Source: Mariprofundaceae bacterium | GTDB taxonomy: Bacteria; Pseudomonadota; Zetaproteobacteria; Mariprofundales; Mariprofundaceae | NCBI GenBank assembly: GCA_030950825.1 | Contig: JAUZQT010000163.1 | Coordinates: 1-39,225 of the forward strand | DNA: 39,225 bases | Direction: 5' to 3' | Part shown: positions 1-39,225 of the stretch, in pieces | Numbering within the stretch: the first letter of the stretch is position 1 | Layout of the letters: the number at the start of each line of letters is the position of its first letter | The notes under the pieces: generated by a model | What the model saw: the letters and a program-made list of their open reading frames with translations, nothing else | Told to the model about the DNA's origin: nothing | The model's database searches: none | Made by a program: the position numbers and the translations under genes

Positions 1-150
1 AAAAAAATCGTTGCAAACAAAGACCCCGCGCAATCATCACGGCGATTCATGAATAATGCGGATTAAGGGTTGTGGAAGAAATGAATGATTTATAATTTTT
101 CCGAGATTCTAAAAAAGTCGATAGCAGCATTATTATAATGATGATTTGAA

Positions 151-185
151 AGGCATAAAGACGCGTTCTTTATGCCTTTTTCTTT
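151..185 (+). terminator. Rho-independent terminator of a gene lying upstream of the window
   Basis: Perfect 10-bp stem GGCATAAAGA/TCTTTATGCC (152-161 / 167-176), 5-nt loop, then a T-run. It overlaps the ORF-track ATG at 172, which argues for the later start at 208. Confidence 0.6.
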
Positions 186-207
186 GGGCGAGGTGATAGG
201 AGCTGAT

Positions 208-1005
208 ATGGAGTGGGATCTACTAATGCTTCTTTACGGCTTGCTTGTCGGTTTGTGCGCTGGGGCAGTTGCAGGCTGCATGGCTGGCTTAGCAGGTGTG
301 GGTGGCGGCTTGGTTTATGTGCCTGTTTTTTATTTGTTAATGCCAGGTTCGGATGCCAGCATGGCTCTAAGTGTATTTTCCAGTATGCTGGCAATTAGTA
401 TCACAACCGCTTTTTCAGCGCGCTCGCATTGGCGCCTAGGGCATGTAGACATTTATTTGTCATTGTATTTATTGCCAGCATTACTGCTAGGAGCAAGCTT
501 TGGTTTGTGGAGTGCGCTGCTTTTACCCGAGCTATGGGTTCTTTTGAGCTTAGCGGCTTTGAATGCGTGGGTGGCTTATGATTACGGGCGTGCTTTGCCA
601 GTAAAATCGCAGCATAAAGGTTTATTTGCATTGCTAGGATTGCCGATTGGCTATGTTTCGGGCGTATTGGGTATTGCTGGCGGAACAATGCTTGTGCCGC
701 TATTTAGGCGATCATTAAGTCTAAGAAATGCTGTGGGTACATCGGCAGTATGCAGTGTAATGATGGTGGGCATGGCAGTGTTACTGAATTTAATCTTTGA
801 GCCAGGCTGGGGCCTACTATTGCAGCAGCAATGGAATTTTATATTGGCAACATGTGTGGGTGTTTTGATAACCATGCCGACGGCAGCCCGAAAAACGGCC
901 AGCTGGCATGATACGTTGGATGAGCGTTATCTTCGTTTTGTTTTAAAAAGCATGTTTTCGTTGATTGCGATATTGTTTTGTTTTATGGCATGGGAAAACG
1001 GATGA
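208..1005 (+). CDS. TSUP family (TauE/SafE-like) anion exporter, polytopic membrane protein
   Basis: Hydrophobic throughout. Duplicated half-motifs GVGGGLVYVP and GIAGGTMLVP are typical of TauE/SafE. Start moved to ATG 208 (MEWDLL...), preceded by AGGAG. Confidence 0.75.
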   Translation: MEWDLLMLLYGLLVGLCAGAVAGCMAGLAGVGGGLVYVPVFYLLMPGSDASMALSVFSSMLAISITTAFSARSHWRLGHVDIYLSLYLLPALLLGASFGLWSALLLPELWVLLSLAALNAWVAYDYGRALPVKSQHKGLFALLGLPIGYVSGVLGIAGGTMLVPLFRRSLSLRNAVGTSAVCSVMMVGMAVLLNLIFEPGWGLLLQQQWNFILATCVGVLITMPTAARKTASWHDTLDERYLRFVLKSMFSLIAILFCFMAWENG

Positions 1006-1112
1006 AATGACTGGTTTATGAGTGATTCAAATGATGGCTATTCTTTTTCCTTGAAAAACAAACTGTTTGCGGTTAGAAATCGCGCCCTTTCGGAATTAAC
1101 AGGAGTAGCAAA

Positions 1113-1325
1113 GTGAAAGCTGGCATTCATCCTGAATATGTTGCATCAAATGTAACATGTTCTTGTGGTAACACATTTGAGACACGCTCTACCAATGGCG
1201 ATATCCATGTAGAGGTTTGTTCTTCTTGCCACCCGTTTTATACTGGTAAACAGAAGATTATGGATACAGAAGGTCGCGTAGAGCGCTTCTATAAGAAATA
1301 TGGCAAGCCTGCGAAGGCCGCCTAA
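1113..1325 (+). CDS. rpmE: 50S ribosomal protein L31 (Zn-ribbon type)
   Basis: GTG start. MKAGIHPEY...CSCG...[13 protein letters not shown] is the canonical L31 sequence with both Cys pairs. Confidence 0.95.
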
Positions 1326-1343
1326 GATATATCGGAGAATATG

Positions 1344-1652
1344 ATGTACGCAGTTATTCGTACCGGTGGCAAGCAATACCGTGTGCAAGAAGGTGATCTT
1401 CTTCGCATTGAAAAGCTTGAAGCCGAAGTAGGCCAAGAAGTCGTTTTTGATGACGTGCTTTTAGTTGGCGAAGGTGATTCTATCAAAATTGGTAGTGACA
1501 TCGCAGAAAACAGTGTTAAAGCTGTTGTGTCTGAGCAGGCGCGTGGTAAGAAGATTGTGATCTTCAAGAAACATCGGCGCAAGAATTATCGCTTAACCAA
1601 GGGTCATCGTCAGTCGTTTACAGCTGTGACGATTGGCGCGATTGGAGTTTAA
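1344..1652 (+). CDS. rplU: 50S ribosomal protein L21
   Basis: [18 protein letters not shown]... is canonical L21. The second of two tandem ATGs was chosen because GGAGA sits 5 nt upstream of it. Confidence 0.95.
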
Positions 1653-1655
1653 AAA

Positions 1656-1904
1656 ATGGCACATAAGAAAGCAGGCGGGTCTACCAATAATGGTCGCGAT
1701 TCCAACGCCAAACGCCTTGGCGTGAAAAAATACGGCGGTGAAATTGTTATTTCAGGCAATATCATTGTTCGTCAGCGCGGCACAAAAATTCGTCCAGGTG
1801 ATAATGTTGGTTGCGGTCGTGATTATACATTATTCGCATTAATGGATGGAAAAGTTGAATATTTCAAGCGTGCAGGCCGTACAACGGTTCGTGTTGTAAG
1901 TTAA
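1656..1904 (+). CDS. rpmA: 50S ribosomal protein L27
   Basis: [24 protein letters not shown]... is canonical L27. Lies 3 nt after rplU. Confidence 0.95.
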
Positions 1905-1997
1905 AATACTTGTTATTGGGTATTAATAATGAGGCAAATGGAGCTTTTCAGCCTATGATAGATATTTAATCATGGGTGAAAAATCTTTATCTGTGTT

Positions 1998-2035
1998 AAG
2001 GAGAGTGCGGAAACGCACTCTCCTTTTGTTTTTGT
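1998..2035 (+). terminator. Rho-independent terminator/attenuator between rpmA and obg
   Basis: 12-bp stem AAGGAGAGTGCG/CGCACTCTCCTT, GAAA loop, followed by TTGTTTTTGT. Confidence 0.7.
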
Positions 2036-2059
2036 GGTAGATGATTAGAGGATGACAAC

Positions 2060-3133
2060 ATGCGCTTTATTGATGAAGTGAAAATTGATGTTCGCGCAGG
2101 CAATGGTGGCTCGGGTAGCGCATCATTTCGGCGAGAAAAATATATCCCCAAGGGTGGGCCTGATGGTGGCAATGGAGGACGCGGCGGCCATGTGATTCTT
2201 GAGGCCAGTCGCGATAAAAACACTTTGCAGGAGCTTTACCTTCGCAAACATGTATTTGCTGAGCATGGTAAATCTGGAAGTGGACGTAAAATGCATGGTC
2301 GCATGGGTGTTGATGTGACCATGCAAGTACCTGTAGGAACGATTGTCAAAGATGAAGATGGCATATTGCTGTTTGATCTGACGCAAGATGGCCAGCAAGC
2401 CATTTTAGCGCATGGTGGCGAAGGTGGATTGGGCAATGTGAATTTTGTAAGCAGCACAAATCGTGCCCCGCGCTATTCCCAATCTGGCAAAGAAGGTGAA
2501 ACGGGCATGCGCTTTTTGGAATTGAAATCCATGGCGGATGTTGGCTTGGTGGGTTTACCCAATGCTGGAAAATCGACGTTTATTTCGCGCGTATCCAATG
2601 CTCGTCCTAAAATTGCTGCTTATCCTTTCACCACATTGGCACCATCGCTTGGACAAGTATTTATGGGTGATGGTGATGGTTTTGTCGTGGCGGACATTCC
2701 TGGTTTGATTGGTGGTGCACACGAGGGTAAAGGGCTTGGACACCGATTTTTAAAGCATATTGAACGGACACGCGTGTTGTTGCACTTGGTAGATGTTGTT
2801 CACCCTGAGGGTCAAAGTATTACTGATCAGGTGCGTGAGATTGAGCAGGAATTACGCGGTTATGGTGATACTGTCTGGTTGAAAACGCGCTATTTGGTAT
2901 TAAATAAAATGGATTGTATCGCTGAGGAAATGCATGCAGATATTCTTGCCGAAGCGGATGCACTGGGGCTTAAATATTATGCTATTTCTGCCGTCACAGG
3001 CAAGGGTACAAAGCCTCTCTTGTATGATTTGTATGATGCGGTAAAGCTCGCCCAAGCCAATGAAAATGCAGCTCTGGACAACGATGGGGATGCCATGAGT
3101 GAGGCCCGCTATATGTGGGTGAAGAAGGAATAG
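2060..3133 (+). CDS. obg: GTPase Obg/CgtA
   Basis: N-terminal glycine-rich Obg fold (GNGGSGSASFRREKYIPKGGPDGGNGGRGG). G1 GLPNAGKST, G3 DIPGLI, NKMD. Confidence 0.95.
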   Translation: MRFIDEVKIDVRAGNGGSGSASFRREKYIPKGGPDGGNGGRGGHVILEASRDKNTLQELYLRKHVFAEHGKSGSGRKMHGRMGVDVTMQVPVGTIVKDEDGILLFDLTQDGQQAILAHGGEGGLGNVNFVSSTNRAPRYSQSGKEGETGMRFLELKSMADVGLVGLPNAGKSTFISRVSNARPKIAAYPFTTLAPSLGQVFMGDGDGFVVADIPGLIGGAHEGKGLGHRFLKHIERTRVLLHLVDVVHPEGQSITDQVREIEQELRGYGDTVWLKTRYLVLNKMDCIAEEMHADILAEADALGLKYYAISAVTGKGTKPLLYDLYDAVKLAQANENAALDNDGDAMSEARYMWVKKE

Positions 3134-3140
3134 AAATACT

Positions 3141-4292
3141 GTGATTCAAACCCGTCAAGACCTATCGCATGTGCAGCGAGCAATTGTAAAAATTGGCAGC
3201 TCTTTGTTGACGGATGCAGACACGGGCATTCGCATGCAAATGGTCGAGCACATTGCGGCGCAGATTTGCGCCATGCAGCAGTCTGGCATTCAAGTATGTC
3301 TGGTTTCATCAGGGGCGGTTGCTCTAGGCCGGGTTCACCTAGGCTGGTTGGGTAAGGTGTTATCGGTGCATGAAAAGCAGGCTGCGGCTGCGGTTGGGCA
3401 ATCTTGGTTGATGGAAGCCTACAGGCAGGCCTTTGCACATTATGATGTGCAGGTAGCACAGATGCTGTTGACCAAAGATGACTTGCGCCATCGTAGACGT
3501 TACCTAAATGCTAGTAATACCAGCGAAACATTGTTCTCAGCAGGTGTTATTCCGATTGTGAATGAAAATGATACGGTCGTGGTTGAAGAAATTAAATTTG
3601 GTGACAATGATAATCTTGGTGCGTTGGTTGCGTTGATGGTCAATGCAGATTTACTGGTGATGATGACCGATGTGGATGGCTTGTATGATGCCAACCCCCA
3701 AGAGTATAACGATGCCAAACGCTGTTCGGTGGTTCATGAACTGGATCATGATATTATGGCTATGGCGGGTGATAGTGCTAGCCAGTTTGGTACAGGTGGT
3801 ATGTTGAGTAAGTTGAGTGCAGCTGAAATTGCCACACGTGGTGGCGTGGTGGCGGCGATTGTGAATGGCCATCAACAGCATGTATTGAACGATTTGATGA
3901 CAGGCAAGGATGTTGGAACTTTATTTCTGTGTGGTGAAGATCGCCATAGCCGACATCAACACTGGATCGCCGATGTACTTGATGTTGCAGGGAAGATTTA
4001 TGTTGATGCAGGGGCTGCTGAGGCGATTGCACATAAAGGTGCAAGCTTATTGCCAGTGGGTATGACTGCAGTTGTCGGTGATTTTGATAAGGGAGAGTGT
4101 GTTGAAGTGCTTGCGGATTCGTTGGTGATTGCACGTGGGTTGTGCAATTATAATTCAAAAGATTTGAGCTGCATTCAAGGGCTTCCCAGTAAAAATATTG
4201 AAAAAGCTTTGGGTTATATGGATTTTACGTCGGTGATACATCGCGATAATTTGGTGTTAACGCCAGTGAAACCTTTTCACCTCATGATATGA
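3141..4292 (+). CDS. proB: Glutamate 5-kinase with C-terminal PUA domain
   Basis: GTG start. IVKIGSSLLT..., NENDTV, GTGGM motifs and a PUA-like C-terminus. The last ~10 codons and the stop lie inside repeat copy A (see findings). Confidence 0.93.
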   Translation: MIQTRQDLSHVQRAIVKIGSSLLTDADTGIRMQMVEHIAAQICAMQQSGIQVCLVSSGAVALGRVHLGWLGKVLSVHEKQAAAAVGQSWLMEAYRQAFAHYDVQVAQMLLTKDDLRHRRRYLNASNTSETLFSAGVIPIVNENDTVVVEEIKFGDNDNLGALVALMVNADLLVMMTDVDGLYDANPQEYNDAKRCSVVHELDHDIMAMAGDSASQFGTGGMLSKLSAAEIATRGGVVAAIVNGHQQHVLNDLMTGKDVGTLFLCGEDRHSRHQHWIADVLDVAGKIYVDAGAAEAIAHKGASLLPVGMTAVVGDFDKGECVEVLADSLVIARGLCNYNSKDLSCIQGLPSKNIEKALGYMDFTSVIHRDNLVLTPVKPFHLMI

Positions 4293-4346
4293 AATATTTA
4301 TCACAGGCTGAAAACTTCATCGGCTCATTTGTCCCATGTTAAAGAT
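4272..4346 (+). repeat. Intergenic repeat family A, copy 1 (proB-proA spacer)
   Basis: TGATATGAAATATTTATCACAGGCTGAAAACTTCATCGGCTCATTTGTCCCATGTTAAAGAT. Near-identical to 11172-11245 and more diverged at 6950-7020, all in the same orientation. Confidence 0.85.
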
Positions 4347-4358
4347 AGGAGGGTGTCC

Positions 4359-5621
4359 ATGAGTGATGCAAAGCAAGTGATTGAGCGGCTGGGAAAAAAA
4401 GCAACAGCCGCTGCGCGTAAGATGCGCATGATTGAAACGCATAACAAAGATGATGCTTTAAGGGCTGCTGCTGTACTATTCCGAGCTGAAATGGATGATA
4501 TATTGGTGGCCAATGCCCTAGATATGAAGGCTGCGGATGAGAACAAGCTTGAAGCATCATTGAAAGATCGTTTGGCTTTGAATGCTGAGCGTGTTGAGGC
4601 CATGGCGCAGGGATTGGAAGAAATTGCCACTTTGCCAGACCCTGTAGGAGCGATTTTAGATTTGGTGTATCGTCCATCGGGTATTCAAGTTGGGCATATG
4701 CGTGTACCACTGGGTGTGATTGGGATTATTTATGAGTCTCGCCCCAATGTGACTGCTGATGCGGCGGCTTTGTGTCTGAAATCAGGCAATGCAGCTATTT
4801 TGCGCGGCGGATCTGAGGCGATTCACTCCAACCGTGCGATAGCCAAAATTTTGAGACAAGCTTTATTGCAAGCAGGCGTGCCAGAAGATGCTGTGCAACT
4901 GATTGATCAGACTGATCGAGCTTTGGTTGGGGCATTGCTGGCAGCAGAGGCATATGTGGATGTGATTATTCCTCGTGGAGGAAAATCCTTGGTGGCGCGT
5001 GTGTCTGCCGATGCAAAAGTGCCTGTCATCAAACATTTGGACGGTATTTGCCATGTCTATATTGATGCAGCAGCTGATGCAGATATGGCTACTAACATTG
5101 CTTTGAATGCCAAAACACATCGTTATGGCGTTTGTAATGCCATGGAAACCTTATTGATTCATCAAGATGCTGCTGCTTTATTGCCACGTATTGTCGGCGA
5201 TTTGTTGGATGAAGGTGTGGAAGTGCGCGGTTGTAAAAAGACACAAGCAGCCTGTGAGTCACTCAATGTACGGACTGCTTCAGATGAAGACTGGGCAACA
5301 GAATATTTGGCGGCGGTTTTATCGATCAGGATAGTGGCATCATTGGATGGAGCGATGGATCATATTGCGCAATACAGCTCAGGGCATACCGAGGCTATTG
5401 TGACCAATAATTATGATGCAGGGCAACGTTTTTTGCGTGAGGTGGATTCTTCTTCGGTGATGTGGAATGCCAGTACACGTTTTGCGGATGGCTTTGAATA
5501 TGGCTTGGGGGCAGAGATTGGTATTTCAACCGATCGCCTGCATGTGCGCGGGCCTGTGGGCTTGGAAGGTTTGACGACACAGAAGTGGATTGTCATGGGT
5601 CATGGTGAGGTACGCAGCTAA
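4359..5621 (+). CDS. proA: Gamma-glutamyl phosphate reductase
   Basis: Aldehyde dehydrogenase-type ProA sequence (IYESRPNVT, catalytic C in NAMETLL context). Start moved to ATG 4359 (MSDAKQVIE...), preceded by AGGAGG. The track's TTG at 4329 lies inside the repeat. Confidence 0.93.
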
Positions 5622-5821
5622 GGAACTGCTGCACTACAGAAACGGTTTAAAAAACTAGTTTTGCTTTTGTCTCGATACATGCCGATTAAAGCTGTAGCCT
5701 AGTACCTTCGCGTGAGCTGGGATTTTGTTAAAGACATGGGCTCCCTAACCAACCAGAGGCTGTGAATGTGGTTGACCATTTTTATGTGATTAAACTCTGT
5801 CCTACAGGCCATCAAGCGAAA

Positions 5822-5993
5822 GGCTAGCCTGAATATTCATAAATCGTTGTGATGATTGCGAAGAACCTTTATCTGGAACGATTTTTTTATAGGAGTGCCG
5901 TACCAATGGATACGGTCGACTGGCAAAGAATTCGTTCCAGATAAAGGGGCAAGCAAGGGCACGATAGTATTTGTGAATTATTCAGGCTAGGGG
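5822..5993. repeat. Imperfect ~170-bp palindrome, MITE-like or structured-RNA-like, in a 515-bp gene-free gap
   Basis: Left arm CTAGCCTGAATATTCATAAAT...CCTTTATCTGGAACGA. The right arm is its reverse complement (TCGTTCCAGATAAAGG...ATTTGTGAATTATTCAGGCTAG). Outer ~22 bp and inner 16 bp match, the middle is diverged, and there is a small central hairpin CCGTA/TACGG. Confidence 0.7.
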
Positions 5994-6136
5994 TTACAAG
6001 GTTGATCACTTCAAAACCATTGCATATTTAATCACTGGGAAACTGGATTTTCCAAAGTGAATCATTACTGCTTACCCACTTAGAATTTAAAAGACCAATT
6101 AATTATTTGACAATGGAATAGTTATGATAACAGAGT

Positions 6137-6883
6137 CTATTTATGTATGGCTCTATGTGGCATAGCGACATAAAAAATAGAACCCATATCCAGTGTTGAT
6201 TCACACCATGTTTGGCCGCCATGGGCATGAACAAAAGCTTTTATGATTGCCAGGCCCATGCCAAGGCGGTTTGCATCCACTGAAAAGAATGGTTGAAATG
6301 CTCTTTCTAAATCATTTTGGTTCATGCCAGCACCGCTATCTCGCACCACCAGAACATCTAGGCCATGGCGTGTTTCTGTATGTACCAAGATGCTTCCGCC
6401 GTGGGGTGTAAAACGCAAAGCATTATCAAGCAACTCCTTGATAATGCGTCCCATAGCCAAAGGATCAGCCCAAAATGTTGATAACTCCCCAACTGATACA
6501 CTGATTTCTGTGCTTTTCATGCGATCTTTTTGACGTGCAAGCTCCCGCTGAACCCACACCGTAAGATCAATATGTTCACACTCCAATTCATCAAACATAC
6601 AATGATAAATTTCGTTGGATCCAGAAATTAAATGATGCATGCGATACATCACTTCTTCCATCATTGCCAGGCTTTCAGGCAATTCTTCACGCACCGCACG
6701 ACACACAGCAACAGGATCCTGGCCGGCATCTTCCAAGCTCATCTGAATATCACTTGTGAGTGCACGCATATTGATCAGAGGGTTGCGTAAGTCATGCGAA
6801 AAAACATACATTAACTGCGCCATATCTTGTTTAGATATGGAAAAAGCATTGCCCTGCTCTTTTTTTTCTTTCGCATTCATCAT
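6137..6883 (-). CDS. Soluble sensor-less histidine kinase (HisKA + HATPase_c only)
   Basis: H-box FSHDLRNPL at residue ~28, N-box ELLDNALRF, G1 VRDSGAGM, G2 GMGLAI. No TM segment or sensor domain, and no response regulator nearby. Confidence 0.85.
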   Translation of the reverse strand: MMNAKEKKEQGNAFSISKQDMAQLMYVFSHDLRNPLINMRALTSDIQMSLEDAGQDPVAVCRAVREELPESLAMMEEVMYRMHHLISGSNEIYHCMFDELECEHIDLTVWVQRELARQKDRMKSTEISVSVGELSTFWADPLAMGRIIKELLDNALRFTPHGGSILVHTETRHGLDVLVVRDSGAGMNQNDLERAFQPFFSVDANRLGMGLAIIKAFVHAHGGQTWCESTLDMGSIFYVAMPHRAIHK

Positions 6884-6901
6884 ATGCCACCTCCATAACT
6901 T

Positions 6902-6935
6902 AGGAACGTGCGTGAAATAACTTGAGCACGTTCCT
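6902..6935 (-). promoter_or_regulatory. Perfect 10-bp inverted repeat just upstream of the kinase RBS (operator or 5'-UTR hairpin)
   Basis: AGGAACGTGC (6902-6911) / GCACGTTCCT (6926-6935), 14-nt spacer, ~18 nt upstream of the GGAGG-ATG of the kinase. No T-run, so not an intrinsic terminator. Confidence 0.4.
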
Positions 6936-6949
6936 TACTAACCCTGAAA

Positions 6950-7020
6950 CTTTTTTACCCATGATTATGAAGCATCTACATAGCCTGAAAAAGCCCCATC
7001 AGCTCATTTGTGCTGTATTA
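6950..7020 (+). repeat. Intergenic repeat family A, copy 3 (diverged)
   Basis: CTTTTTTACCCATGATTATGAAGCATCTACATAGCCTGAAAAAGCCCCATCAGCTCATTTGTGCTGTATTA aligns along its whole length with copies at 4272 and 11172. Confidence 0.6.
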
Positions 7021-7228
7021 ATTATTACAAACAAATAAGTGGAGAATATTAAGTGTACTGATATTTTCCGATACCGCATAAATATGCTATACGCAATGAA
7101 ATTTCCCCATTCGAAAAACAATGTCAATAAGCCTCATTCAAGCGATAGTCATTTGCATATCTTAATCTACATAATAACTTATATTGAGCGGATATCATTT
7201 TTGGGAAAAATGATTTAATATTAATGTT

Positions 7229-8275
7229 ATCAGGCTTCGGCATTGATGTTTTTAATGATAATCAAAACTCTATAGTCTCATTTAACTGGAAGCTGGCTCA
7301 GTAATTGATCCAGCAACTTTCTGAGCTGATCATCCTGTAGGGATAGCCTGCGAATGCGACGACTGCCGCCGCTGATCGTGGCTAGATCGCGTTGAAATTT
7401 CTCGGCTACTTTGGTTAGCGTGGCCGCCCCTGTTTCCGTGCAGAGCCAAGCGATGACATTTCGCGCCTCCGACGGCTTGTGGGCTCTGCTTTTGTGCTCA
7501 AGCTCCGATGGTTCCAGCTCGTAATGTTCGGTTACCACGCGCACAATATCATCCAGCGCAGGCGGTTTACTGCGCTCTGTTTTTGCTTTGGCGTATGCCA
7601 TTTCCATGAAATCATCGTCACCGAGCAGGCGTGCATCCTTGTTGCGCTGGTGAAAGATCTTGGCGTGATCCTCTTCCATACCAGCCTGAACAAATTCGTG
7701 ATAGCACTCCCTCGCCCGATCAACACTGTCAGCCAACTGCCCCAGCAGGTAGTCTGTTGTCAGCCAAGGAATATGCACGTCACCAAGGTAGGCATTATGA
7801 CCCGACCAATCATAGTCGGAGGCATCTTTCACCATCTCCGCACGTACAGGGTTGAGGTGAATATATCGAATTAAAGCAAGGAAATAGGTGTTTTGATCAA
7901 TCAGGATCGCTTTGAAGCGCCCCTGGAAGAGATGACCGAGTCGTTTTTGCCGAAAGTTGAACCAGCGCGTATAGCGGAACGACAGATTTTGCATAATGTT
8001 GGAGAGCGGCACATCAGACACCTGAATCGCCAGATGCACATGATTGCTCATCAGGCAAAACGCATGCACTCGAAAGCCAAAACGATAGCTCCCCTCCTGC
8101 AACAAAAGGAGAAAACGGCAGCGATCTTCATCCGAAGCAAACACCTCCATACCGCCGTTGCCGCGCAGCATCACATGATAAATCCCGCCATGAACATGAA
8201 TTCGTTGTTGTCTTGCCATGGGCGAACAATAGCACTATCGCAAAAAGAATCAATTCCGAAGCCTGACCCCATTTC
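7229..8275 (-). mobile_element. RAYT-type unit: Y1 transposase gene bracketed by inverted REP-like sequences
   Basis: ATCAGGCTTCGGCATTGAT (7229-7248) and AATCAATTCCGAAGCCTGACCCC (8249-8275) are inverted copies flanking the transposase ORF. Confidence 0.6.
7278..8219 (-). CDS. REP-associated tyrosine transposase-like protein (IS200/IS605 Y1 HUH domain + DnaA domain IV-like HTH)
   Basis: GGIYHVMLRGN, HUH motif SNHVHLAI and catalytic Tyr context LIRYIHLNPVRA. C-terminal ARNVIAWLC...TLTKVAEKF..DLATIS resembles the DnaA C-terminal HTH. Confidence 0.8.
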   Translation of the reverse strand: MARQQRIHVHGGIYHVMLRGNGGMEVFASDEDRCRFLLLLQEGSYRFGFRVHAFCLMSNHVHLAIQVSDVPLSNIMQNLSFRYTRWFNFRQKRLGHLFQGRFKAILIDQNTYFLALIRYIHLNPVRAEMVKDASDYDWSGHNAYLGDVHIPWLTTDYLLGQLADSVDRARECYHEFVQAGMEEDHAKIFHQRNKDARLLGDDDFMEMAYAKAKTERSKPPALDDIVRVVTEHYELEPSELEHKSRAHKPSEARNVIAWLCTETGAATLTKVAEKFQRDLATISGGSRRIRRLSLQDDQLRKLLDQLLSQLPVK

Positions 8276-8379
8276 CCATTTTAAATACGCCATGTAAATC
8301 AATATCTTACACTCTGTACGCACAAACACTTGCAGGATCTAGGTACTACTTTATTCAAGCTCGTTGTTGGAAAATATAA

Positions 8380-9666
8380 TTAAAAGGCTTGTCCCGTGCC
8401 CAAATGTACGCGCCAGCGATGCAGGGCAGTGCTATAAGCAACATCGGCGCGTAAGGTTCCATTCATCAACCAGCGAAAAGTCCAGCGAATACCTGTGCCG
8501 GCACCAGCAACGACAGAGCGATCCAGTGCTCTGCGCCCCTGATTATTCACATGCCCAACATCCACAAAAGCAAGCCATTGCACATTGCTATCCAGCTTTA
8601 TTTGCATACGGCTTTCCAGTGAGCCATAAATGTACGCACTGCCGTGTAAATCTCCAGGGTAATAACCTCGAATTCCCCCGCCACTACCGAGATCAAACAA
8701 GCCATCGCGCAATAAATCACCCGTTGCCCAGCCTGCATTCACACGCATATTGATGGTATCTTGTTGTTTTAATGGCATGTAGCTGCGCCATGATGCACTT
8801 TGCCGAATAATATTAACGGTTGAGCCCAATAAGCTGTTCGCTAGTTCTGCATGATAATTGAATGCAGAGCCTGTGATCCAAGTTATATTGTCATTCACAA
8901 AGCGATAGTTGATACCTAGATTAATAGCATTGCGTTGATAATTCTGAATATTTGATTGCGCGCTGCCTGCCTCCAATGTGAATGTTTTAAGGCTATGATT
9001 CAATCCTACGCGAGCATCCCAACCCTCACCAGGAACGGCATCAAAAGCATAGGATACACCCAGAGACCAATCTTGACTGTTTTGTCGGTATGAGCTGCTC
9101 AAGATGCCATTTTCAAAGGCATCGAAAATACTGTCGCCACGATTTATAGACGCATCCATACTATATTTTGAATCAGCAAGCCGCCGCCATATATAGGATG
9201 CTTGGTGTGACCTTCCTTGATTACTGCTGAAGTTTTTGCCAGTGTCTAGGCTGCTTGAAAAACGCATGAAGTGATTCAATCCCCATAAATTATAATCACT
9301 TAAAGCAATACCTGCACGGGATGCCCCACCATCTTTTCGGGTGAGCTCTGGCAGCAACCAAATGGACCAGCGGTCACGCACAATAATTTGAACATGCCCC
9401 TGACGATTCGGTGGCAGCACAGTAGCTTCACTGAACACACCCAAATTTTTCAAACGTCGTTCGCTTATCTTGGCATAAGAAGGCTGCCACTTATCTCCTT
9501 CTGAAAATGCAAGCTCTCGCAATACAAGGCGCGGATGGCTGTGTTTTAAACCAGAGATGGTAATTTTTTGTATGATGTTCGCTTCAACGGTATAAGCACA
9601 AACAGGCAAACAAAGGGAATACAGAAGAAATGACATAAAGACACTTCTTCGTAGGATGTTACGCAT
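8380..9666 (-). CDS. Omp85-superfamily outer membrane protein with a single POTRA domain
   Basis: Signal peptide MRNILRRSVFMSFLLYSLCLPVCA. POTRA-like ITISGLKHSHPRLVLRELAFSEGDKW. Alternating beta-strand pattern and C-terminal ...HLGTGQAF. Start moved from TTG 9684 to ATG 9666. Confidence 0.7.
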   Translation of the reverse strand: MRNILRRSVFMSFLLYSLCLPVCAYTVEANIIQKITISGLKHSHPRLVLRELAFSEGDKWQPSYAKISERRLKNLGVFSEATVLPPNRQGHVQIIVRDRWSIWLLPELTRKDGGASRAGIALSDYNLWGLNHFMRFSSSLDTGKNFSSNQGRSHQASYIWRRLADSKYSMDASINRGDSIFDAFENGILSSSYRQNSQDWSLGVSYAFDAVPGEGWDARVGLNHSLKTFTLEAGSAQSNIQNYQRNAINLGINYRFVNDNITWITGSAFNYHAELANSLLGSTVNIIRQSASWRSYMPLKQQDTINMRVNAGWATGDLLRDGLFDLGSGGGIRGYYPGDLHGSAYIYGSLESRMQIKLDSNVQWLAFVDVGHVNNQGRRALDRSVVAGAGTGIRWTFRWLMNGTLRADVAYSTALHRWRVHLGTGQAF

Positions 9667-9775
9667 TGATGAAACGCCCCTCAAATGGAATTAGCCAATG
9701 ATTCAGGTTCACAAGATGAAGCCTTCTCACCCCATAATACGAAATATTAACAGGGGCGGAACATAAAAATGCGGG

Positions 9776-10129
9776 CTAGGAAGGCATTGCCTCATCGGAT
9801 AGAATACTCCAAATAACTTTCAAAACATGATCGGAGACAACTTCAGTTTGCTTATTTTCTGCTTTATCAAGCTCTTCGCGTAATAAAACTTGAATGTCGC
9901 GATCACCCGTACAGTTAAAAATAAACCCCACATCTTCAGAGAAGTCAATCACATCAGCCATGCCAACGCAGGCAATGGCATGGTTTTGCGCTATTATTTT
10001 ACCATGGGTATTTTCAGGCTCAACAACACACGCAATATGCAGCCCCAAATTAGAGCGTTGAATCAATTGCTCTAAAAAAAAAGTGCCAACCTTACCAAGT
10101 CCAATTATAACAATACTTGTGCTTTCCAT
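9776..10129 (-). CDS. Stand-alone Rossmann domain protein (TrkA-N/RCK-like), 117 aa
   Basis: IVIIGLGKVG dinucleotide-binding loop at the N-terminus and ...FNCTGDRDIQVLL. Length matches a lone TrkA-N domain. Product assignment is tentative. Confidence 0.5.
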   Translation of the reverse strand: MESTSIVIIGLGKVGTFFLEQLIQRSNLGLHIACVVEPENTHGKIIAQNHAIACVGMADVIDFSEDVGFIFNCTGDRDIQVLLREELDKAENKQTEVVSDHVLKVIWSILSDEAMPS

Positions 10130-10161
10130 TTTTATACTCCTTTAGGAATGGGAATTAAATA

Positions 10162-10272
10162 AATAAATCATCCATTTCTACGGGTGTAAAAGCGCACCTT
10201 CTGCGTTGTGGGATCAGTTACATAGACCAGCTATGAGCCACTCTCTCAACGTATTAATTTGGATGATTTATT
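10162..10272 (-). promoter_or_regulatory. 13-bp perfect inverted repeat enclosing 85 nt in the leader of the Rossmann-domain gene (structured leader or mini-MITE)
   Basis: AATAAATCATCCA (10162-10174) / TGGATGATTTATT (10260-10272). Confidence 0.35.
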
Positions 10273-10328
10273 CCCCGCGACCTTATTTCAGGCGTATGGC
10301 TACACAATAACCTCTTTATTTGAAAGGT

Positions 10329-11180
10329 TTATTTTTTTAAGAGCTTAAACGGTGCTTTCATGGCTTCATCATGGTAGCTAGACATGCGTTTTTTCCAGCC
10401 TTGCAACCAGCGGTTTTCATGTCGTGACGGCGGCGATAAGGACACGCGTCTGGTCAATATAAACACTGCACTGTTGGCAAAATCCTGTATGCAAGCAAGG
10501 CCTGAGCTGCTGCTTTGCATATGCCCCAATACTTGTAGCAAGCCCCAAGCTTTGCCTTGATAGCGTTCGGATAATTTGATGCCTTCACCCTTGAAATTGA
10601 CATAATCCATCAGTGGGTAAAAGCCCATAGGGCTATTGGCAACATATTGAAACTGCTGGCGAATATGAGGGCGTTTTTTTTGGGAGATGTGCTGCAATAT
10701 GCGAGGTAGGGCATTTTTTAGTCTATTTTTAATAAAATCAACCTGTAAATCACGCGTTTTGAGTAAAAAGTCACGCAAACGCTGTATGCGCGCCGTATTT
10801 TTTATGTGTTCAAAATGCTTTCGGTTTTTCCAAGGGTTTCCTTTTTGCTTAAGCAGCCATATTGGTATTTCAGTGCCTTGATAGCGCATCCATGCCAATA
10901 ACTTTGGAAAACTTTCATCGAATTTTTTACTACTTTCAGGCACCCCTTCAGGATACCAAATAAAATGCCCGATTCCCAAAGAAGCAAATGCTTCACCCTT
11001 ATTCCATGAGGTGAGACAGGCGTTTTGTGAGGCGCATTCATTATGGAAAATGAGCGCGCCGATACGAAGTAATTCTTCTTTGGAAAGCTCAGAGGCGACA
11101 GTATTCGATGCCAGCAGGCATACAAAAAAGGGAAGCCATCGACTCCCCCTTTTCCAGTCAACGCAGATGAAATCTTTCAC
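10329..11180 (-). CDS. Secreted protein of unknown function
   Basis: GTG start. Signal-like WLPFFVCLLASNTVA|SE. Conserved-looking blocks GIGHFIWYPEG, DYVNFKGEG, GLLQVLGH. No family recognised. Confidence 0.6.
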   Translation of the reverse strand: MKDFICVDWKRGSRWLPFFVCLLASNTVASELSKEELLRIGALIFHNECASQNACLTSWNKGEAFASLGIGHFIWYPEGVPESSKKFDESFPKLLAWMRYQGTEIPIWLLKQKGNPWKNRKHFEHIKNTARIQRLRDFLLKTRDLQVDFIKNRLKNALPRILQHISQKKRPHIRQQFQYVANSPMGFYPLMDYVNFKGEGIKLSERYQGKAWGLLQVLGHMQSSSSGLACIQDFANSAVFILTRRVSLSPPSRHENRWLQGWKKRMSSYHDEAMKAPFKLLKK

Positions 11181-11245
11181 CCCTGATATGAAATATTTAT
11201 CATAGCCTGAAAAGCTTCATTGACTCATTTTTTCCATGTTAAGAT
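11172..11245 (+). repeat. Intergenic repeat family A, copy 2
   Basis: TGATATGAAATATTTATCATAGCCTGAAAAGCTTCATTGACTCATTTTTTCCATGTTAAGAT. About 55 of 62 hand-aligned positions are identical to copy 1. Confidence 0.85.
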
Positions 11246-11254
11246 GTAACAAGT

Positions 11255-11896
11255 TTAAAATTTAAAGTTGATGCCAATGGAGGCAACAGGATAGAATTGC
11301 ATGTTTTTCAAAGCGTCATCAAGCTTTTGTTTTTCCGCTGCAATATCGGTGGCACTGACACCTGGAGCGACAATTGATGTCTTGGGTTTGCCCATATATA
11401 ATGCACCTAGCTCAAAACTAAAGCCGATGGGGCTTCCGCTGGAAATGGCATCACCCCAACCAATTCCGACATAAGGCGCAAAGTTATTAAAGTCTACTGT
11501 CGTTGAAACGACAGGACTGACATAAGTCGTTCCGCCAATCACCACACTGCCCAACTGGCGTGCGTTCATGGTCAACTTATTACCATTATAGTATGCACCA
11601 CCCGTCAGACGAAATTTTCCTGCAAACGGATAAACATCAGCAAGTAGGCCTACGGTTGCCAGTTTCAATTTGGCATCGTATGTTATATTGGTATCGGTGA
11701 TTGTTGTATTGTAATTAAAGCCATTGCCTTGCAAACGAGCATTGATAAATAATGGCACAATATTGGTAGTCGCCTCCACACCAAAACCCAACGTTCCCAC
11801 TTTAGCAGCAATGCCCAAATCACCTGCTTGAGCTGTTGTTCCCAAGCCCAGCGCAAGCAATAAGGTCAAGCCTTTTAAACTATTTTTTAATGTCAT
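11255..11896 (-). CDS. Small outer-membrane beta-barrel protein (OmpA-barrel/OmpW-like size class)
   Basis: Signal peptide ...LALGLGTTAQA|GD, alternating amphipathic strands, aromatic girdle residues, C-terminal INFKF. Confidence 0.7.
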   Translation of the reverse strand: MTLKNSLKGLTLLLALGLGTTAQAGDLGIAAKVGTLGFGVEATTNIVPLFINARLQGNGFNYNTTITDTNITYDAKLKLATVGLLADVYPFAGKFRLTGGAYYNGNKLTMNARQLGSVVIGGTTYVSPVVSTTVDFNNFAPYVGIGWGDAISSGSPIGFSFELGALYMGKPKTSIVAPGVSATDIAAEKQKLDDALKNMQFYPVASIGINFKF

Positions 11897-11958
11897 ATGA
11901 TCTCCCTTTCATGTTGTTTGTTTTATATTTATGGTGGCTTGAGTAAGAGTAGTCGAAA

Positions 11959-12333
11959 TTATAATTTCTGCAAGGTCATTTCCATGACCTTATTATTGTA
12001 ATCTTGTACAATCAGCTGTGAACGAAACAGCGCATATATCTCCGTTACTGACAGCAATACAAAGAGAGCCAGTCCAAATGGCCATAAGCCTCCGATGGCC
12101 AATGCAACTGCAAGCACAAAACCAACAAGGTTGAATATCCCCCGCAACCAATGGCCCAGATAAAAGTGATGTAAGCCTGTAATAAATAAATAATTCAATA
12201 CGGCAAAAGTATCGGGGTCTTTAAGCTTTTTCTTAACGGATTGATAAAACGCTTTGCGTGTTTCATCGGGCAAATCGCGAACAATCAGTCGCAATGCCTC
12301 TTCTTGATACGCAACGTCCTCCTTCTTGAGCAT
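11959..12333 (-). CDS. TM2 domain-containing membrane protein
   Basis: ITGLHHFYLGHWLRGIFNL matches the TM2 signature (G-x-H-x-FYLG). Two TM helices. Lies 3 nt after the DUF4177-like gene. Confidence 0.65.
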   Translation of the reverse strand: MLKKEDVAYQEEALRLIVRDLPDETRKAFYQSVKKKLKDPDTFAVLNYLFITGLHHFYLGHWLRGIFNLVGFVLAVALAIGGLWPFGLALFVLLSVTEIYALFRSQLIVQDYNNKVMEMTLQKL

Positions 12334-12336
12334 TAT

Positions 12337-12549
12337 TTAACGTCCCAACGTGATCACAACGGTTTCACGACTCCAGAAAAGCCACAAACGTTTTTTCTCT
12401 ACAAATTGAAATACCACTTGCCAATCATCAGCCGCAGCTTCATTCAAGTCCATTTCCATCTTTTTAATGGGCAAGCCTGAGGCACCCAAAAAGATAGTCC
12501 CCAGTGCGCCTTCTGAAATAGATATTACCTTATATTCTTTGTATGCCAT
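12337..12549 (-). CDS. DUF4177-like small protein
   Basis: 70 aa, YKVISI...LNEAAADDWQVV pattern. Starts 3 nt after the trmFO stop. Family call comes from memory of the fold pattern only. Confidence 0.5.
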   Translation of the reverse strand: MAYKEYKVISISEGALGTIFLGASGLPIKKMEMDLNEAAADDWQVVFQFVEKKRLWLFWSRETVVITLGR

Positions 12550-12552
12550 GAT

Positions 12553-13905
12553 TTACTCCTCCAGCCATTGTTTGAGTGTTGCTAATGCTCGGTCTGATAC
12601 AGCACGGCGACGTTCTGCCCGTGAAAACCGTCTTTTTCCTTCACGTTTTTTGCCCGCAGGCAACAAACCAAAATTAATATTCATGGGCTGAAAATCTGCC
12701 ACCCGCGTTCCTGAAATATGAGCCAATAATGCACCATGTGCGGTATCTGATGGTGGTGATACAGGCTCTTTATCGGCTACAATATCTGCCAAAAAGCGTC
12801 CAGCCATCAAGCCCATGGATGCCGACTCAACATAGCCTTCAACCCCTGTAATTTGCCCAGCAAACATCACCCGCGCATCTTTTTTCAAGCGTAGCGTATT
12901 GTTCAATAGAGCTGGGGATTTGATAAAGGTATTGCGGTGCAATGAGCCCAAACGGAAAAACTCAACATTCTCTAGCCCTGGAATCATTGAAAAGATGCGC
13001 TTTTGCTCGCCATAGGTCATTTTTGTTTGAAAACCAACCATGTTCAACAGGCTTCCCATGCGGTTATCTCTGCGAAGCTGTACCACAGCATAGGCCTTTT
13101 TACCTGTTTCTGGATGATCCAGACCAACAGGCTTCATCGGCCCAAAACGCGGTGTGTCTTCCCCACGCTCAGCCATTTCTTCAATGGGCATACAGCCATC
13201 AAAGAATGGAATATCTTCAAAGCCTTTAAAAGCCACTTTTTCTGCATTGACCAGTTCTTTCACAAAGGCCTTGTACTGCACTTCATTCATGGGGCAGTTG
13301 AGATAGTCGCCAGCCTCACCTTCTTCAGTATTTTTGTTATAGCGGTTTTTCCAATAACAAATACCCATATCAATGGATTCAGCATCCACCACAGGTGCAA
13401 TGGCATCAAAAAAACAAAGGCGATCTTCACCTGTAAGCACTTTGATTTGTTCGTATAAGGTATCCGATGTCAAAGGGCCTGATGCAATCAATACCAGCCC
13501 ATTCGCTGGTATTTCAGTCACTTCGCCTTCCACAAATTCAATCAATGGTTCTGCTTTCAACGCCGATGTTACCAATTCTGCAAACTGCTCGCGATCCACA
13601 GCCAAAGCGGTACCTGCTGGAATACGAGCCTTGTCGCCACAGGCCATAATTAAAGAATCCATGCAGCGCATTTCTTCATGTAAAAGACCCACAGCATTTT
13701 CCAAATGATCGGCGCGAAAGCTGTTGGAACATACCAGCTCGGCACACTGACCACTGTTATGCGCGGGTGTCATTTTATGAGGCCGCATTTCATGCAGGCG
13801 CACCTTGATGCCACGTTTTGCCAACTGCCAAGCCGCTTCAGAGCCTGCCAATCCTGCGCCAATAATACTTACGGTTTGTGTCAAAGGTTGAGAGGTATCA
13901 GTCAT
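12553..13905 (-). CDS. trmFO: Methylenetetrahydrofolate--tRNA-(uracil54-C5)-methyltransferase TrmFO
   Basis: IIGAGLAGSEAAWQLAKRG FAD loop, ELVCSNSFR, GQITGVEGYVESAASG-type block. ~450 aa as expected. Confidence 0.9.
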   Translation of the reverse strand: MTDTSQPLTQTVSIIGAGLAGSEAAWQLAKRGIKVRLHEMRPHKMTPAHNSGQCAELVCSNSFRADHLENAVGLLHEEMRCMDSLIMACGDKARIPAGTALAVDREQFAELVTSALKAEPLIEFVEGEVTEIPANGLVLIASGPLTSDTLYEQIKVLTGEDRLCFFDAIAPVVDAESIDMGICYWKNRYNKNTEEGEAGDYLNCPMNEVQYKAFVKELVNAEKVAFKGFEDIPFFDGCMPIEEMAERGEDTPRFGPMKPVGLDHPETGKKAYAVVQLRRDNRMGSLLNMVGFQTKMTYGEQKRIFSMIPGLENVEFFRLGSLHRNTFIKSPALLNNTLRLKKDARVMFAGQITGVEGYVESASMGLMAGRFLADIVADKEPVSPPSDTAHGALLAHISGTRVADFQPMNINFGLLPAGKKREGKRRFSRAERRRAVSDRALATLKQWLEE

Positions 13906-13964
13906 GCGACAAAGCTACTGCCACACAGGGTGACAACAAGTGCCAATTGTTTGGTCGGAGGGGG

Positions 13965-14495
13965 TCAAGCTTGGGATTTTACCGTAACATTTAAAATGGG
14001 CATCACCTCCATCGGCTTGATGGGCGCATCCGACAAACGTTTTTGCACGGCAATTTCATCACAATCTGCAAATTTCTTACAATGCACACATACCGTCCAT
14101 ATTTTGTGGGGAAGACTTTCTTTGGCTACCACATCGTAGCCCATATTTGTAAAAAAACGATCCACATAGGTCAGGGCAAAGACTTGCGCAACATGCAGTT
14201 GCAGTGCCAGTTTTTCACAGCCTTCAACCAATAAGTGCCCAATGCGTTTGCCTTGGTGGCTTGGCTTTACCACCAAGGAGCGTATCTCAGCAATGTTTGA
14301 GCCGTAGATATGGAGGGCTGCTGTACCAACCAGTATCCCATCATATTCAGCCACAATAAACTCTTGCAAATGTTGAAATAAATCATCTTTACTGCGTTGT
14401 AAAATAATTTGATTTTGTGCATAAGGACGAAGCAAGGCATATATGCCATCAACATCACCTGTTTCTGCGGCACGGACAACAATACGATGGCTCAT
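13965..14495 (-). CDS. GNAT N-acetyltransferase (short N-acetylglutamate-synthase-like family)
   Basis: Acetyl-CoA motif RSLVVKPSHQGKRIGHLLV. C-terminal Cys cluster CVHCKKFADCDE, seen in short ArgA-like acetyltransferases. Confidence 0.7.
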   Translation of the reverse strand: MSHRIVVRAAETGDVDGIYALLRPYAQNQIILQRSKDDLFQHLQEFIVAEYDGILVGTAALHIYGSNIAEIRSLVVKPSHQGKRIGHLLVEGCEKLALQLHVAQVFALTYVDRFFTNMGYDVVAKESLPHKIWTVCVHCKKFADCDEIAVQKRLSDAPIKPMEVMPILNVTVKSQA

Positions 14496-14522
14496 TCTGT
14501 GTGGCTCACAGCATTGACCTCA

Positions 14523-16190
14523 TCAGGCATTTTGACCTTTACGCAACATTTGTTTGGCATGTTTTAAGCTCTCAGTATCACTCCCGCCCAGCATTCGGGC
14601 GATTTCAGCGGCGCGTTCGTTGTTTTGCAATACGCTTAAATCAGTCATGGTTCGACCATCACTTTGTTTTTTTACAATACTGATTTGATGCTGTGCACAG
14701 ACTGCAACTTGTGGCAAATGAGACACCACAAATACTTGCCGATCCTTGCCCATAGCAGATAGTAACTCACCAACACACCAAGCCGTTTCACCACCAATAC
14801 CAACATCGACTTCATCAAATACAGCGATATCAGGTGCCTGCATAAAAGAACCGCAAGCCTTTAATGCCAATACCAAACGTGATAATTCACCGCCTGATGC
14901 GACTTGTGCCAATGGACGGAAAGGCTCGCCAGGATTGCTGGAAAGCATGAAGTTCATATTATCCCAGCCGTGCGTGTGCCATGATCCCACATCTTCCTTT
15001 TTTGAAATAAGCTTAATGTTTACTTGCATACCCGCCATGCCCAAACGATCCAAGTAAGGGCGTAATGCGATAAGCCAGGCATCAATGGCTTTTTTGCGTG
15101 CGCTACTAAGCACTTTCGCTTGTTGGCAATAGCTCTGCTCTGCTTTTTCGATATGCGATTGCAATGCGCTTTCATCCCACGCGGCTGTATCCAATAATGA
15201 TAAACGCTGTTGCCAATCGTTCATTTGATTTAACAGACCTGCCTCATCATGGCCGTGTCGCCGCATAGCTTCGCGCAAATCGGCCAAGCGATTTTCAGTT
15301 GCTTGTAAGTCGGCGGCATTGAGGGTGAGCTCTTGGGCATCTTGCAGATAGGGTGAAATCTCACTCAATAGCGCATCAACCTGTGCCAGCAAATGCGATG
15401 CCGATGCCAAACCTGAATGAAACGATGCGAGCGGCTCGATGGCATGGCTGACTTGTGCCAGTAGATCACGCACATTTGTTTCATGATCCTCATCAAGTAA
15501 CATTAAAGCCTGCGCACCAGCTTGTTGAATTTGTGCAATATGCTGGCCTGCTTCAGCTTGGGCGGCGAGCTTTTCTTCCAGCCCTTGCTGAATATTCAAA
15601 ACACGTAGTTTATCCAGTTCAAAACGCATCCATGATGCCTGAGCGGCATCTTCTCCACACTGGTTTTGCATGTTTTGCAGCTGTTTTTGCAACTTTTCCA
15701 AATCATCAAATGCAGCTGCAACAGCTTGCAATAGTGTTGTATCCACCCGTGAATCGACCAGCTGCTGCTGGAATGATGCTTGCATAAGTCCTTGATGTTC
15801 GTGTTGACCATGTAAGTCAAGGCATAGCATACCAATTTTTTGCAAGGTTTTTAAGGGGGTAGGTATGCCATTTAGCCATGCACGCGAACGACCATCGGCA
15901 TTAATGATTCGCCGCAAAAATAACGGTTCATCGCGGTCAATGCCCTGCTCTTGGAGTAGGACTTGCAACTGAGCGTCATCACTTTCAATGACAGCATGCA
16001 ACTCTGCACGTGCGGCACCATGGCGAACCCAATCAGTGCTGGCTCGTGCCCCAAATATTGCCCCCAGTGCATCCACCAATAAGGATTTGCCAGCACCTGT
16101 TTCACCCGTGAATACAGTCATGCCTTGTTTGAATTCCAAGTGCACATCTTCCATTAAAGCAAACTGTTGTACTTTTAGTTCGATCAGCAT
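14523..16190 (-). CDS. recN: DNA repair protein RecN
   Basis: Walker A FTGETGAGKS, long coiled-coil centre, SGGELSR signature and Walker B VFDEVDVGIGG. Confidence 0.95.
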   Translation of the reverse strand: MLIELKVQQFALMEDVHLEFKQGMTVFTGETGAGKSLLVDALGAIFGARASTDWVRHGAARAELHAVIESDDAQLQVLLQEQGIDRDEPLFLRRIINADGRSRAWLNGIPTPLKTLQKIGMLCLDLHGQHEHQGLMQASFQQQLVDSRVDTTLLQAVAAAFDDLEKLQKQLQNMQNQCGEDAAQASWMRFELDKLRVLNIQQGLEEKLAAQAEAGQHIAQIQQAGAQALMLLDEDHETNVRDLLAQVSHAIEPLASFHSGLASASHLLAQVDALLSEISPYLQDAQELTLNAADLQATENRLADLREAMRRHGHDEAGLLNQMNDWQQRLSLLDTAAWDESALQSHIEKAEQSYCQQAKVLSSARKKAIDAWLIALRPYLDRLGMAGMQVNIKLISKKEDVGSWHTHGWDNMNFMLSSNPGEPFRPLAQVASGGELSRLVLALKACGSFMQAPDIAVFDEVDVGIGGETAWCVGELLSAMGKDRQVFVVSHLPQVAVCAQHQISIVKKQSDGRTMTDLSVLQNNERAAEIARMLGGSDTESLKHAKQMLRKGQNA

Positions 16191-16250
16191 GTTGTTTCAT
16201 TCCCGTTCAATATTAGAGGCTTTGATTAATATGAAATAAATTCATCTGCG

Positions 16251-17120
16251 TTAAGGGGTATCATGCCCTGCCCAATGCAGTTTACTGCGCAGGGTGTTGA
16301 AATAATGCCTTTCAGGCAGATAAATCAGGCAAATTTGGCCAGCTTTGCGAATGCTCACCGAATCGCCTTGTAGTAAATTCATATGTGTTTGGCCATCAAG
16401 GCTCAAGGCTGAAGGTTGGGGGCTATCCAATAGTTTGAGTAGCAAAACATCGTTGGCGGGTACAATCACGGGGCGATTCGACAAAGTATGTGGACACAGT
16501 GGTACAACACTGATGGCTTCGACTTCTGGGTGTACAATCGGGCCGCCAGCCGATAATGCGTAGGCAGTGGAGCCAGCAGGCGTTGCTAGAACAAGGCCAT
16601 CAGCACGTGTGCGAAACATCAGCTGATCTCGAAAGTGGAGCTCGAATTCAATGGGGCGTGGATGCGCTTGCCGTTGTAGCACCACATCATTCATTGCAAC
16701 CCCTTGTTTTAATAATGCGCCATCACGCCAAGTTTCAGCCAGTAATGCAAAGTGATGTTTGGTTTTGTAGTTCCCAGATAAAATTTCAGCGACCACATCA
16801 AACATATTTCCTACTGGGGTGTCGGTTAAGAAGCCCAAACGCCCTAGATTAATGCCAAGAATCGGTGTGTCCGAGTCTACCAAATGCCTTCCAGCATTTA
16901 ATAAGGTACCATCACCACCCAAAACAACCAATAACTCTGCTCGTTTGGCAATATCTTTCAAGGGTAACATTTCGCCACAAGAATTTGGTTGGTTGTTATC
17001 ACACAGTACTTCACAGCCACGTGTTACCAACCATGTGGCAAGCTCTTTTGCCAAGCTTTTGGCTCTATGATCATCAGGCTTGATGCTGATGCCAATGCTA
17101 TGCATGGGCGCATCATTCAT
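16251..17120 (-). CDS. nadK: NAD kinase
   Basis: GGDGTLL and TPAGSTAYALSAGGPIV motifs. Confidence 0.93.
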   Translation of the reverse strand: MNDAPMHSIGISIKPDDHRAKSLAKELATWLVTRGCEVLCDNNQPNSCGEMLPLKDIAKRAELLVVLGGDGTLLNAGRHLVDSDTPILGINLGRLGFLTDTPVGNMFDVVAEILSGNYKTKHHFALLAETWRDGALLKQGVAMNDVVLQRQAHPRPIEFELHFRDQLMFRTRADGLVLATPAGSTAYALSAGGPIVHPEVEAISVVPLCPHTLSNRPVIVPANDVLLLKLLDSPQPSALSLDGQTHMNLLQGDSVSIRKAGQICLIYLPERHYFNTLRSKLHWAGHDTP

Positions 17121-17401
17121 GGTGTGGCTGTATTCCAGTGTTCAGGTTGTAAGTGGCATTGAAAGCATTGGTCTGCTTTGGTGTGTTTGATGGGCTGTGG
17201 TTTAACGCCATCAATGCTATGGCAGGTCATACATTCGGCACGCGATTGAACCGACTGATGTGTTTCATTATCAGGAACAGGCTTGGTTTTACGCTCATTG
17301 GCTCCCAGCACCAGCAACAAAATAACGGCTGCTACTATTGCAAAAAACACCATATCCCGTTTATCAGGCTGCCATTTTTGTTTGCTTTTAGACTCTGCCA
17401 T
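17117..17401 (-). CDS. Membrane-anchored diheme c-type cytochrome (94 aa)
   Basis: One N-terminal TM helix (VFFAIVAAVILLLVLG) and two CXXCH motifs (CMTCH, CFQCH) about 23 residues apart. Its stop overlaps the nadK start (ATGA). Confidence 0.7.
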   Translation of the reverse strand: MAESKSKQKWQPDKRDMVFFAIVAAVILLLVLGANERKTKPVPDNETHQSVQSRAECMTCHSIDGVKPQPIKHTKADQCFQCHLQPEHWNTATP

Positions 17402-17558
17402 GGATGCCTCGCTTTATAAATATTATCAGCGGCACGCTATACCCGTCACCGCTTTGATGTCACGCTGTCAGATGTATAATTACACCCAATACCATTAAGT
17501 ATTCAATCTGTCTATATTCAATTACAATGCGGCAGACTTACTACTAATGGAGAATCTA

Positions 17559-18122
17559 ATGAAAATTCTACAAGATCATAAACTTACGCTGATTGCGGGC
17601 TTTGTCCTTACTGCAATTATTGTGGCTATTGCTGCCGAAACAGGTGGCACTGTCCCCACTATCTTTGAAGGTGCTCGTTGGTTGCATGTGCTTTCTGGCA
17701 TTCTTTGGATTGGCTTGTTGTATTACTTCAACTTTGTACAAGTGCCATCCATGGGTGGTTTCTCTGCTGATTCCAAAGCTGAGTTATTCAAAGATGGCAG
17801 CATTGTCCGTCGCGCCTTGCACTGGTTCCGCATGGGTGCGAATTTAACCTTGGTTTTCGGTATTATCTTATTCGTTGAGCTTGGTGCTGATGCTGGTTGG
17901 GATATTCGTATCGGTGCTTTGTTGGCGATTATTATGTGGGCGAATGTTATGTTCATCATCTGGCCAAATCAGAAGAAAGTGATTGGCATGGTTGAAGCAA
18001 CAGCGGATGAAAAGGCTGCTGCTGGCAAGAAAGCCTTGATGGCATCGCGTATCAATACCTTGCTTTCTATCCCAATGCTATTGCTGATGATTGCATCGGC
18101 GCACTTTCGGATGTTTGCGTAG
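17559..18122 (+). CDS. 4-TM membrane protein, unknown function (possibly related to the membrane domain of PuuD-type proteins)
   Basis: Four hydrophobic helices and the motif WIGLLYYFNFVQVP. Start moved to ATG 17559 (GGAGA 5 nt upstream). The PuuD-like assignment is from memory and weak. Confidence 0.55.
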   Translation: MKILQDHKLTLIAGFVLTAIIVAIAAETGGTVPTIFEGARWLHVLSGILWIGLLYYFNFVQVPSMGGFSADSKAELFKDGSIVRRALHWFRMGANLTLVFGIILFVELGADAGWDIRIGALLAIIMWANVMFIIWPNQKKVIGMVEATADEKAAAGKKALMASRINTLLSIPMLLLMIASAHFRMFA

Positions 18123-18126
18123 AATC

Positions 18127-18220
18127 AAAATCAATGGGGTCAGACTCGATTGATTTTAATTTAAAGGTTATGGAATTTATTCACAAGAGAAAATCAATCG
18201 AGTCTGACCCCATTGATTTT
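18127..18220. repeat. REP-like family B: pair of perfect 31-nt inverted copies
   Basis: AAAATCAATGGGGTCAGACTCGATTGATTTT (18127-18157) and its exact reverse complement (18190-18220), 32-nt spacer, between convergent genes. Confidence 0.9.
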
Positions 18221-18236
18221 CGTGTGTGGCAGAAAT

Positions 18237-18264
18237 AGGGAGCCTACTGGCTCCCTGTTTTTTT
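18237..18264 (+). terminator. Rho-independent terminator (possibly bidirectional) between the membrane protein gene and rnr
   Basis: AGGGAGCC-TACT-GGCTCCCT followed by GTTTTTTT. The T-run overlaps the rnr stop codon on the other strand. Confidence 0.7.
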
Positions 18265-20431
18265 ATGGTACCAAGCGAACCTGAATCATACCGCGCACTG
18301 GATCCGTTGAATCCAATCTCACATCAAGTTGGTCACCCAAGTTTAAAACTTGCCCACCACGTTTTGCGACGAGACGGTGGTGTACTTCATCAAGGGTAAA
18401 GTCGCCGCCCAAATCATCAATAGACATCGAAGCTTCTGCCAGTGATGCGTCCAACTCAAGAAAGATGCGCCGTTTACTGAGACCTGAAATGCGCGCTGAC
18501 ATTGTTTTACCAATGTCTTTGCCATGATATAAAGCCGCCAGCATGGCTTGAGTATCCCATTCGCCCCGTTGTTGTTTGCGTTCTTGGGCAGAGATATGCA
18601 CGCCAATCTCTTCCAGCTCTTTGGCAGGCTGTACATGATCTGGGTTTTCTCCTTGTAATAAAGCCTTTAAACGGCGGTGTACAGTTAAGTCGGCATAACG
18701 ACGAATAGGGCTGGTAAAGTGCCCGTATGATTGATATGCCAAGCCAAAATGCCCCTCATTGTTTGTTGTGTAGCTGGCGCGTTGCATAGAACGAAGAATT
18801 AAACGGTGTAATACATGTGCATAGGGCTTGCCTTCTGATTTTTCCAGAACACGCTGGACAGAACTCGGGCGAACATCGTATTTGGGATGCTGCTTAATGG
18901 TCAAGCCCAATGGTGCAAGAAATTCATTCAATGTCGCAATAGCTTGGCGCTCTGGTGCAGGGTGCACGCGATAAAGTAGGGCGCATTCTTTGGATTCCAA
19001 ATATTCTGCAACGGCTGTATTGGCGGCCAGCATCAGCTCCTCAATTAATTTGTGCGCTATATTACGCGGCTTGGGCAGCATCTCGGAAACGTCATTGTCT
19101 TTGATAACCGCATACATTTCAGGTAAATCCAAATCCAAAGCACCGCGAATCTCACGGCAGCGCTCCAAGACATGGTATAAGCGCGCAGCATCTTCCAGCA
19201 TGGCGCGAATTTTTATTCCTACGATGGCTTTGCGCTTACCTTCTTCCAGCCAAGCGGCGACTTGCGTATAGCTTAAACGAGCATGTGAATAGATCACTGC
19301 CTCATACATGCGTGAGGAGCGACGCTTGCCATTGGCATCAAAGCGCATGCGTACCACCATCGCCAGGCGTTTTACTTTTGGCTTGAGTGAACACAGACCA
19401 TTGGAAAGTTTTTCAGGCAACATGGGAATCACCCTATCAGGGAAATAGAACGAGTTACCACGCTCAAGCGCCTCTTTATCCAAGGCAGACTTGGGTGTTA
19501 CATAGTGTGCGACATCGGCAATGGCCACCCAGACTTCAAAGCCATCACCGCGCGGCACGACACAAACGGCATCATCAAAATCACGGGCATCTTCGCCATC
19601 AATGGTAACAAACGGCAAATGGGTTAAATCCAAGCGCCCATTTGAGCCTGCTTGGCAATCCGATTCCAATACCTCATCGGGGAATGTTGCAGATTCAAGT
19701 AGCACTGCGTCGGGGAAGCATTCTGGCAAGGCTTGTTCTGCGACAATTAAATCAATCAAGCGTTCGGGTGTTAAATCGCTGCCTAGAACATCCAATATAT
19801 TGCCGCGTAAAGGGTTGCTACCACGCTGTATTTCCACACGCACCCAGTCCCCATGATGCGCGCCAGCACTATCATTGCCCTTTATTAAAATTGATTGCGG
19901 AACTTTTCTTGAGCGTGGTTGTACCAAAGCAATACTATTTTCAATTGCGAACTGCCCAACCAGTATTGATGATGCTGCCTCAATTGTTCGTATATACTCA
20001 CCTGATTCGCGCCCGCGTTTAAATACGATGCGTACTTCAACGCGATCACCATGCATCAGCTCGCGCATTTCTTCGTGGGGTAAAAACACGCCTTTTTCAC
20101 GCCCAGCAACATCCACAAAGCCAAATCCATCAGGGTGTGCTGAGACAATGCCAGCAACCGTTTCGTGGTTTGTGCGGACAGTGCGGTGTGCAGGCCTTGA
20201 TGCACTTCTACCTTGGCGCGCTTGTGAATGTTTTTCTTCACTGGCATAAGTTTTGCGGCGACCAGCCTTGCTACGTGATGTGTGCTCTGTAGCACCTTTC
20301 TTGCGGCGCTTTGCTGCTTTCTCCCAAGGGCTGCTTGCACGCTTTGGCTCTGCTTCATTGGCATCTTGATGTTTGTTCTTGTTGTTCTCTTTTGTTGGCG
20401 ATTTTGAAGTGTGTTTTCTTGACACTGGCAT
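18263..20431 (-). CDS. rnr: Ribonuclease R
   Basis: CSD (HPDGFGFV), RNB catalytic domain (DGEDARDFDDAV...), C-terminal S1 domain. Has an unusual ~90-aa Lys/Arg/Ser-rich N-terminal extension. Confidence 0.92.
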   Translation of the reverse strand: MPVSRKHTSKSPTKENNKNKHQDANEAEPKRASSPWEKAAKRRKKGATEHTSRSKAGRRKTYASEEKHSQARQGRSASRPAHRTVRTNHETVAGIVSAHPDGFGFVDVAGREKGVFLPHEEMRELMHGDRVEVRIVFKRGRESGEYIRTIEAASSILVGQFAIENSIALVQPRSRKVPQSILIKGNDSAGAHHGDWVRVEIQRGSNPLRGNILDVLGSDLTPERLIDLIVAEQALPECFPDAVLLESATFPDEVLESDCQAGSNGRLDLTHLPFVTIDGEDARDFDDAVCVVPRGDGFEVWVAIADVAHYVTPKSALDKEALERGNSFYFPDRVIPMLPEKLSNGLCSLKPKVKRLAMVVRMRFDANGKRRSSRMYEAVIYSHARLSYTQVAAWLEEGKRKAIVGIKIRAMLEDAARLYHVLERCREIRGALDLDLPEMYAVIKDNDVSEMLPKPRNIAHKLIEELMLAANTAVAEYLESKECALLYRVHPAPERQAIATLNEFLAPLGLTIKQHPKYDVRPSSVQRVLEKSEGKPYAHVLHRLILRSMQRASYTTNNEGHFGLAYQSYGHFTSPIRRYADLTVHRRLKALLQGENPDHVQPAKELEEIGVHISAQERKQQRGEWDTQAMLAALYHGKDIGKTMSARISGLSKRRIFLELDASLAEASMSIDDLGGDFTLDEVHHRLVAKRGGQVLNLGDQLDVRLDSTDPVRGMIQVRLVP

Positions 20432-20488
20432 ACTCCGTTTTTATGATGCGCGCCTTGCTAATCTAAAGGCGTTCGCGTTTTTTCATTT

Positions 20489-20576
<88 letters not shown>

Positions 20577-20613
20577 CCTCAACGGGCTTTTATTCATAAT
20601 CTAATGTTCGTGT

Positions 20614-20651
20614 AAAAGCCTGTAAACGTTTCTAGTTTGCAGGCTTTTTTT
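20614..20651 (+). terminator. Rho-independent terminator after tRNA-Leu
   Basis: 10-bp stem GCCTGTAAAC/GTTTGCAGGC (one G-T pair), 7-nt loop, then T7. Confidence 0.75.
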
Positions 20652-20686
20652 GTTTTATGCTTTTATTCAATATCCAAATCAGGGTT

Positions 20687-20717
20687 AAAATTAATCGAGT
20701 CTGACCCCATTGATTCG
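20687..20717. repeat. REP-like family B copy abutting the hicB stop
   Basis: TTAATCGAGTCTGACCCCATTGATT matches the 18190-18220 copy. It ends 2 nt before the hicB stop codon. Confidence 0.85.
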
Positions 20718-21050
20718 TCAAGCCGCATTTTGCAGTGTTTCAATGCAAAATTTATTCAAGCTTTGATGATGCTGGCGTGCAGCAATAGCCAAGCGTTGGT
20801 GAAGCTCGGGATTGGTACGAAGCATGATTTTTCCAGAGTATGATTTGCCCGCTGTGGCTTCGGGTAGCGGTTTACCATCTTGCTTATATATTTCAATCCA
20901 CTCATCCACGATAACACATAGTTCAGCATACACTTCTGTTTCATGGTCACCATGGCAACACTGCCCGATGATACCTGGTGCTGATCCGATAAAGCACTGA
21001 TCCTCTTCGGACCATTCAACAATTTTTAGGTAACGTGCCGATGCTTTCAT
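20718..21050 (-). CDS. hicB: HicB antitoxin (RNase H-like fold + C-terminal RHH)
   Basis: YLKIVEWSEEDQCFIGSAPG... is a typical HicB N-domain. The C-terminal KIMLRTNPELHQRLAIAARQHHQSLNKF is a ribbon-helix-helix domain. Confidence 0.85.
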   Translation of the reverse strand: MKASARYLKIVEWSEEDQCFIGSAPGIIGQCCHGDHETEVYAELCVIVDEWIEIYKQDGKPLPEATAGKSYSGKIMLRTNPELHQRLAIAARQHHQSLNKFCIETLQNAA

Positions 21051-21238
21051 GTTTTTGCCTCGCTGATCTTTTTAGCCACGTCTTTTTCTTGGTAATGCTT
21101 GGCATCCGCGCCTTTTTTGCCTGAAATGGTGCAGTTCACCCCATTTTTCTCAAAGTTTCTGTGGCTTCCTTTTCCGCCACGGTTGGTAAACCCTGCGTTC
21201 TTGAGTTCTGCAATCAGTGCTTTAATCTTTCGCAGCAT
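21047..21238 (-). CDS. hicA: HicA mRNA interferase toxin
   Basis: LRKIKALIAELKNAGF...GKGSHRNF matches the HicA dsRBD-like signature. Its stop overlaps the hicB start (ATGA). Start moved to ATG 21238, because the GTG at 21265 lies inside the predicted promoter. Confidence 0.8.
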   Translation of the reverse strand: MLRKIKALIAELKNAGFTNRGGKGSHRNFEKNGVNCTISGKKGADAKHYQEKDVAKKISEAKT

Positions 21239-21244
21239 AAGATT

Positions 21245-21272
21245 ATGATAGCGTTGTGCTATCACTTGTCAA
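21245..21272 (-). promoter_or_regulatory. Putative hicAB promoter with overlapping palindromic operator
   Basis: On the minus strand: TTGACA (21272-21267), 16 nt, TATCAT. The perfect palindrome TGATAGC-N5-GCTATCA (21246-21264) fills the spacer and -10 region. The ATG lies only ~6 nt after the -10, so the mRNA may be leaderless. Confidence 0.4.
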
Positions 21273-21281
21273 CATGTGTGG

Positions 21282-21330
21282 AATCAAAAATCAATGGGGT
21301 CAAATCAATGGGGTCAGACTCGATTGATTG
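21282..21330. repeat. REP-like family B copy (with partial tandem duplication) upstream of hicA
   Basis: AATCAAAAATCAATGGGGTCA + AATCAATGGGGTCAGACTCGATTGATT. Inverted relative to the 20687-20717 copy. Confidence 0.85.
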
Positions 21331-21512
21331 AAGCGCGGGCGTTACAACTGTGACAAAATGACACACCTCAAGTGTATCATGTTGACCCACCCCTCAAAAG
21401 GCACCAAGGTTCGCCATGTCAGCTTGATTGACTATCTCTGGATAGAATTGAAAGCGACACTTTTCAATGCTGGCTCCACGGAGCCAAATATATATTACGA
21501 GGTTTTACCACG

Positions 21513-22760
21513 ATGAAGAAGACTCTTCTTTCTGCTGCTTCCTTTGCTGTAGTTGCTGTTTCTGCTGTTGCAATTGCTCCAACTACTTCTGAAGCTATCC
21601 CGGCGTTTGCACGTCAAACTGGTGCTGCTTGCTTGAGCTGCCACTTCCAAACTTTCCCTGCGGTTAACGCTTTCGGTCGTTCTTTCAAATTGGGCGCATT
21701 CACTGATGTCGGTGAGCAAGCTTTGATCGAAGATGACGGATTGTCTTTGCCTTCAGTAATGAACTCTTCATTCGTATTGCGTGCACAATATAATTCTGAA
21801 AAAACTGCTACAGGCACAACGACTACTTGGGCTGTCCCAGCTGATGCGGTATTATTGATGGCTGGTCGTGTTGGTTCAAACACAGGTGCATTTGTTGAAT
21901 TTGATGGTGGTGCTGCAAACTGGCAGTTAATGAACTCATTTGACTTTGATAGCTTCAAAGGTGGCTTGAACATTCAAAATACTGGTTTTGGCCCTACTGC
22001 TGCAATCGAAGTAACAAACGTTTTCGGTCAGCATGGTGGTAAGTTGTTCGGTAAAGCATTGTCTTCTGTAAACAACATCCTTAAAGGTGTTAATACTGGT
22101 AATGCTATTGCTCCTGTCGCTGGTGTTGGTAACGGTGCCAACACTACTTCTGTTGCTTTGTGGGCTGGTAATGAATCTTTCTTGGTTCAAGTTGCGGGCG
22201 TTGCATTTGAAGATGCTAATGCTGTAACCAATGCTTCTTTTGTTCCAATGATTCGTGGTACTTATATTGCTGATCTAGGCGCTGCTGAATTGATGATTGG
22301 TGGTGGCTTGATTTCTGGTACACAAACCACCAACAACACACCTGGTGGTGTTGGTGTGAACGCGACATTTGTTGACCTTCAGGTTCAAGGTGAAATGGGC
22401 GACATGTCTTATGGCGTGTATGCTGATTACACGACAACCAAAGCTAAGGGAACAAATGGAGGCGGTTCTTCTAACTTGTTCGCGATTGCTGCGGGCGGTA
22501 TGGCTGCGGCGGGATCAGACGTTGATGGCTATTCAATCCGTGCTGAAGTTAAACCAACCCATTCTTTGATGTTTGGTCTTGGCGCTGGTCAGGTTAAAAC
22601 TACGCCATTAGTGGGTGCTGTAACTAAAACGAATAGCACTCAGGTTGCTGCAACGTATGAAGTGTATCAAAACATGGAAATCAATACTTTCTATAAAGTT
22701 GATACAGCTGGCGCAACTACAACAAAAACTATCTTTGCTGAAGTTGAAGCATTGTTCTGA
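21513..22760 (+). CDS. cyc2: Cyc2-like fused monoheme cytochrome c / outer-membrane porin (candidate Fe(II) oxidase)
   Basis: Signal peptide ...AIAPTTSEA. Immediately afterwards IPAFARQTGAACLSCH, a single CXXCH in the P-x-FARxTG-x-x-C-x-x-CH context described for Cyc2. The remaining ~370 aa are Gly/Ala/Thr-rich amphipathic strands ending ...VEALF. Strong GCT/GGT/GTT/ACT codon preference by eye. Confidence 0.75.
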   Translation: MKKTLLSAASFAVVAVSAVAIAPTTSEAIPAFARQTGAACLSCHFQTFPAVNAFGRSFKLGAFTDVGEQALIEDDGLSLPSVMNSSFVLRAQYNSEKTATGTTTTWAVPADAVLLMAGRVGSNTGAFVEFDGGAANWQLMNSFDFDSFKGGLNIQNTGFGPTAAIEVTNVFGQHGGKLFGKALSSVNNILKGVNTGNAIAPVAGVGNGANTTSVALWAGNESFLVQVAGVAFEDANAVTNASFVPMIRGTYIADLGAAELMIGGGLISGTQTTNNTPGGVGVNATFVDLQVQGEMGDMSYGVYADYTTTKAKGTNGGGSSNLFAIAAGGMAAAGSDVDGYSIRAEVKPTHSLMFGLGAGQVKTTPLVGAVTKTNSTQVAATYEVYQNMEINTFYKVDTAGATTTKTIFAEVEALF

Positions 22761-22790
22761 GTTTCACATAACGTGAGCTCTTCTTGAGAG

Positions 22791-22817
22791 AGGGTGCCTT
22801 CGGGCACCCTTTTTTTT
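22791..22817 (+). terminator. Rho-independent terminator of cyc2
   Basis: AGGGTGCC-TTCG-GGCACCCT followed by T7. Confidence 0.85.
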
Positions 22818-22828
22818 AACCAAAACTA

Positions 22829-22913
22829 CGGGGTCAGGTCTTGTTTTGCGCATTTTTATATCGGTATGCGCCTCCTTTATTTAGTGGAAATGCGCAAAAC
22901 AAGACCTGACCCC
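22829..22913. repeat. REP-like family C unit (inverted pair)
   Basis: CGGGGTCAGGTCTTGTTTTGCGCATTT (22829-22855) and AAATGCGCAAAACAAGACCTGACCCC (22888-22913), 32-nt spacer. Confidence 0.9.
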
Positions 22914-22957
22914 ATTTGTATTTGTCAATAGCAATGTTTTGTGTGTATTATGTGCCA

Positions 22958-23173
22958 ATGAGTACAATGATTGTAGAAATTTATGAAGCACTAAAAGATG
23001 CTGGTGTTTCTGAAGAAAAAGCTATCCGTGCCGCAGAGGCATTGTCAGAATCTCAGACAGCAAGCAAGGCTGATGTTGATCGTTTAGAAAAACGAATGAT
23101 TCGCATTGAGCTATTGCTGGGCGTTGTCTTGGCTGCTGTTACAATCCCTCTTCTGCGCAGCCTGTTAACTTAA
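22958..23173 (+). CDS. Small DUF1640-like protein with C-terminal TM helix
   Basis: IYEALKDAGVSEEKAIRAAEAL...KADVDRLEKRM...LLLGVVLAAVTIPLL resembles short DUF1640 proteins. Start is uncertain (no clear RBS), and the track's TTG start lies inside the repeat. Confidence 0.45.
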   Translation: MSTMIVEIYEALKDAGVSEEKAIRAAEALSESQTASKADVDRLEKRMIRIELLLGVVLAAVTIPLLRSLLT

Positions 23174-23190
23174 TAATCAAAAATCATCTA

Positions 23191-23328
23191 AAAACGGGGT
23201 CAGGTATTGTTTTGCGCATTTCTTTCTAAACGAAAACGGGGTCAGGTCTTGTTTTGCGCATTTCTTTCTAAATAGAGGTGGCGTATACCAATATGTAAAT
23301 GCGCAAAACAAGACCTGACCCCGTTTTT
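23191..23328. repeat. REP-like family C cluster: two direct 40-nt copies plus one inverted copy
   Basis: AAAACGGGGTCAGGT(A/C)TTGTTTTGCGCATTTCTTTCTAAA at 23191-23230 and 23234-23273. Inverted AAATGCGCAAAACAAGACCTGACCCCGTTTT at 23298-23328. The spacer is related, in reverse orientation, to the spacer of the 22829-22913 unit. Confidence 0.9.
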
Positions 23329-23359
23329 TATTAAAAGAGGTTTTCAGTTGTTGATGTGC

Positions 23360-24994
23360 CTAATCAATCAACGATGTATTTAATTCTTTGGGGGCACTAT
23401 AGCCCATCACTTCAAATAAGGTCGCGGCCAAATGAGACAGGCCTGGACTTGTGGATAAATCATCCCCCTCTTTTGTTTGACGAAGCTGATACGAAGCATC
23501 AAATGCTGGGTCAAATAAAATGCAAGGCACTGGATTAGTGGAATGTTTGGTGCAAGGCTCGCTATGCTCACCCTTGAATATCTTCATTTCTTCCGCATTT
23601 CCATGATCGGCGGTGATCAAGGCACAAGCGCCCACCTTTTCCAATGCCTCCACAATATGACCAATCGCACTATCCACCGCTTCAATGGCTGTAATCACTG
23701 GTGCAATCGACCCGCAGTGCCCGACCATGTCAGCATTGGCAAAGTTGATCAGACCAAAACCATAATCGCCCGATTCAATCAGTTCGACAGCCTTTTCAGC
23801 AATCTCGGGTGCCTTCATTTGCGGCGCATCAGCAAATGAAATGCCTCGATCGGATGGAATCAAGATATAGTCCTCCATCGTATCATCCAAGGGTTTGCGA
23901 TAACCACCATTAAAAAAGAAGGTCACATGCGGAAATTTCTGCGTTTCAGTTAGACGGAATTGTTTGATACCCATCTCCAGAATGCGTTTTCCAAACGGTG
24001 TTTCAACTTTGGTTGGTCCCATCAACTGTAATTTTGGAAGGTCGCGATCTTCATCATAGACCATCATGCCAGAAAATAGAATATCAGGTGCTTTGTGGTC
24101 GATCCCACCACGATCAAAGCCATCAAAATCAGCCACTTCAAAGGCTTCAGTTATTTCAATCGCACGGTCACCACGGAAATTCATCATCACCACAGCATCA
24201 CCATCTTGAATCATACCAACTGCTTTATCGGCTGCATCTACAATGACAAAACCAGGTAAATCTTGATCAATGATATCAGGTGTTTCACAACGGAGTGTCT
24301 TTACTGCTGCTTGCATGCTGGTAAATCGCAATTCACATATACCATGCACCATCGCATCCCAGCCTAGTTTTACTTTGCTCCAATCTTGATCCCTATCCAT
24401 GATGATTTGTTCACGCCCACCAGCCGAAGCAAAGATATAATCAAGACCTTGCGCATTCAAATCGGCAAAAACATCTTCCAATTGTGCGATGTAATGCTGC
24501 GCTGTTTGAATGCCCACATCGCGACCATCCAATAGAGCGTGTACGCGCAATTTTTTGACACCATTGGCTGCGGCATATTTGGAGACGGCGATAAAGTGAT
24601 CAATATGGGAATGAATATTTCCATCCGATAACAAGCCCAGTAAATGTACCGCACCACCTTCTTGACCTTGGTTTATCACTTGCGCCAGCGCATTTGATTG
24701 ATAAAAAGAGCCATCAGCCAACGCATTGTTGATGCGTGTCGGCCCCTGATCAAGAATCTGCCCAGCTCCCATGGTTAAGTGCCCAACTTCTGAGCCTCCC
24801 ATATCTTTATTTGATGGCAACCCCACATATTGGCCGTGCGTCATCAGCTGCGTATGGGCATAATTTTTCCATAAACGATCAAATACGGGTGTGTTTGCTT
24901 GTGCCACCGCATCTTCCACACCGCCTGTACCTATGCCCCAGCCATCCATGATGATTAACAGTGTTGATTTTCCCTTGCTAAAATGCTGAGTCAT
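23360..24994 (-). CDS. gpmI: 2,3-bisphosphoglycerate-independent phosphoglycerate mutase
   Basis: LLIIMDGWG, GGSEVGHLTMGAG, LLSDGNIHSH and ITADHGNAE motifs. Confidence 0.95.
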   Translation of the reverse strand: MTQHFSKGKSTLLIIMDGWGIGTGGVEDAVAQANTPVFDRLWKNYAHTQLMTHGQYVGLPSNKDMGGSEVGHLTMGAGQILDQGPTRINNALADGSFYQSNALAQVINQGQEGGAVHLLGLLSDGNIHSHIDHFIAVSKYAAANGVKKLRVHALLDGRDVGIQTAQHYIAQLEDVFADLNAQGLDYIFASAGGREQIIMDRDQDWSKVKLGWDAMVHGICELRFTSMQAAVKTLRCETPDIIDQDLPGFVIVDAADKAVGMIQDGDAVVMMNFRGDRAIEITEAFEVADFDGFDRGGIDHKAPDILFSGMMVYDEDRDLPKLQLMGPTKVETPFGKRILEMGIKQFRLTETQKFPHVTFFFNGGYRKPLDDTMEDYILIPSDRGISFADAPQMKAPEIAEKAVELIESGDYGFGLINFANADMVGHCGSIAPVITAIEAVDSAIGHIVEALEKVGACALITADHGNAEEMKIFKGEHSEPCTKHSTNPVPCILFDPAFDASYQLRQTKEGDDLSTSPGLSHLAATLFEVMGYSAPKELNTSLID

Positions 24995-25146
24995 GCCGTC
25001 TATCTCCCATATTCAAAAATTTTTTTAGGAACTTTTAATCACCAAGTCTTGCACACTATATTGCGTCATAAATTACAATATGACCACGCTATCTATTCAT
25101 TGGCGGCACTGATGTCATTCAGAGTCTACGGTTTTGATCGCAGACT

Positions 25147-26112
25147 CTACAGCAATTCTAATTCTCCAGAAATAATGCGTTGCAGGCCATGCTGTGTAGC
25201 AAGCAACAAGGCGCCATCATCATCCAAGGCTTCGGCAAGCCCTTCGATATAGGTACTGCCGTGATGCACACGAACGTTTTGCCCTGATGCCGCATGAGCC
25301 TGCCACCATGCTTGTTGAATCGGGCTAAAGCCTTGCTCAAGATAGATTTGATACCATCTATCCATCGCATTCAACACCGCAGCAGCACATTGCAGGCGGG
25401 ATAGCGCGTATTTGCTATGACTTTGTAAGTCTGTAACCGTTTGTGCTATATCTTTTGGCCAGCCCTGATCAGGCAGTGTGAGATTGATGCCAATGCCAAC
25501 GACGACCGCATGAACCAAGCCTGGTTCAGCGCGCATTTCTGTCAGAATGCCCGATACTTTCGCGCCATGAATCAATAAATCATTGGGCCATTTGATGCGA
25601 ATATGATCACAATATTGGCATAACGCTTGCTGCAAAGCCACTGCCGTCAACAAAGATAATTGAGGTACTTTTTCAGGTGCTAATGGTGGGCGTAATACCA
25701 TGCTAAAAGCCAGCGCATTTTGAACGGTATGCCAAGTACGACCAAGTCGTCCGCGCCCTGCCGTTTGACAATCCGTAAAAATAACGGTGCCTTCAATGGC
25801 CCCTCCTTCAGCTTGGCGCATGGCTTCACGGTTGCTTGAATCAAGCGTCTCAAAATGTTGAATATTTTTACCAATACGAATGTTTTGATGACACTTGGCT
25901 TGCAATGTGCTGGCACTAAAGAAATCATTGCATAGCTGATATCCCAGCCCATTGTGTGCTTGAATATCTGCCCCCAGTTTACGCAAAATATCAATATGCT
26001 TCCAAATCGCCGCACGGGAAAGATTAAGCTCTTGTGCCAATAAATCGCCTGAAATTGGGTTTAAAGAGCCACTTAAACGACCAAGTATGTGCTGACGTGT
26101 TGTGCTTTTCAT
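25147..26112 (-). CDS. birA: Bifunctional biotin--[acetyl-CoA-carboxylase] ligase / biotin operon repressor
   Basis: N-terminal wHTH (ISGDLLAQELNLSRAAIWKHIDILRKLG), ligase motif TAGRGRLGRTW, KWPNDL. Confidence 0.9.
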   Translation of the reverse strand: MKSTTRQHILGRLSGSLNPISGDLLAQELNLSRAAIWKHIDILRKLGADIQAHNGLGYQLCNDFFSASTLQAKCHQNIRIGKNIQHFETLDSSNREAMRQAEGGAIEGTVIFTDCQTAGRGRLGRTWHTVQNALAFSMVLRPPLAPEKVPQLSLLTAVALQQALCQYCDHIRIKWPNDLLIHGAKVSGILTEMRAEPGLVHAVVVGIGINLTLPDQGWPKDIAQTVTDLQSHSKYALSRLQCAAAVLNAMDRWYQIYLEQGFSPIQQAWWQAHAASGQNVRVHHGSTYIEGLAEALDDDGALLLATQHGLQRIISGELELL

Positions 26113-26966
26113 GCCTCGTCGTTGGCTGCATGATGAAGCTTTAATGCCTGCACCCGCATGGATAAATCCAAGCTGGGTGCGGAATGCGTTATCGCACCAA
26201 TAGCAATACGATTCACCCCCGTTGCGGCATAATCACGGGCATTCTGCAAAGTAATATTGCCCGATGCTTCGAGCAAAATAGAGGATGGTACAAGCGGACG
26301 CGCTTTGGCAACCTGCGCTGGTGACATATTATCCAGCAAAATAATATCAGGGCATAAGGCAACGGCTTCTTTTACTTGGGTGAAATTTTCACATTCCACT
26401 TCAACCCAAAGATCCTGATTCTTCTGAAAGCATGCTTGAATGGCTTCACTGATTGAACCACTGGCCTCAATATGATTTTCTTTGATCAACATACCACTTG
26501 CCAGATCCATGCGATGGTTTACACCACCACCATGGACAACGGCCTTTTTTTCCAAAAGCCGCAAGCCTGGTGTTGTTTTACGTGTATCAGCAATCGCACA
26601 ATCAGTGCCATGAACCGATGCAACAAAAGCATGGGTTGCTGTGGCAATGCCGGATAGGTGCTGCATAAAATTAAGCGCTGTACGTTCAGCGGCAAGCAAA
26701 CAACGCAGCCTGCCAGTAAGCTCGACAATCGTATCACCGCTTATAATCGTATCACCATCATTTTTCAACCATATCTGCTGAATGGTTTTATCCATCGTTT
26801 GGAAAACTTGTTGCGCAATGCTACAGCCCGATAATATACCATCGGCCTTGGCCACAATGCGAGCTGTACCGCGTTGAACCTCTAAGATAGTCGCTAAGGC
26901 AGTGTGATCTTCATAAGCCGCATCTTCGGCCAATGCAAGGTCAATTAATGTTTGAATATAAGACAT
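26109..26966 (-). CDS. nadC: Nicotinate-nucleotide diphosphorylase (quinolinate phosphoribosyltransferase)
   Basis: AERTALNFMQHLSGIAT, DTRKTTPGLRLLEKKAV..GGG.NHR, LLDNM. Its stop overlaps the birA start (ATGA). Confidence 0.93.
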   Translation of the reverse strand: MSYIQTLIDLALAEDAAYEDHTALATILEVQRGTARIVAKADGILSGCSIAQQVFQTMDKTIQQIWLKNDGDTIISGDTIVELTGRLRCLLAAERTALNFMQHLSGIATATHAFVASVHGTDCAIADTRKTTPGLRLLEKKAVVHGGGVNHRMDLASGMLIKENHIEASGSISEAIQACFQKNQDLWVEVECENFTQVKEAVALCPDIILLDNMSPAQVAKARPLVPSSILLEASGNITLQNARDYAATGVNRIAIGAITHSAPSLDLSMRVQALKLHHAANDEA

Positions 26967-26975
26967 GCGTCAAGA

Positions 26976-27662
26976 CTACAACAGCCAGAGTATCCAGCCC
27001 ATAGCCAGTATAGCGCATGGTAAATTCCAATAGCTCGGCAATAATGCGCGGCATAACGATGCCGCCATCCCTGCGATAAGCGTCGCAATCAATAGCTGTT
27101 GCCAATTGATACCATGATATAAATGCCCGCTCCAGCTACATAAAAAAGCACTGCTGATGATAAGCCCTATATGCCCCAGTAGTGTTTGTTTGGGGTGCTG
27201 AGGTAGCGCAAGAGAGATATAATGAAGGCGATCCAAGAGTGTTGCCAAAGGAAAAGCAAGGCAGACTGTTAACGCCAGCCCAAAACCAAACTCAGGAATG
27301 CTTTGGAAAATAATAACGGCAATCGTAAGTGCCAATATAAACGCCAAAATAGCCCATGGGGGGCGACGTTTCGTATCTTTGAATCCACCCCAAATAGTGT
27401 GCAGATACTGCCAAAACAGTTGTTTGAAAATATGGCTACATAATGCCATGATGCTTAAAATAGCCATTGGAAAATACAGCCATGCGGCTTGTGTATAAAC
27501 AGGCCATAGCAATACCCAGATAGCAAACAACGGCATACTGCTTTGCCAAATATGATTCGGTGCAACACCGCGCTTGGCAAGCATCAAAGATACCCACAGC
27601 AATTGAGCCAAGCCCAGTACAAACAGCATGCTTATCATGTGATCGACATTTATCTCAAACAT
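26976..27662 (-). CDS. Polytopic inner-membrane protein, unknown function (weak resemblance to polyprenol/phytol kinase-type proteins)
   Basis: Six to seven hydrophobic helices and a KQTLLGHIGLIISS segment. Lies 9 nt upstream of nadC on the same strand. Confidence 0.55.
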   Translation of the reverse strand: MFEINVDHMISMLFVLGLAQLLWVSLMLAKRGVAPNHIWQSSMPLFAIWVLLWPVYTQAAWLYFPMAILSIMALCSHIFKQLFWQYLHTIWGGFKDTKRRPPWAILAFILALTIAVIIFQSIPEFGFGLALTVCLAFPLATLLDRLHYISLALPQHPKQTLLGHIGLIISSAFLCSWSGHLYHGINWQQLLIATLIAGMAASLCRALLPSYWNLPCAILAMGWILWLL

Positions 27663-27774
27663 GTCTGCACGCTAGGAGGCAGTCAGGCTTAGCACAAGCA
27701 GCTGAGAATAAAATATGGATCGATTTATTTTGCAAAAAAAAAAGGGTGATCAGATAGAAAAATACGCCACGACA

Positions 27775-27800
27775 TAAAAAAGCGGAGCCGAAGCCCCGCT
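27775..27800 (-). terminator. Rho-independent terminator of pnp
   Basis: Minus strand AGCGGGGC-TTCG-GCTCCGCT followed by TTTTTT, 68 nt after the pnp stop. Confidence 0.75.
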
Positions 27801-27808
27801 TTTGTATT

Positions 27809-27829
27809 TAGCCTGAATTATTCAGGTTA
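27809..27829. repeat. Short palindrome sharing the terminal sequence of the 5822-5993 element
   Basis: TAGCCTGAATTATTCAGGTTA. Compare the termini CTAGCCTGAATATTCA / TGAATTATTCAGGCTAG at 5822-5993. Confidence 0.5.
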
Positions 27830-27867
27830 GATAGCGAAAAGAATGAACACAGTGATCTGTTAAATAG

Positions 27868-29964
27868 TTATGACTGTTCAATCAAAGCTTTCATGGACAA
27901 ACGAATCTTACCGCTACGATCCACTTCCAAGACTTTCACTTTCACAATCGCACCTTCTTCAAGTTCATCAGCAACTTTCTCAACACGTTTATGCGCAATT
28001 TGAGAGATATGCACCAAGCCGTCAGTATTGCCCATGATGCGAACAAATGCACCGAAATCCATAATCTTTACAACTTTCCCTTCATAAATCGCGCCGACTT
28101 CAACTTCAGCCACAAGATCTTCAATCATTTTCTTCGCAGCTTCACCAGCATCGCTGGTCACCGCAAAGATAGTGATGGTACCATCATCCGCAATATCAAC
28201 TTTAGCACCAGTTTCTTCAACAATACCGCGAATCACTTTACCACCAGCGCCAATGACTTCGCGAATTTTGTCCGTTTTGATTTTCATGCTAAACATACGC
28301 GGCGCATGATCGGCAACAGAGCCGCGTGCCTCAATCATACATTTCGCCATTTCGTCCAAAATATGCATACGGCCAGCATTGGATTGCGCCAAGGCTTCCT
28401 TCATGATTTCACGTGTCAGGCCACCAATTTTGATGTCCAACTGCAAGGTAGTAACACCATCAGCAGTACCCGCTACTTTAAAGTCCATATCACCAAGATG
28501 ATCTTCATCACCCAGAATATCAGACAATACCGCATAGCCATCGGATTCAAGAATCAGAACCATGGCAATACCAGCAACGGGAGATTTCACAGGCACACCT
28601 GCATCCATCAATGCCAAGGAAGTGCCACATACAGAGGCCATGGATGAAGAACCATTGGATTCGGTGATTTCGGACACCGCACGAATCGCATAGCCAAAAT
28701 CTTCCATGCTTGGCAAAATGCCTTCAACACCACGTTTAGCAAGCCTGCCATGACCAATCTCACGACGACCAGGAGGGCCGAAGCGACGGGCTTCACCCAC
28801 AGAGTACGGGGGGAAGTTGTAGTGCAGCATAAAGCGCTGCTTCGTGACACCTTCCAAGTTTTCAGTTGTTTGCATATCAGATTCGGTACCCAAAGTAATG
28901 GTCACCAAAGCCTGTGTTTCGCCGCGTGTAAACAGTGCGGAACCATGGGTGCGTGGTAATACGCCAACCTGACAATCAATGGCGCGCACATCCGTTGTTG
29001 CACGGCCATCAATACGCGGGTTGCCATCAATAATGGAGCGACGAACCACGCTCTTTTCTAGATTTTTCACGGCTGAAGTGACATCATTGCTGGAGAACGC
29101 ACCCTGATTTTCTTCTGTACCTGCAAATTGTTCTTGTGCCGCAGCACGGAGCGCTTCGATTTTTGCCGAACGCGCAGACTTATCAACTGTGCCATAAGCT
29201 TCACGAACATCCGCTTCAAAGGCAGTATTCACTGCGTCTTGAACATTCGCATTACCCGCCAACTCCACAACAAGCTTCTCTTTTCCTGCCTCTTTAACCA
29301 ATGCTTCAATGGCATCGATGACGGGTGCATAACCTTCCTGACCAAAGATAATAGCATCGATCATTTGCTCTTCAGAAAGCTCTTTGGCTTCAGATTCAAT
29401 CATCAATACCGCATCGCGTGTACCTGCGACCACCAAATCAAGTGCAGCGTTTTCCATTTGCGCATAAGTTGGATTCAATACGAATTCGCCATCAATCAAA
29501 GCAACGCGTGATGCCGCGATTGGCTCTGCAAATGGTATGTCAGAGATAGCCAATGCCGCAGATACGCCATTAATGGCAACAATATCAGGATTATTGTCTT
29601 CATCGGCAGAAATGACAGTCGCAATGACTTGTGTTTCGTGGAAGTAGCCTTTTGGAAACAATGGGCGAATTGGACGATCGATCAAACGTGATGTTAGTGT
29701 TTCTTTTTCAGATGGGCGACCTTCACGCTTTAGAAAACCACCCAAAAAGCGGCCAGCGGCATAGGTTTTTTCTTGATAGTGCACAGTCAAAGGCATGAAA
29801 TCCACGCCCTGCAATGGTGTTTTAGCGGCTGTTGCTGCCACATGAACAATCACATCACCATATTGTGCCATAATAGAGCCGCCGGCTTGTCGTGCAATAC
29901 GACCCGTTTCAAAACTCATTTCGCGATCAGCGACAGTCGCTTTGCTTGTTTTAATATTAAACAT
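27868..29964 (-). CDS. pnp: Polynucleotide phosphorylase
   Basis: Two RNase PH domains, KH (GAGGKVIRGI) and S1 (GKVVKIMDFGAFV) domains. ~700 aa. Confidence 0.96.
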   Translation of the reverse strand: MFNIKTSKATVADREMSFETGRIARQAGGSIMAQYGDVIVHVAATAAKTPLQGVDFMPLTVHYQEKTYAAGRFLGGFLKREGRPSEKETLTSRLIDRPIRPLFPKGYFHETQVIATVISADEDNNPDIVAINGVSAALAISDIPFAEPIAASRVALIDGEFVLNPTYAQMENAALDLVVAGTRDAVLMIESEAKELSEEQMIDAIIFGQEGYAPVIDAIEALVKEAGKEKLVVELAGNANVQDAVNTAFEADVREAYGTVDKSARSAKIEALRAAAQEQFAGTEENQGAFSSNDVTSAVKNLEKSVVRRSIIDGNPRIDGRATTDVRAIDCQVGVLPRTHGSALFTRGETQALVTITLGTESDMQTTENLEGVTKQRFMLHYNFPPYSVGEARRFGPPGRREIGHGRLAKRGVEGILPSMEDFGYAIRAVSEITESNGSSSMASVCGTSLALMDAGVPVKSPVAGIAMVLILESDGYAVLSDILGDEDHLGDMDFKVAGTADGVTTLQLDIKIGGLTREIMKEALAQSNAGRMHILDEMAKCMIEARGSVADHAPRMFSMKIKTDKIREVIGAGGKVIRGIVEETGAKVDIADDGTITIFAVTSDAGEAAKKMIEDLVAEVEVGAIYEGKVVKIMDFGAFVRIMGNTDGLVHISQIAHKRVEKVADELEEGAIVKVKVLEVDRSGKIRLSMKALIEQS

Positions 29965-30057
29965 TGTCTTCCTTTATCAATGGCATACAAGCTTTCTCAT
30001 ATGCTTATTTTTTTTAAACGCATGCTCATAACTGGGGAAAAGGAAATCGAAAGAAAA

Positions 30058-30089
30058 ACGGCTCCTGCTTAATGAAAAACAGGAGCCGC
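30058..30089 (-). terminator. rpsO terminator / pnp leader hairpin
   Basis: Minus strand GCGGCTCCTG-12 nt-CAGGAGCCGT followed by TTTTC. Lies in the rpsO-pnp spacer, as in the classical rpsO-pnp arrangement. Confidence 0.7.
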
Positions 30090-30107
30090 TTTTAAACAAC
30101 TCAGTGC

Positions 30108-30377
30108 TTAGCGACGCAGGCCAAGCTTTTCAATCAATGCACGATACCGACCAAAATCTTTACCTTTTAGGTATTTCAGAAGATTACGGCGACGACCAAC
30201 CATTTTCAAAAGACCACGACGTGAATGGTGATCCTTATGGGTATCGTTAAAGTGACCACTTAAGCCATTGATACGTGCAGTGAGCAATGCCACCTGTACT
30301 TCAGGTGAGCCAGTGTCACCTTCTTTGATTGCAAATTCAGCAATGATGTCGTTTTTCTTTTCCACAGCTAGAGACAT
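30108..30377 (-). CDS. rpsO: 30S ribosomal protein S15
   Basis: [19 protein letters not shown]...[12 protein letters not shown] is canonical S15. Confidence 0.96.
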
Positions 30378-30457
30378 GATTATTCCTTGTTTTCATTTTA
30401 TTAACATTCAACCCAGATGAACATGCGGAACACATCGAACTCCAGAATTGAACGTGC

Positions 30458-30486
30458 ATTTTAACCAGGTCAATAGCACAAGTCAA
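30458..30486 (-). promoter_or_regulatory. Sigma-70-type promoter for rpsO-pnp
   Basis: Minus strand TTGACT, 17 nt, TAAAAT, ~80 nt upstream of the rpsO ATG. Confidence 0.55.
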
Positions 30487-30558
30487 AAAGCATGGTAGAA
30501 TCAGTGGCTATTTGAATAGCTATAGGATATTTTTAGATATGCGTATAGTGACACTTTA

Positions 30559-31839
30559 TCAAACAATCATTCCAGCGCCAACTGTATTATTGGTAAAGCC
30601 ATCAATAATAATAAAGCTGCCTGTCACCCGATTGTCTGCATACGGATCACAACAGAGGGGTTGTTGTAACTTAAATGTGACTTGTCCAATTTCGTTCATC
30701 GCCAAAGCAGTCGCTTCTTCCCGTTCAAGTGAGTGAATGTCGCGTTTAAAGTTCACTTCAGACACCAGTGCCTTCACCTGCGTGGTGGTATGTTTGATGA
30801 TGTATTTCTTGCGATTTTCCAATGCCTCATCACCAATCCAGCATACATTGGCAGTCAATTGTTTCTCGCCTGTTGTCTGCTCGCCAGCATGAACCAACAT
30901 ATCACCGCGCGAAATATCAATGTTATCATTCAACGTAATCGTGATACTTTGAGGTGAAAAGGCCTCTTCCAAATTACCATCAAAGGCAACAATTTCTTTC
31001 ACTGTTGAAGTTTTTCCAGAAGGCATCACCACCAATGAATCTCCCACCTTCACGGTTCCTGATGCAATGGTACCCATAAAGCCGCGATAATCAGGCAAAT
31101 CAGCTGTTTGTGGGCGATTGACCAATTGCACAGGCATACGGAATGGCTTTTCATCCAGATCATCCAAAACGGACATGGATTCCAAGGTTTCAAGCAAGGT
31201 GTCACCCTTATACCAGTCCATCTTATCACCGCGAATGGTCACCATATCACCCGTTAGTGCGGACATGGGTGTGCAAATCAAGTCTTTAATACCTTGCTTG
31301 GCGCAATATTCCTGCATTTCTTTACGAATTTTTTCAAACGCTGCTTGATCATAGTCAACCAAATCCATTTTATTGATCGCAACGATCAAATGAGGAATAC
31401 CCAACAAACCCAAAATGTGGGTATGACGTTTGGTTTGTGGCAAGACACCATGACGTGCATCAATCAAAATAATTGCTGCATTGGCAGTCGATGAGCCTGT
31501 CACCATATTACGTGTGTATTGCTCATGGCCTGGGCAATCCGCCATAATAAATTTACGTTTGGGAGTGGCAAAATAGCGGTATGCCACATCGATGGTGATG
31601 CCCTGCTCGCGCTCAGCAGCGAGGCCATCGGTCAACATCGCCAAATCAATTTCAGCAGCAGAAGACACATGCGTTGTACCTTTTTTCTTGCGCACAGCCA
31701 TCAATTGATCTTCAAATGCGCCTTTGGTATCAACAAGCAAACGGCCAATCAAAGTAGACTTACCATCATCCACACTGCCCACCGTAACCAAACGCAATAA
31801 TTCGATTTCTTTTGTTAGTTCAAAGTTAAATTCAGTCAT
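30559..31839 (-). CDS. cysN: Sulfate adenylyltransferase subunit 1 (GTPase), without a fused APS kinase domain
   Basis: GSVDDGKSTLIGRLL, DCPGHEQY and NKMD motifs. Ends after EF-Tu-like domain III. Start moved to ATG 31839 (MTEFNF...). Confidence 0.93.
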   Translation of the reverse strand: MTEFNFELTKEIELLRLVTVGSVDDGKSTLIGRLLVDTKGAFEDQLMAVRKKKGTTHVSSAAEIDLAMLTDGLAAEREQGITIDVAYRYFATPKRKFIMADCPGHEQYTRNMVTGSSTANAAIILIDARHGVLPQTKRHTHILGLLGIPHLIVAINKMDLVDYDQAAFEKIRKEMQEYCAKQGIKDLICTPMSALTGDMVTIRGDKMDWYKGDTLLETLESMSVLDDLDEKPFRMPVQLVNRPQTADLPDYRGFMGTIASGTVKVGDSLVVMPSGKTSTVKEIVAFDGNLEEAFSPQSITITLNDNIDISRGDMLVHAGEQTTGEKQLTANVCWIGDEALENRKKYIIKHTTTQVKALVSEVNFKRDIHSLEREEATALAMNEIGQVTFKLQQPLCCDPYADNRVTGSFIIIDGFTNNTVGAGMIV

Positions 31840-31858
31840 TTGCAAACCCCATTTGCAC

Positions 31859-31884
31859 CGCTGAGGACGCTGAGGACGCTGAGA
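31859..31884. repeat. Tandem 9-mer (CGCTGAGGA x 2.9) in the cysD-cysN spacer
   Basis: CGCTGAGGACGCTGAGGACGCTGAGA read directly from the sequence. Confidence 0.9.
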
Positions 31885-31925
31885 AAACTCTCTGCGACCT
31901 TTGCGAACTCTGTGGTTAAAAAATT

Positions 31926-32840
31926 TTAGAAATACCCTTCTTTTTTCTTATCTTCCATTGAGTTTGAGCCGTGATCAATGATTCGTGTTTCACGCTCGGA
32001 ACGACGCGCTGCGGCGGCTTCAATCACAATTTCATCCATATTCGTTGCATCCGAGCGCACCGCACCCGTACACGGACTACAGCCCAAGGTGCGGAAACGC
32101 GACATAATCATCTTCGGCGCTTCACCCTCAAGCAATTGATCCTTATTTTCTTCGTAATAAGGAATCAACATCTCACCACGCTCAATCATCGGACGTTCTT
32201 TGGCAAAATAAAGCGGCACAATGGGAATATTTTCATCGCGGATATACGACCAAATATCCATTTCTGTCCAATTTGAAATCGGGAATACACGTACCGATTC
32301 ACCATCATGAATACGACCATTATAAATGTTCCACAATTCAGGGCGTTGATTCTTTGGATCCCACTGACCAAATTCATCACGCATAGAAAACACACGTTCC
32401 TTGGCACGTGATTTTTCTTCATCACGTCGCGCCCCACCAAACGCCGCATCATAACCACCTTCTTCCAATGACTTCAGCAAAGCACCTGTTTTCAATGCAC
32501 CACAACAACGCGCCACACCAAACTCTTTTGGATTCATACCCTTGGCAATGGCATCTTCATTACGTTTCACAATCAAATCTGCACCAATCTCTTCGCAAAA
32601 CGCATCACGAAATTCATACATTTCTTTGAATTTAAACCCTGTATCCACATGCAGCAAAGAAAAAGGCAAGGGTGCAGGATAAAACGCCTTGCGCGCAAGA
32701 TGAACAAGCACGCTCGAATCCTTACCAACTGAATACAGCATCACAGGATTGCGAAATTCGGCCACAACTTCACGGATAATGTGAATGGATTCAGCCTCCA
32801 GTGCCTTCAGCTGTGTTAATTTATGTTTTGACATTTTCAT
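31926..32840 (-). CDS. cysD: Sulfate adenylyltransferase subunit 2
   Basis: PAPS-reductase-fold ATP pyrophosphatase: [39 protein letters not shown]. Confidence 0.95.
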
Positions 32841-32846
32841 AGACTC

Positions 32847-33569
32847 CTAAATTCCATCTCCAGATTCTCCTTCACCTTTCGGGGCTTTTAGCGAACTCAC
32901 ATGCAGACCGCACTCTGCTAAAGTGTCTTTATTTTCCCACCACCAACGACCAGCACGCGGGTCTTCACCCATGCTAATTGCCCGTGTGCACGGCTCACAA
33001 CCAATGGACACATAGAACGCATCATGCAATTTATTGTATGGCAAATCATGTTCACGAATATATGCCCATACATCTTTTTCTGTCCAATTGCGCATTGGAT
33101 TATATTTTTTCAAGCCATACACAGGGTCATCTTCCACAGGCGCAATATCACCACGGTTTTTCGCTTGATCTTTACGCCGCCCCGTTATCCACGCTTCCAT
33201 GCCATGTAATGCTTTTTTCAAAGGCTGAACCTTGCGCACTTGACAACATAGCTTTCGATTTTCCACGGATTTCTGGAATAAATTCACACCATACTCGTGT
33301 ACCATGGCCTGCACCGCACCCGCATCTGGAAAAAGAATATGCAACATATTGCCATAACGCTCACGTAGCGCATCCATTAAATCATACGTTGGCTGTGGTA
33401 AACGACCTGTATCCAATGTCACAATGCGAATGTCCAAATTATAACGACAAATCAGGTCAATCAATACAATACCTTGCGAGCCCAAGCTGCATGAATACAC
33501 CAACTTATCGCCATGCTTATCCTTGGCTTCTTGTAGTAAGGTCACTGCCTCATCCATCAAAAGCTTCAT
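32847..33569 (-). CDS. cysH: Adenylyl-sulfate (APS) reductase, thioredoxin-dependent, Fe-S type
   Basis: SCSLGSQG P-loop-like motif and catalytic ECGLH. The Cys-Cys...CXXC set (KLCCQVRK, GCEPCT) distinguishes APS reductases from PAPS reductases. Start placed at ATG 33569, which overlaps the upstream stop (ATGA). Confidence 0.88.
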   Translation of the reverse strand: MKLLMDEAVTLLQEAKDKHGDKLVYSCSLGSQGIVLIDLICRYNLDIRIVTLDTGRLPQPTYDLMDALRERYGNMLHILFPDAGAVQAMVHEYGVNLFQKSVENRKLCCQVRKVQPLKKALHGMEAWITGRRKDQAKNRGDIAPVEDDPVYGLKKYNPMRNWTEKDVWAYIREHDLPYNKLHDAFYVSIGCEPCTRAISMGEDPRAGRWWWENKDTLAECGLHVSSLKAPKGEGESGDGI

Positions 33570-36064
33570 TGAACCTCCAGTAATGATAATCCAACCACTG
33601 GCCACCAGTATGTAGAGACCAACATAAACAACACCAACGATGATACAGACAAAATCGCACCATATCGCAGCATACTACCGCCATTTAGGTAGCCACTGGC
33701 ATAAATCATAGCATTCGGTGGTGTACTCATCGGCAGCATAAAAGCAAAACCAGCCACAATGCCAATGGTTAAAGCCACGCCCACAGGATCAAGCCCTGCC
33801 GCCATACCCACAGGCATGGCAATAGGCAATACAATCGCCACTGCCGCCGCATTGCTCACACCCTCTGTAAAAAGCAGCGTCATCAGCACCAAAAAACCAA
33901 CCAAAGCCAAGCCCACTATATCCCCAGGAATCAAGCTATCCGCCAACCACACAGCCGCACCTGTATCAGAGAGCGCTTTGCCAATAGCAATCGCACCGCC
34001 ATACATCAACACCACACTCCATGACACATGCTGCTCAATCGCTTTCCACTCCACCAGTCGCAGCACAAACATCAAAACCACCGCAATCAAGGAGATACTG
34101 GCCAGCGTATTCGCATGCCCTGCCAGCATCCATGCCAATACCGTGGATAAAAGCAGGATCGCCATCAACCAGCCTTTGACACCCAATCCGCCCAATTCCA
34201 AACGACGCTGGGCAAAGCGGTTTCGTACCTGATCCAAATCCAATGACACCGATGCAGCCATGCGCATCAATAAGTACAGGGCAACCGATAATACGCCAAT
34301 CACCAATGGCAATGCTGCCAAAGTCCACTCTAAAAATGAAAAGGATTGACCCGTAAGCTCACTACTCAAGGCCAAAGCCAAAGGCCCACGTGCTCCACCA
34401 AGCAAGGTAGTCACACCGCCAATAATGGCTCCCCATGCCAGTGCGAAAAAAATTGCTTGGGCATAAATATGACCTTTTTTCAAATCCAAACTACGCACAA
34501 TTTCCCAGGCTATCGGCAAAAACAATGCCGCCACGGCGTGCTCTGGCATCACACAGGCCATCAAGGCCGGCAACAATAACATCGCGCATAAAAGTTGCTT
34601 GGGAGTATTGGCTACGCGATCCAACATCGCCAAGGCTACACGCTCAGATAAACCGCTTTGCATCACCCCTGCAATCAACATAAAGGCACCAAGAATAAAA
34701 AACACCGCTGGATTGCCAAATAGTGCAAACACATCGGCGGCTGGCATCACCTCCAAAAGCGGTAATAATGCCATACCCAATAGGGATGTAATGGCCAGCG
34801 GCAACAGCTGCGTCACCCACAACACCAAACACAATAAAAAAACCAGCAAGGCATGCCAGCCCTCCGAGCTTAAACCTTCAGGCGCGTTGGATAGAACCCC
34901 CACGAAAAAAGCCAAAACAACCACAAACATGGCGGCAAACGGTGCGGCTTCCGCAGCCAACACACGGTGAAAAGGTCGACGATCAGATTTTTCGCCCTTA
35001 CCAACCCGCAAATGCCTGCGAAAGCTATCTTGCCAACCAGCCCAGCGCCTGCCAAACGATGAAACCACCCAGCGCTCGGATAAAGCAGGCTGCTCACCAT
35101 CCAAAACACGGCTTTCCATCGGTGTTAATACACGCCCCATATCACGCAAACGATGGGTAGGCAAACCTGATGTTTCCAATAACTGATACTGCAATAATAG
35201 GGCTTTCTCAACATCATCCAACGATGGTATTTTTACATCTTGTAAAGGTGTTCCAGGCAAAGGTCGAAAGGGAATCAATAATGGTACAATGCCTTTATCC
35301 ACCAAACTTCTCAAGCCATCTAGGGTTGATTTCAATGGCTCCAGCCCTACAATCAAATGGCTTACCACTGCTCCTGAGCGAAAAACTTTACGCGCATGCT
35401 CTAATGCCTGCCAAATAGCATCCTGACCACCCTGTTGCTGTTTACCTGGGCAAATCTCTGTAAAACACTCCCCATCAAAAACTTCCAAGTTACAAATAAA
35501 AATATCCAAACCCGCTGCATACAAGGCATCAATCACACTGACATCTTTCGGTGCAACCGTTTCTAGGGCAATCTGACGGTGCCCCAAATGCCTGCGGAGC
35601 AAGGCAATCACAGGAATTAAATCCGATAATCCAGCATGATCATTGGCACTGAAACCATTGTACAAGTAAACGGTATCAATTTCACGCTCATTCAAAGCAG
35701 CCAGAACAACTTCAACCAATTCCAAGGCATCACGCAATGGCGGTTTCTCTTCATTCAACATCGAATCAAACTGGCAATAGCCACATGCTTGATTTTCTTG
35801 CGCAAAAAAACCACAGCCCATAAACGGCTGCAAAATCAACAAACGGTCATGCAGAGAAGCAAAACTTCCCATTCGGGAGCCCTTACGTGTCAACTTACTA
35901 TAAAAAGTAGGGGCTTCAACCAGCTCAACTGTTTCCGATTCCCCACCACAGGACATGACAGCCATGCCATTATCCCCTACCTTTAAAGAAAAGCCACTGG
36001 CTTCTGTATACGGCTGACCAACGGGTACCGAACAAAAGTGCCCACTGGGCAGGCGTAAATCCAA
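33566..36064 (-). CDS. Fusion protein: N-terminal Fe-S/radical-SAM-like soluble domain (~350 aa) + C-terminal DASS/SLC13-type anion (putative sulfate) permease
   Basis: One uninterrupted ORF. N-terminal part has CGFFAQENQACGYC (C-X9-C-X2-C) and beta/alpha-like periodicity. C-terminal part has >10 TM helices, GNPAVFFILGAFMLIAG and MSTPPNAMIYASG DASS hairpin motifs. Start uncertain: TTG 36064 without RBS, versus ATG 35965 preceded by GGTAGGGGA. Confidence 0.7.
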   Translation of the reverse strand: MDLRLPSGHFCSVPVGQPYTEASGFSLKVGDNGMAVMSCGGESETVELVEAPTFYSKLTRKGSRMGSFASLHDRLLILQPFMGCGFFAQENQACGYCQFDSMLNEEKPPLRDALELVEVVLAALNEREIDTVYLYNGFSANDHAGLSDLIPVIALLRRHLGHRQIALETVAPKDVSVIDALYAAGLDIFICNLEVFDGECFTEICPGKQQQGGQDAIWQALEHARKVFRSGAVVSHLIVGLEPLKSTLDGLRSLVDKGIVPLLIPFRPLPGTPLQDVKIPSLDDVEKALLLQYQLLETSGLPTHRLRDMGRVLTPMESRVLDGEQPALSERWVVSSFGRRWAGWQDSFRRHLRVGKGEKSDRRPFHRVLAAEAAPFAAMFVVVLAFFVGVLSNAPEGLSSEGWHALLVFLLCLVLWVTQLLPLAITSLLGMALLPLLEVMPAADVFALFGNPAVFFILGAFMLIAGVMQSGLSERVALAMLDRVANTPKQLLCAMLLLPALMACVMPEHAVAALFLPIAWEIVRSLDLKKGHIYAQAIFFALAWGAIIGGVTTLLGGARGPLALALSSELTGQSFSFLEWTLAALPLVIGVLSVALYLLMRMAASVSLDLDQVRNRFAQRRLELGGLGVKGWLMAILLLSTVLAWMLAGHANTLASISLIAVVLMFVLRLVEWKAIEQHVSWSVVLMYGGAIAIGKALSDTGAAVWLADSLIPGDIVGLALVGFLVLMTLLFTEGVSNAAAVAIVLPIAMPVGMAAGLDPVGVALTIGIVAGFAFMLPMSTPPNAMIYASGYLNGGSMLRYGAILSVSSLVLFMLVSTYWWPVVGLSLLEVQ

Positions 36065-36070
36065 TGTTGA

Positions 36071-36199
36071 TTAGGCACTATTGGATTGCGCCAACCAACG
36101 CGAGCTATTGGGCAGGCCATCGGGCAGAGCTAGACCACGGCTCACCAAAGAAAGCTTGGTGCGCCCTGGATTGGAAAAAGGGTGAAGGTCGTTAGTCAT
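36071..36199 (-). other. 42-codon ORF in frame with the downstream fusion gene, separated from it by one TAA
   Basis: ATG 2 nt after the sir stop encodes MTNDLHPFSNPGRTKLSLVSRGLALPDGLPNSSRWLAQSNSA*. The TAA at 36073-36071 is followed in frame, two codons later, by the TTG of the 832-aa ORF. No RBS seen. Confidence 0.25.
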
Positions 36200-36201
36200 G
36201 G

Positions 36202-38544
36202 TTAGATTTGAGAGATCTTCTCCACAACAATGCGCCACTGGCGATCAGAAAGCTGCTCTTTGATATGCACCTTCTGGCCTTGCTCTTCCAAAGATAGCGG
36301 TACATTTTCAATCGGTGCGCCATCATCAAGAATCACTTCCAGTTGCGAACCAATAGCCATTGAAGATAATTTGATTTTCGTTTTTACAAAATTCATCGGA
36401 CAAGCCACACCCGATAAATCCAAAGTCAACACATCCGAAGAGGATTCGCTTTCAGCAACGACTTCCTCAGCCGCTTCACCAGCATCAGGCACAGCAGCAA
36501 AACGTTTATCGGCCAAGACAAGCCATGCGCCTTGCACGTCTTTTAGCTTGGTCACACCCGCCGCAGGCTCTGCCAAATCAATACTCATCAATGCACTTTG
36601 CACAGCATTAAAGCATTGCGTCACTTCGACATCACTACCCGCATGGCTCATCAACAAAGCAAATACTTCAGAGTCATCTTCAGGCGCTTCACCGTAAGCC
36701 ACTAAGAATGCACGTGCTGTAGAAATTGCAGAACGACGCAAGGCTGTTTGCGCTTCTGCCCAGAACATCGCATCGGTATGGGCGCGTGCAATCAACAACT
36801 CATATTCCGCTTCTGAAATCAAGGCATCCGACATCGAAAGTACTGCGCCTGCACATTCGCCTTTTTTATTGCCTTTGGTATTAAAGGCTTCGTTCTCACT
36901 CCAATCGTAAATCAGACCTTCCACTTCGCCCGCATCGGCTTTAAATGGTGCCAAAATATCAGACAGTCCTTCTTTACCCAAACGCTCAGCCCAGTCATGC
37001 ATTGTTTCAGTTTCGTTACGCCCATCTTTATAAGCGTTCAATACCGCAATACCTGCTTCTGGTGCATATTTGGCTGGCACCCACTCCGAAGCAAATGCAA
37101 ACGGTTGCCCCGCCACACCTGAGCCTCCAACATGCAATTGATAATGCGGCACTGGCTGACCTGCGACCTTCTTAGCCATACCATGAAAACCCAAGTCCGC
37201 AATATGATGACGACCACAAGAATGCTGGCAGCCCGATGCCTTCACCGTGATACCTGCCAAGGTTGGATCCTGTTTCAAATCAACCATGAGCGGTTGCAGA
37301 GCTTGTGCCAAACCGCGACTGGAAGTAATGCCCAAACGGCAGGTTTCAGTGCCTGGACAAGCCGTAATATCCGAAATGCCACGCGCAAATGAAGTTGGAA
37401 TACCCGCATTACCAAGCATTTCCACCACATCATCCACTCTTTCAGCATGCACACCGACAATAACCAGACCTTGCTCGGTGGTCACACGCAGCTCTTTGCT
37501 CGCTCCCAAACGTGCTGCTTCAGCTACTGCACGACACTGCAATGGTGTTAAATCACCACGGAACACATTCAATAAAATAGATTTCTTGCCATCATGCTGA
37601 TCCACCACACCACTTTCATTAAATGGCATCGCATCCGTCGGCGTACGCCAATTCGCGTCGCTAAAACCAGCATCATCCTTATGCGTGGATTCAATCACCG
37701 CACGTTGTTTTTTGTACTCTTCAATAAAGCCTTCCGTGCCAAGTTTTTGCATCACATATTTCATACGCGCACGGGCACGACGTTTGCGATCAGAGTACTT
37801 GAAGTGAATGCGCATCAATGCCTCGCCCACCAATAGTATCTCGGATTCTTCAATGAATTCTTCCAATAAAATCGCTTGTACAGGTTGTGAAGACAAGCCG
37901 CCCGCAGCCCAAACCTTAAAGCCAGCCTTGCCATCTTTATGCGTGGCAATAAAACCAATATCGTGCATACCGCCCAAACCGCAATCAGTATCACAGCCAG
38001 AAAATGTCACTTTAAATTTGCGTGGAAACTGCTGACCAAGCGGGTGACGCAAAAAATATTCCGCGAATTTACGTGCATGAATGCTCACATCGGCATGTTC
38101 AGCAGGGCAACGGCCTGCCAAAAAGCACGTCGTAACATTGCGCACGGTATTACCGCAGGCTTCACGCGTGGTCAGGCCGATCCCATCCAATTTACGCAAG
38201 AATGGAACCACATCATCCAGAGATACAAAGTTCACCTGAATATCCTGACGCGTAGTAATATGCACCACCTTCTCAGGTGGTTCCTTTAATGTGCCATCCG
38301 TTGGCAGGCAACCACCATAAGACTCAGCACAATCACCCAACACTTCAAGCTGTTCAGGTGTCAAGTTTCCGCCTGGCAACTTGGCACGAATCATCTGCAC
38401 GCCTTCCTGACGTTGGCCATAAACACCCATTTGCAGACGAAATGGTGTAAAGCGTTCCTCAGCCATGGTTCCAGCTTTAAAGGCTTTGTAACCAGCTTCA
38501 AATTCATCAACATCAGCCGTGTGTGCAAAATCAAATGTCGTCAT
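36202..38544 (-). CDS. sir: Ferredoxin-type assimilatory sulfite reductase (NirA/Sir hemoprotein) with C-terminal helical domain and TusA-like domain
   Basis: Siroheme-[4Fe-4S] motif TACPGTETCRLG...SGCQHSCGRHH and pseudo-repeat EACGNTVRN...SGCDTDCG. The last ~75 aa, LDLSGVACPMNFVKTKIKL...LEVILDD..., match the TusA/SirA fold signature. Confidence 0.85.
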   Translation of the reverse strand: MTTFDFAHTADVDEFEAGYKAFKAGTMAEERFTPFRLQMGVYGQRQEGVQMIRAKLPGGNLTPEQLEVLGDCAESYGGCLPTDGTLKEPPEKVVHITTRQDIQVNFVSLDDVVPFLRKLDGIGLTTREACGNTVRNVTTCFLAGRCPAEHADVSIHARKFAEYFLRHPLGQQFPRKFKVTFSGCDTDCGLGGMHDIGFIATHKDGKAGFKVWAAGGLSSQPVQAILLEEFIEESEILLVGEALMRIHFKYSDRKRRARARMKYVMQKLGTEGFIEEYKKQRAVIESTHKDDAGFSDANWRTPTDAMPFNESGVVDQHDGKKSILLNVFRGDLTPLQCRAVAEAARLGASKELRVTTEQGLVIVGVHAERVDDVVEMLGNAGIPTSFARGISDITACPGTETCRLGITSSRGLAQALQPLMVDLKQDPTLAGITVKASGCQHSCGRHHIADLGFHGMAKKVAGQPVPHYQLHVGGSGVAGQPFAFASEWVPAKYAPEAGIAVLNAYKDGRNETETMHDWAERLGKEGLSDILAPFKADAGEVEGLIYDWSENEAFNTKGNKKGECAGAVLSMSDALISEAEYELLIARAHTDAMFWAEAQTALRRSAISTARAFLVAYGEAPEDDSEVFALLMSHAGSDVEVTQCFNAVQSALMSIDLAEPAAGVTKLKDVQGAWLVLADKRFAAVPDAGEAAEEVVAESESSSDVLTLDLSGVACPMNFVKTKIKLSSMAIGSQLEVILDDGAPIENVPLSLEEQGQKVHIKEQLSDRQWRIVVEKISQI

Positions 38545-38690
38545 CTTGTTTTAACCTCTTAAATGAATGCCATGCTTCAGATTATTTCTGGTTTGTTCGA
38601 GTGCAAAGAGAAAACGCGCAGTGTGCTTTTGCACATGAGCGTTTTTGATGCAGCAATCGGACAAAACAGGGATAAGCTGAATTATGGCCG

Positions 38691-39224
38691 TTATTCGCCG
38701 AATTTTAGTTCGCAAGCTTGTTCGTATGTCACCAAGTCTGTAATCGTCGGATTATCACCACACAACGGACAGCCAGGGTCTTTACGCAACTTCAATTTTT
38801 TCCATTCCATGCGCAAGGCATCAAATACCATTAATTTTCCTGACAAGGAATCGCCAATAGCCAACAGTTCTTTAACCGCTTCCACCGCTTGAATCGTTCC
38901 GACAGCACCTGCCAATGCCCCCAAAATACCAGCTTCCGAACATGATGGAACCAGACCTGCTGGTGGTGGCTCAGGATACAAACAACGATAACAAGGCCCA
39001 TCTTTATGCACATGCGGTTTGTAGGTTGCGACTTGCCCTTCAAAGCGGAACATCGCACCAGAAATCAACGGCTTCTTCTCAAAATAACACGCATCATTCA
39101 CCAAAAAACGAGTTGGGAAGTTATCACAGCCATCGATAATCAAATCATATTCACGGATAATGTCGCGAATATTGTCTTCAGTAACAAAATAGTTATACGT
39201 ATTCACTTTCACATCAGGGTTCAA
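38691..39224 (-). CDS. ThiF/MoeB-family adenylyltransferase (E1-like), C-terminal part; N-terminus lies outside the window
   Basis: DGCDNFPTRFLVNDAC, CYRCLYPEPPP, SCSEAGILG and GCPLCG are typical of MoeB/ThiF. No rhodanese domain at the C-terminus. Confidence 0.85.
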   Translation of the reverse strand: MNPDVKVNTYNYFVTEDNIRDIIREYDLIIDGCDNFPTRFLVNDACYFEKKPLISGAMFRFEGQVATYKPHVHKDGPCYRCLYPEPPPAGLVPSCSEAGILGALAGAVGTIQAVEAVKELLAIGDSLSGKLMVFDALRMEWKKLKLRKDPGCPLCGDNPTITDLVTYEQACELKFGE

Positions 39225-39225
39225 C

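Follow-up and report, generated by a model that had tools for sequence, protein, structure and literature searches.

A Zetaproteobacterial APS-route sulfate assimilation operon joined to E1-like and TusA-type parts, and its possible link to carrier-dependent homocysteine synthesis

Why a sulfate assimilation operon should be joined to an E1-like adenylyltransferase and a TusA domain, and for which product its reduced sulfur is destined, are questions raised by a 39,225-nt stretch of DNA (the window) from a Zetaproteobacterium of the family Mariprofundaceae, the Zetaproteobacteria here being iron-oxidisers. Judged from sequence comparison, the window carries the downstream two-thirds (~8 kb) of a ~12-kb conserved Zetaproteobacterial operon for sulfate uptake and reduction. 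An earlier note had described an APS-route assimilation operon physically joined to E1 and TusA-type parts, and both elements of that description were supported, with profile searches and motif positions confirming the order of the genes, their strand and their domains.

Gene content of the window

The features, in minus-strand order, are as follows.

38691..39225, minus strand: E1-like adenylyltransferase (ThiF/MoeB family), partial (PF00899 ThiF, E 7e-44)
38545..38690, minus strand: E1-sir spacer of exactly 146 nt, mostly a long imperfect hairpin (~38569-38688)
36202..38544, minus strand: Sir-TusA fusion, 780 aa (Pfam NIR_SIR, NIR_SIR_ferr and TusA domains)
36071..36199, minus strand: N-terminal extension of the rSAM-DASS gene (comparison with L003; coding conservation)
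33566..36064, minus strand: rSAM-DASS, a variant radical-SAM-like Fe-S domain fused to a DASS-family anion symporter (NF045502, 180.7 bits, cutoff 125; TIGR00785, 250.5 bits; PF00939, E 2e-56)
32847..33569, minus strand: CysH, Fe-S-type APS reductase (TIGR02055, 237.1 bits, cutoff 235.3)
31926..32840, minus strand: CysD, ATP sulfurylase small subunit (NF009214, 455.7 bits, cutoff 413)
30559..31845, minus strand: CysN, ATP sulfurylase GTPase subunit, 428 aa (TIGR02034, 552 bits)

The Fe-S signature claimed for CysH was present as CC at residue 108, CEPC at 191 and ECGLH at 219, and the gene probably begins at 33569, which gives it a 4-nt overlap (ATGA) with the DASS stop. CysN contained no APS kinase (CysC) domain, as had also been noted, since only 19-430 of the 632 positions in the bifunctional CysN/CysC model were matched. 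In agreement with the earlier reading, no cysC, cysK, cysM or cysE was found in the window, either among all open reading frames of at least 150 aa or by tblastn.

The Fe-S domain of rSAM-DASS carried the variant radical-SAM motif C84-x9-C-x2-C, its cysteine triad was conserved in nine Zetaproteobacterial sequences, and the fusion was confined to Zetaproteobacteria among 88 loci; the DASS part is presumed to be a sulfate importer. In relatives the Sir-TusA stop is followed at once by the ATG with which this gene starts, and the same ATG occurs in the window at 36199-36197. The resulting extension, kept as coding sequence in eight relatives, is broken in the window by an in-frame TAA at 36071-36073, a codon that reads GAA in L003.

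Sir-TusA comprised a NirA-type siroheme/[4Fe-4S] sulfite reductase core (residues 1 to ~540), a five-helix linker (564-681) opening with Cys564 in a GECAG motif (codon 36853-36855), and a TusA domain (705-776) with Cys715 in a CPxN motif (codon 36400-36402). Both extra cysteines were invariant across 20 aligned sequences, down to 27% identity. A Foldseek search with the AF2 model (pLDDT 84, pTM 0.78) retrieved M. tuberculosis NirA (1ZJ8, TMt 0.78) and E. coli TusA (3LVJ_C, TMt 0.83), M. tuberculosis NirA/SirA being the closest solved relative of the core. The fusion is widespread, occurring in Nitrospirota (Nitrospira), Nitrospinota (Nitrospina) and Poribacteria, usually with no E1 nearby, and no description of its architecture, with the helical linker and second invariant cysteine, was found in the literature searched.

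The E1 fragment, the C-terminal 177 of ~273 aa, contained the zinc motifs CYRC and CPLC and was 98% identical to the E1 of L003. Its top family models were MoeB (NF006444, 415 bits; NF004281, 317.8 bits, cutoff 266) and its best solved match was E. coli MoeB (1JW9). It lacks a rhodanese domain: full-length relatives of 273 aa leave no room for one, and the closest family model, PRK08762, which has such a domain, was matched at positions 121-384 only. No moa, moe or thi gene occurred within 10 kb of E1 in any locus examined, placing E1 outside any moa or thi cluster, the setting that the earlier note had held to count against its proposal. The spacer between E1 and sir folded with a minimum free energy of -46.6 kcal/mol, compared with -27.0 +/- 3.1 for shuffles (z = -6.25), and the 27-nt apex of its hairpin recurred without mismatch as a hairpin between cysD and cysN in L015. 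The equivalent spacer measured ~83 nt in L003 and ~21 nt in L009, and for the minus strand of the window's spacer a scan gave neither a terminator-like nor a promoter-like site. The window's spacer probably represents a small palindromic insertion rather than a promoter region.

The upstream continuation in relatives

In all Zetaproteobacterial relatives whose flank was long enough, the order upstream of E1 was a SAM-I riboswitch, a ThrC-like gene, an adjoining CysO-family carrier, a small NIL-domain protein, CysK and then E1, all of these parts being read from the relatives and not from the window. This continuation was found in seven distinct lineages (L001, L003, L008, L009, L012, L014 and the isolate genome L088, CP018800.1), whose Sir-TusA proteins were 61-90% identical to that of the window, and was followed after E1 by Sir-TusA, rSAM-DASS, CysH, CysD and CysN, with a gene pair for DsrE2 and a second TusA in some relatives only, between CysH and CysD or beside the operon. 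The riboswitch (RF00162) preceded the ThrC-like gene in all eight loci scanned, scoring 59-75 bits (gathering score 44.4), and is of the terminator type. In L003 a terminator-like hairpin followed the aptamer at 6066-6090 and the next strong terminator lay 3' of cysN at 17933-17958, with no intergenic terminator between, while intergenic distances in the cluster fell to 0-24 nt; terminators and spacing together predict a single transcription unit from riboswitch to cysN.

The distant lineage L007 (41% identity) retained the ThrC-like gene, carrier, NIL protein, CysK, E1, CysH and Sir-TusA, differing in having Sat for CysDN and an Rrf2 regulator for the riboswitch, and this retention argues for functional linkage. 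Because the order is kept at 61-91% Sir-TusA identity and also at 41%, the clustering lies far beyond chance.

The earlier note had expected a carrier ending in GG just beyond the window, accompanied by cysM and a JAMM/Mec protease. The carrier gene was indeed found a short way upstream of E1 in all Zetaproteobacterial relatives with enough flank, matching M. tuberculosis CysO (3DWG_C) at E 4e-25 and about half identical to it in the printed alignment, and its GG terminus was borne out in part, the protein ending in AGG plus one further residue, K, R or C. The other expectations failed. The PLP enzyme beside E1 was a canonical CysK (TIGR01139, 453.6 bits, cutoff 351; best solved match M. tuberculosis CysK1), not of the CysM type, and therefore a standard free-sulfide cysteine route lies inside the same cluster. 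No JAMM/Mec protease gene occurred within 10 kb in any locus examined, though the carrier needs C-terminal trimming. Instead of pointing to a CysO/CysM-type end point, the carrier's neighbour was a ThrC homologue (TIGR00260, 271.8 bits) behind a SAM-I riboswitch, the signature of MetM/MetO; by its family match this enzyme could also be a true threonine synthase.

Fate of the reduced sulfur

Given the ThrC-like and CysK partners and the SAM-I riboswitch in relatives, we favor homocysteine (methionine) over CysO/CysM cysteine as the product, and consider it fairly probable that the whole cluster serves homocysteine synthesis by a MetM/MetO-type route, plus an ordinary CysK cysteine route. Sulfate would enter through the DASS domain, APS would be made by CysDN and converted to sulfite by the Fe-S CysH with no PAPS step, and sulfite would be reduced by six electrons at the Sir core, each of these three enzymes being assigned at family level. 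Part of the reduced sulfur would pass through CysK to cysteine and the rest to the carrier, whose last residue would first be removed by an unlinked protease, and the trimmed carrier would be adenylated by E1 and then converted to the thiocarboxylate. A MetM-like enzyme would finally combine the carrier thiocarboxylate with O-phosphohomoserine to yield homocysteine, a step suggested by the riboswitch, by the neighbouring position of the genes and by the example of MetM/MetO in Streptomyces. Since a rhodanese domain is missing from E1, the best candidate for sulfur transfer to the carrier adenylate is the Sir-fused TusA domain with Cys564. A TusA-to-E1 hand-off is plausible; transfer from Sir-TusA to the carrier adenylate is the least certain single step of the route. 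The product of sulfite reductase is sulfide, not sulfane sulfur, and persulfide formation on TusA would therefore need extra chemistry.

A route with no protein-to-protein channel is possible, if on balance doubtful: Sir would release free sulfide to CysK and, non-enzymatically or directly, to the E1-bound carrier adenylate, leaving the TusA domain for enzyme protection, regulation or delivery to other acceptors. The canonical CysK implies that free sulfide is available, and at ~20 Nitrospirota, Nitrospinota and Poribacteria loci Sir-TusA lies within cys clusters without E1 or carrier, so that the TusA domain has an E1-independent role; the same proposal has reportedly been made for Wolinella succinogenes HcyS/HcyF (Krishnamoorthy and Begley 2011, J Am Chem Soc 133:379, as cited in PMC5764234). 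However, the missing rhodanese domain of E1, the two invariant Sir-TusA cysteines and the insertion of DsrE2 and a second TusA within the operon of some relatives together suggest that bound sulfur is handled here.

That E1 might thiocarboxylate a CysO carrier feeding a CysM-type sulfhydrylase, making cysteine by the mycobacterial CysO/CysM/MoeZ/Mec route, seems quite improbable. In its favor, the carrier is closely homologous to CysO, the GG-Cys terminus of two carriers resembles the CysO-cysteine adduct, and directly before E1, two genes away from the carrier, there is a gene for a PALP-family sulfhydrylase; but that enzyme scored only 263 bits with the cysM model TIGR01138 (cutoff 394), no CysM appeared among its top 60 solved matches, and the operon is SAM-controlled with a ThrC-like first gene adjoining the carrier, no Mec gene nearby and no rhodanese domain on E1. 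We also think it unlikely that E1 is a general-purpose MoeB/ThiF of the cell, working in molybdopterin and/or thiamin synthesis and placed in the operon only for co-regulation with sulfur supply. Its top models and best solved relative are MoeB, and in actinomycetes several carriers are served by a single MoeZ, whereas moa, moe and thi genes are absent from the 10 kb around it in the loci examined, and E1 clusters with a CysO-family carrier both in Zetaproteobacteria and in L007. E1 may serve MoaD or ThiS too, or instead, and a role in methionine synthesis is compatible with its serving several carriers.

Relation to known systems

The closest parallel to the favored homocysteine route is in Streptomyces albulus, where, as outlined in PMC12172450 and 10.1101/2024.10.14.618325, the ThrC homologue MetM and the carrier MetO convert O-phosphohomoserine to homocysteine, behind a SAM riboswitch and with a requirement for MoeZ and Mec (original work Hasebe et al. 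2024, Appl Environ Microbiol 90:e01247-24, as cited in PMC12172450). Both systems place a ThrC-homologous PLP enzyme beside a CysO/MoaD-family carrier, a likeness at family level, with a SAM riboswitch before the ThrC-like gene and a requirement for E1 activation and C-terminal maturation of the carrier. By contrast, the Zetaproteobacterial genes share one operon with cysK and with all the genes for taking up and reducing sulfate, the rhodanese domain of MoeZ is missing from E1, Mec is absent nearby, and a NIL protein and Sir-TusA are added. NIL domains recur in homocysteine synthesis, for example in the DUF39 plus NIL/ferredoxin route (PMC5764234).

The TusA fold and its conserved active-site cysteine are shared with E. 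coli TusA and with the TusA/DsrE2 relay known from sulfur oxidisers, as is the DsrE2-TusA gene pair of some relatives; the difference is that the TusA domain at this locus forms one protein with an assimilatory sulfite reductase, the two being connected by a helical domain with a second invariant cysteine. In Wolinella, the HcyS/HcyF/HcyD/MetY cluster reportedly groups carrier and E1 with sulfate-to-sulfide genes, has a carrier with one extra C-terminal residue and yields homocysteine, all features matched here with homocysteine as the proposed product; here a ThrC-like sulfhydrylase takes the place of MetY, an HcyD-type JAMM protease is absent from the cluster, Sir bears a TusA domain and control is by a SAM riboswitch. 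The M. tuberculosis system is alike in its E1-dependent carrier, about half identical to the one here, and in NirA/SirA, but differs in its CysM-type sulfhydrylase, its rhodanese-bearing E1 and its Mec, whereas the riboswitch and ThrC-like gene of the relatives point to methionine. The Zetaproteobacterial cluster is a variant of the sulfate assimilation clusters already known to be linked to thiocarboxylates, and two of its proteins are uncharacterised fusions.

Gene content of the operon and its upstream continuation in relatives

Profile and motif scans of the window bore out the gene order, strand and domain content proposed in the earlier note, with six genes lying on the minus strand at 30559-39225 in the order E1, Sir-TusA, rSAM-DASS (a variant radical-SAM-like Fe-S domain fused to a DASS-family anion symporter), CysH, CysD and CysN.

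38691-39225, minus strand: E1 of the ThiF/MoeB family, of which the C-terminal 177 aa are visible, with CYRC and CPLC zinc motifs; the gene leaves the window end
146 nt, minus strand: spacer between the E1 and Sir-TusA genes
36202-38544, minus strand: Sir-TusA, 780 aa, a NirA-type sulfite reductase with a TusA domain
36853-36855, minus strand: codon of Cys564 in the GECAG motif of Sir-TusA
33566-36064, minus strand: rSAM-DASS, an 832-aa open reading frame scoring 180.7 bits with NF045502 and 250.5 bits with TIGR00785 (symporter)

CysH contained CC, CEPC and ECGLH motifs and scored 237.1 bits with the APS reductase model TIGR02055, narrowly above the cutoff of 235.3, and CysN matched the bifunctional CysN/CysC model (632 positions) over its first 430 positions only, indicating that it lacks the kinase domain. 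The Fe-S cysteine set of CysH and the missing kinase domain of CysN sustain the APS route suggested previously, and no cysC was detected by profile scans and tblastn in the window or in the clusters of relatives. Pfam scans of all other open reading frames of at least 150 aa likewise confirmed that the window contains no cysC, cysK/M or cysE; these other reading frames were housekeeping genes (obg, proB, proA, recN, NAD kinase, RNase R, birA, nadC, pnp and others). A gene of the TauE/SafE family, a sulfite exporter family, is located at 172-1005 on the plus strand (PF01925, E 7e-30), 30 kb from the cys operon.

The 120 best listed Sir-TusA homologues were 74-100% identical to the window protein, and the named ones came from Zetaproteobacteria (Mariprofundaceae, Ghiorsea and Mariprofundus), including cultured Mariprofundus species. 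We examined the genomic surroundings of several homologues together with a one-genome-per-species scan for fusion relatives, and mapped sixteen reference proteins by tblastn (E <=1e-4, coverage >=50%) onto 88 loci (L001 to L088). In every Zetaproteobacterial locus with enough upstream flank (L001, L003, L008, L009, L012, L014 and the isolate genome L088; Sir-TusA 61-90% identical to that of the window), genes for a ThrC-like enzyme, a carrier, a NIL-domain protein, a PALP enzyme and E1 follow one another in this order and run on into Sir-TusA, rSAM-DASS, CysH, CysD and CysN, and the partial loci L010 and L011 agree with this order over their reach. The window E1 fragment is 98% identical to the E1 of L003, and cysH is followed by cysD without insertion in L003, L005 and L008, as in the window; therefore, judging from these sequences, the genome of the window very likely continues upstream as its relatives do. 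The carrier gene that had been predicted just beyond the window end was found, as a CysO-family gene upstream of E1, in the Zetaproteobacterial relatives with enough flank. The carrier, the ThrC-like gene, cysK, the NIL gene and the riboswitch described below lie beyond the window end and are known from the relatives only.

A related module is present in L007, a locus whose Sir-TusA is only 41% identical to that of the window and whose protein cluster is named 'Proteobacteria bacterium CG1_02_64_396', in the order Rrf2 regulator, ThrC-like enzyme, carrier, NIL protein, CysK, E1, CysH, Sir-TusA, Sat and a plain DASS transporter. Compared with the Zetaproteobacteria, the ATP sulfurylase is swapped for a non-homologous type (Sat), the riboswitch is swapped for a protein regulator, and the DASS transporter has lost the radical-SAM domain. 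Conservation of the module despite these swaps provides independent support, at the level of gene content, for a functional linkage.

The loci also differ in detail. In L001 (15699-16410), L009, L010 and L015, genes for a DsrE2-family protein and a free-standing TusA separate cysH from cysD, and in L088 (3467-5481; isolate genome CP018800.1) a DsrE2/TusA pair is located divergently upstream, beside a gene for an Mrp/ParA-type Fe-S assembly ATPase; the window contains neither gene. In L012, a Zetaproteobacterial MAG, rSAM-DASS leads straight to cysD with cysH missing between them (10996-13311). A Parvicellaceae (Bacteroidota) MAG (L065, 10001-17193) encodes an unfused Sir, with a CysK/M-like gene (34% identical), a ThiS-like carrier ending in GGSK, an E1 and a CysH-like gene ~2 kb downstream. 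Here, too, sulfate-reduction genes are clustered with a carrier system.

Carrier, partner enzymes and comparison with known systems

The carrier is a 92-aa protein of the CysO family with a ThiS/MoaD fold (E 4e-25 to M. tuberculosis CysO, 3DWG_C, with about half of the aligned residues identical). Its C-terminus consists of AGG plus one residue (K, R or C), and the carrier would therefore need trimming before adenylation. Between the carrier and the PALP enzyme genes lies a gene for an 80-aa NIL-domain protein. The 310-aa PALP enzyme scored 453.6 bits with TIGR01139 (cysK; cutoff 351) and 263 bits with TIGR01138 (cysM), below the cutoff of 394, and its best solved match was M. tuberculosis CysK1 (2Q3B/3ZEI, E 9e-114), which identifies it by homology as a canonical CysK. 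The adjacent sulfhydrylase is thus of the CysK type, not the CysM-type partner anticipated in the earlier note. The JAMM/Mec protease expected near the carrier did not appear either, as the window and, in relatives, the flanking 10 kb yielded neither a motif-bearing open reading frame nor a Pfam match; a JAMM/Mec motif scan of the window and seven loci returned spurious matches only.

Directly upstream of the carrier, eight loci (L001, L003, L007, L008, L009, L012, L014 and L088) encode a ThrC-like PLP enzyme of 409-429 aa. In the Zetaproteobacterial loci with enough flank, this enzyme has 414-429 aa and an extra N-terminal zinc ribbon, and it matched threonine synthase models and structures with E-values no better than 1e-54; generic threonine synthase models were the only family models matched. 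The E1 of the relatives, at 273 aa, matched MoeB, MoeZ and SAMP-E1 models over the adenylation domain only. It contains no rhodanese domain, the genes are spaced too tightly to accommodate one, and no rhodanese gene was present in the Zetaproteobacterial loci examined.

Three known systems share the carrier/E1 logic of this operon. M. tuberculosis has the CysO/CysM route, which was the model for the cysteine-forming end of the pathway proposed earlier; the relatives have a CysO-family carrier with a C-terminal GG but no CysM-type partner. In Wolinella succinogenes, sulfate reduction genes are reportedly clustered with a carrier and an E1, and this HcyS cluster resembles the operon in joining them, but it works with MetY and the HcyD protease, neither of which the operon has; among the called genes of L001, L003, L007 and L088 there was no Cys_Met_Meta_PP or JAMM gene. 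In Streptomyces, according to the accounts of Hasebe et al. 2024 in PMC12172450 and in the preprint 10.1101/2024.10.14.618325, the ThrC homologue MetM works with the carrier MetO, metM lies behind a SAM riboswitch, and the route depends on MoeZ and Mec. The operon of the relatives likewise has a ThrC-like enzyme beside the carrier and a SAM riboswitch, but its E1 lacks the rhodanese domain of MoeZ. The operon differs from all three systems in its rhodanese-less E1, its NIL protein, its Sir-TusA fusion and its radical-SAM-like/DASS fusion, and no Mec/HcyD protease gene lies near it. Elsewhere, NIL domains have been linked to homocysteine synthesis through the DUF39 route (PMC5764234). We prefer to read the operon as encoding homocysteine synthesis of the MetM/MetO type alongside an ordinary CysK.

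Riboswitch, transcription unit and intercistronic spacers

Each of the eight Zetaproteobacterial loci scanned has a SAM-I riboswitch (RF00162) directly before its ThrC-like gene, scoring 59-75 bits (gathering score 44.4); RF00162 is absent in L007, where an Rrf2 gene is found instead. In L003, a terminator-like hairpin with a U-tract (6066-6090) comes after the aptamer (5892-6018), and the next strong terminator lies just past cysN at 17933-17958, with no intergenic one between them. Spacings are 1-2 nt between NIL and cysK, ~0 nt between cysK and E1 in L014, ~21 nt between E1 and sir in L009, and 0-3 nt between Sir-TusA and rSAM-DASS, and the DASS and cysH genes overlap at ATGA. The short spacings and the terminator placement together are the predicted anatomy of one SAM-controlled operon of ~12 kb. 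In the closest relatives of the window, L003 (4957-5727) and L005, a gene of the inositol-monophosphatase family, to which CysQ belongs, is found immediately upstream of the riboswitch.

The 146-nt gap between E1 and sir in the window contained no minus-strand terminator-like or promoter-like site in a sequence scan. A ~120-nt imperfect hairpin occupies 38569-38688, with an MFE of -46.6 kcal/mol compared with -27.0 +/- 3.1 for shuffles (z = -6.25), and its 27-nt apex, GCTCATGTGCAAAAGCACACTGCGCGT, is identical to that of a similar long hairpin in the cysD-cysN spacer of L015, a Ghiorsea MAG (6494-6613). Because the hairpin fills the spacer and shares its apex with that of L015, the gap is best explained as a small palindromic insertion rather than as a transcription-unit boundary. 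A diverged copy of the hairpin lies at the same position in L008, and these occurrences suggest a mobile palindromic (REP/MITE-like) element inserting in the intercistronic spacers of this operon. A regulatory RNA in the gap was considered and set aside: Rfam at the gathering threshold reported one tRNA only in the whole window, the spacer is unconserved across Zetaproteobacteria, and its strong fold is best read as the palindromic insertion.

The cysD-cysN spacer of the window (31846-31925, minus strand) is ~80 nt long compared with 0-8 nt in several relatives, and contains a stable hairpin (z = -4.4) and CAGCGTCCT direct repeats; related inverted repeats, CACAGAG/CTCTGTG, occur in spacers of L001 and L012. 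At 7278-8219 on the minus strand, the window encodes a 313-aa protein with an IS200-like Y1 transposase domain and a DnaA C-terminal HTH. REP-associated Y1 transposases mobilise palindromic repeats, and this protein may be related to the hairpin elements in the operon spacers.

The two fusion proteins and the proposed sulfur route

An alignment of 20 Sir-TusA fusions, with identities down to 27%, showed invariant siroheme/[4Fe-4S] cysteines at positions 396, 402, 439 and 443, together with invariant Cys564 in the GECAG motif and Cys715 in the CPxN motif of the TusA domain (PF01206, E 6e-19). In an AlphaFold model (pLDDT 84, pTM 0.78), fold searches placed the Sir core closest to M. tuberculosis NirA (TMt 0.78) and the TusA domain closest to E. 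coli TusA (TMt 0.83), and residues 564-681 formed a five-helix bundle. The linker fold gave no lead to a function, returning weak HEPN-like helical-bundle matches only (E ~0.04-0.07). Six of six unfused Sir homologues inspected, of 569-590 aa (P0149, P0151, P0168, P0179, P0187 and P0223), end exactly at ...GEC(A/S)x, with the conserved cysteine third from the C-terminus, and the fusions have this motif at the start of their helical linker. The tail cysteine is therefore a feature of the reductase clade, to which the helical bundle and TusA have been added. The conserved C-terminal cysteine of the unfused proteins resembles the C-terminal arm of DsrC.

About a third (~55) of the 150 best 50%-identity representatives were full-length fusions, with named holders in Nitrospirota, Nitrospinota, Poribacteria, Spirochaetota, Opitutaceae and deltaproteobacterial MAGs. 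Nitrospira-type loci run Rrf2, Sir-TusA, CysH, an additional gene, CysD and CysN, with E1 and carrier missing; ten Nitrospira/Nitrospirota loci have this layout from Sir-TusA onward (L016-L018, L021, L023, L025, L029, L032, L061 and L063), and the Rrf2 gene lies ahead of the cluster in L017, L018 and L021. The gene between cysH and cysD was considered as a sulfur-relay part, but was identified, in L018 only, as Glycos_transf_3 (TrpD-like). Since the fusion occurs elsewhere without E1, the TusA domain has a role more general than an E1-linked one.

The N-terminal domain of rSAM-DASS lacks the CxxxCxxC radical SAM motif and instead contains C-x9-C-x2-C, conserved in nine sequences, and matched the NCBIfam 'variant_rSAM' model above cutoff; among the 88 loci, this fusion was confined to Zetaproteobacteria. 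In the literature searched, we found no discussion of either the Sir-TusA or the radical-SAM-like/DASS fusion. In relatives, rSAM-DASS starts at an ATG 0-3 nt past the Sir-TusA stop, and the window retains this ATG at 36199-36197, but an in-frame TAA at 36071-36073 replaces the GAA of L003 at codon 43 of the N-terminal extension, and the window reading frame resumes at a TTG at 36064. The 45-aa extension (36071-36199, minus strand) is kept as coding sequence in eight relatives. The TAA may be a sequencing error or a true truncation with a restart at the TTG at 36064, or the extension may be dispensable.

Taking these observations together, we propose that sulfate would be imported through the DASS domain, as the gene context implies, and that, following family-level assignments, CysDN would form APS, the Fe-S CysH would reduce APS to sulfite and skip the PAPS step, the Sir core would reduce sulfite, and CysK would make cysteine from sulfide. 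The trimmed CysO/MetO-like carrier would be adenylated by E1 and then turned into a thiocarboxylate, which the ThrC-like enzyme would combine with O-phosphohomoserine to yield homocysteine; we infer the carrier and ThrC-like steps from the Streptomyces precedent, from the riboswitch and from the placement of the genes side by side. Least certain is what donates sulfur to the carrier adenylate. A TusA-mediated hand-off is attractive because of the rhodanese-less E1, the two invariant cysteines of the Sir extension, and the DsrE2 and second TusA found in relatives (in the operon in L001, L009, L010 and L015, beside it in L088). In one possible cycle of simple chemistry, sulfide would open a Cys564-Cys715 disulfide to give a persulfide, which would attack the adenylate before the second thiol frees the thiocarboxylate.

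It is also conceivable, though unlikely, that sulfite reduction itself is carrier-bound rather than free, with Sir-TusA handing a protein persulfide directly to the adenylate of the carrier on the rhodanese-less E1 and perhaps to CysK. Cys715, aided by Cys564, would then either accept the sulfo group of CysH as a thiosulfonate or trap partly reduced sulfur at the siroheme, and the unfused relatives (...GECAx) would use the tail cysteine in much the way that the C-terminal arm of DsrC works with DsrAB. If this were true, free sulfite and sulfide would never build up in an oxygen-exposed iron oxidiser.

As annotations of these genes, 'threonine synthase' and 'sulfurtransferase TusA family protein' probably mislead, and Sir-TusA and the radical-SAM-like/DASS fusion stand out as two uncharacterised proteins. 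The operon offers a natural system with a rhodanese-less E1 and a TusA fused to a sulfite reductase, in which one can ask how sulfur reaches carrier adenylates without a rhodanese. If the preferred reading of MetM/MetO-type homocysteine synthesis is true, marine iron-oxidising Zetaproteobacteria would rely on the recently described carrier-thiocarboxylate route for homocysteine, with a single SAM riboswitch controlling all steps that lead from sulfate uptake to both cysteine and homocysteine.

Follow-up and report, generated by a model that had tools for sequence, protein, structure and literature searches.

A variant radical SAM domain fused to a DASS/SLC13 permease in a zetaproteobacterial sulfate-assimilation operon, and its possible role as a transporter partner

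What would a radical SAM (rSAM) domain do on a membrane carrier? The question is raised by the window studied here, the whole stretch of 39,225 nucleotides analysed from a Mariprofundaceae bacterium (contig JAUZQT010000163.1), in which one reading frame joins a radical-SAM-type Fe-S domain to a DASS/SLC13 permease in the middle of a sulfate-assimilation operon (Table 1). The source is an iron-oxidising marine bacterium. The architecture had been proposed in a preliminary description made from the sequence alone, and it is now supported by profile matches, by the structural model of a stand-alone relative (P0126) and by conserved synteny. The proposed overlap of the TGA of the fusion gene with the ATG of cysH was likewise confirmed in the sequence. 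In relatives, sir is preceded by a ThiS/ThiF/PALP sulfur-carrier block to which the ThiF/MoeB-type E1 gene belongs. No riboswitch or other RNA element turned up near the locus in Rfam and tRNA scans.

Table 1. Positions of the fusion gene, its domains and motifs, and other genes in the window
Feature	Position	Strand	Remarks
TauE/SafE (TSUP) family gene	172..1005	+	33 kb from the fusion gene
cysD and cysN (sulfate adenylyltransferase subunits)	30559..32840	-	
cysH (APS/PAPS reductase)	32847..33569	-	downstream gene
Overlap of fusion-gene stop and cysH start	33566..33569	-	ATGA; seen in the sequence
Full rSAM-DASS fusion frame	33566..36199	-	878 codons including stops; one interruption, at codon 43; collinear with 877-aa relatives
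832-codon ORF	33566..36064	-	between sir and cysH; opens at TTG
DASS/SLC13 permease domain	33590..34933	-	aa 378-825; PF00939, TIGR00785
DRRPFHRVL	34958..34984	-	N-terminal motif conserved in rSAM-associated DASS permeases; just ahead of TM1
Variant radical-SAM domain	35000..36064	-	aa 1 to ~355 of the 832-aa ORF; NF045502, PF04055
RRHLRV	35003..35020	-	conserved basic tail at the C-terminus of the rSAM partner
IVGLEP	35336..35353	-	putative counterpart of the GxIxGxxE SAM-adenine motif (BioB/LipA-type); aligns with the LipA 'mlGlGE' region
CX9CX2C cluster motif CGFFAQENQACGYC	35774..35815	-	C84, C94, C97 (aa 84-97)
In-frame TAA, codon 43	36071..36073	-	GAA (Glu) in the closest relative, L088 (codon-by-codon comparison)
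42 N-terminal codons severed by the TAA	36074..36199	-	encode the family-conserved NPGxxKLxLxxxG motif
sir (sulfite reductase hemoprotein with C-terminal TusA domain)	36202..38544	-	upstream gene
ThiF/MoeB-type E1 gene	38691..39224	-	cut off by the window end

The gene had at first been read as a single ORF of 832 codons. The frame is real, but this ORF is not the whole gene, since an in-frame ATG lies at 36199, 2 nt past the sir stop, and the longer relatives (871-896 aa, about 877 aa) also begin 2 nt beyond the stop of sir. Compared with L088, the first 45 codons hold 18 synonymous and three nonsynonymous differences, the stop counted among the three, and the whole gene differs from its nearest relative by 332 synonymous and 103 nonsynonymous codons with no further stop. 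Residues K28, L31 and G35 of the severed segment are conserved in a broad alignment of 24 sequences (A1). The TTG at 36064 was therefore rejected as the true start: the 42 codons upstream of it are rich in synonymous differences and contain a conserved motif, and the TTG lacks a preceding Shine-Dalgarno-like sequence. As these codons look to be under selection, the TTG is taken as an internal leucine codon, and the simplest reading of the TAA at codon 43 is an error of sequencing or a nonsense mutation of very recent date.

Could the joined frame itself be an artefact, two genes having been merged through a faulty assembly or a frameshift error, or is it a pseudogene created by the stop at codon 43? 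Such an account would be in line with the stop, with the origin of the window copy from one metagenomic contig, its protein cluster having a single member, and with the split versions found in other Zetaproteobacteria. We nevertheless consider it very improbable. The fused frame recurs in 119 full-length proteins (at least 860 aa) from independent protein clusters of Zetaproteobacteria, and it is present in Mariprofundus ferrooxydans, M. ferrinatatus and Ghiorsea bivora, with isolate genomes included; merging by error was rejected on this ground. The counts of synonymous and nonsynonymous differences, the absence of other stops and the purifying selection on the 42 codons upstream of the TAA also speak against a dead gene. 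Because the fused frame recurs and purifying selection persists, the fusion is real, and the window holds at most one very recently damaged copy.

In other Zetaproteobacteria the two halves are separate genes that overlap by TGATG or ATGA. The fusion beyond the window and its split versions, both of which the preliminary description had thought worth seeking, thus exist, and the zetaproteobacterial forms lie in the context of sir and cysH. The gene thus arose by stop-loss from two neighbouring genes, which in other bacteria overlap or lie close together and encode a soluble variant rSAM protein with a CX8-9CX2C motif and a DASS/SLC13 permease. Outside this class, a scan with a narrower alignment (A2) covered 80 genome loci from MAGs of "Deltaproteobacteria", Binatia, Myxococcota and Thermodesulfobacteriota. 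The DASS gene lies directly downstream of the rSAM gene on the same strand in 68 of the 80, to which L079, below the coverage filter, can be added (at least 69 of 80). The pairs are embedded in clusters of ThiS, ThiF, CysM, JAB, Sir, CysH and Sat genes, and neighbours across the 80 loci include ThiF (63), a CysM-like PALP enzyme (56), ThiS (52) and CysH (29). Such clusters span the route from sulfate to cysteine (Sat or CysDN, CysH, Sir, TusA, ThiS, ThiF, CysM-like PALP and JAB), and their ThrC-like PALP enzyme and NIL protein probably extend it to homocysteine. Fused genes in Zetaproteobacteria, split genes in the same class and loci elsewhere with rSAM followed by DASS together indicate a conserved two-gene module that was fused in one lineage.

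The relationship of the N-terminal half to Fe-S radical SAM proteins, suggested earlier from its cysteines, is upheld by profile matches above cut-off and by a Foldseek search with the AlphaFold model of a relative. The window ORF scores 180.7 bits with the NCBIfam model NF045502 variant_rSAM (cut-off 125), close to the 182.3 bits of the intact relative P0003, and it matches Pfam PF04055 with an E value of 1e-7 (32.8 bits, cut-off 29.5). The model of P0126, a stand-alone zetaproteobacterial relative 67% identical to the window N-domain, has a pLDDT of 87.7 and a pTM of 0.88. All of its top matches in the PDB are radical SAM enzymes at a probability of 1.00 (LipA, HydE, BioB, ThiH, RlmN and MiaB), the best being human LIAS (8trw_A, E 9.5e-8, TM 0.64 on target) and the next ones HydE, M. 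tuberculosis LipA and BioB. A sequence-profile search of the PDB gave weak matches only, with ThiH the best (E 4e-4) and LipA at about 0.09.

The cysteine triad had been correctly recognised as C-X9-C-X2-C. It is conserved in 168 of 172 relatives of suitable length, fused or stand-alone, and CX8CX2C is present in 79 of the 80 loci outside Zetaproteobacteria; the latter is the family-wide motif and CX9CX2C the form of the zetaproteobacterial clade. The DGG, (Y/C)NLE and IVGLEP stretches are also conserved and align, as weak sequence matches, with the regions of ThiH and LipA that correspond to them, the glycine of IVGLEP being invariant and its glutamate nearly so in A1. Cluster cysteines and SAM-type motifs are retained in about 99% of members, and it is predicted from sequence and model that the rSAM half carries a [4Fe-4S] cluster and SAM. 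A second cysteine group that had been pointed out stands in part: the CNLE and CPG cysteines are invariant within Zetaproteobacteria, but the middle cysteine (GEC) is variable, and beyond the class the CPG cysteine alone is common. As the group comes down to two cysteines limited to Zetaproteobacteria, it does not form a conserved auxiliary-cluster motif, and A1 together with the comparison outside the class revealed no auxiliary-cluster cysteines conserved clade-wide beyond the triad.

In its best structural matches and motif type (NxE after beta-4, GxxE after beta-5) the rSAM half resembles the LipA/BioB/HydE group. It differs from this group in sequence (14-19% identity), in the longer loop between the first and second cysteine, in carrying an additional beta-rich subdomain (about 110 aa) at the N-terminus and a helical tail at the C-terminus, and in having no conserved auxiliary-cluster cysteines. 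A sulfur donor of the LipA/BioB type was rejected because the second-cluster cysteines are not conserved. By its score the half belongs to the domain family of NF045502, and the CX8-9CX2C "variant rSAM" family as a whole counts 1141 representatives at 50% identity. RadicalSAM.org lists megaclusters with CX8CX2C and CX9CX2C motifs (PMC9477430), and their likeness to the rSAM half is one of motif spacing alone. Membership of TIGR04043 (MSMEG_0568 radical SAM, Nit1C nitrilase cluster) was rejected at 90.3 bits against a cut-off of 303.7, the context here being sulfate assimilation; TIGR04043/variant_rSAM relatives occur in nitrilase, GNAT and ATP-grasp contexts, without a permease or sulfate-assimilation genes. 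None of the NF045502, TIGR04043 or RadicalSAM.org megacluster proteins has a demonstrated reaction. The fusion might have turned out to be a common family with an assigned function, and it is indeed common in Zetaproteobacteria, but NF045502 lists the domain without a function. Literature searches, including Zetaproteobacteria, CysO and thiocarboxylate, found no radical SAM protein paired with a DASS/SLC13 or sulfate transporter, in agreement with the earlier remark that no characterised transporter has this architecture.

The C-terminal half was rightly assigned to the DASS/SLC13 permeases, with PF00939 (E 1.7e-56, 192.6 bits against a cut-off of 27, model positions 6-470 of 472 covered) and TIGR00785 (250.5 bits against 198.6) both above cut-off. 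Judging from gene context, it is likely to import sulfate: no other transporter occurs in these clusters, sulfate carriers are known among bacterial DASS proteins, and the gene is placed between sir and cysH-cysDN here and beside cysH-sat in other phyla. A DASS (TC 2.A.47) sulfate transporter of Rhodobacter capsulatus serves assimilatory uptake, as cited in PMC5840216. The statement that the permease is the only plausible sulfate importer in the window was nearly right, except that a TauE/SafE (TSUP) gene is also present.

The substrates of the DASS family are diverse and sequence does not reveal specificity (PMC5840216), and another anion (thiosulfate, sulfite, organosulfonate or dicarboxylate) could be the one carried. 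The rSAM protein would then process the import at the membrane, for instance breaking C-S or S-S bonds by radical chemistry to supply Sir and the carrier proteins with sulfite or sulfide; the rSAM fold is intact in the model. Enzyme-transporter fusions are often a mark of vectorial metabolism. However, the clusters hold Sat or CysDN together with CysH, which are needed for sulfate only, no alternative sulfate importer candidate was seen beside these genes in the clusters examined, and we know of no radical SAM enzyme acting on such anions. It is thus unlikely that an anion other than sulfate explains the pairing.

The fusion junction lies between RRHLRV and DRRPFHRVL. At the rSAM C-terminus RRxLRV is found in 78 of the 80 loci outside Zetaproteobacteria, and R409, R410, L412, R413 and V414 are invariant or nearly so in A1; at the DASS N-terminus IDxRP(L/I)W is found in 61 of 69 by the strict pattern, several others being one residue off. 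The latter motif distinguishes the rSAM-associated DASS clade from characterised members such as the R. capsulatus carrier and VcINDY, which belong to the same permease family and for none of which a radical SAM partner or N-terminal Fe-S domain has been reported. A soluble N-terminal fusion needs a cytoplasmic permease N-terminus, and that of VcINDY is cytoplasmic. Sequence and model suggest that the rSAM half sits at the cytoplasmic face, adjoining the IDxRP motif. In the full-length AlphaFold model of P0003 both domains fold (pLDDT 83.6), with a pTM of 0.55, a low-confidence linker and no confident docking of the domains.

The genes around the module match the CysO/CysM/Mec/MoeZ and MetM/MetO thiocarboxylate pathways (ThiS, ThiF, CysM-like PALP, JAB, ThrC-like PALP and NIL, the last being a putative MetO). 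The MetM/MetO pathway is described in the GapMind 2026 preprint, which cites Hasebe 2024, and the two pathways as described include neither a radical SAM protein nor a DASS permease. It is conceivable, if somewhat doubtful, that the rSAM half is a working enzyme of ThiS/CysO-type sulfur assimilation which acts on a carrier protein, a carrier-bound intermediate or a cofactor; the fusion would then have arisen from neighbouring, translationally coupled genes, with tethering tolerated or giving modest channelling. The conserved triad and the DGG, NLE and GLE motifs argue for an enzyme, as do the structural matches to LipA, HydE, BioB, ThiH and MiaB and the best PDB sequence match to ThiH. In one relative (P0197) the rSAM domain is fused to a JAB desampylase rather than to DASS, which ties the family to carrier-protein chemistry rather than transport, and in the Binatia loci L082 and L087 the rSAM gene has Sat next to it and no adjacent DASS. 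Members of the wider family are found fused to ATP-grasp and GNAT enzymes, so that elsewhere the family is enzymatic. Yet complete clusters show no evident unassigned chemical step, the auxiliary-cluster cysteines expected of a LipA/BioB-type sulfur donor are not conserved, and the permease, rather than ThiS, ThiF or JAB, is the neighbour found most often and at the closest range. A cysteine-less member that pairs with DASS (P0191) also counts against catalysis.

The best explanation, which we put forward tentatively, is that the DASS permease has in the rSAM half a stoichiometric partner that couples sulfate uptake to the cellular SAM, Fe-S or redox state and catalyses no pathway step. Loss of the cluster, or an ample supply of SAM as the end product of sulfur assimilation, would hold uptake back. 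In the fully annotated cluster of L045 (ThrC-like PALP, small Sir, TusA, ThiS, NIL, CysM-like PALP, JAB, ThiF, rSAM, DASS, Usp, CysH and Sat) no chemical step is evidently left without a gene, both junction motifs are conserved, and P0191, in which all three triad cysteines are absent, still has DASS downstream and ThiS upstream. SAM riboswitches control sulfate-uptake genes in Firmicutes. The cytoplasmic ArsA docks on ArsB, a carrier of the ion transporter superfamily, and alters its working, and HemW, of the HemN-like clade with the canonical CX3CX2C, is a radical-SAM-fold chaperone with a non-catalytic role. Both are functional analogies only, as ArsA is unrelated in sequence and neither is tied to DASS or sulfate.

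Several observations weigh against the role of a transporter partner. To our knowledge there is no example of a radical SAM protein regulating a transporter, the near-complete retention of cysteines and SAM-type motifs suits a working enzyme equally well, and the closest folds to the model are the sulfur-inserting LipA and BioB, plus HydE. The rSAM gene has no adjacent DASS in L082 and L087, nor in the Myxococcota loci L049 and L069, where the next gene encodes an AAA ATPase and, in L049, the one after it a VWA protein; a VWA protein is also found downstream in L067. The P0197 fusion points to carrier-protein chemistry, neighbouring genes can fuse without direct interaction, and the P0003 model does not dock the domains confidently. 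Control of uptake dependent on SAM or Fe-S is favoured here, with a catalytic role almost equally likely. The rSAM protein could well be an obligate DASS subunit, although we would not call this probable, and the pair would then form a class of Fe-S/SAM-dependent secondary transporter not recognised before, in which sulfate uptake is either gated by SAM and the state of the cluster or mechanistically coupled to radical chemistry on the cytoplasmic side.

Much work has been done on radical SAM enzymes and on DASS carriers, and their joint working is unreported in the literature found. Several phyla retain the module, as adjacent genes or fused, and always in clusters leading from sulfate to cysteine or homocysteine, which suggests that a piece of assimilatory sulfur metabolism is still missing in these lineages. 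This piece could be a new control of sulfate uptake by the SAM or Fe-S state of the cell, or a radical step so far overlooked in sulfur assimilation on carrier proteins. If the obligate partnership is true, this would be the first radical-SAM-fold protein with a primary role at a membrane carrier, conserved in Zetaproteobacteria and as far afield as Binatia and Myxococcota. The module is open to testing with the stand-alone proteins, which are about 400 aa long, and with cultured strains of Mariprofundus and Ghiorsea, and it would give a first way into the function of one clade within the large and uncharacterised CX8-9CX2C "variant rSAM" family.

The window carries one open reading frame (ORF) in which a variant radical-SAM N-terminal half (rSAM) is joined to a C-terminal DASS permease half, lying between the sulfite reductase gene (sir) and the PAPS/APS-reductase gene cysH, with whose ATG its own TGA overlaps (see table). 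The architecture and operon given in the preliminary description are correct, as both the Pfam and NCBIfam domain matches and the sulfur-assimilation neighbours indicate. The C-terminal half is a DASS member by score, with 250.5 bits against a cut-off of 198.6 for NCBIfam TIGR00785 "DASS family sodium-coupled anion symporter", and its substrate is predicted.

Positions of features in the window, in the protein encoded by the window ORF and in three loci of relatives
Sequence	Feature	Position	Strand	Remarks
Window	TauE/SafE (TSUP family) membrane protein gene	172..1005	+	PF01925, E 7e-30
Window	ORF joining IS200-like Y1 transposase domain and DnaA C-terminal helix-turn-helix domain	7278..8219	-	
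Window	rSAM-DASS ORF	33566..36064	-	832 codons
Window	ATGA shared by ORF stop and cysH start	33566-33569		
Window	Cysteine triad	35774..35815		C84, C94, C97
Window	TTG opening the ORF	36064		
Window	In-frame ATG	36199		2 nt past sir stop
Window	Sulfite reductase hemoprotein gene (sir)	36202..38544	-	NIR_SIR x2; C-terminal TusA sulfur-carrier domain at aa 707-776
Window	cysH, cysD, cysN			neighbours of ORF
Window	ThiF-type E1 gene	window edge		same region as ORF
Window protein	NCBIfam NF045502 "variant_rSAM"	aa 20-288		180.7 bits, cut-off 125
Window protein	Pfam Radical_SAM PF04055	aa 91-241		E 1e-7, barely over gathering score
Window protein	RRHLRV	aa 349-354		
Window protein	DRRPFHRVL	aa 361-369		
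Window protein	Pfam Na_sulph_symp PF00939	aa 378-825		E 1.7e-56
L045	Universal stress protein (Usp) gene	9632..10147		between DASS and cysH of 'delta' cluster
L004 (GCA_038231435.1)	P0191 and DASS genes	8001..10711		overlap by 4 nt
L001	Extra DsrE-like and TusA genes	11400..12117		between cysH and cysD of a split-type Zetaproteobacteria contig

The ORF had been taken as a complete gene, but that model is truncated: whole-protein relatives have 871-896 aa (most commonly 877), and a single TAA separates the ORF from the upstream in-frame ATG. Translation from this ATG gives MTNDLHPFSNPGRTKLSLVSRGLALPDGLPNSSRWLAQSNSA*STLDLRLPSGH, where relatives read ...SNSAESTLD.... In a codon-by-codon comparison with the gene of the closest relative (L088, GCA_002401635.1; 88% protein identity), codon 43 is TAA in the window versus GAA in the relative and is the sole internal stop of the window gene. 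The first 45 codons show 18 synonymous and 3 nonsynonymous differences, the stop being one of the three, and the whole gene 332 and 103, respectively. Because synonymous differences exceed nonsynonymous ones in these first codons, purifying selection seems to have acted until very recently on the 42 codons upstream of the stop; these encode the motif NPGxxKLxLxxxG, which is kept clade-wide. No Shine-Dalgarno-like sequence was found ahead of the TTG, and on these three grounds we reject it as a start and read it as a leucine codon inside the gene. As for the TAA, either an error of sequencing or assembly or a nonsense mutation of very recent date is likely.

The cysteine triad noticed earlier is present in CGFFAQENQACGYC, and its spacing, CX9CX2C, is kept in 168 of the 172 relatives, fused or stand-alone, whose length was suitable. 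When 1.84 billion representative proteins were searched exhaustively in HMMER with the N-domain (E<=1e-3), 1141 relatives were returned, mostly stand-alone proteins of 360-420 aa, and among the best 145 the spacing is CX8CX2C in 91 and CX9CX2C in 19. Exactly these two spacings are included in RadicalSAM.org megaclusters, with no function given (PMC9477430). We modelled a complete stand-alone homologue from Zetaproteobacteria (P0126, 67% identical) in AlphaFold from a 24-sequence alignment, and the model was confident (mean pLDDT 87.7, pTM 0.88). Every one of its top PDB matches is a radical SAM enzyme, with human and M. tuberculosis lipoyl synthase at E about 1e-7 and TM 0.64 on target, and with HydE, RlmN, PylB, BioB, ThiH, HydG and MiaB also among them. 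DGG, (Y/C)NLE and IVGLEP are kept in the alignment and line up with SAM-contacting regions of ThiH and LipA. The profile and structure searches that had been proposed as a check did find a radical-SAM relationship; the N-domain is assigned to the radical SAM superfamily by motif and modelled fold, and to the NCBIfam variant_rSAM domain family by score. Membership of the MSMEG_0568/Nit1C equivalog was rejected (90 bits, cut-off 303.7). Regarding the second cysteine group, CNLE and CPG are invariant within Zetaproteobacteria, but the middle cysteine is not conserved, and Tyr usually replaces the first outside Zetaproteobacteria. Such partial conservation does not support an auxiliary cluster of the LipA/BioB type, and the N-domain does not belong to the LipA/BioB sulfur donors. 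Other members of the variant rSAM family are fused to ATP-grasp or GNAT domains, and P0197 (575 aa, from the representative library) has a JAB/desampylase domain N-terminal to a variant rSAM domain of the same clade.

A full-length search yielded 119 two-domain proteins of >=860 aa, all from Zetaproteobacteria, including Mariprofundus ferrooxydans, M. ferrinatatus, M. micogutta and Ghiorsea bivora, and in the representative library the rSAM-then-DASS architecture occurs in one 50%-identity cluster only, that of Zetaproteobacteria. The fusion is therefore a common family, as had been considered, but without an assigned function: database names are merely "DASS family sodium-coupled anion symporter" or similar (symporters or anion transporters). 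Gene order around the fusion is identical in M. ferrooxydans PV-1 and the closest relative (ThrC-like PALP, ThiS, NIL, CysM-like PALP, ThiF, Sir-TusA, rSAM-DASS, CysH, CysD, CysN). The Sir-TusA fusion is also found in other loci of Zetaproteobacteria (L001, L003, L089), and 'delta' clusters have a small Sir and a separate TusA gene in its place. The N-domain-only search revealed about 50 stand-alone rSAM proteins of Zetaproteobacteria (400-425 aa, 56-68% identical), whose contigs carry a separate DASS gene of about 473 aa directly downstream in the same context, the stop and start overlapping as TGATG. The split junction reads ...RRGLRVQQSDESRDL* then MAVFIDQSPLHVLL..., and the fused one ...RRHLRVGKGEKSDRRPFHRVL...; judging from this comparison, the fusion looks like a simple stop-codon loss between two coupled genes. 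Split-type clusters in Zetaproteobacteria have additional DsrE-like and TusA genes, which neither the window nor the fused-type loci L088 and L089 contain.

The pairing extends beyond this class. P0191 (26% identical) has ThiS upstream and a DASS gene downstream, and relatives at 31-35% identity have CysM-like PALP, JAB and ThiF upstream and DASS downstream. A scan with one genome per GTDB species gave 80 loci, with record titles of "Deltaproteobacteria", Desulfuromonadales, Thermodesulfobacteriota, Candidatus Binatia, Myxococcota and others. According to tblastn with reference proteins, DASS lies directly downstream of rSAM on the same strand in 68/80, and the loci hold ThiF (63/80), CysM-like PALP (56/80), ThiS (52/80), NIL (37/80), ThrC-like PALP (34/80), JAB (31/80), CysH (29/80) and TusA (21/80). 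One more DASS, truncated and under the coverage filter, is found in L079, and in several loci without DASS the sequence ends shortly past the rSAM gene. The fully annotated L045 contains ThrC-like PALP, small Sir (NIR_SIR plus ferredoxin insert), TusA, ThiS, NIL, CysM-like PALP, JAB, ThiF, rSAM, DASS, Usp, CysH and ATP sulfurylase. True exceptions, in which DASS does not come after rSAM, are two Binatia loci (L082, L087) with ATP sulfurylase in that place, and three loci from Myxococcota MAGs (L049, L067, L069), of which L049 and L069 have an AAA ATPase next to rSAM. A VWA (CoxE-like) protein lies beyond the AAA ATPase in L049 and downstream of rSAM in L067; AAA/VWA pairs are often tied to metal-cofactor insertion. 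Conserved motifs flank the junction, in rSAM as well as in DASS. Outside Zetaproteobacteria, rSAM has CX8CX2C in 79/80 loci and a C-terminal RRxLRV in 78/80, and the DASS partners have (V/I)D(T/R)RP(L/I)W at the N-terminus, immediately ahead of the first transmembrane helix (strict pattern in 61/69, several others off by one residue). In the window protein six residues lie between the corresponding motifs. Two separate genes do exist in other lineages, but the fusion itself is real, and the separate genes strengthen the functional link.

From this context we infer that sulfate is imported by the DASS half, because this half is the sole transporter in the cluster, because the clusters hold Sat or CysDN together with CysH, sensible only for sulfate, and because sulfate transporters are known among bacterial DASS members (PMC5840216). 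Import of a different anion, processed at the membrane, is improbable and is weakened by the same Sat/CysH context. The earlier claim that DASS is the sole plausible sulfate importer in the window is almost correct, but TSUP family members are candidate sulfite or sulfate carriers, and the TSUP gene product is a conceivable transporter of sulfur anions too.

Less clear is the part played by rSAM. We tentatively favour a stoichiometric cytoplasmic partner of the permease, which would bind a [4Fe-4S] cluster and SAM and would tie sulfate uptake to SAM, Fe-S or redox status. In complete clusters each chemical step already has a candidate gene: Sat, CysH and Sir from sulfate to sulfide, and ThiS, ThiF, CysM and JAB from sulfide to cysteine. 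The ThrC-like enzyme is probably the candidate for the step from sulfide to homocysteine, by comparison with the MetM/MetO pathway described in a GapMind 2026 preprint. In addition to this full complement, the partner role is favoured because the permease is the tightest and most frequent neighbour of the rSAM gene, because of the junction motifs on both proteins, and because P0191, which lacks all three cluster cysteines and could represent a naturally cluster-free form of the partner, still pairs with DASS. A full-length AlphaFold model (pTM 0.55) did not resolve the domain interface. The strongest competing reading, only a little less likely, is that rSAM is a true enzyme of the carrier-protein pathway that merely tolerates tethering, as suggested by the almost universal retention of catalytic-type motifs, the closest folds (LipA, BioB, HydE), the fusion in P0197 and the Binatia loci lacking an adjacent DASS.

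Except for the gene model, which was truncated, and the second cysteine group, which was over-read, the preliminary description holds. The analysis shows what the two domains are, that they are truly fused, that the pairing is conserved and that it occurs in a sulfur-assimilation context, and our literature search found no paper in which radical SAM proteins are tied to carriers of the DASS/SLC13 type or to these clusters. Both parts are of known kinds; the novelty lies in their conservation as a pair and in the fusion of that pair, a genuine and conserved feature not previously characterised. For both families the rSAM-DASS association, with a mechanism that we infer, comes as a surprise, and it can readily be tested.

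Follow-up and report, generated by a model that had tools for sequence, protein, structure and literature searches.

A sulfite reductase with an appended cysteine loop, HEPN-fold domain and tethered TusA domain: a probable sulfur donor to ThiS/MoaD-type carriers

In textbook sulfate assimilation, free sulfide is released and then taken by O-acetylserine sulfhydrylase. The locus described here, from a Mariprofundaceae bacterium of the Zetaproteobacteria (assembly GCA_030950825.1), raises the question of what a sulfite reductase might do with a TusA-like sulfur-carrier domain fused to its own C-terminus. The gene lies in a window of 39,225 nucleotides (contig JAUZQT010000163.1, positions 1 to 39,225 of the forward strand), and its product is referred to below as Sir-TusA. 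In our view, this protein belongs, with fair probability, to a distinct, widespread subfamily of the assimilatory siroheme sulfite reductases, in which the core is extended by a Cys loop, a non-catalytic HEPN-fold domain, and a tethered TusA domain (Table 1). Probably, it reduces sulfite and its tethered cysteines pass sulfur to an adenylated ThiS/MoaD-type carrier for cysteine or homocysteine synthesis. Sir-TusA is an uncharacterised variant of known systems, and no experimental study of a Sir-HEPN-TusA fusion was found in the literature.

Table 1. Features of the Sir-TusA locus, with positions in the window.
Feature	Residues	Position	Strand	Remarks
Sir-TusA, whole ORF	780 aa + stop	36202..38544	minus	Sir core, Cys loop, HEPN-like domain, linker, and TusA domain, in this order
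Siroheme/[4Fe-4S] sulfite-reductase core	1-540	36925..38544	minus	two NIR_SIR_ferr + NIR_SIR repeats (Pfam)
Second motif, N-terminal half	C140-x5-C146...C184-x3-C188	37981..38127	minus	complete motif
Cluster motif, catalytic half	C396-x5-C402...C439-x3-C443	37216..37359	minus	four Cys invariant in 60/60 members
Conserved flexible loop	541-566	36847..36924	minus	VEGLIYDWSENEAFNTKGNKKGECAG; invariant Cys564, codon 36853-36855
HEPN-fold helical domain	565-681	36502..36852	minus	117-aa bundle; Foldseek and family Pfam matches
Acidic linker	682-705	36430..36501	minus	variable length and sequence; predicted disordered
TusA-fold domain	706-780	36205..36429	minus	invariant Cys715, codon 36400-36402; Pfam TusA
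ThiF/MoeB/UbaA-type E1 adenylyltransferase	C-terminal 177 aa	38691..39224	minus	immediately upstream of Sir-TusA; cut by window edge
Variant radical-SAM domain fused to DASS/SLC13 anion (sulfate-type) symporter	832 aa	33566..36064	minus	downstream of Sir-TusA
CysH (APS-reductase type)		32847-33605	minus	sulfate activation, downstream
CysD		31926-32840	minus	sulfate activation, downstream
CysN		30559-31845	minus	sulfate activation, downstream

The start codon of Sir-TusA agrees with 23 orthologues, and conservation is given below for an alignment of 60 diverse family members that share only 25–66% identity. Pfam finds two stretches of NIR_SIR (E = 2.5e-50) and two of NIR_SIR_ferr (E = 2.9e-24) in the core, and among PDB sequences M. 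tuberculosis NirA comes closest (1ZJ8, E = 1.6e-37); the core model, with pLDDT mostly at least 90, gave Foldseek TM scores of 0.78 to 1ZJ8, 0.76 to tobacco NiR, and 0.80 to E. coli SiRHP. Cys396, Cys402, Cys439, and Cys443 are the predicted [4Fe-4S]-siroheme ligands of the C-terminal repeat, and the NirA/Sir-type core with a C-X5-C...C-X3-C motif that a first, sequence-only reading of the window had described in this ORF is thus borne out. Arg53, Arg99, Arg135, Lys176, and Lys178 are invariant in the family, and where the core has its PRKFK motif, the alignment shows PRKYK in M. tuberculosis NirA and PRKWN in tobacco NiR; judged by sequence, PRK(F/Y)K, with K176-x-K178, is the sulfite-reductase pattern, whereas the K-x-N of plant NiR is the nitrite type. 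Because of this motif, and of CysH, CysD, and CysN on the same strand, sulfite rather than nitrite is taken to be the substrate. M. tuberculosis NirA/SirA (1ZJ8), which is ferredoxin-dependent, resembles the core in its cluster cysteines and its PRK(Y/F)K anion-binding motif but has none of the appended parts (Cys loop, HEPN, TusA), its chain ending where the core does. The window protein stays below the cut-off of every NCBIfam equivalog of the NirA family, CysI, Sir, and NiR (best NF007126, 210 bits against a cut-off of 523), and it is therefore assigned to a distinct subfamily.

Each cysteine of the second motif, in the N-terminal half of the core, aligns with a cluster-motif cysteine of the NirA C-terminal half and of Fsr, whereas the equivalents have been lost from the N-terminal halves of NirA and plant NiR. 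The motif is present in 42–44 of the 60 members and was not found in TusA-less sister enzymes; it is possibly a second Fe-S or siroheme site. In keeping cluster-type cysteines in both pseudo-symmetric halves, Sir-TusA is like DsrA/DsrB.

Behind the core, the sequence-only reading had placed a helical segment of about 150 residues; residues 565–681 are helical and adopt a HEPN fold, whereas residues 541–566 form the Cys564 loop, which is predicted to be flexible (pLDDT < 60). This loop (consensus Y.DWG....FSL...G.GEC) is the block best conserved within the Zetaproteobacteria, and across the family Asp547 and Cys564 occur in 60 of 60 members and Glu563 in 58. The helical domain, modelled with pLDDT 88–98, was matched by Foldseek to 2HSB (TM 0.69), 1WOL (0.67), 1UFB (0.65), 1O3U (0.64), and the sacsin HEPN domain 3O10 (0.61), all with probability 1.00. 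Of 24 family modules, 6 match Pfam HEPN (PF05168; best E = 7e-07); the window protein itself gives no match, and a family profile of the domain gave weak matches to 2HSB (E = 0.005) and 9XBD. The Rx4-6H RNase motif is absent: the near-invariant Arg611 is followed by AFLVAYGE (consensus ALLVTRG), without a His, which indicates a non-nuclease HEPN. Cys644, also in this domain, is not conserved.

The acidic linker reported earlier proved variable, and its model falls below pLDDT 50 for residues 684–703. The Cys564 loop and the linker of ~20 residues are both predicted to be flexible, which is what one would expect of arms shuttling between sites. The C-terminal domain, read earlier as TusA-like, matches Pfam TusA (PF01206) over residues 707–776 (E = 6.2e-19, 68.1 bits against a cut-off of 28.6, profile positions 2–70 of 70), as do 24 of 24 diverse family modules, and is modelled as a two-layer beta-alpha-beta-alpha-beta-beta fold (DSSP; pLDDT 75–95) with TM scores of 0.83 to E. 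coli TusA (3LVJ_C) and 0.85 to 3HZ7. Cys715 stands at the N-terminus of helix 1, within the TusA signature LDLSGVACPMNFVKTKIKL. The retained Cys-Pro and the exchange of the second Pro for Asn, both recognised in the sequence-only reading, are general features of the subfamily: all 60 members have Cys715-Pro716-x-Asn718, and the canonical Cys-Pro-x-Pro was not found in the fused domain. The full motif reads CPxN(F/Y)VK.K ... NVPxS, in which Asn747, Val748, Pro749, and Ser751 are likewise invariant. Both Cys564 and Cys715 are therefore as strictly kept as the four cluster cysteines. Stand-alone TusA proteins of sister clusters carry CPxT, and a desulfurase-linked TusA (locus L003) carries CPIP. 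E. coli TusA, known from the IscS-TusA relay (3LVJ), shares the fold of the fused domain (rmsd 2.5–2.9 Å) and has its Cys at the equivalent position, but it carries CPxP and its sequence similarity is marginal (E about 0.03–1); its sulfur comes from a cysteine desulfurase, whereas that of the fused domain would come from sulfite reduction.

The genes around Sir-TusA suggest what the acceptor of this sulfur might be. The E1 fragment in the window has no C-terminal rhodanese domain, and its full-length orthologues at loci L087 and L001, from relatives with 87% and 83% identical proteins, have 273 residues, into which such a domain would not fit. The window stops inside the E1 gene, before any carrier gene; the cluster at L001 and L087 consists of a ThrC/MetM-like gene, a carrier, NIL, CysK, the E1, Sir-TusA, and CysH/D/N, with the radical-SAM-DASS/SLC13 gene in the same position as in the window. 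The carriers end in ...AGGK in L087 and ...AGGC in L001, and no JAB peptidase was seen in the Zetaproteobacterial clusters examined.

How often such fusions occur and which genes accompany them, which the sequence-only reading had left to a survey, was examined in a collection with one genome per species. The Sir-HEPN-TusA module has about 600 matches there, in > 15 phyla. For the neighbourhoods, 45 complete fusions with at least 3 kb on both sides were used, mostly on MAG contigs, found with home-made HMMs (three seeds) and stop-to-stop ORFs. Among these 45, which derive from a non-random set of the 80 best-scoring loci, 27 have a same-strand ThiF gene no more than 5 kb away; ThiS is that close in 25 loci and JAB in 24, and 23 loci have the full trio. 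Sulfate-activation and CysK/MetY/MetM-like genes accompany such sets. By chance, ThiF would be expected this close in ~1% of cases, a rough estimate that assumes the few ThiF-family genes a genome usually has. Three contexts of TusA-less sister enzymes showed no ThiS or ThiF neighbour, which also favours an association with the fusion. Most of the surveyed E1 reading frames span 273–316 residues, too short for a rhodanese domain. Complete operons were seen in Selenihalanaerobacter and Rikenellaceae, and that of Halonatronum comprises, in this order, CysK-like, permease, ThiS, ThiF, JAB, Sir-TusA, MetY, APS kinase, DASS, and ATP sulfurylase genes; MetY and CysK-like genes are present at loci L004 and L064, and in a Kiritimatiellia MAG (L043) JAB, Sir, HEPN, and TusA form a single in-frame reading frame. 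About 40% of the surveyed fusion loci, including Nitrospinota and Nitrospirota examples, have no ThiS, ThiF, or JAB gene nearby; thus, carrier genes need not be linked to the fusion, or the partners lie elsewhere in the genome.

In gene set and logic, these operons follow the class 4e operons (ThiS/MoaD, JAB, E1, SirA, and sulfite reductase; Iyer, Burroughs & Aravind 2006, PMC1779556) and the Wolinella succinogenes methionine-pathway set HcyS/HcyF/HcyD/MetY/Sir, and the layout in Halonatronum and Selenihalanaerobacter matches class 4e. In such operons the E1 always lacks a rhodanese domain and SirA/TusA, predicted to act like a rhodanese, is always present (Iyer et al. 2006); SirA is described there as a separate protein, whereas here it is fused behind the Cys loop and HEPN domain. 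The Zetaproteobacterial cluster differs from class 4e in its ThrC/MetM-like enzyme, NIL protein, and CysK, and in showing no JAB at the loci examined. Actinobacterial sulfite reductase-ThiS fusions (Nocardioides, Acidothermus) also place a sulfur-carrier component at the C-terminus of an assimilatory Sir, although the partner is the carrier ThiS itself rather than a TusA relay domain (Iyer et al. 2006). Two further parallels are the CysO-CysM-Mec-MoeZ route to cysteine in M. tuberculosis and the MetO-MetM-Mec-MoeZ route to homocysteine in Streptomyces (the latter summarized in a GapMind 2026 preprint), which, like the clusters at L001 and L087, combine a carrier with GG plus one residue, an E1, and CysK/M- and ThrC-like (MetM) PLP enzymes. 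Their E1, MoeZ, has its own rhodanese sulfur donor; here the 273-residue E1 is without one, and the candidate donor sits on the sulfite reductase.

The architecture, folds, invariant residues, and operon association are what the analysis shows, and the gene context speaks for a hand-off of sulfur between proteins over simple sulfide release. We envisage that the sulfate-assimilation operon supplies a pathway based on protein thiocarboxylates: the rhodanese-less ThiF/MoeB-type E1 would adenylate the C-terminal Gly-Gly of a ThiS/MoaD-type carrier, Sir-TusA would reduce sulfite at its siroheme, and Cys564 on the loop and Cys715 on the swinging TusA domain would take the reduced sulfur to the carrier acyl-adenylate. 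The resulting carrier thiocarboxylate could then yield cysteine and homocysteine via CysK/CysM-like and MetM-/MetY-like PLP enzymes, with the TusA arm standing in for the rhodanese domain of MoeZ-type E1s. If this is true, the sulfur source of rhodanese-less E1/ThiS-type systems would be explained, and the Sir-TusA type suggests a channelled route in which a reductase loads a protein sulfur relay feeding ubiquitin-like carriers.

In this scheme, we infer the direction in which sulfur flows, the persulfide intermediate, and the cycling of the two cysteines. The sequence-only reading had proposed that the six-electron product is captured directly as a protein persulfide; hand-off via a protein is favoured by the gene context, but a persulfide stands at the S(0) level. 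Its formation therefore calls for an oxidant, for instance a disulfide between Cys564 and Cys715, or for interception of the sulfur once four electrons have been added. A redox-neutral cycle of the two cysteines is chemically plausible: sulfide would open a disulfide between Cys564 and Cys715, the persulfide so formed on TusA would attack the acyl-adenylate, and the second cysteine would resolve the acyl-disulfide, freeing the thiocarboxylate and re-forming the disulfide. DsrAB-DsrC offers a functional analogy only, in that a siroheme sulfite reductase is paired with two conserved, flexibly mounted cysteines that might catch sulfur at the active site; no homology of the loop or the TusA domain to DsrC is detectable, the core belongs to the assimilatory NirA type (TM about 0.45 to DsrA/B), and the context is biosynthetic rather than respiratory. 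To our knowledge, hand-off from a siroheme reductase to cysteine-bearing partners has so far been studied only in DsrAB-DsrC, and Sir-TusA, if the proposal holds, would provide a tractable single-polypeptide model of such transfer. A bolder version, which we regard as unlikely, is a self-contained, DsrAB/DsrC-like sulfite-to-thiocarboxylate machine: Cys564 would enter the siroheme pocket and intercept partly reduced sulfur at four electrons, this would pass as a persulfide or trisulfide to Cys715, and the swinging TusA domain would dock onto the E1-carrier complex, perhaps via HEPN, with no free sulfide and with an extra [4Fe-4S] or siroheme bound by the N-half motif. With that extra site, the enzyme would be a monomeric "missing link" that joins the symmetric reductases of the Dsr type to the classical asymmetric ones of assimilation.

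Other readings of the extension deserve weighing against the proposed carrier route. Sulfide might simply be released as in classical Sir, with the extension carrying no sulfur and serving as a redox-sensitive lid or regulator, as protection against sulfide or sulfite leakage, or, through the HEPN domain, as a module for oligomerisation or the docking of partners. The Cys564 loop and HEPN domain are kept without TusA in a sister clade of ~697 residues, none of whose three examined contexts has ThiS or ThiF nearby; these parts therefore need a TusA-independent function. Together with the fusion loci that have no carrier genes close by, this speaks for release, as does the reported in vitro thiocarboxylation of adenylated carriers by free bisulfide; the Wolinella pathway, too, was reportedly reconstituted with Sir-generated free bisulfide, and the chemistry may therefore work without a carrier domain. 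The absolute conservation of the TusA Cys and its surrounding motif over > 15 phyla is hard to square with a passive role, however, and the consistent lack of rhodanese in the E1 and the existence of a JAB-Sir-TusA fusion also count against free release, which we think improbable. We are similarly doubtful of a role on the substrate side, in which TusA and the Cys loop would, in the manner of YeeD/TsuB- and DsrE3/TusA-type proteins, bind or cleave an oxidised donor (for example thiosulfate or a protein S-sulfonate), feed sulfite to the siroheme, and perhaps keep the sulfane sulfur. TusA-family proteins with thiosulfonate cargo are known, such carriage having reportedly been described; the fused domain is nearer in sequence to TM0983, YeeD/TsuB (8K1R, 8J4C), and YedF than to E. 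coli TusA, and other Zetaproteobacterial clusters hold an extra DsrE2-like and TusA pair between cysH and cysD. Yet the operons encode all that sulfate activation needs, an ATP sulfurylase or CysDN together with an APS/PAPS reductase, and so deliver sulfite directly; their tightest and most recurrent neighbours are the sulfur acceptors E1, carrier, and JAB rather than thiosulfate-handling genes, and an E1 without a sulfur-donor domain would be left unexplained.

The sequence-only reading had also seen an advantage for an organism living with Fe(II). Put for Fe(II)-oxidising Zetaproteobacteria, the fusion would be an adaptation that avoids free sulfide, which would precipitate iron. The best matches to the window protein are indeed all Zetaproteobacteria, and every one of the 120 matches listed has the fusion; the same architecture and invariant residues, however, recur in gut Bacteroidales, Planctomycetota, Verrucomicrobiota, Spirochaetota, Halanaerobiales, and other groups among the roughly 600 species-level matches, which leaves this explanation very unlikely and the claimed advantage unsupported. 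That the enzyme is an assimilatory nitrite reductase instead is exceedingly improbable. Its second-best NCBIfam match is ferredoxin-nitrite reductase, some family members bear the name "nitrite reductase", and a Nitrospinota homologue adjoins amtB, glnA, and glnB, but the invariant K176-x-K178, the CysH-CysD-CysN operon of the window, and a sulfur-carrier domain that would be senseless for nitrite all argue otherwise, as does the nearest solved relative, M. tuberculosis "NirA" (1ZJ8), which we take to be a sulfite reductase.

The Sir-TusA type is thus found in hundreds of species, including abundant gut Bacteroidales (Prevotella and Alistipes are among the hosts) and many uncultured phyla. Four features had no place in the sequence-only reading, namely the second C-X5-C...C-X3-C motif, Cys564, the HEPN identity of the helical domain, and a ThiS/MoaD-type acceptor with a rhodanese-less E1. 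The fusion itself is already present in databases, where PGAP names most members "sulfurtransferase TusA family protein"; this name conceals the only sulfite reductase of these genomes, and pathway predictors may mis-score cysteine and methionine prototrophy as a result.

The sequence-only reading had described the 780-aa open reading frame as a sulfite reductase (Sir) joined to a TusA domain, a description that proved correct in Pfam searches: NIR_SIR (E = 2.5e-50) and NIR_SIR_ferr (E = 2.9e-24) each match in two stretches, the cluster motif of the C-terminal half is present (see table), and TusA (PF01206) matches residues 707-776 (E = 6.2e-19; 68 bits against a gathering score of 28.6). A lone cysteine, Cys564, lies directly after the core in the sequence KKGECAG. 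The whole protein was modeled with AlphaFold2 from a 60-sequence alignment (mean pLDDT 86), and Foldseek comparison of the core with the PDB returned M. tuberculosis NirA (TM 0.78), as well as plant nitrite and sulfite reductases and E. coli SiRHP. The last domain matched E. coli TusA (3LVJ_C, TM 0.83) and the SirA-like protein 3HZ7 (TM 0.84-0.85), which confirms the TusA fold anticipated from its signature.

Features of the window and of the reductase that it encodes (pLDDT from the AlphaFold2 model of the whole protein)
Feature	Position	Strand	Remarks
ThiF/MoeB/UbaA-type E1	38691-39224	minus	first in same-strand order; last 177 aa only, window ends inside gene
Sir-TusA reductase	36202..38544	minus	second, after E1; 780 aa (ORF call)
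Second C-x5-C...C-x3-C motif, C140/C146/C184/C188	37981-38127 (aa 140-188)	minus	N-terminal pseudo-repeat of reductase
C-terminal-half cluster motif of reductase	C396-x5-C402...C439-x3-C443		sequence motif
Radical-SAM/DASS-permease fusion	33566-36064	minus	832 aa; between reductase and cysH
CysH (APS-reductase type), then CysD, then CysN		same as reductase	after radical-SAM/DASS fusion
Core	residues 1-540		pLDDT mostly >=90
Cys564 loop	residues 541-566		pLDDT <60
Helical bundle, five helices	residues 565-681		pLDDT 73-93
Acidic linker	residues 684-703		pLDDT <50
Last domain, beta-alpha-beta-alpha-beta-beta	residues 706-775		pLDDT 75-91

Residues 541-780 were modeled separately (pLDDT 83) for fold comparison of the helical bundle, which resembles the HEPN proteins 2HSB, 1WOL, 1UFB, and 1O3U (Foldseek TM 0.69, 0.67, 0.65, and 0.64, respectively) and the sacsin HEPN domain 3O10 (TM 0.61). 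Pfam HEPN was also matched by 6 of 24 family members (best E = 7e-07), and a new fold was thus rejected for this segment. A catalytic HEPN RNase was likewise ruled out, as the Rx4-6H motif is absent from the helical domain and the nearly invariant R611 is followed by no His. Taken together, the pLDDT profile, the Foldseek and Pfam matches, and the missing RNase motif lead to a predicted architecture of Sir core, flexible Cys loop, non-catalytic HEPN-fold domain, disordered linker, and TusA domain. A PDB sequence search with the extension returned only TusA-family matches and weak HEPN matches, and this architecture was found in no solved structure.

Conservation was assessed across 60 aligned full-length members that are 25-66% identical to the window protein. 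The four cluster cysteines of the catalytic half are invariant, as are D547, Cys564 (in the motif Y.DWG....FSL...G.GEC(S/A/G)(A/G)G), Cys715-Pro716-x-Asn718, and Asn747-Val748-Pro749-x-Ser751; the proposed carrier cysteine of the TusA domain, Cys715, is therefore conserved in every relative aligned. The TusA signature is CPxN throughout the family and never the canonical CPxP. Among Zetaproteobacteria, the most conserved stretch of the entire protein is 543-582, around Cys564, and the acidic linker is free to vary. C644, in the helical part, was rejected as a functional cysteine because it is not conserved. A sister clade of ~697-aa proteins stops directly after the HEPN domain, without TusA, and keeps D547, E563, C564, and R611. 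In the core, the anion-binding residues R53, R99, R135, K176, and K178 are invariant, and the family motif PRK(F/Y)K corresponds to PRKYK in M. tuberculosis NirA but to PRKWN in tobacco nitrite reductase; together with the operon, this anion-pocket motif supports sulfite as the probable substrate.

Identity to the full protein is 74-100% in all of its best 120 matches, which carry the same three Pfam domains; the named ones among them are Zetaproteobacteria (Mariprofundus, Ghiorsea). When residues 541-780 were searched exhaustively against 50%-identity representatives, 860 of these matched at E <= 1e-3, many of them ~740-830 aa long with the whole module C-terminal at 25-40% identity. Named members from the profile search belong to Nitrospinota, Nitrospirota/Manganitrophaceae, Phycisphaerae, Bacteroidia/Rikenellaceae, 'Glassbacteria', Selenihalanaerobacter, and Bacillota; most are labeled 'sulfurtransferase TusA family protein', and a Spirochaetota member carries the name 'nitrite reductase'. 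A scan for CPxN[YF]V[KRQ][TA]K[LVI] in a collection with a single genome for each species gave at least 600 stretches; among the matches listed, 598 proved to be relatives. Among the 79 loci retained are Prevotella, Alistipes putredinis, Omnitrophota, Fibrobacterota, Planctomycetota, Verrucomicrobiota, Kiritimatiellia, Margulisbacteria, Elusimicrobiota, Spirochaetota, Nitrospirota, and Halanaerobiales.

The gene clusters of two Zetaproteobacterial relatives (L001 and L087, with proteins 83% and 87% identical, respectively) begin with a ThrC-like enzyme of 414-417 aa, ahead of the ThiF/MoeB-type adenylyltransferase (E1), which at 273 aa is too short to include a rhodanese domain. Both encode a 92-aa MoaD/SAMP1-type ubiquitin-like carrier with the C-terminus ...AGGK or ...AGGC, and an 80-aa NIL-domain protein lies between the carrier and a CysK-type cysteine synthase (region L001 7084-7739; L087 6215-6791). 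These carrier endings (...PAIAGGC, ...AGGK) consist of Gly-Gly plus one residue. Such an ending normally requires a JAB/Mec peptidase, and despite it no JAB gene was found in either cluster. In other Zetaproteobacteria, cysH and cysD are separated by a DsrE2-like gene plus a free-standing TusA whose motif, CPMTFVKVK...NVPAS, is of the subtype seen in the fused domain (L001 15680-16408; L087 14699-15410); the cysH-cysD gap of the window is only 6 nt (32840-32847), and this pair is therefore missing there. The radical-SAM/DASS gene is found at this place in Ghiorsea and in other Mariprofundaceae as well, and in L001 it is split into two gene calls. Its radical-SAM half is a variant (NF045502, 181 bits) with a Cys pattern that differs from the canonical CxxxCxxC, its other half is a DASS/SLC13 anion symporter, and the joining of such an enzyme to a transporter is unusual. 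An Rfam scan of the window found no riboswitch ahead of the sulfur operon, its sole match being a tRNA gene at 20489-20573 (+).

Outside Zetaproteobacteria, the reductase also lies beside carrier genes. For example, the order is PALP, PALP, ThiS, ThiF, JAB, Sir-TusA, MetY, AprAB in Selenihalanaerobacter; Sir-TusA, ThiS, ThiF, JAB in a Rikenellaceae MAG; and CysK-like, permease, ThiS, ThiF (270 aa), JAB, Sir-TusA, MetY, APS kinase, DASS symporter, ATP sulfurylase in Halonatronum saccharophilum DSM 13868. HMMs for ThiS, ThiF, and JAB were built from these operons and used to score 78 species-level loci; 45 complete fusions were flanked by >=3 kb on each side, and in these the same-strand neighbors within 5 kb included ThiF in 27, ThiS in 25, JAB in 24, and all three together in 23, counts that come from the best-scoring 80 loci and not a random sample, with few HMM seeds, stop-to-stop ORFs, and mostly MAG contigs. 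The chance expectation for an E1 neighbor is ~1%, a rough estimate based on genomes usually having a handful of ThiF-family genes. Most neighboring E1 reading frames span 273-316 aa, and most carriers are of the JAB-processed type, with the ending FLYFMGGG plus 1-3 residues. In a Kiritimatiellia MAG (L043 5928-8726, +), a single in-frame 933-aa reading frame places Prok-JAB (aa 10-109) ahead of Sir-HEPN-TusA; the long ORF of similar appearance in L037 lacks a JAB domain, and only L043 was confirmed as a JAB fusion. No ThiS, ThiF, or JAB gene was found nearby in the Nitrospinota and Nitrospirota examples and ~40% of surveyed loci, nor in three contexts of the TusA-less sisters. The Nitrospinota member (L002 7371-12394) adjoins amtB, glnB (P-II), and glnA, not sulfur genes, and keeps the sulfite-type K-x-K; it could have a different physiological role, or simply no operon structure. 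ThiS HMM matches also occur inside 344-484-aa ORFs near the reductase in L046, L049, L062, L067, L068, L073, and L076, with ThiF matched by the same ORF in L067 and L073 and an identical ending motif ('...FPDTGERYF...') in L062, L068, and L076, which suggests further carrier fusions to E1 or other enzymes.

We propose that the reductase performs the sulfite-reducing step of sulfate assimilation and that its appended cysteines would act as a relay, handing reduced sulfur to the E1-activated carrier in place of the rhodanese domain of MoeZ-type E1s. We consider this relay model, as a whole, moderately probable; it fits the two invariant cysteines on flexible elements (in alignment and predicted model), the TusA fold, the carrier genes syntenic with the reductase, the consistent lack of rhodanese in the E1, and the existence of a JAB fusion. 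The sequence-only reading suggested that the six-electron product may be captured as a persulfide. A persulfide is S(0), whereas complete sulfite reduction yields S(-II), and that wording thus needs a chemical bridge. Sulfide might open a Cys564-Cys715 disulfide to give a persulfide, which would attack the acyl-adenylate; the second cysteine would then resolve the acyl-disulfide, freeing the thiocarboxylate and re-forming the Cys564-Cys715 disulfide, so that the cycle would be redox-neutral. Alternatively, a cysteine may intercept siroheme-bound sulfur after four electrons, the same kind of interception as that of DsrC with DsrAB. Either chemical detail is inferred with much less confidence than the relay itself. 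The Sir-TusA fusion makes the coupling of assimilatory sulfite reduction to protein-thiocarboxylate formation directly testable.

Other roles were weighed against this relay. YeeD/TsuB and YedF resemble the TusA domain more closely than E. coli TusA does, as would suit a substrate-side role in handling thiosulfate or S-sulfonates, which we regard as unlikely. An accessory, regulatory, or docking role of the extension, with free sulfide released, would agree with the TusA-less sisters and with loci lacking linked carrier genes, and also seems improbable. The link to life with Fe(II) drawn in the sequence-only reading does not hold, because the same architecture is spread over gut bacteria and many other non-Zetaproteobacterial phyla; an Fe(II)-specific adaptation is contradicted by this distribution, was rejected, and is very unlikely. 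Reduction of nitrite, to which the NCBIfam nitrite reductase match and the Nitrospinota gene context would point, has scarcely any likelihood given the K-x-K motif and the operon, and for the window protein it was ruled out by that motif and the CysH/D/N context.

Related carrier pathways have been described: Krishnamoorthy and Begley are said to have reconstituted the Wolinella HcyS/HcyF/HcyD/MetY pathway with Sir-produced bisulfide in 2011, and Burns et al. reportedly established CysO-CysM-MoeZ in M. tuberculosis in 2005. In operons combining ThiS/MoaD, JAB, E1, SirA, and sulfite reductase, the E1 was always without a rhodanese domain, a SirA (= TusA) protein was always present and predicted to take the rhodanese role, and ThiS was fused to sulfite reductase in some actinobacteria (Iyer et al., 2006, PMC1779556). 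In the Streptomyces route, thiocarboxylated MetO serves the ThrC-like MetM; Mec matures MetO and MoeZ loads it (Hasebe et al., 2024, summarized in the GapMind 2026 preprint). Since databases already list the architecture and the operon logic was foreseen in 2006, the system is not categorically new. Our full-text literature search found no assimilatory Sir-TusA or Sir-HEPN fusion described or tested; to our knowledge, the literature searched also leaves undescribed the Sir-TusA fusion as a defined, very widespread Sir subfamily, its invariant Cys564 loop, HEPN-fold domain, CPxN TusA subtype, and retained second cluster motif, and the quantitative association with rhodanese-less E1/ThiS/JAB.

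In sequence alignment, each Cys of this second motif has its counterpart in the cluster-binding motifs of Fsr and the NirA C-half. The N-half cysteines have been lost from M. tuberculosis NirA and plant nitrite reductase, whereas the window reductase keeps all four; the motif occurs in ~70% of the 60 aligned members and is absent from the TusA-less sisters. Such an alignment suggests a second Fe-S (or siroheme) site in the N-half, as in DsrAB. Nearby, Cys130 in 'REACGNT' (window 38155-38157, minus) aligns with the Cys of 'TEACGDC' in M. tuberculosis NirA (1ZJ8 chain position 172), which we take to be Cys161, the residue joined covalently to a Tyr next to the siroheme. Nearly all family members share Y42, and about half have C130.
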